DNA from: Dehalococcoidia bacterium
GTDB taxonomy: Bacteria; Chloroflexota; Dehalococcoidia; DSTF01; JACRBR01
Assembly (NCBI GenBank): GCA_041494685.1
Contig: JBGQBE010000026.1
Span: 1-42,137 of the forward strand
Direction of reading: 5' to 3'
Length of the DNA stretch: 42,137 bases
This document shows positions 1 through 42,137 of this stretch, piece by piece. The notes beneath the pieces were generated by a model. That model did no database searches. It was not told the origin of the DNA and was given only the letters and a program-made list of their open reading frames with translations. The stretch's first letter is position 1; the number at the start of each line of letters is the position of its first letter. Position numbers and translations under genes: made by a program.

Positions 1-1
1 G

Positions 2-1474
2 GTCAACGGCATCGGCGCGGCGTCCTACTCCTACGACACCATCGGCAACATGACGGCGAAGACGGAGTCGCTCGTCGGGATGCTGAACCCGACGAACATG
101 ACGCTGACGTATCCGGCGTCCGGCAGCGCCTCCGTGCGCCCCCACGCCGTCACGTCGACGGCCGGCACGCCGGCGCTCACGCTGACGTACGACGCCGCGG
201 GTAACCTCGCCAGCACGTCGGCGTCGAGCTCGACGTATACCTTCGACGCCGAGAACCGGCTGAAGACGCGGACCGTCTCAGGCGGCACGGTCTCCTACAC
301 CTACGACGCGAACGGCACGCTCGTGAAGCGGACGAACGCCGACAACACGTGGACCGTGTACGTCGGCGGGGTGTTCGAGAAGAACAGCGACGGCAACACC
401 GTCAAGTACTACGGCGCCTCGGGCAAGGTCGTGGCGATGCGCAAGACGCCGTCCGGCGGCGCGCCGTCGCTGTACTACCTGCTCGGCGACCACCTGGGCA
501 GCACGTCCGTCATCACCGATGCCAGTGGCGCCGTTGTGGCGAGCGAGAAGTACTGGCCGTACGGTGCCACACGCTCCGGCGCGATCACGCAGACGGACAA
601 GCTCTATACGGGCCAGCAGGCGGAGCCGGGCGACAGCGCGCTCGGGCTCTCCAACTACAAGGCGCGGTTCTACAGCTCGGTCACGGGGAGGTTTGTGAGT
701 GCGGATTCGGTGACGGTCGATGGACTGAACCGCTACGCCTATGTCCGGAACAATCCCGTGAATCACACGGATCCGACCGGACGTTGTTTTAGAGGCCCTG
801 ATGGTACTGAGCTACCGTGCGATCCAGGCGCTGTCAACACGTGGCTGGCATGTGCTCTCGGGGCGTGCGCTAACAGGCCTGACCTGGAACTCATGGCACA
901 GGTCGGCATCGGACAGGCGCTGTTCTGGGCAAACGCCTATGATCTGTCGCGGCGGTACAGTGGCGGGGGTGTCGTATATACGGCAGGACTCTTAGTGACC
1001 ATCGGCAAGTACGCCACGATCAACAACTTCAACCTGATCCCCGCGTCTGGGTTTACCACTCTCGGCGTGATGCTGGGTATGGGGGGCCTGAAATATGGAC
1101 CGTTCGTCAGGGCGTCGCTGAGCGATCTGCTGTTCGGCACGCGCGACGTGTCCCAACTCAGCGCGGGTGAGATCGCCGGAGGAACTTTGTGGTGGGAGGT
1201 GATGGGGTCCACCATGGACATCCTGGGTGGCCTTGGCCATAACCAAGCACGGAACTCCGTCGACGTCATGCAGGAGTTCGACGACAGAACCCTCGACGTC
1301 GCCTCTCAGTTGGATCCAGTCGACATTGCCCATGCCTTCCAATGGTCTGAGGACCAGTGGACATTGCTACACTGGAAGTTCGGCATCCCGATTCCGCCGC
1401 CACCTGAGGATCCTAGCCAGGGCGAGTGTGACGTCCAATGCATTGTAGACTGGATCAACAGCTGGCACGGATGA
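2..1474 (+). CDS. Rhs repeat-associated core protein with C-terminal tip CT1; open at the left window edge (end of the main rhs gene or an orphan module)
   Basis: YD repeats (YTYDANG, YTFDAENRL) and Rhs core motifs (LGDHLGS, YWPYG, YTGQ, YKARFY, RYAYVRNNP). DPTG cleavage motif at 770-781. The frame is open from base 2. Confidence 0.9.
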   Translation, partial: VNGIGAASYSYDTIGNMTAKTESLVGMLNPTNMTLTYPASGSASVRPHAVTSTAGTPALTLTYDAAGNLASTSASSSTYTFDAENRLKTRTVSGGTVSYTYDANGTLVKRTNADNTWTVYVGGVFEKNSDGNTVKYYGASGKVVAMRKTPSGGAPSLYYLLGDHLGSTSVITDASGAVVASEKYWPYGATRSGAITQTDKLYTGQQAEPGDSALGLSNYKARFYSSVTGRFVSADSVTVDGLNRYAYVRNNPVNHTDPTGRCFRGPDGTELPCDPGAVNTWLACALGACANRPDLELMAQVGIGQALFWANAYDLSRRYSGGGVVYTAGLLVTIGKYATINNFNLIPASGFTTLGVMLGMGGLKYGPFVRASLSDLLFGTRDVSQLSAGEIAGGTLWWEVMGSTMDILGGLGHNQARNSVDVMQEFDDRTLDVASQLDPVDIAHAFQWSEDQWTLLHWKFGIPIPPPPEDPSQGECDVQCIVDWINSWHG

Positions 1475-2271
1475 CTTCCAGGGGAATAGCTGCCATGACT
1501 ACACGACCCGCACGTTGCATCTTGTTCGCCTTCGCGGCGCTCACGCTAAGCTTCTTTGCGTGCGGGCAGCCAGCGGATAGCCGGCCGAACATCGGAAGCG
1601 CCTCGCCGTCAGCTCTCGCGGGGGCGTCTCCCATCCACACGCCATCCGCGACCCCGCAAAGCGTCGCGAGTCTCCTCCCCGCATCAGAGACTCCGTTCGC
1701 CGTCAAGTTCAAATGGTCGCGAGGTGTCCCGGGCGGAGGGGCAGCGTTGTTCGAATGGCGCCAGAACAAGGGAGTGCGACGCTGGGATTCGGCGACCAGC
1801 GACAGGCAAGGTGACTTCACGATTCAGCGGGATCTCAGCACTGATCTTCCGCTAGGCGCGGCAACCTCAGTTGGGTGCATCTGGTTTCGAAAACCGGATG
1901 AGACGGATCCACGCGTCAATTGCGACCGAGACTCCGTTGGGGGTACCTCAGACCCGCTCCTCGGGGATCTCGTCCCCGCGATACAACACGGCGTGATCAC
2001 CCGTGAAATTGGCGGTCGGGAGATCGCAGGTCACCAGGCATCCTGTTACGAGTTCGAGGCCCGTTCAAAAGGCGTCATCTGCGTAGACAACGCCGGCACG
2101 CCCCTGTATTTCACGAGCGAGAAATATGGAAGCCAACCCGGCCAAACGATCGAGGCGACAGACGTATCAACAGCTGTGCCGGACTTGGACTTGCCGGCAG
2201 ATCTGCCGTACCAAACCGAGATACGAGATTCTCCAGAAATGTCGGCGATCCATCTTCAATTGCCGTGGTGA
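1471..2271 (+). CDS. Lipoprotein, candidate immunity protein for CT1
   Basis: ATGA overlap with the rhs stop. Basic N-terminus, hydrophobic stretch and lipobox-like FFA-C. Paralogous to 3695..4471. Confidence 0.75.
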   Translation: MTSRGIAAMTTRPARCILFAFAALTLSFFACGQPADSRPNIGSASPSALAGASPIHTPSATPQSVASLLPASETPFAVKFKWSRGVPGGGAALFEWRQNKGVRRWDSATSDRQGDFTIQRDLSTDLPLGAATSVGCIWFRKPDETDPRVNCDRDSVGGTSDPLLGDLVPAIQHGVITREIGGREIAGHQASCYEFEARSKGVICVDNAGTPLYFTSEKYGSQPGQTIEATDVSTAVPDLDLPADLPYQTEIRDSPEMSAIHLQLPW

Positions 2272-2333
2272 CGCAGTCTGGTTCTTCTCGGCGGCCTTGA
2301 CGGCCCGTCGGACTCCAGTCCGGCAGCTCTTCC

Positions 2334-3695
2334 GTGCGCCCGCACGCCGTCACGTCGACGGCCGGCACGCCGGCGCTCGCGCTGACGTACGACGCGGACG
2401 GCAACCTGGCGACGCAGGGCAGCTCGGCGTACACCTACGACGCCGAGAACCGGCTGAAGACGCGGACCGTCTCAGGCGGCACAGTGACGTACACCTACGA
2501 CGCGAACGGCACGATGGTGAAGCGCACGAACGCGGACGGCACGTGGACGGTGTACGTCGGCGGCGTGTACGAGAAGAACAGCGACGGCAGCACGGTCAAG
2601 TACTACGCGGCGCTGGGCAAAGCGGTCGCAATGCGGCGCACGCCCGCCGCGGGAGCGTCGACCCTGTATTACACCCTCAGCGACCACCTCGGCAGCACCT
2701 CGGTGATCACCGACACGAGCGGCGCCGTCGTGGCCAGTCAGAAGTACTGGCCGTACGGCGCGACACGCACCGCCTCTGGCACGCTGCCCACCGACAAGCA
2801 GTACACCGGCCAGCAGGTCGAGCCCGGCGACAGCGCGCTCGGGCTGTACAACTACAAGGCGCGCTTCTACAGCACCACGCTGGGGCGGTTTGTCAGTGCG
2901 GATTCGGTGACGAAGGATGGGCTCAACCGTTATACGTATGTGCGAAACAACCCGGTGCGACATTCCGATCCGTCCGGGCAATGCATCCTCGGGCAGCAAT
3001 GCACAATCGGCGACGTGAGTAGGTTCATACGTTGCGCGTCAGGGGGTGACTGCAAGGTTCCAACAGGTGTGAACGAAGAAGATGTTCGGCGATTGGCGGG
3101 CTGGGCCCTCGGCCAGGACGAGTTCTGGGGCAATGTGTTCCAGTTAAACGCGACGTGCGGATGCGGACAGGTGTTCATTGTGCAGGTCATGGCCACGATC
3201 GGCCGAAACGCACAGCCGGGGACGCTCGACCTCATCTCAGACTTTGGGTACCAGACCTTATCTCATCTTCTTGGTATGGACCGCACGGCTAGCGAATTCC
3301 TCAAGAAGTCTCTCAGCGATCTACTTTTCGGCACATCGGAGGTCAGTACCATGGCCGCCAGCGCGATTGTCGGAGCGAGTCCGTGGTGGGAAGAAATCGG
3401 TACGATGATGCAAATGATCGAGGGTGGCTATACTATCGCGGACTCACCTTGGGAAGACGACGTATTTTGGGCGCTTGTCAACAAGACAATCGAATGGGGG
3501 ACCGCCCTACAAGTCGACGGGGCTGACCTTCAACATCGAGAGTGGTCGCCGTTTCAGTGGGAGATCATCAAGGGCAAGTTAGGCGTCAATCCTCCCGAGG
3601 ATTTCGATCCCTCTGGGTGCGTCACCGACCCCGAATGCATAGGGAAGTGGGCCAGGCTTGGGTCCGAGATTCCCCCGGAGTATCCTCAACCGTGA
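2334..3695 (+). CDS. Orphan Rhs core + C-terminal tip CT2 (5'-truncated)
   Basis: DNA homology to module 1 starts abruptly at about 2319 (matching about 119). No convincing RBS. DPSG at 2967-2978. The tip is paralogous to CT1. Confidence 0.85.
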   Translation: MRPHAVTSTAGTPALALTYDADGNLATQGSSAYTYDAENRLKTRTVSGGTVTYTYDANGTMVKRTNADGTWTVYVGGVYEKNSDGSTVKYYAALGKAVAMRRTPAAGASTLYYTLSDHLGSTSVITDTSGAVVASQKYWPYGATRTASGTLPTDKQYTGQQVEPGDSALGLYNYKARFYSTTLGRFVSADSVTKDGLNRYTYVRNNPVRHSDPSGQCILGQQCTIGDVSRFIRCASGGDCKVPTGVNEEDVRRLAGWALGQDEFWGNVFQLNATCGCGQVFIVQVMATIGRNAQPGTLDLISDFGYQTLSHLLGMDRTASEFLKKSLSDLLFGTSEVSTMAASAIVGASPWWEEIGTMMQMIEGGYTIADSPWEDDVFWALVNKTIEWGTALQVDGADLQHREWSPFQWEIIKGKLGVNPPEDFDPSGCVTDPECIGKWARLGSEIPPEYPQP

Positions 3696-4471
3696 TGGCC
3701 GTGACTCGGTGCGTCAATCGGAATGTCTTGCTTGCCACAGTGCTCGCACTGGCCAGCGTGGTGGCCGCCTGCGGGTCGCCAACAGCCAGCACGAGTACCG
3801 CTACGCCACGCGCGCAAGCGACACCGGCGCTAATGTCGCCACCTCGGACTGGATCCGTCAGCGGTCTGATCGCTTCGCCAAGGGCTACCTTTGATGTCAG
3901 ATTCAGCTGGACGGACGGCGCGCCCTCGGGCGGACCGATCGATTATGAATGGCGGCAGCGGGACGGTATACGGCGACGCGACGTCCGAAACGGCGATTCA
4001 GAAGGCGCGTTCTCGATTGAGCGCGACTTTGCTGACCCGCCCAATGACCACGAGGGCCGCGCGAATCTGAACTGCGAATGGTTACACAAGCAAGGGGACG
4101 CCGTCGCGGGCGTCAGTTGTCGGTCGGGTACTCCAGGTAGCGGCATTTCGGGAAGCATCGAGAACGCTCTCGGCACGGCCATCGATTTCGGGCAACTGAC
4201 ACGGCCACTCGCCGGCCGTGAAATAGCAGGCCGCTCTTCATGGTGCTATGAGTTCAGCGCCCTTTCCACCGGCGAAATCTGCGTCGACGCGTCGAGCATC
4301 CCCCTCTATTTCAGCGGGCAGTTCCGCCCAACCACCAAGAAGGTCACGATCGAGGCGATATCAGTCTCGCTTGACGTATCCGAACTTGACGTCACTCCGG
4401 ACTTCCCGACCGCAGCGAGCTACAAGGGTTTCGCGGACGTTCCGATTTCCGATCTCCATTTGCCCAATTAG
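3695..4471 (+). CDS. Lipoprotein, candidate immunity protein for CT2
   Basis: TGATG overlap with the rhs stop. Lipobox VAA-C. Shares EWRQ..G.RR.D and GREIAG....CYEF...G.ICVD...PLYF with 1471..2271. Confidence 0.75.
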   Translation: MAVTRCVNRNVLLATVLALASVVAACGSPTASTSTATPRAQATPALMSPPRTGSVSGLIASPRATFDVRFSWTDGAPSGGPIDYEWRQRDGIRRRDVRNGDSEGAFSIERDFADPPNDHEGRANLNCEWLHKQGDAVAGVSCRSGTPGSGISGSIENALGTAIDFGQLTRPLAGREIAGRSSWCYEFSALSTGEICVDASSIPLYFSGQFRPTTKKVTIEAISVSLDVSELDVTPDFPTAASYKGFADVPISDLHLPN

Positions 4472-4500
4472 CGGCACCAACGCCCGATTCGAGGAGATCT

Positions 4501-4528
4501 GCCACGGTCCGAATTCTCCGTGGCGTTT
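4501..4528 (+). terminator. Possible weak intrinsic terminator after lipoprotein 2
   Basis: GCCACGG-N10-CCGTGGC followed by GTTT. Confidence 0.3.
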
Positions 4529-4541
4529 GTCGCTCGGCAAT

Positions 4542-6161
4542 CTGGCGCTCGGCAACGGCCTCACCACGCGCTACACGTACGACAGCCGCCAGCGGGTGAC
4601 CGGCATCACGGCCGGCACGGCGCTCGTGCCCGGCTCCACCCAGAACATGGCCCTGACCTACGACGACGCCAGCAACGTGACGGCCGTGACGGACCGGTCG
4701 ACGGGCGAGGTCGACGGCTACACGTACGACGCCCTGGACCGGCTCACGTCGATGACGGTCAACGGCATCGGCGCGGCGTCCTACTCCTACGACACCATCG
4801 GCAACATGACGGCGAAGACGGAGTCGCTCGCCGGCATGCTGAACCCGACGAACATGACGCTGACCTATCCGGCGTCCGGCAGCGCCTCCGTGCGCCCGCA
4901 CGCCGTGACCTCGACCACCGGCAGCCAGGCGCTCACGCTGGCCTACGACGCCAACGGCAACCTGGCAACGCAGGGCAGCTCGACGTACACCTACGACGCC
5001 GAGAACCGGCTGAAGACGCGAACCGTCTCAGGCGGCCACGACACGTACCTCTACGACGCCCACGGCACGCTCGTGAAGCGCGTCAACGCCGACAACACCT
5101 CCACCGTCTACATCGGCGGGATCTACGAGGCGGCCTACGACGCGAGCGGCGTGCTGACGGGCACGACGAAGTACTACCAGGCCTTCGGGCGCAACATCGC
5201 GATGCGCAGCAGCAGCGTCGCCGCCTGCGCCGGCACGCCCTGCTACCTGCTCGCCGACCACCTCGGCAGCACGGTGGGGATGACGGACAGCTCCGGGAAC
5301 GTGCTCTCGACGCAGAAGTACTGGCCATACGGCGCCGTGCGCTCCGGTGGGGGCGCGCAGACGGACAAGCAATTCACCGGCCAGCAGGTTGAGAACGGGG
5401 ATGCGAGCCTCGGCCTCTATGACTACAAAGCCCGATTCTACAGCACGGTGCTCGGGCGATTTGCCAGTGCGGATCCGAGCTCGAAGGACGGCCTCAATCG
5501 ATACAGCTACGCACGCGACAACCCTGTGCGTTATCGAGATCCGACCGGATACGACGCCGCGTCAGACCTGAGGGCTATCTATGCCGGATGGCAAGCGTCG
5601 GGAATGACAGCGGACGAGTACATCAGAGAACTAGTCCGGGCCGGGATGCTCTTGGGGGTCATTCCTAACGGCATAATCACTACGGGTAATGGCGGCTCCG
5701 TTTGGCACGTCTTTGCGCCGAAGACTGGACATCTAACCGACATCACGCCGGAGAATATCCAGACATACGAAGAAGTCGCGGCCGATCCGAACCTGCTCGA
5801 AGGCGTAGACGAGTACGGCAACATGTACTTTGCCAAGATGCGTCCGGATGGCAGCCAGATCTGGGTTCGCGTCTACAATGGCATTATCAAGAGCGCCGGA
5901 GTCAATAGGCCGGGTGAAAGCCGCGTTTGGGATCCGCTCAGGCGAGCGCTAGTTCGGTTGGATCCGCGGTCGCCGGAGGTTCCTGACGAGGACGCGCCAG
6001 GCAACCCCGATGACGAGATTCCCCCACGAGGTCCGGGTGGCGGAACGTGCGCGTGCAACCCCCCGGGACAGGGAGTCCCATACGTACCACCATTCCCGGA
6101 TGTGCCGGCACCGGCGCCTGTACCGGTCGCGCCACCTGTCTCCGTCCCCTTCCCGGCCTAG
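4542..6161 (+). CDS. Orphan Rhs core + C-terminal toxin CT3 (5'-truncated)
   Basis: Rhs-like sequence begins about 4542 (LGNGLTTRYTYD). 4757-4914 is nearly identical to 1-158. DPTG at 5538-5549. The tip has HVF...GH...D.YGN......DGSQIWVRVYNGIIKSAGVN, then a Pro-rich tail. Confidence 0.85.
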   Translation: MALGNGLTTRYTYDSRQRVTGITAGTALVPGSTQNMALTYDDASNVTAVTDRSTGEVDGYTYDALDRLTSMTVNGIGAASYSYDTIGNMTAKTESLAGMLNPTNMTLTYPASGSASVRPHAVTSTTGSQALTLAYDANGNLATQGSSTYTYDAENRLKTRTVSGGHDTYLYDAHGTLVKRVNADNTSTVYIGGIYEAAYDASGVLTGTTKYYQAFGRNIAMRSSSVAACAGTPCYLLADHLGSTVGMTDSSGNVLSTQKYWPYGAVRSGGGAQTDKQFTGQQVENGDASLGLYDYKARFYSTVLGRFASADPSSKDGLNRYSYARDNPVRYRDPTGYDAASDLRAIYAGWQASGMTADEYIRELVRAGMLLGVIPNGIITTGNGGSVWHVFAPKTGHLTDITPENIQTYEEVAADPNLLEGVDEYGNMYFAKMRPDGSQIWVRVYNGIIKSAGVNRPGESRVWDPLRRALVRLDPRSPEVPDEDAPGNPDDEIPPRGPGGGTCACNPPGQGVPYVPPFPDVPAPAPVPVAPPVSVPFPA

Positions 6162-6242
6162 CCTTGAGAAGGTGTCGCGGCCACACTGGGTCGTGCGCAT
6201 GAGCCTAGGTGGGCCACTTGGCAGACCTCTCGGAGGTGCTTG

Positions 6243-6497
6243 ATGTCGCGTGAAGAACGTCTCCTGACAATTGACGAGGCCTACGCCGCCCTGCTGCGCT
6301 TTCTCAAGCTCTACTATGCGACGCTCGGGAACGCTACCATCGCTGACGTCTTGGGGGATGGCTCGCTTGCTGCCCCCCGCAACACGGTCGATCCCGGCGT
6401 CTGGGACACTTGGCTGGAGGCGTTGAACGAAATTACCGGTGGGGCCTTCAACGAGATGGCCGAAGAATATCATGCCAGATGGCAAACGGGTGGATAG
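6243..6497 (+). CDS. Small cytoplasmic candidate immunity protein for CT3
   Basis: GGAGGT RBS at 6232-6237. 84 aa, helical (LTIDEAYAALLRFLKLYY...DPGVWDTWLEAL), no signal peptide, directly downstream of the tip. Confidence 0.75.
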   Translation: MSREERLLTIDEAYAALLRFLKLYYATLGNATIADVLGDGSLAAPRNTVDPGVWDTWLEALNEITGGAFNEMAEEYHARWQTGG

Positions 6498-6644
6498 ATC
6501 CGTAGCGCTGACCTCGGGAGTGACACGAGCTGCGCATTGCGACGGACGACGTCTTGGGGGTGGTCTTGGCTACGGAAGCGCGACTCCTTCGCGGTGAGTT
6601 TGCGGATGGGTGGCCAGACTGACAGGCCTGGGCGATCTGAAGGG

Positions 6645-6998
6645 ATGCGCGCCGTGAAGAAGCGCCAACAGCGTCGGGCGGGCAGGTGGCCGATCGGTCC
6701 ATTGTATGCTCCTATCTGGCGCCGCCGCATCGTCACGATCGTCATTGGTAGTTTAGTTATGCCCGCTGGGGTTCTGTATGTCGGTGTCACCTCGCCAAAT
6801 GCCGGGTTCACCTCTGCAGGTATTTTGTCCGCCGCCGCGTTCGTCTATGTGGTTCAAATGGGCGTGGGCTACGGCTTTGCGCTACTCCTCATGCCACGCG
6901 ACCTTAAGGAAGAATGGCGCCCCGCCAATTCTTGCATGCTGAAGAACAGAGGCGGCAGCAGAAGCAGTAGCGTCCTCGTAGTGGCGTACGGCACATAG
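6645..6998 (+). CDS. Small putative membrane protein, possibly orphan immunity or a gene remnant
   Basis: Basic N-terminus then two hydrophobic segments. Sits between Rhs modules. Start uncertain. Confidence 0.35.
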   Translation: MRAVKKRQQRRAGRWPIGPLYAPIWRRRIVTIVIGSLVMPAGVLYVGVTSPNAGFTSAGILSAAAFVYVVQMGVGYGFALLLMPRDLKEEWRPANSCMLKNRGGSRSSSVLVVAYGT

Positions 6999-7030
6999 GC
7001 CAGGTGGCGTGTGCGACGGCGAGCCCGTGG

Positions 7031-8359
7031 CTGACGCTGAACTACGACACCGCGGGCAACCTTGCGTCCGGCACCTCCGGCACCACGAGCACGTACACCT
7101 ACGACGCCGAGAACCGGCTCAAGACGCGGGCGGTGAGCGGCGGCTCGGTCTCGTACACGTACGACGCGAGCGGCACGATGGTGAGGCGCCTCAACGCTGA
7201 CGGATCGTGGACCGTGTACATCGGCGGCGTCTACGAGAAGAACAGCGACGGCAGCACCGTCAAGTACTACGGCGCCTCGGGCAAAGCGGTGGCCATGCGG
7301 CGCACGCCCGCCACGGGAGCGCCGACGCTGTACTACACCCTCTCCGACCACCTCGGCAGCGTGTCGGTCGTCACGGACACCACCGGCGCCGTCGTGGCGA
7401 GCCAGAAGTACTGGCCCTACGGCGCCGTGCGCTTCGGCGGCGTCTCGCAGACCGACAAGCTCTACACCGGGCAGCAGATCGAGCCCGGCGATAGCGCGCT
7501 CGGGCTGTACAACTACAAGGCGCGCTTCTACAGCACGGTGACGGGGCGGTTTGTGAGCCCCGATCCAACGAACGCAAGCGGCAGTTGGATGGCCCTCAAT
7601 CGATTCGTGTACGCAAACGACAACCCGATGAAATTCATCGACCCAAGCGGGTATGACCCTACCCAGCAAGATCTGAGTAACTGCGCCGCCAACATTGTCG
7701 CGTGCTTGGAGCTATCGTACGGTGGCGACTCGCACAATGGGATCATCTTCGTGATGGGACTATTCGAGTCGAGGACTTCTCCCGGCGATCTCGATCACTA
7801 TGCTGGTTATGCGGAAACCTTCTTGGAGCGGTATGTTCCGGGCTGTAGTGGTCGAGGAGGCGAATGCTGGGAAGCGGCCAAGCTCCTTGAAACGACAGAA
7901 GGCAGCGACGCAGCGTACAAGGTGTTTGGGTTGAAGTTCATCGCGTCCGATCCGGGTGGGCACGGCTGGGAAGGGATTGTTGGCTCGATTCCGGGCGTGA
8001 AGCATGTCCCGTTTCTCGGTGATCGCCTCCCTGATCGAGGATTGGACGCCCTTGGCAAGGCTGTTCGCGACACGTCCAAGTTCATCGTCGGCGTCATCGG
8101 CGTAAGCTTGGGAGCCGGTACCGTAGGGAAGTACTTCACCGAGCATCCCAACGTCAACATCCCCTTCGTCATGGATTCGGGTGCCGACTGGGATCCGGGA
8201 GTCATTGAAGCGAATGCAGCCCATTACAACGGTCTGCTGCCAAATCTCGTCGACTCTACTAGCTTCTGGTCCTGCGGTTGTCCGCTTCATGGTGCCAATG
8301 ATGGGCTCGCATCCGTCTTCTATGATGAGTTCGATGAGTATAGCCAGCTATACAGGTAA
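7031..8359 (+). CDS. Orphan Rhs core + C-terminal tip CT4 (alpha/beta-hydrolase-like)
   Basis: Core homology begins about 7031 (LTLNYDTAGNL). DPSG at 7640-7651. The tip has IIFVMGL and a G-x-S-x-G motif (IVGVIGVSLGAG; GVSLG at 8099-8113) plus a late His (PLHG). Confidence 0.85.
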   Translation: MTLNYDTAGNLASGTSGTTSTYTYDAENRLKTRAVSGGSVSYTYDASGTMVRRLNADGSWTVYIGGVYEKNSDGSTVKYYGASGKAVAMRRTPATGAPTLYYTLSDHLGSVSVVTDTTGAVVASQKYWPYGAVRFGGVSQTDKLYTGQQIEPGDSALGLYNYKARFYSTVTGRFVSPDPTNASGSWMALNRFVYANDNPMKFIDPSGYDPTQQDLSNCAANIVACLELSYGGDSHNGIIFVMGLFESRTSPGDLDHYAGYAETFLERYVPGCSGRGGECWEAAKLLETTEGSDAAYKVFGLKFIASDPGGHGWEGIVGSIPGVKHVPFLGDRLPDRGLDALGKAVRDTSKFIVGVIGVSLGAGTVGKYFTEHPNVNIPFVMDSGADWDPGVIEANAAHYNGLLPNLVDSTSFWSCGCPLHGANDGLASVFYDEFDEYSQLYR

Positions 8360-8363
8360 CCCC

Positions 8364-8927
8364 GTGCACAAGATGATTATCGCAGGAATTGTGGTTGGTG
8401 CGACTCTGATGGCGTGCGCGCGGTCTTCCAGCTCGCCGCACTCGTCGGAGGTGGCACCGGCTGGATCACCATCGCCACTGACCCCAGCGGCAGCACAGAC
8501 CGCGACTGGTCGGCTGGGCAACTTTGGCGTCTACAATTCGATTGATGCGGCTGAGGCCGCGGCAGGATTCCATATCCCGCGGCCGCCCGCCGATAAGTAT
8601 GCCTTGGCCTTCGGAGAGACACACATCCGGGGAGGCCTTGGACGTCCCTTCAGCACGACGAACTACAAGTATGGCCCTGGGGATTCGGACGCGATTCGCG
8701 TAGATGTCGCACCTATCTCTGACTGGTCGCCCGGTGCGCTTCAACGGGGCAAGCGTGAGACGATTGGCGGAAGAGACGGATGGATGATCACAGATGACAG
8801 CGTCGGTTGGGAATTTGCGTTTCATTGCAGCGATACCGATGATGGCATTGAAGTCTGGTGCCAGACGACGGCGCCCCGCAGCCTCGGGTTGCAGGGACTG
8901 AACGACTTCGTAGGGGCCCTATCGTAG
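8364..8927 (+). CDS. Lipoprotein, candidate immunity protein for CT4
   Basis: GTG 8364 or ATG 8373 start just after the rhs stop. Hydrophobic signal with LMA-C lipobox and Ser/Pro-rich linker. Unrelated to the two earlier lipoproteins. Confidence 0.75.
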   Translation: MHKMIIAGIVVGATLMACARSSSSPHSSEVAPAGSPSPLTPAAAQTATGRLGNFGVYNSIDAAEAAAGFHIPRPPADKYALAFGETHIRGGLGRPFSTTNYKYGPGDSDAIRVDVAPISDWSPGALQRGKRETIGGRDGWMITDDSVGWEFAFHCSDTDDGIEVWCQTTAPRSLGLQGLNDFVGALS

Positions 8928-9063
8928 ATCGGGGTCGCTGGCTGTTCCGGTACGATTGGAACGCAATGGGTCAGCGTCACGTGCAACAGCAGCGGCGTTG
9001 CCGTCGAGCTGCGTTCCAAGCACGATGCAATCATGGTGACGCCTTCGAGGAGGGGGCGTCGCC

Positions 9064-9994
9064 ATGCAAGCCACGATCACCACGTTCGACAACACCGCCG
9101 AGGGCTGGGAACGCAGCCTCTACGCGTTCCTCGCCGAGAAGGAGCGCCGCTCCGGCAGCCGGCGCACCGTCGAGGGCTACAGCCGCATGCTGCAGCACTT
9201 CTTCGCCAGCGTCGGCAAGCCGCCCGATCGCGTCACCAGCCCGGAGGTCTTCGCCTGGGGGTACGGCGTCGGCCTCTCCGGCAAGCAGCCGTCGTCCGTC
9301 ACCATCGGCGCACGGCTCGCCTGCCTGAGCAGCTTCTACCGCTTCCTGATCCGCATGGACGTCGTCTCGTCCAACCCCTGCGACGCGCTCGAACGCCCGC
9401 GCGTCCAGGTCGCACCGCCCCGCGGCCTCAGCGCCGACGACATCCGCAAGCTGCTCGCCGTCATCCCGGAGACGCCCGTGGGTCTGCGGGACCGCGCGAT
9501 CATTCTCACGCTGACGCTCACCGGCCGGCGCCGCGCCGAGGTACTGAACATGACGGCAGGCGACCTCTCGCAGGAGGACGACCGCGTCTGGTACCGCTGC
9601 CGGGGTAAGGGCAACAAGCAAGGGAAGCGGGAGCTGCCACACCCCGCGTACGAGGCGCTCACGGCGGCCCTGTCGGCCTTCGGGCGGGACATCGCGGCCA
9701 TGGCCCCCGGATGCGTCGTTGTGGCCGTCCAGCGCGCGCGACAGGGGCGTCACGTCGGGGACCTTCTACGGGAACCTGCGGCGCTACCTCAAGGCAGCGA
9801 ACCTGCCGCTCGCCGGCGTGCACATCTTCCGCCACTCGGCCGCCAAGCTGCGGCGCGACGCCGGCGAGAGCATCGAGAACGTATCTCGCTTCCTCGACCA
9901 CTCGTCGCTGCAGGTGACGTCGATCTACCTCAGGCGGTTGGAGGGTGAGGCTGACGGGAGCTGGGGGAAGGTGGCCGCGGCGATCGGCGTTTGA
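9064..9994 (+). pseudogene. Tyrosine recombinase/integrase with a frameshift (one extra base) at the C5 run, 9704-9708
   Basis: Strong RBS (GAGGAGGG). The first frame has LRDRAII..TGRRRAE and RGKG. HIFRH, LDHSS and TSIY are in the frame of 9719..9994. Deleting one C gives continuous MAPDASLWPSS. Confidence 0.85.
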
Positions 9995-10961
9995 GCTTGC
10001 GGATCTCTTCGCCGTCGCGGTAACGCCTGATCGCGTTGAGGCGGCTCACGCGAAAGCTCTCGACGTTCTTGAATCTCCAGAGTGGATGCACGTCGTTCCA
10101 CAGCTCATACAGGTCATCGAGCGTTAGTTTCTCGACGCGTCCCCAAGTCCAGTAGCTCGCATCGAAACGGGCCAGCCGTGCGCCTCTCGATGTAAAGAGG
10201 AAACCCCGAATAGCTCGGCGATATGCTGCGCGAACGTCTTCCGGGGTCGCGACCTCCGGATTGATGTGCATTTCCACGTGATCGGGCCCGCCGAAGTTCT
10301 TCCTTGTGACCTGGACGCTGAATGCCGACTGCTTCGGCGCAACACCGGCGAGAATCCAGCGCGCTGCATCCTCCATCGAACAGCCAGAGTGCTCCACAAG
10401 ACGCTTGCTTGCTGACTCCAACTCTTCAAACACGGACTTCCGCACAATCGCTTGGAACTCGTCGTCGGTCCAACGGAGGTTCGAGAATCGGCTGCGAAGT
10501 CGCAGTCTTCCGAGAACCTCAGCCAACTCAGCCGATGGAACAGGTGCAGACCGTGAAATGAACTGCGCGAGAGGCAATTGCTCCTTCCTCCACCACTCTA
10601 CGAATTCGTCGGCCAATCCCGCGTTCCCGGGAAAGGGGACGTTGTCGAATCCGAGCGACCACCGGGCGTTCTGTGTATTGAGCCACTCTCGCGCTAGGGC
10701 GGCATCGATCCAGGCCCGCCCGCGCTGAATGAGCTCGTCGGGGAGATCGAATCCGAGGCCTACCAGCGGCGCATCTCGCTCGATGGGTCCGCGCCACGAG
10801 CCAAAGTAGGCTCGACTACAGTCGGCGAGCTCGTTTTTCGTTTGGGGAATGTGAGCGAGTGAACGAGTGTAGCGCTCGAACTCCGCCAACAGCTTCGATA
10901 GGGCATCTTCTTGTAACATCACCGGCCCTAATCTTACAGACCGCACGGCGTACGGTTCCAT
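9930..10961 (-). CDS. Hypothetical element-associated protein; start uncertain (10919, 10961 or 11159)
   Basis: Long ORF with protein-like composition in lower-GC DNA. Convergent with, and overlapping, the recombinase 3' end. Confidence 0.6.
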   Translation of the reverse strand: MEPYAVRSVRLGPVMLQEDALSKLLAEFERYTRSLAHIPQTKNELADCSRAYFGSWRGPIERDAPLVGLGFDLPDELIQRGRAWIDAALAREWLNTQNARWSLGFDNVPFPGNAGLADEFVEWWRKEQLPLAQFISRSAPVPSAELAEVLGRLRLRSRFSNLRWTDDEFQAIVRKSVFEELESASKRLVEHSGCSMEDAARWILAGVAPKQSAFSVQVTRKNFGGPDHVEMHINPEVATPEDVRAAYRRAIRGFLFTSRGARLARFDASYWTWGRVEKLTLDDLYELWNDVHPLWRFKNVESFRVSRLNAIRRYRDGEEIRKLKRRSPRPPSPSSRQPHPPTA

Positions 10962-11254
10962 CGTGGCTGCAAAGGAACCGATCCCCGCCGGCTGCGGCGT
11001 GTTCCACCGAGAGCCGTCGGCGAGCAGATTGGGTGGGAGTCTGCTGATGTATCCCCACGTGCGTATACAGACGCCCGTTGACGAGCGGAGGCCGGATGGG
11101 CGACAATCAATGAAATACGACGCATCCGCAAGGCGACTGCCGGCGGTGCCGTCGTACATAGATCCACCGTCCGGACATTGAGGCGGCCACTCCCGAGGGG
11201 GCAGTGGCCGCCTCTTTCGATTTCTTGGCTTGAGCAGGAGCGGCGTCGGCGACG

Positions 11255-11893
11255 ATGACGGCGAACAAGGGAGCAGTAGCGGCGGGGAGAGCCACCATTT
11301 CGGTGGACCGTCCCCTGGTCCCTTTCTTTCAGGCGCTCGCGGCCCTGCTGGTGGTTGATGAGCAAGGAGCTGTAACGCTGGCACGACAAATGCGCGCTCC
11401 GAGCGACGCGGTCTTCAGGCTCCGAGGGGGGGTCTGGGATCTCCGCCTCGCTGATTCCGAATGTTTGCTCCCGGATCGGAAAGGTCTCCGCTACATCCAC
11501 CAGTTACTGCGGTCGCCAGGACAAGCGGTCGCCGCACTTCGACTCGCCGCCGGTGAGGAGGCGTTCGAGCGACTGCGGGCACAACGACGACAGCCGCTTC
11601 TGGATCATCAAGGGCGACGCGAACTCAACGCGGCTATCTCGGCCGCTTCTGATAGTGGGCCGTCTCAAGTCGGCCAGTACGTCAGGTCCGCTACCGGCCG
11701 CGGAGGCCGTACCAGGACATTCGCCACGGAAGCGGAGAGGGCTCGAGGCGCCGTCCTCAAGGCGATTACCAGCGCTATCGCCGCGATCGATCGGCACTGC
11801 CCGGAGATCGCCCATCACCTACGCGCTTCGATAGACACCGGCAACTTCTGCGTCTATCGGCCCATCGTGTTTGTCGAGTGGGAACTTCGATGA
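11255..11893 (+). CDS. Putative DNA-binding regulator, winged-helix-like; resembles the C-terminal domain of actinobacterial ATPase regulators
   Basis: VFRLRGGVW...KGLRYIHQLLRSPGQ...ERARGAVLKAI..AI..I...HL..SIDTG.FCVY pattern. Start uncertain (11255 or 11390). Confidence 0.65.
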   Translation: MTANKGAVAAGRATISVDRPLVPFFQALAALLVVDEQGAVTLARQMRAPSDAVFRLRGGVWDLRLADSECLLPDRKGLRYIHQLLRSPGQAVAALRLAAGEEAFERLRAQRRQPLLDHQGRRELNAAISAASDSGPSQVGQYVRSATGRGGRTRTFATEAERARGAVLKAITSAIAAIDRHCPEIAHHLRASIDTGNFCVYRPIVFVEWELR

Positions 11894-11915
11894 AGAAGAG
11901 AGTTTTGCGCGGTGT

Positions 11916-11953
11916 GTGACGCGAGACGTCACGAATGTGACGCGGAACGTCAC
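11916..11953. promoter_or_regulatory. Tandem palindromic operator, 2 x GTGACG-N5-CGTCAC, 21-bp period
   Basis: GTGACG-CGAGA-CGTCAC (11916-11932) and GTGACG-CGGAA-CGTCAC (11937-11953), between the regulator and the small ORF/serine recombinase. Confidence 0.65.
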
Positions 11954-11986
11954 GCCGTAAAGGTTGAAGTCTGCGAAGGAATGGGC

Positions 11987-12271
11987 GTGACCGACCTCGT
12001 AGCTAACGGCCCCACCGGGCGTCAGCCACCCTCGACCAGTGCCGAAGTCACGCCCGGCCTCGTCGAGGGTTTTCGCGTGAGGGCCGAACCAACTTGCTAC
12101 GACGGCCGCGGAGAGCGTCTATGTGCACGTGACGAGCCGGACGGCGCCAGCGAGCGCGCGTTCCGGCCGGAGCAGGAGGCGCTCTTCGTGCTACTCGCGT
12201 CCGTCTCTCGCCGGATCGCCGGCCGAATCAGTGCGCGCCGACCGCTGATGCCGCTGCGGGTGGTCAAGTGA
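11987..12271 (+). CDS. Small hypothetical protein coupled to the serine recombinase
   Basis: AAGGA 6 nt upstream of GTG 11987. Its stop overlaps the recombinase start (GTGA, 12268-12271). Amphipathic C-terminal helix (EQEALFVLLASVSRRIAGRI). Confidence 0.45.
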   Translation: MTDLVANGPTGRQPPSTSAEVTPGLVEGFRVRAEPTCYDGRGERLCARDEPDGASERAFRPEQEALFVLLASVSRRIAGRISARRPLMPLRVVK

Positions 12272-13791
12272 AGCGATGCAAGCCGTATCGCATCATCCGG
12301 CGCGTGGCCATCTATTTGCGCGTCTCGAGCGACGAGCAACTCCTCGGACACTCGATGGACTCCCAGACCAAAGCGTTGCTTGCTTGGGCGAAGATGGAGG
12401 GTTGGGAGGTCGTCGAGATCTACGCCGATGCAGGTGTCAGTGGAACGAGCGTCGAACGGCGGCCCGAGTTTCGTCGGATGATGGCCGACGCGCAGGCCGG
12501 GAAGTTCGACGCGATTCTTGTGCTCAAGATCGACCGCTTTGCCCGCTCCCTCCGCGACTCGACGATCTACGGCGAACTCCTGCGGGATTGCGGCGTGCGC
12601 CTGTTGTCGAGGACAGAGCCGAACGCCGGCGACGACACGCCAGCCGCATTCCTCATGAACGGCCAGGCCGACCTCTACGCAGCCTACTATTCGATCCAGC
12701 TCTCGGACAACGTGGCGCGCGGAAAGGCGACGCGCGCGGCGAAGGGACTGCCGCTCGGCGACCTGCCGTTCGGGTACGTGAGCGCCGGACCTCAGGAGCC
12801 GCCGACCATCGTCTCAGACGAAGCGGAGCAGATTCGGCGCTGTTTCCGGGGGTACGCCGCGGGCAATCGCTCGATGGCCGAGCTGGCCCAATCCCTGAAC
12901 GCGGCGGGGTTCCGCCCACGGTCGAAGCGCGGGAGGGCGGTCTTCTCGAAGGCCACGCTCAGCGGAATGTTGTCGAACCCGACGTACGTCGGCGACGTGA
13001 CGCGCCACGGGCAATTCATCACAAGCGGTCACTACGAGCCGATCATCGGTCGCGAGCTATGGGACGCCGTCCAACGAGCCCGACGCGAACGCGCCAGCAA
13101 GCCGCAGATGCACGCCCGACGATCGAAGCGGGCATACCTGCTGTCAGGAGTAGGGTGCTGCGTGACCTGCGGCTCTCCGTTGTGGGCGAACACCATCAAT
13201 GGAGGCAAGCACAACTACTATCGCTGCGCATCGCGCCAGCGCGGTGACGAATGCGCGGATGGCCGAGTTGGCCACCGAGCCGATCCGGTTGAAGCCCACG
13301 TTCACGAGGTCTTCTCGGAGTTGGCCATGCCGCCCGCGTGGCGCGAGCGCGTCGCCGAGCTCGCCCAACATGACGACAAGGGACGCGACGTAGAGGCGGA
13401 GCGCCGCCGATTGACCGGGAAGATCGGTCGCATCAGGCAGGGCCTGGTCGATGGCGTACTCGAGAACGACGAGGCCAAGGAGGCGATGAACGAAGCCGAA
13501 GCGGCCCTCGCGGTGCTTGCGTCAGCAGGGTGTGAACCGGCACGGGCGGGAGAGGTGCTCACGGACGTGCGCGAGCTGTGGCCTCACATGAGCGACGCAG
13601 AGCGGCGCGATCTAGTGCAACTGGTGCTGGCGAAAGTCGTGGTTGATCTGCGGACAGGCGAGATGCGGGCGATGACGCCGAAGCCCGCCTTTTCGACGTT
13701 GTTCGCGGTCTTGGGTGAGTACGAGGGCGGGCTGATTCGGGTTTGTGACTGGCGACCCCGAAGGGATTCGAACCCTCGATCTCCACCGTGA
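12268..13791 (+). CDS. Large serine recombinase (resolvase, recombinase and Zn-ribbon domains)
   Basis: YLRVSS catalytic Ser, DAGVSGT..ERRPEF, KIDRFARS, PFGY, LSNPTYVG, CVTCG...YYRC...C zinc ribbon, coiled-coil C-terminus. Confidence 0.95.
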   Translation: MKRCKPYRIIRRVAIYLRVSSDEQLLGHSMDSQTKALLAWAKMEGWEVVEIYADAGVSGTSVERRPEFRRMMADAQAGKFDAILVLKIDRFARSLRDSTIYGELLRDCGVRLLSRTEPNAGDDTPAAFLMNGQADLYAAYYSIQLSDNVARGKATRAAKGLPLGDLPFGYVSAGPQEPPTIVSDEAEQIRRCFRGYAAGNRSMAELAQSLNAAGFRPRSKRGRAVFSKATLSGMLSNPTYVGDVTRHGQFITSGHYEPIIGRELWDAVQRARRERASKPQMHARRSKRAYLLSGVGCCVTCGSPLWANTINGGKHNYYRCASRQRGDECADGRVGHRADPVEAHVHEVFSELAMPPAWRERVAELAQHDDKGRDVEAERRRLTGKIGRIRQGLVDGVLENDEAKEAMNEAEAALAVLASAGCEPARAGEVLTDVRELWPHMSDAERRDLVQLVLAKVVVDLRTGEMRAMTPKPAFSTLFAVLGEYEGGLIRVCDWRPRRDSNPRSPP

Positions 13792-13826
13792 CAGGGTGGC
13801 ATGTTAGACCGCTACACCACGGGGCC
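13750..13826 (-). tRNA. tRNA-Asp(GTC)
   Basis: Reverse complement is GGCCCCG TGGTGTAGCGGTCTAACATG CCACC CTGTCAC GGTGG AGATC GAGGG TTCGAAT CCCTT CGGGGTC G CCA: full cloverleaf, GTC anticodon, encoded CCA. Confidence 0.97.
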
Positions 13827-13881
13827 GCGCTTGCATGTCAACGCCCGAAGCACGCCGGACGGCGAGGTCTTCGGGCGGTTC

Positions 13882-13910
13882 ATTCTATTGACCGGGCCCG
13901 AGGGTGTCAA
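13882..13910 (-). promoter_or_regulatory. Sigma70-type promoter for tRNA-Asp
   Basis: TTGACA-N17-TAGAAT on the minus strand. A leader hairpin GCCCGAAG...CTTCGGGC follows. Confidence 0.75.
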
Positions 13911-15580
13911 TCCGGTCGCCCGGCCGGCGTCGCGTCCAGCCACTGCCCGTAGTTGTACTGCGCCATCGCCCCCGTCACCCCCGGCTGCCGTCCTTGCACG
14001 TACCGCCAGGCCGCCTGGTACGACGTGTTCGTGAACAGCGTCAGCAGTGGCCGCGCCTCCAGCATCTTCCGCTGTGCCTCCAGCAGGGTGTCGCGCCGCA
14101 CGGCGCGGTCCGCCTCGCCCCATGAGCGCTCCAGCAGCAGGTCGATCGTCGCATCCCCGAACCCGAACGGGCTCTCCGTGCCGTCGAGTCCGCGCGAGTG
14201 GTACAGCCGCGTCGGCAGGTCCGGCGTCTCGTACGGCTCGTGGCTGATCAGCGTCGCCGCGAAGTGGCCGCGGCGGAACCCCAGGAACCACGTCAATTGG
14301 TCGATCGCCTCCAACTCGATCGTCAGGCCGATCTCCCGCAACTGGTCGCGCACGACCGTCGCCACGTCCAGCAGCTGCGGCAGATTCGCGACCTGCAGCA
14401 GGATTGGCGCCGTAGCCGCGCCCGCCGCCTCGATCAACGCGCGCGCGTCCGCCCGCCGCTCGTCGAGCGGACGTGCGCTCTCGTGCGCGGCAGTCACCTC
14501 CGCCGGCGGCAGCGACCAGTAGCCGCCCGCCATGTGCGGGTTCACGGGCCCCAGCTCTTCGCCGTCGTTGAAGGCGATGTCGCGGATCATCGCGGCCCGG
14601 TCCAGGCCGATGTCGATGGCGCGACGCACCCGCTCGTCCGCGAACGGCGGCTGATCCACGCGGAGGCCGATCGAGAGCCACGCGAGCCCGCGCTCCGCAT
14701 CGGTCAGCAGGTCCTTCGATGCGTCCGCCAGCGCCCGCGCCTCGAAGCGGTCGTGCGCGGCCGCCGCATCGATCGCGTGCGACCGCAGCGCCGCTTCCTT
14801 CGCGTCGTCGTCGGCGAAGAGCACCCACTCCATCGCATCGAGGTAGGGCAGCGGCGCGCCGTAATAGCTATCGTTCCGCACGATGCGCGCCCCGTCCTCA
14901 CGCGACGCATGCTCCACGCGGAAGGGGCCGCTGCCGGCGCCGCCCGCGCTCAGGTCTGTCGCCAGCTGCTCCTTCGGGATGATCGCGCCGCCCGAGATAC
15001 CGCCCAGCTCCGCGAGCGACCACACGTACGGGATGCGCGTCGTTACCCGCACGGTCGCCGCGTCGGGCGTCTCCACGCGGTCGAGCATGGTGGTGTGCCA
15101 CGTCTTGGTGGCTACAAGCGGGTTGTCGCGGTAGCGCGCGATCGAGAGCGCGACGTCCTCCGACGTGACGGCGCGTCCGTTCACCGGTGCGATGTCCGGG
15201 AAACGGACGTCGGTCCGCAAGTGGAAGATGTACGTCGTGGCGTCCGGCTGCTCGATCTCGCGCACGTGGTCGCGCACGAGCGTGTCGCCGTCCGGGTCGA
15301 CGTGGTGGAGATAGCCGTAGACACGGGGGAAGATCGCCAACCCGGTGCCGGTCTCGATCTGCGGGTCGAGGCCGTAGGCGATCGGCAGCGTCGTGCCTGT
15401 GCGCAGCGTGCCACCGCGCCTGGGGGTGCGGGTCGGCGTCGCGTCGGCCGTGCGCTTCGAGCCGCCGCACGCGGCGGCCAGCGCCGCGGCGGATGCGCTG
15501 ACCGCGCCGACAGCGAGCAGCCGCCGGCGGGAGACGCGCACGGCGGCGAGGCGAGGCGTCGAGCGCCGGTCAGCGGCCAT
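13907..15580 (-). CDS. ABC transporter substrate-binding protein, family 5 (Opp/Dpp-like), Tat lipoprotein
   Basis: SRRRLL twin-arginine signal and AAA-C lipobox. RGGTLR, GSGPF, PYLD and PPFADERVRRAI motifs. Confidence 0.9.
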   Translation of the reverse strand: MAADRRSTPRLAAVRVSRRRLLAVGAVSASAAALAAACGGSKRTADATPTRTPRRGGTLRTGTTLPIAYGLDPQIETGTGLAIFPRVYGYLHHVDPDGDTLVRDHVREIEQPDATTYIFHLRTDVRFPDIAPVNGRAVTSEDVALSIARYRDNPLVATKTWHTTMLDRVETPDAATVRVTTRIPYVWSLAELGGISGGAIIPKEQLATDLSAGGAGSGPFRVEHASREDGARIVRNDSYYGAPLPYLDAMEWVLFADDDAKEAALRSHAIDAAAAHDRFEARALADASKDLLTDAERGLAWLSIGLRVDQPPFADERVRRAIDIGLDRAAMIRDIAFNDGEELGPVNPHMAGGYWSLPPAEVTAAHESARPLDERRADARALIEAAGAATAPILLQVANLPQLLDVATVVRDQLREIGLTIELEAIDQLTWFLGFRRGHFAATLISHEPYETPDLPTRLYHSRGLDGTESPFGFGDATIDLLLERSWGEADRAVRRDTLLEAQRKMLEARPLLTLFTNTSYQAAWRYVQGRQPGVTGAMAQYNYGQWLDATPAGRPD

Positions 15581-15678
15581 GCGCGTGCTGCGGGTGGTGT
15601 GGGTGTGGCACGTGGTATTCACGCGGATCGGGCGGGCGGTGTCAAGCGGCAGTGCGCATGCGAGGCCCGCTTCATCGC

Positions 15679-15708
15679 TTGACACTGCGCCGATGTCGTG
15701 CCTATGGT
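15679..15708 (+). promoter_or_regulatory. Possible sigma70 promoter for the Lrp-family gene
   Basis: TTGACA-N18-TATGGT. Confidence 0.4.
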
Positions 15709-15743
15709 TCGTTACGGAAAGCGCGAAGAGAAGGGGCGAAACA

Positions 15744-16247
15744 TTGCCGTTTCAGAAGCCTGACGCCGTAGATCAGCACATTCTCAGCATTCTGGAGGAC
15801 AATGGCCGCGCCACCAACCGCGAGATCGCCGAGGCCGTCGGCGTGTCCGAGGGCACCGTCCGCAACCGCATCGAGCGGCTGATCCGCGACGACGTCCTGC
15901 GCATAGTTGGCGTCACGAACCCCGCCAGGCTGGGCCTCAACACCGCCGCCGTCATCAGCATCTCGGGCGAGCTTTCCCGCATTACCGAGATCGCCGAGCG
16001 CATCGCCGCCGCGGATGGCGTGGTCTACGTCGGCTACACCACCGGCAACGCCGACATCATCGCGCTGGCCTTCTTTCCCAGCAACGACGACCTGACCGAC
16101 TTCATGACGCAGACCCTGGCTGCCATCCCCGGCATTCTCAAGGCGGAGACCAACATCATCCTCAAGCCGGTCCGCAGCCTCTTCCCCGGCGCGACGGTGA
16201 ATATCGTCGGCCGCCAGGCGAAGATCGTCGCGGCGTCCGGCGCCTGA
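15744..16247 (+). CDS. Lrp/AsnC family transcriptional regulator
   Basis: DAVDQHILSILEDNGRATNREIAEAVGVSEGTVRNRIERL HTH and C-terminal RAM domain (TTGNADII). TTG start after a purine-rich RBS. Confidence 0.92.
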   Translation: MPFQKPDAVDQHILSILEDNGRATNREIAEAVGVSEGTVRNRIERLIRDDVLRIVGVTNPARLGLNTAAVISISGELSRITEIAERIAAADGVVYVGYTTGNADIIALAFFPSNDDLTDFMTQTLAAIPGILKAETNIILKPVRSLFPGATVNIVGRQAKIVAASGA

Positions 16248-16362
16248 CCGTCACCCAGCGCGTATCGAAGCTGAACGGCGGGCCTCGGCCCGCCCTCTCC
16301 GCGTCCCCCGCTTGCCCGCCGGCGCGGCGTGGCGCATGATCGGCGCGAGCGGAGGAGGACAG

Positions 16363-16788
16363 ATGATCGACGAAGTCCGCGTCGAAGCGGCGAAGAAAGT
16401 CACGACGTACGCCCACGACGGCAGCGAGAACGGCTGGCTCGTGGAGCTGTACAAGGACGGGGACAAGACCACCGCCTACCTGACGGCCGCCGCGCCCGGC
16501 GCGTTCAAGGGCTACCACCTGCACCGGGTGCGGGCGGCCCGCTACGTCTGCGTGCGCGGGCGGATGAAGATCATCCTCTACGTGAGCGGCAAGCGGCAGG
16601 AGCACGTCCTGGACGCGGCCGAGCCGAAGCGGCTCTTCATCCCGCCGAACGTCGCGACCGGCCTGGAGAACATCGGCGACGAGGAGGCGTGGCTGGTCAA
16701 CTACCCCGACCCGGCCTACGACCCGTCACGTAAAGACGAGCAGGTCGAGTACACCGAAGCGGAGCTCGAAGCGGGAGTGGTGAAGTGA
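16363..16788 (+). CDS. Cupin, RmlC/WxcM-like sugar-nucleotide epimerase or isomerase
   Basis: GGAGGAGG RBS. KGYHLH...CVRG...LFIPPNVATG..N cupin pattern. Confidence 0.75.
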   Translation: MIDEVRVEAAKKVTTYAHDGSENGWLVELYKDGDKTTAYLTAAAPGAFKGYHLHRVRAARYVCVRGRMKIILYVSGKRQEHVLDAAEPKRLFIPPNVATGLENIGDEEAWLVNYPDPAYDPSRKDEQVEYTEAELEAGVVK

Positions 16789-17651
16789 CGCCGGCCGCCG
16801 TGCAGGCGCTCTCGCAGCGCCTGCACGAGATCAGCACGGCATACACCGGCGCCTGCACGTGGTCGCTGACGGATCTCGCCGACGGCGCGCACGTTGCCCA
16901 CGACGAGGGCGCGGTGATGCCCACAGCGTCGCTGATCAAAGTGCCGGTGCTCGTGGCGCTGTACGGGGCCGTCGCCGACGGCCGCCATCGCCTCGACGAC
17001 CGCATCCGCTACGAAGAGCAGCACCGCACGCTCGGGTCCGGCGTCCTCAGCAAGCTCTCCTTCGGCGTCGACATGAGCGTGCGCGACGCGGCGGTGCTGA
17101 TGATGACGATCTCGGACAACAGCGCGACGAACATGTGCATCGATCTCGCCGGCGTTGACGGCGTCAACGCGGCCATGCGCGCGCTCGGTCTGCGTGAGAC
17201 GACGCTGTTTCGCCGCCTGGGCGACCGCGGCGGCGGGCTCGACGCGCGCAAGATGTCCGTGAGCACCGCTGGAGAGACGGTGGCGCTGATGACGCGGATC
17301 GCGCGACACGAGTGCGTCTCGGCGGAGGCGTCCGAGGACATGCTCCGCATCATGCGGCGCACGGACTACCGCCACGAGCTGTCCGGCCGCCTGCCGTGGA
17401 ACGAGATGAACATGCTGGGCGACGACCCGAAGCTCGCCTGGGTCGCCGAGAAGGGCGGCTCGTTCCTCAACGGCGTGCGCACCTGCGGCGCGATCTTCAA
17501 GGGCCCGCGTGGTCAGTTCGTCATGAGCGCGTATTGCGAGGGCGGCACGGGGCCGGGCACGGGCAGAGAATCAGAGGGCAACAAGACGCTGGGCCTGCTC
17601 GGTGAAGCCGCCTGGGAGGCCATCGCCGGCGGTTCGCGGATAGTCGCATGA
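16785..17651 (+). CDS. Serine hydrolase, class A beta-lactamase-like
   Basis: SxxK (ASLIK), SDN and KGG motifs. No signal peptide. GTGA overlap with the cupin gene. Confidence 0.85.
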   Translation: MTPAAVQALSQRLHEISTAYTGACTWSLTDLADGAHVAHDEGAVMPTASLIKVPVLVALYGAVADGRHRLDDRIRYEEQHRTLGSGVLSKLSFGVDMSVRDAAVLMMTISDNSATNMCIDLAGVDGVNAAMRALGLRETTLFRRLGDRGGGLDARKMSVSTAGETVALMTRIARHECVSAEASEDMLRIMRRTDYRHELSGRLPWNEMNMLGDDPKLAWVAEKGGSFLNGVRTCGAIFKGPRGQFVMSAYCEGGTGPGTGRESEGNKTLGLLGEAAWEAIAGGSRIVA

Positions 17652-17673
17652 CGCGATCAGACCCTGCTCACGG

Positions 17674-18573
17674 CTAGCCGCTAACCGGAGAGAACTCCGC
17701 CGCCAGCGCCGCCTCGACGATATCGATCGCCGTGTTTACCTGCTGCGACTCCTCGCCGCCCGTCGCCGCGACCGCGTCGAGGAAGATCATGTCGTCGCGC
17801 ACCGAGTTCTGCACGGCGCGGAGCCGGTCGGAGCCGATGTCGAACGATCCGAGCAGCGTGTCGATCAGCGAGCGAAGCGACTGGCGGTGCAGGCGATAGT
17901 CGACGATCGTCTGCCGCATGTGCTGCGCTAGTCCCTCGTCGCGTCCCGAGTCATCGCCCACCGGAGCGACCGCGTGCGGCGCGGCCTGCGCGCCGATCGG
18001 CCGCGCCGGCACGCCGACGACGGTCGTGTTCGCGGGCACGTCGTGCACGACGACGGCGTTCGCGCCGATCCGCGCGTAGTCGCCGACGCGCACAGGCCCC
18101 AGCACCTTCGCGCCCGTGCCGATGTGCACGTGGTCGCCGATCACTGGGCCGTCCACGCTGAACCCCAGCTTCTTGCTGTTCGACAGCCCGATCGTCACCC
18201 ACGGATTGATCTGGCAGTCGCTGCCGATCGTCGTGCGGCCGTCGATGACGACGTTGCCGTGCGTGATCATCAGCCCCGGCCCGATCGTCACGCGGTCGCC
18301 GATGGAGACGTGGAACACCACGCGCGAGAGCATGTCGCACACCCCCGGCAGCAGCGGTACGCCCGCCGAGCGCAGCCGCATCTTCGTACGATAGAGCCAC
18401 ACGGCGAGCCAGCTTTCTGTGAACGCGATGACGAACCAGCGCTTCAGCCGCGCCCAGCGGTTCGCAAGCGCCGGACGCGCGGGGATGTGCGCGAAGGTGA
18501 ACAGGGCGTGCGCGTCGAAATCCTGCGTCAGGCCGCGCCTGTCCTCTACGCCCCGGGATCCTTCTTGCGCCAT
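17674..18573 (-). CDS. CysE-like hexapeptide-repeat acetyltransferase with extra C-terminal helical domain
   Basis: IGDRVTIGPG, IGSDCQI, IGDHVHIGTGAKVLG, IGANAVV..DVP..TVVGVPA. Confidence 0.8.
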   Translation of the reverse strand: MAQEGSRGVEDRRGLTQDFDAHALFTFAHIPARPALANRWARLKRWFVIAFTESWLAVWLYRTKMRLRSAGVPLLPGVCDMLSRVVFHVSIGDRVTIGPGLMITHGNVVIDGRTTIGSDCQINPWVTIGLSNSKKLGFSVDGPVIGDHVHIGTGAKVLGPVRVGDYARIGANAVVVHDVPANTTVVGVPARPIGAQAAPHAVAPVGDDSGRDEGLAQHMRQTIVDYRLHRQSLRSLIDTLLGSFDIGSDRLRAVQNSVRDDMIFLDAVAATGGEESQQVNTAIDIVEAALAAEFSPVSG

Positions 18574-19334
18574 ACGGAGATGATCATATCCGAATGCTGC
18601 GGCCGCGTCCGCACGAGCCGGCTCATCCCGTGCCAGATCGGCGACGCCGTGCGCTCCGGCAGGTGGTCGATGAGCCACGTGACCGGCGCAACGTTCCAGA
18701 GGAACGAGAGTCCGAAGCAGCGCTCCATCGAGAGCACGTCCGCACCCAGCGACCGCACGTAGGGCAGGTCGCCCTTCACGTTATGGTCTTCCGGGACCTG
18801 CCAGTAGAGCCGCCACGGCGGGCGCGGGCGGCCCAGTCGCCGCTTCAGCGAGTCGACGCCGCGGCCGAGCCGGCACGAGGCGCTCTCGAAATTCGCCAGC
18901 GCGATGATAATGCGGCCGTCCGGCTTCGTGATCCGCGCCGCCTCGCGCATGAACGCCATCGGGTCGGAGAAGTGGTCCAGCGATCCCTGGCACATGATCC
19001 GGTCAAACGACGCGCCGGCGAACGGCAGCGACTCCGCGATGCTCCGCACCATGCCGGCGCGGCTCTCCGGCTGCAGCCAGCGCCCGAGCCCGATCATCTG
19101 GTCGGACGCCTCCGTGCCCACCGTGTAGCAGCCGCGCTCCGCGATGCGCATCGCCTGCTTTCCGGTGCCGCACGCCACGTCCAGCACGCGCCCGTCCCGT
19201 ACGTCGCTGGACAGGTCCAGCATGGTGTCTTCGATGATCCGGTAGAGGTACTGGGAGTCGCGGTGCGTGCCGGCTTCGAAGTCCTCGATTGAGTAGGACA
19301 GATCGTGTTCCGGCTTGACGGCATCGGCCGTCAT
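18546..19334 (-). CDS. Class I SAM-dependent methyltransferase
   Basis: VLDVACGTG, AESLPF..ASFD, LDHF..P...REAARITKPDG. Confidence 0.88.
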   Translation of the reverse strand: MTADAVKPEHDLSYSIEDFEAGTHRDSQYLYRIIEDTMLDLSSDVRDGRVLDVACGTGKQAMRIAERGCYTVGTEASDQMIGLGRWLQPESRAGMVRSIAESLPFAGASFDRIMCQGSLDHFSDPMAFMREAARITKPDGRIIIALANFESASCRLGRGVDSLKRRLGRPRPPWRLYWQVPEDHNVKGDLPYVRSLGADVLSMERCFGLSFLWNVAPVTWLIDHLPERTASPIWHGMSRLVRTRPQHSDMIISVWRKKDPGA

Positions 19335-19957
19335 CGCGCGCCGTTGTCTGCGCGGAGCGACGCGGCCATGATGGCAGGCCGCCGTTCGTGCTGCTTCACC
19401 ACCGCCAGCACGACGTCGAACTCCTCGAAGCCGCCGATCAGGCCGGCGAACCAGCGCTCGAACCGGTACTGGCTGCCGCGGCTGCCGTTCGCCAGCTTCT
19501 CGATGAACTGCGCGAACGGCCCGCGCGCGAGCGCCAGGCCGGAATCGTCGCCCCGCTGGCCCGCGACGCGCAGCCGCGCCCGCTCGATCGTGAACGCCGT
19601 GGCGGGCGCGTCCGCGGGCTTCGTACGCGGGTCGTAGTAGTTGAACGTGTTGAGCGTCAGCAGCGGCCGCGGCCGCGCGTCCCGTGATGCGGCGATGATG
19701 GAGGATGCGTGGGGCAGGGTCAGGTGGATCAGCGCGCCCGGCTTGCTGATCCGCCACAGCTCGTCCAGCGTCGCCGCCAGGTCCTCGCGGTAGGCGATCG
19801 CGCGCCCGACGAACAGCTCGTCGGCGCTCTCGTCGCGGAACGGCAGCCGCGGCCCCGCCTCCGCCACGAACGCCACGCCGGGCGCCGGCGCCGCCGCGAC
19901 GCGCAGGGCGCGCGCCGCCCTCTTCGCCTGTCCGCCGAAGTCGAGCCGCACCATCAT
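19331..19957 (-). CDS. Methyltransferase-domain protein with degenerate motif I
   Basis: LPFRDESADE and ELWRISKPGA..HL..PH. N-terminal LDFGG. ATGA overlaps on both sides. Confidence 0.7.
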   Translation of the reverse strand: MMVRLDFGGQAKRAARALRVAAAPAPGVAFVAEAGPRLPFRDESADELFVGRAIAYREDLAATLDELWRISKPGALIHLTLPHASSIIAASRDARPRPLLTLNTFNYYDPRTKPADAPATAFTIERARLRVAGQRGDDSGLALARGPFAQFIEKLANGSRGSQYRFERWFAGLIGGFEEFDVVLAVVKQHERRPAIMAASLRADNGAR

Positions 19958-20775
19958 GACGACGCCGCCTTCGCGACCTTCAGCCGCTCGCGCTCGTCGC
20001 CGCGCAGCGCCAGCAGCTTCGCCACGCGGTCCAGGTAGTTGTGCACGACCTGCTGCGGCGTGCCCTCGTCGGTCACTCTCCCGTGCTCGATGAGGATGCC
20101 GCGGTCGCAGAACATCGGCAGGCTGAGCATGTCGTGCGTCACGAGCACCAGCGTCACGCCCTGCTTGCGCAGGCCGTGGATGTGGTCCATGCACTTCTTC
20201 TGAAACTCCGCGTCGCCCACCGCCAGGACCTCGTCGATCAGCAGGATCTCCGGCCGTACGTGCACCGCCACGGCGAAGCCCAGCCGGAAGAACATGCCCG
20301 ATGAATAGGTGCGCATCGGCTGGTCGATGAAATCGCCCAGCTCGGAGAATTCGATGATCTCCGGCAGCAGGTCGCGCGCCTCCGCCAGCGTCAGGCCCAG
20401 CAGCACCGCGTTGAGGATCGCGTTCTCGCGGCCGCTGATTCGGGGGTTGAAGCCGGAGCCCAGCTCCAGCAGCGCGGAGACGCGCCCGTTGATCGTCACC
20501 TTGCCCGTCGTCGGCGGCGTAATGCCCGACATCACGCGCAGCGTCGTGCTCTTGCCGGAGCCGTTCGGGCCGATGATACCCAGGCTCTCGCCGCGGTTGA
20601 CGCGCAGCGTCACGTCGTCCAGCGCCACGAACGGCCGCCGCGCGTTCGAGAGGAAGCGCGGCAGGTGCAGCAGCATCGTCTTGACGTCCGTCGCCTCCTT
20701 CTGCAGCGAGAGGGAGTAGTGCTTCGAGACGTTCTCGAAGGCGATCGCCACGTCCGACCCGATCTCAGAGCGCAT
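19954..20775 (-). CDS. wzt: Polysaccharide/teichoic acid ABC exporter ATPase (Wzt/TagH-like)
   Basis: GPNGSGKST, YSSGM..RLGF, ILLIDEVLAVGDAEFQKKC. Confidence 0.92.
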   Translation of the reverse strand: MRSEIGSDVAIAFENVSKHYSLSLQKEATDVKTMLLHLPRFLSNARRPFVALDDVTLRVNRGESLGIIGPNGSGKSTTLRVMSGITPPTTGKVTINGRVSALLELGSGFNPRISGRENAILNAVLLGLTLAEARDLLPEIIEFSELGDFIDQPMRTYSSGMFFRLGFAVAVHVRPEILLIDEVLAVGDAEFQKKCMDHIHGLRKQGVTLVLVTHDMLSLPMFCDRGILIEHGRVTDEGTPQQVVHNYLDRVAKLLALRGDERERLKVAKAASS

Positions 20776-21589
20776 CGGCGAAGCCCCCCTGCATCTGGTT
20801 GAAGGAGAACGATCCGATGACCGCCATACCGGCGGCGAAGAGCAGCGCTGGCACCAGGTCCACGCCCGGCAGCTGGTTGCGCAGGAAGAGGTCGCGCCAG
20901 CCTTCGATCAGCGACGCCATGGGGTTCAGCAGCACCCAGTCATGATACCTGTCCGGCACGATCGAGAGCGGATAGATCACCGGGGTCAGGTAGAACCAGA
21001 TCAGTCCGACGAAGACGTCCGTCAGGTGCTCCAGGTCGCGGAAATACACGTCCAGCGAGGCGATGAACAGCACGATGCCCATGATCAGCACCGCCTCCAC
21101 GATCAGCAAGTAGGGGATGCCGATCAGCCACGTCACGCTCGGCGTGTAGCCGCCCATCAGCAGCAGCACCACCAGCACCGGCACCGACAGCGCGAACTGC
21201 ACGCCGTTGTTCAGCACCGTCGCCAGGGGCAGCACGAAGCGCGGAAAGTAGACCTTCTTGATCAGCGCGCCGTTGCCCGCGAACGAGCCTACCGCCAGCA
21301 CGAGCGACGTCTGGAACCAGGTCCACGGGAAGAGGGCGGCAAGCAGGACGAGGTGGTAATCAGGGACGTTGATGCGGATGAACTTGCTCAGGACCACGTA
21401 CATGACCGCGCCCTGGAGCAGCGGGCGGATCAGCGACCAGAGGTATCCGAAGAAGGTATCCTGGTATCGGAGCTTTAGCTCACGAAGCGTGAAGAGGTAC
21501 ACCAGCTCCCACGCGCGCCGAACCTGCCGGTTGATACCTTCACCCCCGCTGATTCCGAATGCCCAGCTTCGAGGCGTAGCGTAGCACAT
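20765..21589 (-). CDS. wzm: Polysaccharide ABC exporter permease (Wzm/TagG-like); start uncertain
   Basis: RELKLRYQDTFFGYLWSL, LIKKVYFPR, YFRDLEH, WFYLTPVIYP, LNPM. Confidence 0.9.
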   Translation of the reverse strand: MCYATPRSWAFGISGGEGINRQVRRAWELVYLFTLRELKLRYQDTFFGYLWSLIRPLLQGAVMYVVLSKFIRINVPDYHLVLLAALFPWTWFQTSLVLAVGSFAGNGALIKKVYFPRFVLPLATVLNNGVQFALSVPVLVVLLLMGGYTPSVTWLIGIPYLLIVEAVLIMGIVLFIASLDVYFRDLEHLTDVFVGLIWFYLTPVIYPLSIVPDRYHDWVLLNPMASLIEGWRDLFLRNQLPGVDLVPALLFAAGMAVIGSFSFNQMQGGFADAL

Positions 21590-21924
21590 CCGTCCGCCCC
21601 GGAGGCGTCCTGCCGCGGCGCATCTGGCGACCGGAAAAGCCGGAAACCCCGCCTCTGCCCGGACGGGGTCTCCTTGCACGCGGTCCGTCGGTCCCCGCGA
21701 GCCCTACCGTGGTGTGAGTCCGGCCCCGGGACCGCGAGAACTGGCTGTTTCTCGGCGCCGGTGATCCGCAGTGCCGGCGTCCCTGGCTGGTGCCGGCGCA
21801 TGTTCAGATGATCCGCGACGGGCGCAGTTCGATCAGGGGCCGATCGGCTCGTCTTATGAGTCCGTTCTTCAGGAGCCCGAAGAGTGAGCGTCCCTGCGCC
21901 CGGAGAGGCCGCACGGCGACGCCA

Positions 21925-22215
21925 TCAGCACTGCCCGGTCTCGACCACCTGCTCGCAGGTGTGGACTTCCTTCACGGCGACGGAGCCGACCATGCCGAAG
22001 GGCTTCATGAACTCGTCGATCTTCGACTGTTCCGAGGCCACCAGCACCATGTTCAGGCGGTGCTCGCCGGGGTGCACCACGTCGGTCTGGATGGTGATGC
22101 CGTACTTCGTGGCGTTCTCCTGGCTGACATGCTGGCCCAGCATCGCCATCATGTCGCGGTTCTTCGTGGGGCAGGTCTCGGCGGTGTGCTGGTGCTCGAC
22201 GAAATAGAGAGGCAT
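21925..22215 (-). CDS. Small hypothetical protein, possibly a His/Cys metal-binding alpha/beta barrel
   Basis: AAAGGAG RBS. MPLYFVEHQHTAETCP...GEHRL. Host-like codon usage. Confidence 0.75.
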   Translation of the reverse strand: MPLYFVEHQHTAETCPTKNRDMMAMLGQHVSQENATKYGITIQTDVVHPGEHRLNMVLVASEQSKIDEFMKPFGMVGSVAVKEVHTCEQVVETGQC

Positions 22216-22306
22216 CGGACGCTCCTTTCGGGGCGGATCTGCCCCGTACTGTTCGCAGGACTCAGTGTGACATAGTGTTGCGCGGCGCGTCCTCAGCGGC
22301 AACTCG

Positions 22307-23302
22307 TCAGATTGACGTGCCCGGCGACCGCCGCGCGCGGTTCAGCGTCCGCCGCGCCTGCTCTACCTCGGCGATGCCCTCCAGCGAGCCCTCCACCACC
22401 GTCCGCTGCCGCTCCTCAGTGACGTGGAGGTAGATCTGCGTCGTGTTGGGGTTCGAGTGGCCCAACAGCTCCTGCACCACCCGCAACTCCGCGCCGCCGT
22501 CCAGGAGGTGGGTCGCGAACGTGTGGCGCAGCAGGTGCGGGTGCACGCGGTCGTCGATGCCCGCCGCCAGCGCATACTTGCGCACGATGAGCTGGATTGC
22601 CCGCTGCGAGAGTCTGCCCCCGCTCCGGTTCAGGAACAGCGCCGCCATCGCCGCGCCGCGCCGGACGCGCAGCAGCTTGCCGCGCCCCTGCCGCAGGTAG
22701 CGGTCGAGCGCCGCCCGCGCCGGCTCGCCCATCACCACGAGCCGCTGCTTGTTGCCCTTGCCGGTGACGACGATCGTGCGCTCGTCCAGGTCCGCCACCC
22801 CGATGTCGAGCGTCGCAGCCTCGCTCACGCGCAGGCCGCAGGCGTACAACACCTCCAGCAGCGCGCGGTCGCGCAGTCCGGCTGGCTCGTCGCTGTCCGC
22901 CGCGGCGATCAGGTCGCTGACGCTGTTGAGGGTCAGTGCGTGCGGCAGCCGGCGCGCCTGCTTCGGACCGCGCACGTTCGCCAGCGGGTCGTCATCCATC
23001 GCCTTCGTCAGCCGCAGCCAGCGATAGAACGAGCGGGCGGTGCTGACGCGCCGGGTGATGCTGCCCTGGGCCGTGCCGGCGTCCATGAGCGACGCCAGGT
23101 AGCCGCGGAACAGGATCCGCGTGATCGCCAGCGGCTCGATGTCGCGCTCTTGCAGCCAGGCGAAGAGATGGTGCAGGTCGCTGGCGTAGTTCCGTACCGT
23201 GAAGCGCGAAAGGTTCCGCTCGGCCGCCAGCACCGCAAGGTAGCGTTCCAGCAGCGCGTCGGCGCGCGCTGGCGGCGGGGCAGGGGCGGGCGAAGCGCTC
23301 AT
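22307..23302 (-). CDS. xerC: Tyrosine recombinase, XerC/XerD family
   Basis: RDRALLEVLYACGLRVSE, GKGNKQR, HPHLLRHTFATHLL.GGA.LRVVQELLGH....TTQIY. XerC versus XerD cannot be settled by eye. Confidence 0.88.
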   Translation of the reverse strand: MSASPAPAPPPARADALLERYLAVLAAERNLSRFTVRNYASDLHHLFAWLQERDIEPLAITRILFRGYLASLMDAGTAQGSITRRVSTARSFYRWLRLTKAMDDDPLANVRGPKQARRLPHALTLNSVSDLIAAADSDEPAGLRDRALLEVLYACGLRVSEAATLDIGVADLDERTIVVTGKGNKQRLVVMGEPARAALDRYLRQGRGKLLRVRRGAAMAALFLNRSGGRLSQRAIQLIVRKYALAAGIDDRVHPHLLRHTFATHLLDGGAELRVVQELLGHSNPNTTQIYLHVTEERQRTVVEGSLEGIAEVEQARRTLNRARRSPGTSI

Positions 23303-23399
23303 AGTGCGATCTTCGCAGATTCGGCAGGGCAGGGGCTATAGGGGAAACGCCGATGCCGTCAGGCAGGTGAGTAGAGGCGCAGCCGGCTGCGCCCGACGC

Positions 23400-24095
23400 T
23401 TATTTCGCGGGCGCGATGCTCTCCATCGCTGCGCGGAACACTGCGAACTGCGCCGCGTAGGGCACCACGTCCGCGCGCCCATCGACCGCCACCTCCACCA
23501 GGCGCCCGTCGCCCAGGTCGAGCAGCCCGCGCTGGTGCATCGTGATGCGGCCCGCGATCGATTCGGTCGAGGCCCTGGCGGACACCGGATAGCTCGGTGA
23601 GATCGAGGGCGTCGGTTGCCGGCACTGCTCGTTCGCGTCACCGGAGTCGCCGAAGGCGTCGTCGGCGCCCGACGGCGCGGCCAGCTGGGCCGCGATCGCT
23701 TGGCCCGCGGGCGAGCTCTTCGCGAGGACGCCGACGGCGACCTGGATGCTGCCGGCGACGGGCGTCGCCTCCGCCCCGTGCGAGTAGAACCACGTGTTCG
23801 CCGCTGCCGGGGCGTTCGGCTCCGGCGCGAGCGTCAGCCCGGGCGGGATCTCCACGAACACGCCGCCCACCGTGATGGTCTGCGGCGACGGCACGGCTAC
23901 GGGGGTGGCCGATTGCGCGGCGATCTCGCCGCGGCGCTGGTCGCAGGTCCGGGCGATCTGCGTCGGGTCGACCGGCACGCCGACGCCGGCGAAGGGCGTA
24001 TCGGCGTTGCGCCACGAGCCGATCAGCATCGCGCCGACGATGGTGGTGACGGAGCCGACGATCGCGGCCGCGACGATGATCTGCCTGCGTTGCAT
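23400..24095 (-). CDS. Hypothetical exported or membrane-anchored protein
   Basis: N-terminal hydrophobic helix after MQRR. GAGG RBS. Lies at the end of the SDR operon. Confidence 0.65.
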   Translation of the reverse strand: MQRRQIIVAAAIVGSVTTIVGAMLIGSWRNADTPFAGVGVPVDPTQIARTCDQRRGEIAAQSATPVAVPSPQTITVGGVFVEIPPGLTLAPEPNAPAAANTWFYSHGAEATPVAGSIQVAVGVLAKSSPAGQAIAAQLAAPSGADDAFGDSGDANEQCRQPTPSISPSYPVSARASTESIAGRITMHQRGLLDLGDGRLVEVAVDGRADVVPYAAQFAVFRAAMESIAPAK

Positions 24096-24111
24096 CGCCG
24101 CGCCTCGTCCG

Positions 24112-25080
24112 CTACGCCGTCGGCAGGGCCGGGCGCCCGGGGAGATCGAGGTCGGGTGGCGGCGGCGCAGGGTTCTGCAGCCCGTACACGAGCTGCGATG
24201 GCACCAGCTCCTTCAACTCATCGATCGTCCACATCCCCTGCTTGTTGATCTGCCGCATCGAGACCTCCTCGTGCGCCAGCGAGATGCGCCCGCCCGCCAC
24301 GTAGAAGATCTTGCCGTTGACGTTCCACGCCTCGTCCAGCGCCAGGAACACGGTCATCGGCGCGACGTACTCCGGCTCGCGCATCTGCGGCACCGTCGAT
24401 GGCCGCGGCTCCTGCACGAGCGGCGCCGTACCGGCGCGCGCCCGCAGCTGTCCCGTGTTCGCCGGGATCGTCGCGGTCATGCGCGTCGCCGCGCCGGGCG
24501 AGATCGCGTTGCAGGTGACGCCGTAGCGCCCCAGATCTTTCGCGACGACGCGCGTGAAGCCGGCGATGCCGGCCTTCGCGGCGCCGTAGTTCGCCTGGCC
24601 CGGCAGTCCGCCGAGGCCGGAGATCGACGAGAAGTTGATGATCCGGCCGTAGCGTTGCTGCCGCATCAGGATCGACGCTGGCTTCGTCGTGCAGTAGTGC
24701 CCCTTCAGGTGGACGCCGATCACGTCGTCCCACTCCTGCTCGCTCATGTTGAAGATCATCCGGTCGCGCAGGATGCCCGCCACGTTCACCAGGATGTCGA
24801 GCCGGCCGAAATTGTCGAGCGCGGTCTGTACCAGCCGCTCGCCGCCCTCCACCGTCGCGACGGTGTCGGCGTTGGCGACGGCCTTGCCGCCCTTCGCGCG
24901 GATCTCTTCGACCACCTCGTTCGCGGGAGCGCTGCTCGGCGCTGTGCCGTCGACGTTCACGCCGTAGTCGTTGACGACGATGCTCGCGCCCTCTTCGGCC
25001 AGCAGCCGCGCCACGCCGCGGCCGATGCCGCGTCCGCCGCCGGTGACGATCGCCGTGCGCCCCTCAAGCCGCTTCGCCAT
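24112..25080 (-). CDS. SDR oxidoreductase, 3-hydroxyacyl-CoA dehydrogenase (MFE-2-type) like
   Basis: TGGGRGIG, VVND.G, AGILRD, GQANYGAAK. TGATG overlap with the upstream paralog. Confidence 0.9.
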   Translation of the reverse strand: MAKRLEGRTAIVTGGGRGIGRGVARLLAEEGASIVVNDYGVNVDGTAPSSAPANEVVEEIRAKGGKAVANADTVATVEGGERLVQTALDNFGRLDILVNVAGILRDRMIFNMSEQEWDDVIGVHLKGHYCTTKPASILMRQQRYGRIINFSSISGLGGLPGQANYGAAKAGIAGFTRVVAKDLGRYGVTCNAISPGAATRMTATIPANTGQLRARAGTAPLVQEPRPSTVPQMREPEYVAPMTVFLALDEAWNVNGKIFYVAGGRISLAHEEVSMRQINKQGMWTIDELKELVPSQLVYGLQNPAPPPPDLDLPGRPALPTA

Positions 25081-26051
25081 CACGCACCTCCTGCCGGGGC
25101 GGCCTGCGCGGGCCGGCCGGGGATATCGAGATCGGGCGGCGGCGGCGCGGGGTTCGGGATCCCCGCGAGCAGCGTCTCCGGCACGGCCGTCACCAGTTCG
25201 TCTAGCGTCCACATCGCCGGCTTCCAGAGCGTGCGCATCGGCGTCGGGTGGTGCGACACGCCGACGCTGCCGCCGGCGACGTGGAAGATCTGTCCGTTGA
25301 TGTTCCAGGCGTCGTCCGTGCAGAGGTACGCCACCATCGGCGCGACGAACTCAGGGTCGCGCATCGGCGGACCGGCCGCCGGCCGCACCTGCGGCGTCGC
25401 GATGCCCGCGCGGGCGCGCAGCTCGCGCGAGGAGTCGGGTACCGACTGCGTCATCCGCGTCGAGGCGCCCGGCGCGATCGCGTTGCAGGTGACGCCGTAG
25501 CGCCCCAGGTCCTTTGCGACGACGCGCGTGAAGCCGGCGATGCCGGACTTCGCGGCGCCGTAGTTCGCCTGCCCCGGCAGGCCCGTCAGCCCCGACACGG
25601 ACGAGAAGTTGACGATGCGGCCGTAGCGCTGCTGCCGCATCAGGATCGACGCCGGCTTCGTGCAGTTGAAGTGGCCCTTCAGGTGGACGGCGATCACGTC
25701 GTCCCACTCCTGCTCGCTCATGTTGAAGATCATCCGGTCGCGCAGGATGCCGGCGTTGTTGACGAGGATGTCGATGCGGCCGAAGGTGTCGAGCGCGGTC
25801 TTGATGATCCGCTCGCCGCCGTCCGCCGTCGCGACAGAGTCGTAGCTGGATGCGGCTGTGCCTCCCTCGCCCTTGATCTCCGCGACGACCTGGTCCGCCG
25901 GGCCGTTGTCGTTGCCCGTGCCGTCCACGTTCACGCCGGGATCGTTCACCACCACCTTCGCGCCTTCGCGCGCCAGCAGCATAGCGATGCCGCGCCCGAT
26001 GCCGCGGCCGGAGCCCGTGACGACCGCGACCTTGCCTTCAAACTCGCCCAT
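25080..26051 (-). CDS. SDR oxidoreductase, tandem paralog
   Basis: TGSGRGIG, NNAGILRD, YGAAK. Highly similar to 24112..25080. Confidence 0.9.
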   Translation of the reverse strand: MGEFEGKVAVVTGSGRGIGRGIAMLLAREGAKVVVNDPGVNVDGTGNDNGPADQVVAEIKGEGGTAASSYDSVATADGGERIIKTALDTFGRIDILVNNAGILRDRMIFNMSEQEWDDVIAVHLKGHFNCTKPASILMRQQRYGRIVNFSSVSGLTGLPGQANYGAAKSGIAGFTRVVAKDLGRYGVTCNAIAPGASTRMTQSVPDSSRELRARAGIATPQVRPAAGPPMRDPEFVAPMVAYLCTDDAWNINGQIFHVAGGSVGVSHHPTPMRTLWKPAMWTLDELVTAVPETLLAGIPNPAPPPPDLDIPGRPAQAAPAGGA

Positions 26052-26140
26052 GATCGTGCTCCTCGCTGCGGCCCGCGACTGGCGCGCGGCGTCAGCCGCC
26101 GCCGCGTCGCTCGCCGCGTGAACAGAGTGGGTGCCCGGGG

Positions 26141-26578
26141 TTAGCCCTTGCTCGGCAGCACCACCGTCGCCGTGCCCGGCGTCGTCTTCTTGCCGGCTGC
26201 GTCCTGCGTCCAGACGTCGAGGTCGACGAGGTTCTCGCCGTTCTCCCGGCGCTTCGCCGTAACGACGCCGCCCGCCGTGATCTCCTTGTTCAGCATGTCC
26301 ATGCCGCGGTAGTTGACGCCGAACTTCTTCACGCGGCCCTTGTAGCCGGCGAAGCCGAACACCAGGCGCCCCACCTGCGCGTACTTGAACCTGCCGTGGA
26401 CGATGTTCTCGGTCAGGCCCATGGCCTTGAGCATCGGGAAGTTCTCGTCAAAGTGGAGCGGGTTGAAGTCGCCGCTCCCGGCCGCGAACTTCACGAGCTG
26501 CTGCTTGTCCGGCGTGATCTTGATCGGAGCGAGCTCGTAGCCCTCGCTCACGTCCTCAAAGTAGATCTGGTCTGCCAT
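26141..26578 (-). CDS. MaoC-family dehydratase, catalytic subunit
   Basis: SGDFNPLH hydratase motif and IVHG. Confidence 0.88.
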   Translation of the reverse strand: MADQIYFEDVSEGYELAPIKITPDKQQLVKFAAGSGDFNPLHFDENFPMLKAMGLTENIVHGRFKYAQVGRLVFGFAGYKGRVKKFGVNYRGMDMLNKEITAGGVVTAKRRENGENLVDLDVWTQDAAGKKTTPGTATVVLPSKG

Positions 26579-26642
26579 GTCGTCGTTGATCCTTTCCGCA
26601 TCGGCTGAGTTCGCGCCCCGTCACCCGTTACCGAGCGGGCGC

Positions 26643-27137
26643 CTACATGTGAATCGAGGTCAGCCGCTGCTTCGCCACGACCTTGCCGGTCGTCTTGTTC
26701 TTGTAGACGGACTCATTCGTCACGAAGAGCATCTTGCCCCTCGGACCGTCCCGCAGCTTCAGGTCCGCCAGGTGGGACGTCTCTTCCAGCACGTCGCCGG
26801 CGCAGAGGACGTCCAGGTACTCCGTCTCGGTGCCGCCGTCGAGCAGCCCCTTGAACGGGATGTTCAGCCGCGGGCCGCCGGCCCGGCGCGGGAAGCCGAA
26901 GGTCGGGTCGTTCGTGCCGGGCAGGTACACCGGCGTGCCCAGGTAGCCCAGCGGCGCGACGATGCTGCGAAAGCCCTGCGCCTTCGCGAAGTCCACGTCG
27001 TAGTGGACCGGGTCCTCCGAGCCGATGCCGCGCGCGTACATCCGTACGCTCGTCGTCGTCACCTCGTACGTCCACGGCTCGGACTCGACGCCGAACTGCG
27101 CACGCATCTCGTCTGTGATTTCGAATTCGTCAGCCAA
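26643..27137 (-). CDS. MaoC-N (HadA-like) hotdog subunit
   Basis: YARGIG..DPVHYD..AK..G...IVAP, LLDGGTETEY...L.AGD.L. Confidence 0.85.
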   Translation of the reverse strand: MADEFEITDEMRAQFGVESEPWTYEVTTTSVRMYARGIGSEDPVHYDVDFAKAQGFRSIVAPLGYLGTPVYLPGTNDPTFGFPRRAGGPRLNIPFKGLLDGGTETEYLDVLCAGDVLEETSHLADLKLRDGPRGKMLFVTNESVYKNKTTGKVVAKQRLTSIHM

Positions 27138-27218
27138 GTGATGCTCCTCTTCCCGTAGCGCGGCCGCCTGGCAGCGTCCGTGATTCCGATGGTAGGCGCC
27201 CGTCGCGGGCGCTCTCAG

Positions 27219-27647
27219 CTAGTTCCGGCCTGGCAGCGTCACCAGCGCCGTCCCCGGCGAGGTCTTTTTGCCGTCCGGCTTCTGCGTCCAGACGTCCAGC
27301 TCGACGAAGTTCTTGCCGCCCTCGCTGTACTTCTTGGTCACGATGCCGCGGCAGAGGATGTCCTGGTTCGGCTCATCCATCCCGCGGTACGAGCAGCCGA
27401 AACGCCGCAGCTGCCCCTGCTCGCCGATCCAGTCGTGCAGCAGTTGGCCGAGGAACGCGTTCTTCAGCGCGCCGTGGACGATCAGCCCCTTCAGGCCCGT
27501 GCTCTGCGCGAAGTCCTTGTCGTAGTGGATCTGGTAGAAGTCGCCCGAGCCGGCCGCCCACAGCACCAGCTGCTGCGTCGAGCAGTTCTTCTTGAGCTGC
27601 GGGATCTCGTCGCCGACGCTGATGTCCTCGAAGTAGACCTGTGCCAT
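27219..27647 (-). CDS. MaoC-family dehydratase, second copy
   Basis: SGDFYQIHYD and IVHG. Paralog of 26141..26578. Confidence 0.88.
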   Translation of the reverse strand: MAQVYFEDISVGDEIPQLKKNCSTQQLVLWAAGSGDFYQIHYDKDFAQSTGLKGLIVHGALKNAFLGQLLHDWIGEQGQLRRFGCSYRGMDEPNQDILCRGIVTKKYSEGGKNFVELDVWTQKPDGKKTSPGTALVTLPGRN

Positions 27648-27662
27648 GGCGTGCCTCGCGAT

Positions 27663-28160
27663 CTAGTACTGGATCATCGTGCCGTACATCCGCGCGACGA
27701 CCTTGCCGCGCTGGTTAGTGTACGTCGTCTCGCGCCTGGTGATCAGCATCGGGCCCAGGCTGCCCTCCGCCTCCTCGAAGCCGGCGATCTTGCTGCGCGC
27801 GGTGATCGTGTCGCCCGCGCAGACGGCGTCCTCGTCGGGGAAGTACTCGTAGTCGGTGCCGCCGTTCAGCACGCGCTTGTACGGCACGCTGAAGCCGCGC
27901 CCGCCCATCTCGCCGGGCGTGCCGCCGCCCATCCTTGGCCGGAAGGCCGGCGTGCCGAGGAAGCCCGGCGGCGCCACGATGCTGCGGTACCCCCGCGCCT
28001 TCGCTGCGTCCTCGTCGTAGAAGATCGGGTCGGTGTGGCCGACCGACCGCGCGTACATGCGGCAGTTCGTCTTTTCCACCTCGAGCGTCACGGGAGAACC
28101 CTCGACGCCGACGGCGGCGCGCATCTCGTCGGTGATCACGGACTTGGCGGCCTGAGTCAT
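27663..28160 (-). CDS. MaoC-N (HadA-like) hotdog subunit, second copy
   Basis: YARSVGHTDPIFYD..AAKARGY..IVAPP, VLNGGTDYEY. Paralog of 26643..27137. Confidence 0.85.
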   Translation of the reverse strand: MTQAAKSVITDEMRAAVGVEGSPVTLEVEKTNCRMYARSVGHTDPIFYDEDAAKARGYRSIVAPPGFLGTPAFRPRMGGGTPGEMGGRGFSVPYKRVLNGGTDYEYFPDEDAVCAGDTITARSKIAGFEEAEGSLGPMLITRRETTYTNQRGKVVARMYGTMIQY

Positions 28161-28241
28161 GGGGCACCTCGGAGGGGGCCAGCGCCGCGACGGGCGCGAG
28201 GCGGTGAAATCTCACGTACACGTCAGGTTTACAGCGAGACG

Positions 28242-28270
28242 AGAATACATCTGGCTATGTTGAGTGTCAA
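28242..28270 (-). promoter_or_regulatory. Sigma70-type promoter for the MaoC/SDR operon
   Basis: TTGACA-N17-TATTCT on the minus strand. Confidence 0.6.
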
Positions 28271-28313
28271 CGAACGCCGCCCGTCCGGAAGTGCCCGTGG
28301 TACGTCCGTTTTC

Positions 28314-28342
28314 TTGATTCAGCGATTGGAGCGCGCTATCCT
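28314..28342 (+). promoter_or_regulatory. Possible sigma70 promoter for hppA
   Basis: TTGATT-N17-TATCCT. Confidence 0.45.
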
Positions 28343-28433
28343 TGCCGCGCTCTGACGGGGAGGTGCCGTGGCGCCTCCTTTTGTGTGTCCAGCAGCGACG
28401 TAACTCGCTTCAGGCGGGTGGGAGGAGACGCCG

Positions 28434-30827
28434 ATGACACTGGTTTGGATGGTACCGGTCACGGGCCTGGCAGCTGTGCTGTTCGCCCTGTGGCTGGCCC
28501 AGGACGTGCTCCGGAGAGATACCGGCACCCCGGCGATGCAAGAGATCGCCGGCATGATCTTCGAGGGCGCCATGGCGTTCCTCTCGCGCCAGTACCGGAC
28601 GATCGGCATACTCGCCGTCGTTACGGCCGTCGTGGTCGCGGGCCTCGTCGGTTCGATTTCCGACGGCGTCAAGCCGATCCAATTCCAGAACGGCCAGGTG
28701 AGCTTCGCCACCGACGTCGTCATCGGCCGCTGGCAGGAAGGCCTGCTCACCGGCATCGCCTTCCTCGTCGGAGCCATGTGCTCCGGCCTCGCCGGCTACA
28801 TCGGCATGTTCATCGCCGTCCGGTCGAACGTCCGCACGGCGGCGGCCGCCCAGAAGAGCCTCAAGGACGCGGTCACGGTCTCGCTTCGCGGCGGCGCCGT
28901 ATCCGGCTTCCTCGTGGTCGCGCTGAGCCTGCTCGGCGTCTCTGGTATCTTCCTCGTCTACAGCCGCATCCTTGACCACCCACCGGAGATCGCACCGTTC
29001 CTGATCGTCGGCTTCGGCTTCGGCGCCAGCTTCGTGGCGCTCTTCGCCCAGCTTGGCGGTGGTATCTACACGAAGGCCGCCGACGTCGGCGCGGACCTCG
29101 TCGGCAAGGTCGAAGCCGGCATCCCCGAGGACGACCCGCGCAACGCCGCCGTCGTGGCCGACCTCGTCGGCGACAACGTCGGCGACTGCGCCGGCCGTGG
29201 CGCCGACCTCTTCGAGTCGATGTCCGCTGAGAACATCGGCGCGATGATCCTCGGCGTGGCGATCTTCAGCGTCACGCACAAGATCGAGTGGATCATGTTC
29301 CCGCTCGTGCTCCGCTCGTTCGGCATCATCGCCGCCATGGTCGGACTGGTTTCGGTGCCGTTCTTCACCGACGCGGCTCCCAAGAGCAAGCAGGACCCGA
29401 TGACGCCGCTGAACTACGGCTTCTACGTCGTGTCCGCGCTCTCGGTGGCCGGACTCTTCATCGCGACGAAGGTCATGCTGGGCGACGCCTGGTACTGGTT
29501 CTTCTTCTGCGGGCTTATCGGCATCGCGACCGGTATCGCGTTCGTCTACATCACGCAGTACTACACCGCCGGCTCGTGGCGTCCGGTGCAGGAGATCGCC
29601 GAGGCGTCGAAGACGGGCCCGGCCACGAACATCATCATTGGCACCGCGGTCGGCTTCGAGACCACGGCCCTCACGGCGATCACCATCGGCCTGGCGCTGA
29701 TCGGCGCCTTCGCCCTCGGCTCGCAGGCCGACATCAGCCCGGCCATCCCGCCGTTCACGACGGGCATCTTCGGCACCGCCGTCGCCACCATGGGCATGCT
29801 CATGTCGGCGGCCTACATCCTCAGCATGGACACGTTCGGCCCCATCACGGACAACGCCGGCGGCATCACCGAGATGTCCGGCGCGCCCGAGAGCGCCCGC
29901 GAGATCACCGACAAGCTCGACGCCGTCGGCAACACGACGAAGGCGCTCACCAAGGGCTACGCCGTCGCCTCTGCCGGCCTGGCGGCGTTCCTGCTCTTCT
30001 CCGCGTATCTCGACAAGGTCAAGGAGCGGCTGGAGATCCCGCTCACGGCGGAGCTTCCGATTGACCTCTCGAAGGTGGACGTGTTCGTCGGCGGTCTGCT
30101 CGGCGCCATGCTCGTCTTCCTGTTCAGCTCGCTGGCCATCCGCGCCGTCGGAAACGCCGCCGGCGCCATCATCGAAGAGGTGCGCCGCCAGTTCCGCGCC
30201 GACCCCGGCATCATGGCCGGCACGTCCCGCCCGGACTACGCCGCCGCCGTCGACATCACGGCGAAGGCCGCCCTGCGCGAAATGGTGCTCCCGGGCATCC
30301 TGGCGGTCGGCATGCCCGTCGCCGTCGGTCTGATCTTCCGCTACGCCCGCCACGAAAGCGTGGTCACGACGCTCAACGGCATCACCTATACGGCGCACGA
30401 CGCCTCCGGCTGGCTCGCCGTCAGCGGCACGCTGATCATCGGCACCATCGTCGGCATCCTCATGGCCACCGTCCTCAACAACGGCGGCGGGGCCTGGGAC
30501 AACGCCAAGAAGTTCATCGAGTCGGGCGGACTCAAGGACGAGAACGGCAACACGCTCGGCAAGGGCAGTGAGCCCCACAAGGCGGCCGTCGTCGGCGACA
30601 CCGTCGGCGACCCGTTCAAGGACACCGCGGGTCCGTCGCTCCACGTGCTGATCAAGCTGCTGGCGACGATCACGCTGGTGCTGGCGCCGCTGTTCATCAA
30701 GAGCGGCTCTGTCACCAAGACCGGCACGCCCACGACGCAGCCCGGCGCGACCATCGAGCAGCAGGCCCCCGGCCTCGCCTCGAGCCAGGTGCTCCAGGAC
30801 GCGCCGCAGCAGGTCGTCGCCCGCTAG
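28434..30827 (+). CDS. hppA: Membrane-bound H+-translocating pyrophosphatase, K+-independent type
   Basis: GGGIYTKAADVGADLVGKVE, EDDPRN, DNVGDCAG, GDTVGDPFKDT. GNTTK has Lys at the K+-dependence site. Confidence 0.95.
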   Translation: MTLVWMVPVTGLAAVLFALWLAQDVLRRDTGTPAMQEIAGMIFEGAMAFLSRQYRTIGILAVVTAVVVAGLVGSISDGVKPIQFQNGQVSFATDVVIGRWQEGLLTGIAFLVGAMCSGLAGYIGMFIAVRSNVRTAAAAQKSLKDAVTVSLRGGAVSGFLVVALSLLGVSGIFLVYSRILDHPPEIAPFLIVGFGFGASFVALFAQLGGGIYTKAADVGADLVGKVEAGIPEDDPRNAAVVADLVGDNVGDCAGRGADLFESMSAENIGAMILGVAIFSVTHKIEWIMFPLVLRSFGIIAAMVGLVSVPFFTDAAPKSKQDPMTPLNYGFYVVSALSVAGLFIATKVMLGDAWYWFFFCGLIGIATGIAFVYITQYYTAGSWRPVQEIAEASKTGPATNIIIGTAVGFETTALTAITIGLALIGAFALGSQADISPAIPPFTTGIFGTAVATMGMLMSAAYILSMDTFGPITDNAGGITEMSGAPESAREITDKLDAVGNTTKALTKGYAVASAGLAAFLLFSAYLDKVKERLEIPLTAELPIDLSKVDVFVGGLLGAMLVFLFSSLAIRAVGNAAGAIIEEVRRQFRADPGIMAGTSRPDYAAAVDITAKAALREMVLPGILAVGMPVAVGLIFRYARHESVVTTLNGITYTAHDASGWLAVSGTLIIGTIVGILMATVLNNGGGAWDNAKKFIESGGLKDENGNTLGKGSEPHKAAVVGDTVGDPFKDTAGPSLHVLIKLLATITLVLAPLFIKSGSVTKTGTPTTQPGATIEQQAPGLASSQVLQDAPQQVVAR

Positions 30828-30849
30828 CCGCCCGCAGCTTCGGAACGTT

Positions 30850-30880
30850 AGAAGGGCTCCCCGTCGGGGAGCCCTTCTCT
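30850..30880. terminator. Bidirectional terminator between hppA and the acyl-CoA synthetase
   Basis: AGAAGGGCTCCCC-GTC-GGGGAGCCCTTCT perfect hairpin between convergent genes. Confidence 0.8.
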
Positions 30881-30901
30881 CTCGCCTGATTAACGGTGCT
30901 G

Positions 30902-32836
30902 TCAGACCGTCGCGAGCGTCGCTGCCTCGCCGGCCTCGTCGTCGGCCGGTGGCGCCGCCGCCGCGACGTAGTCGGCCCAGGACTGCTCCCAATGCCGCGG
31001 GTCGAAGCTGTAGCTGTCGGCGATCTGCCCTCGGGCGATCTTCTTGAGCGGCTGCGTGCGTGGCAGCGGCAGGTCGGTCAGCATGAAGTCCGTCGTCCGC
31101 TTGAACGTCGCCACGTCCGCCTCGGCGGCGTCGATCTCCGCCTTCACGATGCGCCGCACGGCCTCCTCGGTCGCGGGCTCGCCGCCCAGCCGCGCCAGCA
31201 CTTCGTCGCGGTTCGGGTAGATGACGGCCCACGCCTGCGCCTTGCCACGTATCTTGCGCCCGATCACCGCCACGTCCTCGATGACGGCGCTGCGGGACAA
31301 CTTATCCTCGAGTTCGTCCGGGTGGACCTTCTCGCCGGAGTCCAGGACGATGACGAACTTGCTGCGGCCCGTGATCCAGACGTTGCCCTCGTCATCGATG
31401 TAGCCGACGTCGCCCGTGCGGAGCCACTCGCCCACCTTCGCGGCCTTCGTGGCCTCTTCGGCGTGCCAGTAGCCCGGCGTGATGTTCTCGCCGCGCGCCA
31501 CCAGCTCGCCTTCGCCGTGCAGGTGCACGTACAGCTCCTTCTCGGGCACGTCGATGAGTCCGATCTCGACTCCTTCGACCGCCTGGCCGACGGTGCCGAA
31601 GTGCTCCTCGTAGTAGTTCGACATGTAGAACTTGCGCGGGCTCCAGCGCTGCGCCGTCAGCCCGGGCGAGGACTCCGTCAACCCCCAGCCCTGGATGATC
31701 GGGATGCCCAGGCGGGCGAAGTTCAGCGCTACCTGCGGGTTCAGCGCCGCGCCTCCGCTAAACATGAAGCGCAAGCTGCCGCCGAGCCGCTTGTGCAACT
31801 CACGGAACACGATGCGCCCGATGTTGATGCCCGTCCTCTGCTTCGTCGCTTCGACGATGCGCAGGCCCTTCTCGAACGTTTCCAGCTTGCCCTGCGTCTC
31901 GATGCCGTGGACGATGTTCCGGTACATCACCTCGAACAGCTGCGGCACGCCCATGAACAGCGTCGGCTTCACCTCCGCCATCCGGTCGCGGATCCGGCGC
32001 AGGTCGTTCTCGAACGTGATCTCCGCGCCCACGGCCGGCGCGACCATGGCCCCCACCAGGAACGGGAAGGCGTGGTGCATCGGCAGCACCATGACGACGC
32101 GGTCGTTCGGGCTGAACGGGATCGTGTTCTTCATCGAACGCGTGTTGGCGATGAAGTTCCGGTGCGTCAGCATCACGCCCTTCATGCCGCCCGTCGTGCC
32201 CGACGTGAAGACGATGGACGCCAGGTCGTCCGGCTCGATGATGACCGCGGCTAGGCGGTCGCGGCTGGCCGCGGTCGCCCGCGCCGGCAGGTCCTCGATC
32301 ACCAGCACCTCGGCCTTCGCGTGCCGCAGCAGCCCGCCGGGCACGCTGTCGCGCGGCGTCGCGCCGCCGCCGATGACGATCGCCGTGTGCAGGTCCGGCG
32401 CCACCGGCTCCAGCTTCGAGAGCACCTTCGCGGACGCGAAGATGATCCGCGCTTCGGCGCGCTCGATCATGTCGGCGATCTCGGAGGGCTTCAGGTCGTA
32501 GTAGATGGGCACGGCGATGCCGCCGGCGGTCACGATGCCGTAATAGGCGCAGATCCAGTCGATGCCGTTCTCGGCCACCAGCGCGACCCGCGCGCCCGGC
32601 TCGAGGCCGCAGCCCAGCAGACCGGCCGCCATCTCGCGCGAGCGCTCATACACCTTGTTGAAGGACGCGCGCTGCCACTGGCCGCGCTGCTTCTGCTGGA
32701 AGGCGATCTTGTCGCCGTACTGGTGGCGGTTCTCGTTGACCATCTCCGGGATGGTGCGCGGGCCCCCTTCTTCACGGCGGCGGGTCGCCGCGGGCTCCGT
32801 GGGGCTGCCCGTGCTGAGGAATTTGCCAAGTACCAT
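30902..32836 (-). CDS. Long-chain acyl-CoA synthetase (AMP-dependent ligase)
   Basis: FTSGTTGGMKGVMLTH, QGWGLTES, WLRTGDVG, ITGRSK. Confidence 0.92.
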   Translation of the reverse strand: MVLGKFLSTGSPTEPAATRRREEGGPRTIPEMVNENRHQYGDKIAFQQKQRGQWQRASFNKVYERSREMAAGLLGCGLEPGARVALVAENGIDWICAYYGIVTAGGIAVPIYYDLKPSEIADMIERAEARIIFASAKVLSKLEPVAPDLHTAIVIGGGATPRDSVPGGLLRHAKAEVLVIEDLPARATAASRDRLAAVIIEPDDLASIVFTSGTTGGMKGVMLTHRNFIANTRSMKNTIPFSPNDRVVMVLPMHHAFPFLVGAMVAPAVGAEITFENDLRRIRDRMAEVKPTLFMGVPQLFEVMYRNIVHGIETQGKLETFEKGLRIVEATKQRTGINIGRIVFRELHKRLGGSLRFMFSGGAALNPQVALNFARLGIPIIQGWGLTESSPGLTAQRWSPRKFYMSNYYEEHFGTVGQAVEGVEIGLIDVPEKELYVHLHGEGELVARGENITPGYWHAEEATKAAKVGEWLRTGDVGYIDDEGNVWITGRSKFVIVLDSGEKVHPDELEDKLSRSAVIEDVAVIGRKIRGKAQAWAVIYPNRDEVLARLGGEPATEEAVRRIVKAEIDAAEADVATFKRTTDFMLTDLPLPRTQPLKKIARGQIADSYSFDPRHWEQSWADYVAAAAPPADDEAGEAATLATV

Positions 32837-33165
32837 GCGTGCGCGTCTCCCGGGCCTGCGCGGGCCACTCTCGTTGAGCAAGCAGACGGACCGAGACGCG
32901 CCTTCGGACCGGTGTGCGCGTCTATCCAGTATAGCGACAGCGCGGCCCGCGGCGGGACGGACGTTCTGTCAACCGGCCCGGCAGCGATGCTGTCGCCGTA
33001 TCCACCGTACCGCCGCCTCACGCGTGCCGTGAGGTACGAATGGACCATTTGCCGCGTGTGGAGAACGCCCGGCTCCGGAGCGTCCGGGCGGTGCGACGCT
33101 CGCCGTGAGGCGATGGAACGCCAGGAAGGTGTCCCTTCCTCCAACTGCCAACGTGTAGCGTCCGA

Positions 33166-34563
33166 TCAGAAGTCGCCTTCGCCGCGCAGGTTGCCGTTCG
33201 AGCGCCGCAGCTTCTCCAGCGCCTGCGCCTCGATCTGGCGGGCCCGCTCGCGCGTCACTCCCAGCTCGTTGCCGACGATGTCCAGCGTGCGCGGCCGCCC
33301 GTCCTTGATGCCGAACCGCAGCTCGATCACCGTCCGCTCGCGCGGCGTCAGCACGTCCAGCGCCGAGCGGACACGCTCGCGCAGCAGCTGCCGCGCCGCC
33401 TCCTCCTCGGGCGACGGCGCCATGACGTCCTCCAGGACGCTGCCCAGCGTGCCCTCTTCCTCCTCGCCGACCGGCGTCTCCAGCGAGACGACCGACTGGC
33501 GCAGGGCGCGCGCGGCCTCCCGGACCTTGTCCGGCGGCATCCCCATCAGCTTCGACAGCTCGGACGTCTTCGGCTCGCGGCCCAGCCGCTGGAACAGCCG
33601 CTCGCGGGCCTGCGAGTACTTCGAGATCAGCTCCGTGATGTGGATCGGCAGGCGGATCGTGCGTCCCTTGTCCGCGATCGCGCGGCCGACGGCCTGGCGG
33701 ATCCACCACGTCGCGTAGGTGCTGAAGCGGAAGCCGCGCCGGTGCTCGAACTTCTCGACGGCGCGCATCAGGCCGCCGTTGCCCTCCTGGATCAGGTCCA
33801 TCAGCGGCATGCCGCGCCCCGCGTACTTCTTCGCCACACTGACCACCAACCGCAGGTTCGCGTTCACCATGTGCTCTTCGGCGCGCTGCGCGTGCGCCCG
33901 CGCGGCGACGACGTGCGGCACCAGCGTCTTCAGGCGCGTCGCCAGGTAGCGGTCGTTCGTGCGCGTGACGCCCTCGTGGATCTTCGTCAGCGCCTCGTCC
34001 AGCGCCTTGTGCGCGGAGGCCGGGAAGATGCGCTGCGCCACGGCCAGCGTGATCAGCAGCGGCCGCACCTGCCCGCTGTTGCGCTTCGCGGCGCTGGAGA
34101 TCTGCTCCTCGAACCCCTCCTCCAGGTGGTCCTGGATCGCCTCGCGCAGCCCCTCGAACATCAGCTGGTCCGCGAAGCCGCCCCGCTGCGGGAAGCCCTT
34201 CAGCGCCCTCGACCGCCGCACGATGCCGAGGCCGTCGTGGACGTCCTGCAGCAAGCACACCGTCAGTTGCTCGATCGTCGGCGCGGTCATGTGGTGTTCC
34301 ATGAAGGCGTCGCTCAGCTCGTCGAGGATCCGCCCGTTCTCGATCTCCTTGGCGAGTGAGACCTCCTCGTCCGGCCGCAGCAGCTTGTAGCGTGCGATCT
34401 CGTTGAGGTACAGCTCTACCGAGTCGGGCGTCTCGCCCATCGGCTCCTCGGCGGCGACGGTCTCCTTCGCCGACAGGACGGGCGCCGGTATGCCCCGCTC
34501 GATCTCGCGGAGTTCATCGTCGGGTAGGACTGCGGTCTGTTCTTTCTGACGTGCCTTGGCCAT
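33166..34563 (-). CDS. RpoD-like sigma-70 factor with an inserted non-conserved region
   Basis: Region 1.2 [50 protein letters not shown]; region 4 [14 protein letters not shown]. Confidence 0.93.
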
Positions 34564-34660
34564 TCACCACCTGGTTATCTGCATATTCGCGTGCGCATCT
34601 AAGTCGCGACCCGCGGGCTGGCTTGGTTCGCTCTTCGTACCGTGGTCGGGTGCTGAGGCC

Positions 34661-34843
34661 CTACACGACGTCGGGCAGAGGCCACTTGAGGTCGCAGCTC
34701 AGACAGCGAGCCTGGACCATCACGCCACCGCTCCAGTAGCTGGCCGTAAAGAACTTGCGGCAGCGCGGGCACTCGGATTCGCCCATGCGCACCTCTCGGA
34801 CCGGGGGTGCCGGGCGGTCGTCCTTGACGTCGGCGGCGTTCAT
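34661..34843 (-). CDS. Small Zn-ribbon-like protein
   Basis: GGAGA RBS. CPRC...CLSC. Co-oriented and upstream of the sigma gene. Confidence 0.55.
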   Translation of the reverse strand: MNAADVKDDRPAPPVREVRMGESECPRCRKFFTASYWSGGVMVQARCLSCDLKWPLPDVV

Positions 34844-35027
34844 AGCGTGTCTCCGGCCTTCATTGTACTACGTCGCCTTCCAGCCTTCTATAGCTTCAGG
34901 CACCGAATCATACACGCGTCAAATGAGAGATTGGCTGGAAATCGCGTCCCTCCTGCCGTGCGAGCCCGCCACTGCCGATACATACCTGTCGGATTGTGAC
35001 TACCGTGACCGCGTCAGAGGCACTCCC

Positions 35028-35774
35028 ATGTCCGTTCTCGAAACCAGTTCCATCGTCGACCTGCTCGTCTCCCTGTACCCGCAGGAGACCTGGGCCGAGG
35101 TGCGCGGCCTCCTGGCCTCCTGGCGCGAGCGTCTCGACGGCAAGGATAACTACAGCGGCCACCACTCCGGCGTCGCCACCGAGTACGCCATCGCCCTCGC
35201 CAACCGCCAGGACCTGCCGTACGACGCCATCGCCGCCCTCTGGGTCGCCGGGCACGTCTACGACCTCGGCAAGATCTCCGTCCCGGACCACGTCCTGGTG
35301 AAGGACGGCCCGCTCTCCACCGCCGAGACGATCATGCTCCGCAACCACGTCTCCAGCGGCTACGACCTGCTGCGCGACTGGGACGTCCTGAAAGTCAGCC
35401 CCCGCTGGCTCGCCCAGGTCGTGCTGGAAGTCGTGCTGTTCCACCACGAGCGCTGGGACGGCGCAGGCTACCCGAAAGGCCGGAGGGGCAAGGACATCCC
35501 GCTGACCGCCCGCATCATGACCATTGCCGACGCCTACGCCGCGATGATCATGGAGACCCCGTACCGCGCCGCCCGGGCCGAGGACATGGCCCTCCGCGAG
35601 ATGGAACGCAACGCGGGCGAGCAGTTCGACCCGTACTTGGTGCACTCGTTCGTCAGCCTGGTGCGCGTGGGGCAACTCACGGGGCGCGGCCGCGCTTCTC
35701 CGCCGCGGCGTAGCGGCTACTCCGCCTCGTCCCCGTCCTCGCCGTCTTCGTCCTCTTCGTCGTCATCGTCGTAG
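35028..35774 (+). CDS. HD-GYP domain protein, degenerate
   Basis: HHERWDGAGYP..G..IPL.ARI...AD and GEQFDP retained. HD dyad is replaced by YD (HVYDLGK). Confidence 0.88.
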   Translation: MSVLETSSIVDLLVSLYPQETWAEVRGLLASWRERLDGKDNYSGHHSGVATEYAIALANRQDLPYDAIAALWVAGHVYDLGKISVPDHVLVKDGPLSTAETIMLRNHVSSGYDLLRDWDVLKVSPRWLAQVVLEVVLFHHERWDGAGYPKGRRGKDIPLTARIMTIADAYAAMIMETPYRAARAEDMALREMERNAGEQFDPYLVHSFVSLVRVGQLTGRGRASPPRRSGYSASSPSSPSSSSSSSSS

Positions 35775-36055
35775 CCCGACTCGACCCACTCGCGTACGCT
35801 GACGCAGCGCCCGTCGATCTCCGGGTGCATGAGCGTGAAGTTGCCGCGCCGCAGCCGGCCCAGCATGTGCCACTCGAAGCCGATCAGCGCCTCGACCTCC
35901 TGGTCGGCCGTGATCCGGTCGAGCGCCACCGGGTACGGCGGCGGCAGGTAGCGCTTCATCGCCAGGCTGCCGATGTACTTGCCGCAGCGCCCGCACACCA
36001 GCCCCTGCCGGATCTCGGCGATGTAGTCGTTCAGCGATCGCGTCTCGCCGGTCAT
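35717..36055 (-). CDS. Hypothetical protein with CxxC and acidic tail
   Basis: CGRCGKY...HP...C. Host-like codon usage. Convergent overlap with the HD-GYP gene. Confidence 0.65.
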   Translation of the reverse strand: MTGETRSLNDYIAEIRQGLVCGRCGKYIGSLAMKRYLPPPYPVALDRITADQEVEALIGFEWHMLGRLRRGNFTLMHPEIDGRCVSVREWVESGYDDDDEEDEDGEDGDEAE

Positions 36056-36096
36056 CGGCGCATTGTAAGCAAGCGCGAAGCGCGAGCGCGAGGCGC

Positions 36097-36127
36097 AAAA
36101 GAAGAGGCGCCGATCGGGCGCCCCTTC
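36097..36127 (-). terminator. Intrinsic terminator of the sdh operon
   Basis: Minus strand GAAGGGGCGCC-CGATC-GGCGCCTCTTC followed by TTTT. Confidence 0.7.
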
Positions 36128-36162
36128 CTCCTAACAAGCAGCTAACCGCTGACCGCTGATTG

Positions 36163-37062
36163 CTATCCCGCCACCGGCGCGGTGAGTTTGTCCATCAGCT
36201 TCTTCGTCGACACGACGTGGTGGTTCAGCCGCAGCTCCTTCGCGTCGATGCCGAGCGCGAGGCCGATCATTTGCGGCAGGTGCAGGATCGGCAGCTCGAT
36301 CTCGTGCTTCGTCACCTGCTTCGCCGCCGGCTGCTGGGCGTCGAGGTTCAGGTGGCACAGCGGGCAGGGCGACACCAGCGCATCGGCGCCGAGATCCTGC
36401 GCCTCGTGGATGTGGTTGCCCGTCTGCTTCAGCGAGTTCTCGCGGTTGATCGTCAGGATGGGGAAGCCGCAGCACTTCTTCGCGCCCTCGTAGTCTACGA
36501 CGGTCGCGCCCACGGCCTCGATCACCATCTCCAGGTACTTGTCGCGCTCGGGGAACTCCTCCTTGCCCAGGATCTGGCTCGGGCGGAGGATGTAGCAGCC
36601 GTAGAACGGCCCCACGCGCACGCCGCTTAGCGGTCGCTTGACCATCTTCTTCAGCCGGTCCAGGCCGAAGTCCTCGACCAGCACCCAGAGGAAGTTCTTG
36701 ATCGCCAGCCCCGGCGTGTACTTCAGCCCCTCGTCCGCCAGGATCGCGTTGACCTTTTCCAGGTAGTCCGGCCGCTTCGTCAGTTTGTCCTGCACCATGC
36801 TCTCGATGCCCTGGCACGTCGAGCAGATGTTCATCAGCGGCAGCCCGAGTTGCTGCGCCAGCGCGAACGTCCGCGCGTTCAGCGCGTCCGCCATCTCCGG
36901 GTTCTGTTCCTGGATCACGCCCGCGCCCGTGCAGGTCGCGGTGTCCAGCTCCACCAGCTCGATCCCCATCTCCTTCGCGACGCGGTTCATCGAGACGTAC
37001 AACTCGGGTGCGGCGCCCTTCGAGACGCAGCCGGGCCAGAACGCATACTTCAACTCAGCCAT
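36163..37062 (-). CDS. CCG-domain subunit (HdrB/SdhE-like) of type-E succinate dehydrogenase
   Basis: WPGC, CTGAG, CSTC, FYGC, CCG and CPLC motifs. TAATG overlap with sdhB. Confidence 0.9.
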   Translation of the reverse strand: MAELKYAFWPGCVSKGAAPELYVSMNRVAKEMGIELVELDTATCTGAGVIQEQNPEMADALNARTFALAQQLGLPLMNICSTCQGIESMVQDKLTKRPDYLEKVNAILADEGLKYTPGLAIKNFLWVLVEDFGLDRLKKMVKRPLSGVRVGPFYGCYILRPSQILGKEEFPERDKYLEMVIEAVGATVVDYEGAKKCCGFPILTINRENSLKQTGNHIHEAQDLGADALVSPCPLCHLNLDAQQPAAKQVTKHEIELPILHLPQMIGLALGIDAKELRLNHHVVSTKKLMDKLTAPVAG

Positions 37063-38060
37063 TAGTCCTCCACCACCGGCTTGGGCGCCTTCAGCGACGC
37101 TGACTTTCGGATCACGTTGCGCACGCGGTCCATCCCCTTCATCTTGGTCGATCCGGGCGCGCCAGGCGGGATCATCTGGTCCAACGGCAGCTTGCCCACG
37201 CGCAGCATCCTCAGCGCGCCCGGCACTTCCGCCATCATCCGCGTTACGTTGAACATGCCGACCGACCCCGGCACCATCCACACCTCGTTCAGCCGCCCGC
37301 CGTCCGTGATGGACTTCGTGAAGATGTTGGTGTGGCGGACGCCGGCGTTGCCGCCGATGCCCTCCTCGATCGCCATCTCACGCAGTTGCAGGATGCGGTT
37401 CATCGGCGCGACGCCCTTCGGGCACACCTCGACGCACATGTTGCAGCGCGTGCAGTCCCAGATGCCGCTGTACTCGCTGAGCTTCTGCAGCCGGTCGTGC
37501 GCGTGCCCGTCCCGCGGGTCCGCTACGACGCGGTACGCCTTCGCCAGCGCCGCCGGCGCAATGAAATTCTTATCGACTTCCAGCACCGTGCAGTCGCTCA
37601 CGCAGGCGCCGCACATGATGCAGTTCATCGCGTGCGTCAGGTCGAGCATCGTCTCGTTCGGCACCCGGTACTCGGCCTCCGGCTCTACGCCCTCGGGCTT
37701 CAGGTACGGGTCGACGCTGCGCATCTTCTGCCAGAACGACTCCATGTCGTTGATCAGGTCCTTGATCACCGGCATGTTGCCCATCGGCTCCACCGTCAGC
37801 TCGTGGTTCTCGTCGCCGCCGGTGATCGCGATCACCTTCGCGCGACACGCCAGCCGCGCCCGGCCGTCCACCCGCATCGAGCACGAGCCACAGATCGCGC
37901 TCCGGCACGAACAGCGCAGCGCCAGCGTGCCGTCCTCGTACTCGCGCACCTGGATCAGCGCGTCGAGCAGCGTCACGCTCTCCGCCGCATCGATCGTGTA
38001 ACTGCTGTAGCCGCTGGGGCCATCCGGGCCGGCACGCTTGACCTTGAGTTTGACCTTCAT
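37062..38060 (-). CDS. sdhB: Succinate dehydrogenase/fumarate reductase Fe-S subunit
   Basis: CRSAICGSC...LAC, CIMCGACVSDC, CTRCNMCVEVCP. Confidence 0.93.
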   Translation of the reverse strand: MKVKLKVKRAGPDGPSGYSSYTIDAAESVTLLDALIQVREYEDGTLALRCSCRSAICGSCSMRVDGRARLACRAKVIAITGGDENHELTVEPMGNMPVIKDLINDMESFWQKMRSVDPYLKPEGVEPEAEYRVPNETMLDLTHAMNCIMCGACVSDCTVLEVDKNFIAPAALAKAYRVVADPRDGHAHDRLQKLSEYSGIWDCTRCNMCVEVCPKGVAPMNRILQLREMAIEEGIGGNAGVRHTNIFTKSITDGGRLNEVWMVPGSVGMFNVTRMMAEVPGALRMLRVGKLPLDQMIPPGAPGSTKMKGMDRVRNVIRKSASLKAPKPVVED

Positions 38061-38168
38061 GTCCGCTCCGTTTCCACCGGCTGTCCCGTCTCCAAGTCAC
38101 CGAGAGGGGCCAAGGGCTCCGTTCACCTGTCGTCCGCTGTCGCCGCTTACGCGCTCACCAGTACCAGA

Positions 38169-39869
38169 TCAGTACTTCCGTTCCTGCGGCTGCCACTGCG
38201 TGATCGTCACCGGCGTATAGGTCATCTTCTCGCTGCCGTCCGGCTGGCGCGTCAGGACGATGTGCTTCAGCCAGTTCTCGTCGTCGCGGTTCGGATAGTC
38301 CAGGCGCGTGTGGGCGCCGCGGCTCTCCTTCCGCTCGATGGCCGAGCGCACGATAGTGTCGGCGCAGTCGAGCATGTAGCCCAGCTCGATGTGGAAGAGC
38401 AGGTCGGTGTTGAACACCTTGCCCTTGTCCTCCACGCCGACCGCGTCATAACGCGCACGCAACTCCTTCAGGATGCCGACCTGCTTCTCCAGCCGCTCCG
38501 GGGAGCGGAAGAGGCCCACGTTGGCGCTCATCGAGACGCCCATATCGCGGCGGATCTTGGCGACGCGGTCGCCGTTCTTCGGGCGGTCCAGCACGTCCTG
38601 GATCATCTTGCGGTCGGCGTCGACGGCGCTCTCGGGCACCGGCCGCACCTTCTGGCTGCGCAGCCACGGCACGGCGTGGTCCGCCGCGCGCCGGCCGAAC
38701 ACCAGCGTGTCCAGCAGCGAGTTCGCGCCCACGCGGTTCGCGCCGTGGACGCTGACGCATGCGGCCTCGCCGGCCGAGTACAGCCCCGGCATCGCCGTCG
38801 CGCCGTCCACGTCGGTCTTCACGCCACCCATGCTGTAGTGCACGCCCGGCAGGATCGGCAGCAGCTCCTTCGTCAGGTCGACGTTGACGAGGTCGCGCGC
38901 GATCTCCCAGATCTCCTCCAGCCGCTCCTTGATCAGCTTCTCGCCCAGGTGGCGCAGGTCCAGGAACACGCAGCCGTCGACGCCGCGCCCTTCGTCGATC
39001 TCCGTCTGCTCGGCGCGCGACACGACGTCGCGCGATGCCAGCTCCATCATCTTGGGCGCGTACTTCGTCATGAAGCGCTCGCCGTCCTTGTTCAGCAGGT
39101 AGGCGCCTTCGCCGCGGGCGGCCTCCGTGATCAGCACACCCGTGCCGTGCAGGGTCGTCGGGTGGATCTGGATCATCTCCATGTCCATCAGCGGCGCCCC
39201 GGCGCGGTACGCCTGGGCGATGCCGTCGCCGGTGCAGATCAGCGCGTTCGTGGACGGCTCGTACACGCGGCCGAGTCCGCCCGTGCAGATGATCGTCGCC
39301 TTCGCGGTGATCGCGTGCAGTTCGCCGGTGCGGATGTTCATCGCAACCGCGCCGCGGCACTGGCCGTCGTCGACGATCAGGCTGGTGACGAACCACTCCT
39401 CGTAGTTGCGCATCGCCTTGTAGATGCTCGGCTTCATCAGCTGCTCGTACAGCACGTGCAGGATCGCCTGGCCGGTGATCGCGCCGACGAAGAACGTGCG
39501 CGCCTTGGCCATGCCGCCGAACGCGCGCACGGCCATCGTGCCGTCAGGGTTGCGGCTGTAGACCACTCCCCAGTGCTCGGTTTGGAGCACTTCGCGGCCG
39601 CCCTCCTGCGCCAGCACGGTGATCGCGTCCTGGTCGCCGAGGTAGTCGGACGCCTTGGTGGTCTCGAACGCGTGCTCCTCCCACGGGCCGCCGCTTTCGC
39701 CGACGCCGGGGCCGTTGATGCCGCCCTGCGCGGCGTTGGAGTGCGAGCGGACCGGGTGCACCTTCGAGATCATCGCGACGTCCGCGCCCATCTGCTGGGC
39801 CTGGATCGCCGCGCGCATGCCGGCGAGGCCGGCTCCGATGACGAGGACGTCGTGTTCGTAGACAGCCAT
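38169..39869 (-). CDS. sdhA: Succinate dehydrogenase/fumarate reductase flavoprotein
   Basis: IGAGLAG, RSHSNAAQGG (covalent FAD His), QIHPT, TEAARGEG, HYSMGG, HGANR, RKESRGAH. Confidence 0.96.
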   Translation of the reverse strand: MAVYEHDVLVIGAGLAGMRAAIQAQQMGADVAMISKVHPVRSHSNAAQGGINGPGVGESGGPWEEHAFETTKASDYLGDQDAITVLAQEGGREVLQTEHWGVVYSRNPDGTMAVRAFGGMAKARTFFVGAITGQAILHVLYEQLMKPSIYKAMRNYEEWFVTSLIVDDGQCRGAVAMNIRTGELHAITAKATIICTGGLGRVYEPSTNALICTGDGIAQAYRAGAPLMDMEMIQIHPTTLHGTGVLITEAARGEGAYLLNKDGERFMTKYAPKMMELASRDVVSRAEQTEIDEGRGVDGCVFLDLRHLGEKLIKERLEEIWEIARDLVNVDLTKELLPILPGVHYSMGGVKTDVDGATAMPGLYSAGEAACVSVHGANRVGANSLLDTLVFGRRAADHAVPWLRSQKVRPVPESAVDADRKMIQDVLDRPKNGDRVAKIRRDMGVSMSANVGLFRSPERLEKQVGILKELRARYDAVGVEDKGKVFNTDLLFHIELGYMLDCADTIVRSAIERKESRGAHTRLDYPNRDDENWLKHIVLTRQPDGSEKMTYTPVTITQWQPQERKY

Positions 39870-40234
39870 AGGTCGTCTACACCTTCCTTCTGCTGATGCC
39901 TGCCGGATTGCTGATGGGGTCGTGGACGGGGGGCGTTGGGGTGGGGGTAACGGCGTGGCTTGAGTCTCGGCCGAAGCGGTGGGCGAGGCTCAGACGGCGG
40001 TGATCGTGGGGGTTCCGTAACGAGATACTCATCCCCCCTCCAGAGGCGTGCGCAGCCTATCACGGGCCTTATCTACGCTCAACTCGCGCTTCGCGTGCCC
40101 CGTCCTTCTCATCACGAGCAAGGATGCCACGGCGGAACGCCGGATCACAGGTGCCGTATGTCACATCGCGGGCCGCGCCGCCAGCGCTGGACGATACAGG
40201 CGGCGCCGTCCGCGACTGGCCCGCTGGCCGCCGG

Positions 40235-41047
40235 TCAGCGCATCGGCGTGTGCGTCCGGAACGGCGCCGGCTGCTTCGCCCAGGGCCGCCCGCTCGTCAG
40301 CCCGCCGTCCACGGCGATCGCCTGGCCCGTAACGAACGTCGAATCGTCGCTGGCCAGCCACAACGCCGCCCGCGCGATGTCGTCCGGCATGCCGCTGCGC
40401 GGGATCGGCTGGAACTTGGCAAACGCCGCCTTCACCGCGTCTTCGGCCTGTGGCGTGTCCGGGATGCCCTGCAGCACGAGCGGCGTCAGCGTCGCGCCGG
40501 GGCAGATGCAGTTCACGCGCACGCCGTCCGGGCCCAGTTCCAGCGCCACCGACTTCGTCAGGTGGACAATGGCCGCCTTCGCCGTCCCGTAGATATGGGG
40601 GCCCTCGCCCGCCATCAATCCGGCCACGCTGGCCGTGCTGACGATGCTCCCCGCCCCCTGCGACTTCATGGCCGGCGCGGCGAACTTCATCCCCAGGAAC
40701 ACGCTGCGCAGCAGCACCGCCATCGTACGGTCGTACTCGTCGACGGGGATGTCCTCGACCGGCCCGACCGTGCCGATGAAGCCCGCGTTGTTGTACATGC
40801 AGTCGATGCGGCCGTACTCGCTCACGGCGCGCGCCACCGCGGCCCGCACGTCGTCCTCACGCGCCACGTCCGTGTGCTGGTAGAGCGCCGCGCCGCGCAG
40901 CTCAGCCGCCAACGCTTCGCCGCGCTCGTCCTGGATGTCGGCGATCACGACGCGCGCGCCTTCGGCCGCGAACAGCCGCGCAGTGCTCTCGCCGATGCCG
41001 CTGGCCGCGCCGGTGATCACCGCTATCTTGCCGTCGAGCTTGCCCAC
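40235..41047 (-). CDS. SDR oxidoreductase
   Basis: AGGAGG RBS with GTG start. TGAASGIG, NNAG, YGTAK, VNCICPG, VTGQ...VDGG. Confidence 0.9.
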   Translation of the reverse strand: MGKLDGKIAVITGAASGIGESTARLFAAEGARVVIADIQDERGEALAAELRGAALYQHTDVAREDDVRAAVARAVSEYGRIDCMYNNAGFIGTVGPVEDIPVDEYDRTMAVLLRSVFLGMKFAAPAMKSQGAGSIVSTASVAGLMAGEGPHIYGTAKAAIVHLTKSVALELGPDGVRVNCICPGATLTPLVLQGIPDTPQAEDAVKAAFAKFQPIPRSGMPDDIARAALWLASDDSTFVTGQAIAVDGGLTSGRPWAKQPAPFRTHTPMR

Positions 41048-41229
41048 TGTCGCCTCCTGTCGCCGCCGCATCGCGGCATGGTAGCCCCCCGCGCGGGCGG
41101 CGGGCGAGGGGAGCGGATTGGACCGGTCAGGTCGGTTGAACCTGAGACTCGACATAATCGCGGAAGGCAGCGTCGGAACTGCTCCGGCTGGGGGGTGCGA
41201 TCAGAGCGCTCGTGGCCGAACATTTATAC

Positions 41230-42024
41230 ATGAAGCGCTTCGGATTCGCGGTGCTCGGCGGTGTAGCGGTCGCGGCGTCCTGTCTCGCGGTCGCCATCAG
41301 CGACGGCGCCGACCCGGGAATGAACCTCACGACCGCCGCCAGGATCGCCTTCCCGGGGCTGGTCGCCGCGCTCGTCCTCACGGCCTACATGGCGTGGGAG
41401 CGCCGCGGCAGCGGCGAAACGCGCGGCGTCGTCAGCCAGCTCAGCGCGCAGCTCGTCCGTAAGGAGATCGAAATCGACCGCATGTCGTCGGTCGATGAGC
41501 TGACCGGCCTCAGCACGCGCCACAACTTCAACGAGAGCGTCCGCACCGAGTACAAGAGGGCGGAGCGGTACAAACGCCCGTTCGTGGTGATCCTCGTCGA
41601 AGTGGACGACCTCACCGAACTCGGCGAGCAGGTCGGCAAGCTCAGCAAGGGTTACGTGCTCAGCGAGGTCGGCGCCATCTTGCGCACGATGCTCCGCGCC
41701 AGTGACCTCGGTTGTCGCTACGCGCCCGATACGCTCGCCCTGCTGCTGCCCGAGACGGAGGTCTCGGAGGCACGCGTTGTGGCCGACCGGATCCGCGGGC
41801 TGGTCGCCGCCCACGACTTCCTGGGCCATCGCACCAGCGAAGCCGTGAAGCTGACCGTTTCGCAGGGCATCGCCGTCGCCCCCGACGCCGCGTTCACCTC
41901 GCACATGGATCTCCTGCGCGCAGCCGAGGCCGCCCTCGCAACTGCCCGCACACTGGGCTACGACCGCGTCGCGGCGTACGAGGCGGCCGACATGCCGTTG
42001 GGCGAGCAGAAGCTGGCCGGCTAG
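41230..42024 (+). CDS. Membrane-anchored GGDEF-domain protein with degenerate active site
   Basis: Two N-terminal hydrophobic helices. DELTGL, LTVSQGIA, L..A...G.DRV. GGDEF position reads APDTL. RxxD (RASD) is intact. Confidence 0.85.
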   Translation: MKRFGFAVLGGVAVAASCLAVAISDGADPGMNLTTAARIAFPGLVAALVLTAYMAWERRGSGETRGVVSQLSAQLVRKEIEIDRMSSVDELTGLSTRHNFNESVRTEYKRAERYKRPFVVILVEVDDLTELGEQVGKLSKGYVLSEVGAILRTMLRASDLGCRYAPDTLALLLPETEVSEARVVADRIRGLVAAHDFLGHRTSEAVKLTVSQGIAVAPDAAFTSHMDLLRAAEAALATARTLGYDRVAAYEAADMPLGEQKLAG

Positions 42025-42025
42025 G

Positions 42026-42137
42026 TGTAGTTCCCACCAAGGTTGTTGACACAAAGAGAGTGCTCGAGTCGGCTGTGGGTGTTGAAAGCCTGCAGTCGAA
42101 AGGAGCACTCTCTTGGCACATGGTAACGCGCGGCTGA
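42026..42137 (+). mobile_element. IS481-family insertion sequence, left end (truncated by the window)
   Basis: Terminus TGTAGTTCCCACCAAGGTTGTTGACAC, preceded by GCTAGG (NCTAGN target). AAAGGAG RBS then TTG 42113 opening MAHGNARL, the typical IS481 transposase N-terminus. Confidence 0.8.
42113..42137 (+). CDS. IS481-family transposase N-terminus (partial)
   Basis: TTG GCA CAT GGT AAC GCG CGG CTG = MAHGNARL. Only 8 codons are visible. Confidence 0.65.

Follow-up and report, generated by a model that had tools for sequence, protein, structure and literature searches.

The two tandem palindromes located between a stand-alone regulator gene and a serine recombinase gene in the window (the whole 42,137-nt stretch of Dehalococcoidia DNA analysed here) are very likely the binding site of that regulator, because a matching pattern recurs after dozens of related regulator genes. 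We proposed that they probably constitute a putative operator of the regulator and that the recombinase operon has an activator-dependent promoter there; that the regulator binds them, that it activates and does not repress, the start of transcription and any consequence for excision are what we infer from the sequence. If this is right, the palindromes reveal the DNA target of a large and unannotated family of regulators.

Organization of the locus and the paired palindromes

The features discussed below are as follows.
11195–11217, plus strand: terminator-like hairpin with a T-rich tail, just 5' of the regulator gene (pattern scan only)
11255–11893, plus strand: stand-alone 212-aa regulator, predicted OmpR/PhoB-like winged helix with a helical insert (ORF, AF2 model and structure matches)
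11729–11797, plus strand: codons for residues 159–181, the predicted recognition helix with family motif ERARxxVTxxIR (AF2 helix H159–181)
11916–11932, no strand: distal 17-bp palindrome GTGACG-N5-CGTCAC, half-sites 1 and 2, GTGACGCGAGACGTCAC
11937–11953: proximal 17-bp palindrome, GTGACGCGGAACGTCAC
11937–11956, plus strand: proximal palindrome plus GCC, the 20-mer GTGACGCGGAACGTCACGCC, matching the family motif at 16.5 bits
11963–11969, plus strand: GTTGAAG, fixed second element, 6 nt past GCC (family consensus G-G/T-T-G-A-n-G), 8.7 bits
11981–12271, plus strand: small ORF of 96 aa, putatively coding, its stop overlapping the recombinase start
11984–11991, minus strand: additional copy of GTCACGCC in inverted orientation, across the small ORF start (8-mer count)
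12047–12054, plus strand: additional copy of GTCACGCC in direct orientation, in the 32 codons with which the small ORF begins, a conserved stretch (8-mer count)
12268–13791, plus strand: large serine recombinase of 507 aa, its last 14 codons inside tRNA-Asp (Pfam, PHROG)
13750–13771, no strand: 22-bp direct repeat at the tRNA-Asp 3' end, candidate att core (repeat search)
13750–13826, minus strand: tRNA-Asp(GTC), candidate integration target, at the right border of a lower-G+C island

Both palindromes have perfect 6-bp arms and follow each other with a start-to-start distance of 21 bp, and 22 nt lie between the distal one and the regulator stop (11893), exactly as the preliminary description had claimed. 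Its figure of about 35 bp from the palindromes to the small ORF was only approximate, since the distance measured from the proximal palindrome is 27 nt to the ATG at 11981 or 33 nt to an in-frame GTG at 11987. The reported coupling of the small ORF to the recombinase was also found, with the TGA at 12269–12271 overlapping the GTG at 12268–12270. Upstream, the hairpin at 11195–11217 is a putative terminator that may shield the regulator gene from transcription entering from that side.

When one mismatch was allowed, the palindrome pattern matched three times in the window, the third time at 20597, compared with a mean of 0.41 matches in the shuffled window; three matches were reached in none of 100 shuffles. 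The 3.29-Mb genome contains six perfect palindrome sites, two of them at this locus, and the reversed control pattern has none. A contig from another metagenome (X3) equals the window over 11883–12081 with 0 differences, and the contigs that four other sediment metagenomes contributed over 9000–15500 are short low-depth pieces identical to the window, none of them spanning the island or showing an excision junction.

A predicted winged-helix domain shared with large ATPases

The AF2 model of the regulator (pLDDT 83.2) comprises strands at residues 51–73, helices at 76–111 and 159–192 and a hairpin at 198–210. In a wide structure search, the best 27 rows were all DNA-binding domains of the OmpR/PhoB/ToxR type with Z scores of 5.0–7.1, headed by CssR (Z 7.1, rmsd 2.8, 81 residues aligned), VicR (Z 7.0) and GlnR (Z 6.9). 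The model thus displays the N-terminal beta-sheet, three-helix core and C-terminal hairpin wing of the OmpR/PhoB winged helix, a match of moderate strength in that the highest Z is 7.1 and none reaches 8; to this extent the model bears out the earlier suggestion of an OmpR-type winged helix with a helical insert. Foldseek against the PDB returned nothing at E ≤ 0.001, all of its matches having E ≥ 0.32, and searching PDB sequences with a profile likewise yielded no relative. No family was assigned by the Pfam (E ≤ 0.1) and NCBIfam scans of the regulator, in which Trans_reg_C (PF00486) was unmatched, nor by a Pfam scan (E ≤ 0.01) of the C-terminal region of six long homologs.

Relatives of the regulator are numerous, amounting to 6,900 clusters (50% identity) at E ≤ 0.001, and for the most part they form the C-terminal end of AAA_16/TPR STAND ATPases. 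AAA_16 was present in all six long homologs scanned, which bears out the suspected tie between this domain and large ATPase regulators. A TGxxCxY motif occurs in 124 of the best 150 matches and lies within 20 residues of the C-terminus in 118 of the 150. Family members are at present annotated as "AAA family ATPase" or "hypothetical," and matches in the protein atlas fall into unnamed clusters only. The regulator itself contains neither AAA_16 nor TPR by Pfam, which places it outside the STAND class as such, and BTAD was found neither in it nor in 12 homologs, which places it outside the SARPs. We concluded that the regulator is, as judged from sequence matches and the predicted structure, a putative stand-alone copy of a nameless domain that normally serves AAA_16/TPR STAND ATPases as their C-terminal output. 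The claim that no operator had been described for the domain also stood: it has no Pfam, NCBIfam or PDB relative, and our literature search returned no operator for it.

The distribution of the domain was surveyed further. The host genome (G000) has one match to it, and hence no second copy. A tblastn search of phage records left the regulator unmatched, and plasmid records gave five distant matches, with convergent downstream genes in the two inspected. When metagenomes were scanned, the single protein retrieved no relative and the regulator alignment only distant homologs; a profile search of the window's own phylum returned the same genomes as the earlier search of that phylum.

Three known systems resemble this family in part. 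The OmpR/PhoB response regulators CssR, VicR, GlnR, BaeR, CpxR, KdpE, OmpR and PhoP match model residues 50–210 with Z scores of 5.6–7.1, and their half-site spacing of about 10–11 bp also separates the putative half-sites of this family; however, unlike these Trans_reg_C proteins, the present domain has no receiver domain, carries a helical insert and is either attached to an ATPase or stand-alone. MalT/LAL STAND regulators and cyclase-ATPase-LuxR proteins consist of an optional cyclase, an AAA_16 ATPase, TPR and a C-terminal DNA-binding domain, the same order of parts as in the long members of this family; their output is a LuxR/GerE helix-turn-helix, whereas here a GerE match is absent and the fold is a predicted winged helix. 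SARPs (the AfsR, ActII-ORF4 class) share the OmpR-like winged helix (AfsR 8hvr_J, Z 4.4; EmbR, Z 4.2), and their large members, as here, join the domain to a STAND NTPase and TPR. In contrast, the DNA-binding domain is N-terminal in SARPs but C-terminal in this family, BTAD is absent here, and a helical insert of 40–60 residues interrupts the winged helix.

Recurrence of the site and covariation with the predicted recognition helix

The preliminary description had named recurrence of the motif beside regulator homologs as the check on its proposal, and the outcome was positive. The pattern GT-N11-T-N-(A/G)CGCC was present within 150 nt past the stop of 45/102 homologous actinomycete genes, compared with 6/102 on the opposite strand, a count obtained at a threshold of at least 10 bits on the actinomycete sample with which the matrix itself had been trained. 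On the same training loci, the matrix gave 0 matches at 200–350 nt downstream and 0 in shuffles. When this actinomycete-trained matrix was applied to the other two sets, held out from training, at least 10 bits were reached in 10/24 loci versus 1/24 on the reverse strand (p 0.004). Conversely, the heptamer TCACGCC, first noticed in the own-phylum and metagenome sets, occurred within 120 nt past the stop in 18/102 genes of the separate actinomycete sample versus 1/102 on the other strand (Fisher p 3.6e-5). Omitting unpublished genomes left 40/93 versus 5/93 for the matrix and 16/93 versus 1/93 for TCACGCC. In the window, GTGACGCGGAACGTCACGCC was the best of 24 matrix matches on both strands of the 42 kb, and it ranks among the best matches of the pattern overall.

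A point against the assignment is that the site is not universal: over half of the family members sampled have none downstream. In particular, an actinomycete subfamily of about 1011 aa lacks it, with matrix matches in 2/80 loci on the forward strand and 3/80 on the reverse strand, and no site was found by eye.

Half-sites recur with a regular geometry that was not encoded in the matrix at either 11 bp or 20–21 bp. A direct copy of the proximal hexamer is present 20–21 bp upstream in 24 of the 56 site-positive loci, where about 0.4 would be expected, and an inverted copy lies exactly 11 bp upstream of the proximal half-site in 20 of the 56 (0.1 expected). Many family sites are dyads and not direct repeats. 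The layout in the window agrees with both spacings, inverted at 11 bp and direct at 20–21 bp, and its palindromes are, by this comparison, a putative four-half-site version of the family operator. The second element follows at an offset of 5–6 in 34 of the 56 site-positive loci, irrespective of half-site class.

Four half-site types were distinguished by the bases before CGCC (TCA, GAA, TGG or TCG). Among 229 alignment columns, mutual information ranked residues 165, 169, 95, 170, 182 and 166 as the best predictors of half-site class, and four of these six (165, 166, 169 and 170) fall in one stretch of helix 159–181. The z scores were 7.8 for residue 165, 7.5 for 169, 6.2 for 95 and 5.2 for 170; this covariation, like the counts above, is inflated to an unknown degree because related loci are not independent. 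Recurrence, half-site geometry and helix covariation together suggest that the domain recognises such sites just past its own gene, as had been suggested.

Genes downstream of the family loci are of many unrelated kinds. Their orientation was 41 plus versus 9 minus at loci with a site and 43 versus 31 at loci without one. Because these genes are unrelated in kind and co-directional when the site is present, we proposed that the sites are tied to the regulator and not to its target.

Proposed promoter, alternative explanations and the recombination module

In the proposed mechanism, the family operator would sit directly past the regulator's own stop codon, with half-sites about one helical turn apart and the proximal one ending in (A/G)CGCC, 5–6 nt before G(G/T)TGA. 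Several copies of the regulator would occupy one face of the helix in place of a −35 and bring in RNA polymerase at a weak core promoter; the serine recombinase would then be transcribed together with the small ORF (or leader), and the supply of recombinase in the tRNA-Asp island would follow the level of a regulator without a sensor domain. Counting against this proposal, a recombinase gene followed the site in no other family locus that was examined. Consistent with the noted lack of a canonical −35, a sigma-70 scan detected no promoter-like site between 11894 and 11980, and the sole match in 10800–12500 lies at 11078–11107. The −10 of these phyla is TAnnnT. The second element GTTGAAG is most likely a −10-like core promoter element, an assignment that stays uncertain because the element is unlike TAnnnT. 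Its interpretation as a −35 hexamer was dropped, as the start codon follows only 8–17 nt behind it in several loci, among them L008, L011 and L037.

This arrangement recalls SARP promoters, in which direct repeats are 11 or 22 bp apart and the 3' repeat lies 8 bp from the −10 (PMC10936776). SARP operators consist of repeats one or two turns apart, the last of them a fixed short way from the core promoter, and the −35 is poor (PMC10936776); in the putative operator of the present family, the period is 21 bp and 5–6 nt lead to a constant element that may be a −10. The two differ in that half-sites alternate in orientation here, forming dyads, but are only direct in SARPs, and in that the operator of this family is placed directly past the regulator's own stop codon.

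More tentatively, in a reading that we consider slightly less likely than not, we proposed that a very large STAND ATPase family of at least 6,900 clusters, and its stand-alone derivatives, end in a winged-helix output domain that has gone unrecognised and has a readable protein–DNA code, and that the sensor-less part and its operator were captured by a mobile element, in which the pair would be a portable promoter driving a serine recombinase. In related contigs, the same module, identical over the first 32 codons of the small ORF, is joined to differing downstream sequences. On the protein side of such a code, residues 165–170 of the ERARxxVTxxIR helix would set the half-site type; on the DNA side, the operator would lie directly past the regulator stop, where a −35 for the following gene would otherwise stand. 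The covariation of helix residues and half-sites is a candidate specificity code. If the operator assignment is correct, thousands of large ATPase regulators gain a predicted DNA-binding domain, target gene and binding site; the proteins concerned belong to Actinomycetota, the window's own phylum and others, and their present annotation holds no DNA-binding function. The predicted targets, taken as the next gene downstream, are often Rv2258c-like methyltransferases, flavin monooxygenases or Ser/Thr kinases. A recombinase operon driven by a sensor-less regulator would also prompt one to ask whether recombination is timed at all and, if so, by what.

The same protein may instead act on the same sites as a repressor that keeps the recombinase silent during integration, a possibility that we consider rather unlikely. 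The regulator, lacking the ATPase/TPR part, would then cover not only the operator but also the additional GTCACGCC copies near the transcript start. Both extra copies of GTCACGCC do lie downstream of the putative core promoter, the inverted one over the start codon, and three of the four copies in the window, the proximal site included, fall within 106 bp (11949–12054). The stretch with the extra copies is invariant in five related sequences, with the remainder of the small ORF diverging. Mobile elements, moreover, commonly hold their own recombinases off. However, the proximal site of the family keeps a fixed 5–6 nt to the constant element and a −35 is absent, from which the activator-dependent, SARP-like layout was deduced, and isolated OmpR-family DNA-binding domains are usually capable of activation.

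It is improbable that the palindromes are sites for a host factor or for the serine recombinase instead of the regulator, or function at the RNA level as a terminator or attenuator made of tandem hairpins, even though each could form a 6-bp hairpin, they stand at the 3' end of a gene and the next large gene is the recombinase. The strand-specific motif also follows homologs with no recombinase nearby: a recombinase search over 261 loci matched only the window's own copies and viral contig L124. The helix of the regulator covaries with half-site type, and 1.8 kb separate the palindromes from the candidate att core. As for RNA, folding of the spacer does not stand out (z −1.70; 9/200 shuffles fold equally well), a U-tract is absent, and the only match in an Rfam scan was the tRNA, the palindromes belonging to no family.

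Still less probable is a role of the winged-helix protein in recombination instead of transcription, as an architectural or directionality factor that would resemble the winged-helix excisionases of tyrosine-recombinase elements. Its gene lies within a recombination module, and oligomeric winged-helix directionality factors do exist (PMC11963761). Against this, the palindromes are away from the att core, and family members are outputs of STAND ATPases beside metabolic genes. Serine integrase directionality factors, in addition, act via protein contacts. That the palindromes are a chance occurrence or functionless remnant is hardly credible, for although this G+C-rich genome has four other isolated perfect copies of the pattern, the shuffles never yielded three matches, the 21-bp tandem, GCC, second element and position all fit the family pattern, and the operator region is identical in the contig from another metagenome.

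The recombinase contains the catalytic Resolvase domain (PF00239, 9.8e-30), Recombinase (PF07508, 2.9e-17) and the zinc ribbon Zn_ribbon_recom (PF13408, 1.4e-06), which identifies it as a large serine recombinase; it matched the phrog_95 integrase (E 1.3e-102), and its NCBIfam matches to CcrB and XisF were below the cut-offs. The preliminary description had suggested that the small ORF could be a directionality factor, for which we found no support: it matched no family in Pfam, NCBIfam or PHROG and is not DUF2924, its model (pLDDT 58.9) is mostly disordered with a single helix, and its nearest Atlas cluster scores 0.76. To our knowledge, recombination directionality factors share no common sequence family, the class being defined by stimulation of attL × attR recombination. 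A small coupled upstream gene is shared with large serine integrase modules, and in L124 a DUF2924 gene occupies that place. In P0158, one of the nearest relatives, the N-terminal extension reads through a stretch similar to the operator region, a hint that the operator may be conserved there.

Tyrosine integrases, more than large serine integrase modules, are typically associated with direct repeats such as the 22-bp one at the end of this tRNA. The second copy of the repeat lies at G000:C9:70945–70966, where a tRNA is absent and G+C drops on the island side. Elsewhere in the window, a frameshifted tyrosine integrase was observed at 9064–9994.

Tandem palindromes beside a stand-alone member of an ATPase output-domain family

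The locus comprises the following elements:
11255-11893 (+), regulator ORF, 212 aa
11916-11932, distal palindrome, GTGACGCGAGACGTCAC
11937-11953, proximal palindrome, GTGACGCGGAACGTCAC
11963-11969, second element, GTTGAAG
11981-12271 (+), small ORF, 96 aa
12268-13791 (+), recombinase ORF, 507 aa
13750-13826 (-), tRNA-Asp(GTC)

The tandem palindromes of the preliminary description were confirmed by their coordinates, by shuffling and by a genome-wide count. With at most one mismatch, the pattern occurred three times in the window versus 0.41 expected, a number reached in 0/100 shuffles; the 3.29-Mb genome contained six perfect copies, including the two at this locus, and no copy of a reversed control pattern. 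The regulator stop precedes the first palindrome by 22 nt, and the second ends 27 nt before the ATG of the small ORF (11981) and 33 nt before an in-frame GTG (11987). A consensus scan of the spacer between the regulator and the small ORF found no sigma-70-type promoter.

Neither Pfam (E<=0.1) nor NCBIfam and PHROGs (E<=0.01) contained a match to the regulator, and a search for proteins of similar length returned only four others (87%, 75%, 31%, and 30% identity). An exhaustive search of representatives collected 6,900 clusters (E<=0.001), of which 999 reached <=1e-10 and two <=1e-30. Among the 150 best matches, 52 exceeded 600 aa and 46 had at most 300 aa, and the end motif of the domain, TGxxCxY, lay within 20 residues of the C-terminus in 118. 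The suggested link to large ATPase regulators was supported by six scanned long members of 813-1304 aa, each with AAA_16, some with TPR, and one with an N-terminal Guanylate_cyc; their C-terminal regions had no Pfam match, and six short members scanned (202-218 aa) had no family match. Two Streptomyces members are named 'AAA family ATPase' and 'hypothetical protein' in RefSeq. The existence of other stand-alone proteins of 203-212 aa at 40-87% identity (P0002, P0003, P0006, and P0007) shows that short members represent a conserved type rather than fragments. The genome of the window holds no second copy of the domain, which makes it unlikely that a full-length paralogue competes with the regulator.

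An AlphaFold2 model of the regulator built from 44 sequences (pLDDT 83.2, pTM 0.66) contained the following predicted elements:
residues 51-73, three strands
residues 76-86 and 94-111, helices
residues 118-147, helical pair, lower confidence
residues 159-181, long helix
residues 183-192, helix
residues 198-210, terminal hairpin

Foldseek returned nothing significant with this model (top rows KdpE, CosR, and NsrR at E 0.3-0.5), and a profile search of PDB sequences found no relative. In a Foldseek-independent search of 48,161 chains, the first 27 rows were all OmpR/PhoB/ToxR-type DNA-binding domains, led by CssR (Z 7.1, rmsd 2.8, 81 residues aligned), VicR (Z 7.0), and GlnR (6.9); AfsR scored 4.4 and EmbR 4.2, and every score was below the Z of 8 under which the tool itself cautions against taking a match as proof. 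Because the list of matches is uniform and covers residues 50-210, the OmpR-type winged-helix fold proposed earlier appears to be a reasonable reading of the model.

Recurrence and architecture of the putative downstream operator

The palindromes had been proposed as binding sites of the regulator, and we addressed their recurrence in DNA downstream of family members. Set (a) comprised family loci in the phylum of the window (15/401 genomes matching), set (b) 19 family loci on metagenome contigs, set (c) a sample of Actinomycetota, the phylum of Phytohabitans flavus (65/301 genomes matching at E<=1e-20), and set (d) 80 loci of a single actinomycete subfamily of about 1011 aa. Set (c) joined 30 loci from the search with 74 further regions and omitted two rows whose match stopped short of the C-terminal end of the domain; three rows from genome G401 (L144, L146, and L149) were counted with the handle-search loci instead. 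A profile placed the domain end and stop codon in 163 places (144 once duplicates were removed), and eight places were excluded, seven with more than 20 residues after the domain and one with less than 120 nt of flank.

In sets (a) and (b), inspection by eye showed palindromes with TCACGCC at their end soon after the regulator stop. In set (c), TCACGCC occurred within 120 nt of the stop on the coding strand at 18/102 loci versus 1/102 on the other strand (Fisher p 3.6e-5), and expectation-maximisation on this set only recovered the motif GT-N10-C-T-n-(A/G)-C-G-C-C in about 65% of sequences. The resulting matrix, applied at >=10 bits, also distinguished the strands in the independent sets (a) and (b) combined (Fisher p 0.004; binomial p 5e-9 against the background rate of the window), and in set (c) it matched nowhere 200-350 nt downstream and nowhere in shuffles. 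The pooled counts include the unpublished genomes G272, G173, G493, G453, G579, G644, and G631, for which publication requires the permission of the depositors; with their loci removed, the matrix counts were 40/93 versus 5/93, and 5/8 versus 0/8. The 20-mer at 11937-11956 scored 16.5 bits, the highest of 24 matches across both strands of the window. Taken together, the strand counts of TCACGCC and of the matrix demonstrated that the motif recurs beside regulator homologs.

Table. Loci with a match to the motif matrix (>=10 bits) after the regulator stop.
Set; coding strand; other strand
(c), training set; 45/102; 6/102
(a), independent; 5/13; 0/13
(b), independent; 5/11; 1/11
(a)+(b); 10/24; 1/24
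Handle-search loci; 0/8; 0/8
(d); 2/80; 3/80

The 80 orthologous loci of the ~1011-aa subfamily (L044-L123) have no downstream site; in many of them, a conserved short convergent gene ends directly after the regulator, and TCACTTGCGGTTGTA recurs on the plus strand.

Among 56 site-positive loci, 24 carried the promoter-proximal hexamer a second time in direct orientation (at least five of six bases) at a distance of 20 or 21 bp upstream, where about 0.4 were expected, and 20 carried an inverted copy exactly 11 bp upstream (0.1 expected); the direct-copy signal is independent of the matrix, which does not span that position. The window has both copies and a fourth half-site at -32. The median distance from the regulator stop to the site was 21.5 nt, and CGCC usually lay about 15-48 nt before the start codon of Pfam-confirmed downstream genes. 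A second element, G-(G/T)-T-G-A-n-G, followed CGCC by 5 or 6 nt at 34/56 loci and was constant across half-site classes; the copy in the window scored 8.7 bits. The -10 consensus in these phyla is TAnnnT, which the second element does not resemble. SARP promoters are reported to have a poor -35 and repeats spaced by 11 or 22 bp, of which the 3' one lies 8 bp from the -10 (PMC10936776). Since the family layout appears to resemble this one, we read the second element, by analogy, as -10-like.

The site appears to follow the regulator rather than any one target. The domain scan covered 45 of the 54 ORFs predicted downstream (omitting the one in the window, one duplicate, and seven short ORFs), and these were of diverse kinds: methyltransferases (8), FAD_binding_3 (4), protein kinases (3), SDRs, DUF1326, cyclase domains, and APH-like proteins (2 each), single families (7), and no family (15). 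Downstream genes were co-directional in 41, opposite in 9, and undetermined in 6 loci with a site, versus 43, 31, and 6 in loci without one, an association of co-directional genes with the presence of the site. We also compared the half-site class, defined by the three bases preceding CGCC (TCA 23, GAA 10, TGG 7, TCG 6, TTA 3), with each of 229 alignment columns. Residues 165 (z 7.8), 169 (7.5), 95 (6.2), 170 (5.2), 182 (4.6), and 166 (4.5) were most associated with class, with z scores inflated by shared ancestry; however, ancestry alone would not be expected to cluster four of the six in a six-residue stretch of helix 159-181 (family motif ERARxxVTxxIR). ERARKAVT(A/E/W)RIRD accompanies TGG and TCG sites, and ERAR(V/L)NVTR(A/T)I accompanies GAA sites. 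Motif recurrence, geometry, and covariation, all drawn from sequence comparison, thus support a putative operator for the domain of the regulator, of which the palindromes are probably a full four-half-site instance adjoining a sensor-less family member.

The commonest gene directly 3' of the operator was an Rv2258c-like methyltransferase (HTH_65 plus SAM methyltransferase; 7/45, at L007, L156, L163, L169, L183, L211, and L215; 8/45 if L176, without HTH_65, is added), which makes this a recurrent regulator-target pair.

A full-text search of literature outside subscription journals found no description of the domain or its operator, although an earlier account may exist. The main value lies beyond the window, in a predicted operator and specificity code, both open to testing, for a large and unannotated output-domain family of STAND ATPases.

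Proposed control of the recombinase, and the small ORF

The TGA of the small ORF overlaps the GTG start of the recombinase, which carries Resolvase, Recombinase, and Zn_ribbon_recom domains and matches the phrog_95 integrase (1.3e-102). GTG 12268 is the only in-frame start ahead of the catalytic domain, and the nearest plausible transcription start is the promoter region of the operator; for these reasons, we favoured a model in which the regulator would activate the transcript carrying the small ORF and recombinase. Repression from the same sites is a less likely alternative; it would fit the recurrence of GTCACGCC, inverted over the start codon (11984-11991) and direct at 12047-12054, which places three of the four copies in the window inside 106 bp. 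A recombinase search of all 261 family loci matched only the copies of the window itself and L124, the only viral contig (IMG/VR) with a family member, and gave no second example of a family site wired to a recombinase. In L124 (1318-6082), a DUF2924 gene and its coupled large serine recombinase are divergent from a 370-aa family member, followed by tandem GCCAC/GTGGC palindromes that end in GGCGCC (6.6 bits, under the 10-bit line) and precede a ParB-N/DNA-methylase gene; mobile elements therefore do use this domain.

The small ORF has homologs at 92% and 85% identity. Its homolog P0155 (92%) and the regulator P0002 (87%) each come from a single contig of 2530 nt, and the regulator P0159 and small-ORF variant P0157 each from one of 1806 nt, which suggests, from equal contig sizes only, that the two genes are conserved as a pair. 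Residues 1-32 are almost invariant (28/32 columns identical in five sequences), and because this block holds both extra GTCACGCC copies, it may be preserved as regulatory DNA or a leader rather than as protein. Past ...LVEGF, at the end of these 32 codons (11981-12076), P0157 and P0158 switch to wholly unrelated sequence, which looks like a mosaic junction joining a regulator-operator-leader module to different cargo. The preliminary description, supported for the fold, family link, and operator, is unsupported in its proposal of the small ORF as a directionality factor, a role that the small ORF may nevertheless have: its predicted product had no match in Pfam, NCBIfam, or PHROGs and no lead from a protein atlas, and its model was mostly disordered (pLDDT 58.9) with one helix.

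The island at tRNA-Asp

The recombinase ORF ends inside tRNA-Asp(GTC), and G+C rises from 58-67% between the contig start and the tRNA to 68-73% in most bins past it. The 22 bases at the tRNA 3' end (13750-13771) are repeated exactly on another contig of the same genome (G000:C9:70945-70966), where no tRNA was found and G+C drops on one side. From the tRNA target, the G+C shift, and the exact repeat, we concluded that the locus lies at the right-hand border of an integrated island that ends on another contig; the direct repeat marks both ends of this lower-G+C island, which spans at least two contigs. Because its ORF crosses the repeat, the last residues of the recombinase would change on excision.

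A second recombinase of the island, a tyrosine integrase, is broken into two overlapping frames (9064-9948, 294 aa, and 9719-9994, 91 aa), both matching Phage_integrase. Contigs of other metagenomes covering this gene lack one base at 9702-9706; thus, the integrase is frameshifted relative to its relatives, or the assembly is in error. A minus-strand ORF at 9930-10922 (~330 aa) matched neither Pfam nor PHROG families. A 72-aa ORF (10963-11181, +) ends just before a terminator-like hairpin (11195-11217) and was placed downstream of the only sigma-70-like promoter match (11078-11107). Positions 1-8359, also within the island, consist of four diverged 2.1-2.6-kb repeats (61-91% identity) with large ORFs, and the contig begins within the array; ORF 7004-8359 resembles the C-terminal region of RHS/YD-repeat proteins with a variable tip after it, a pattern that would point to an array of orphan toxin-tip cassettes.
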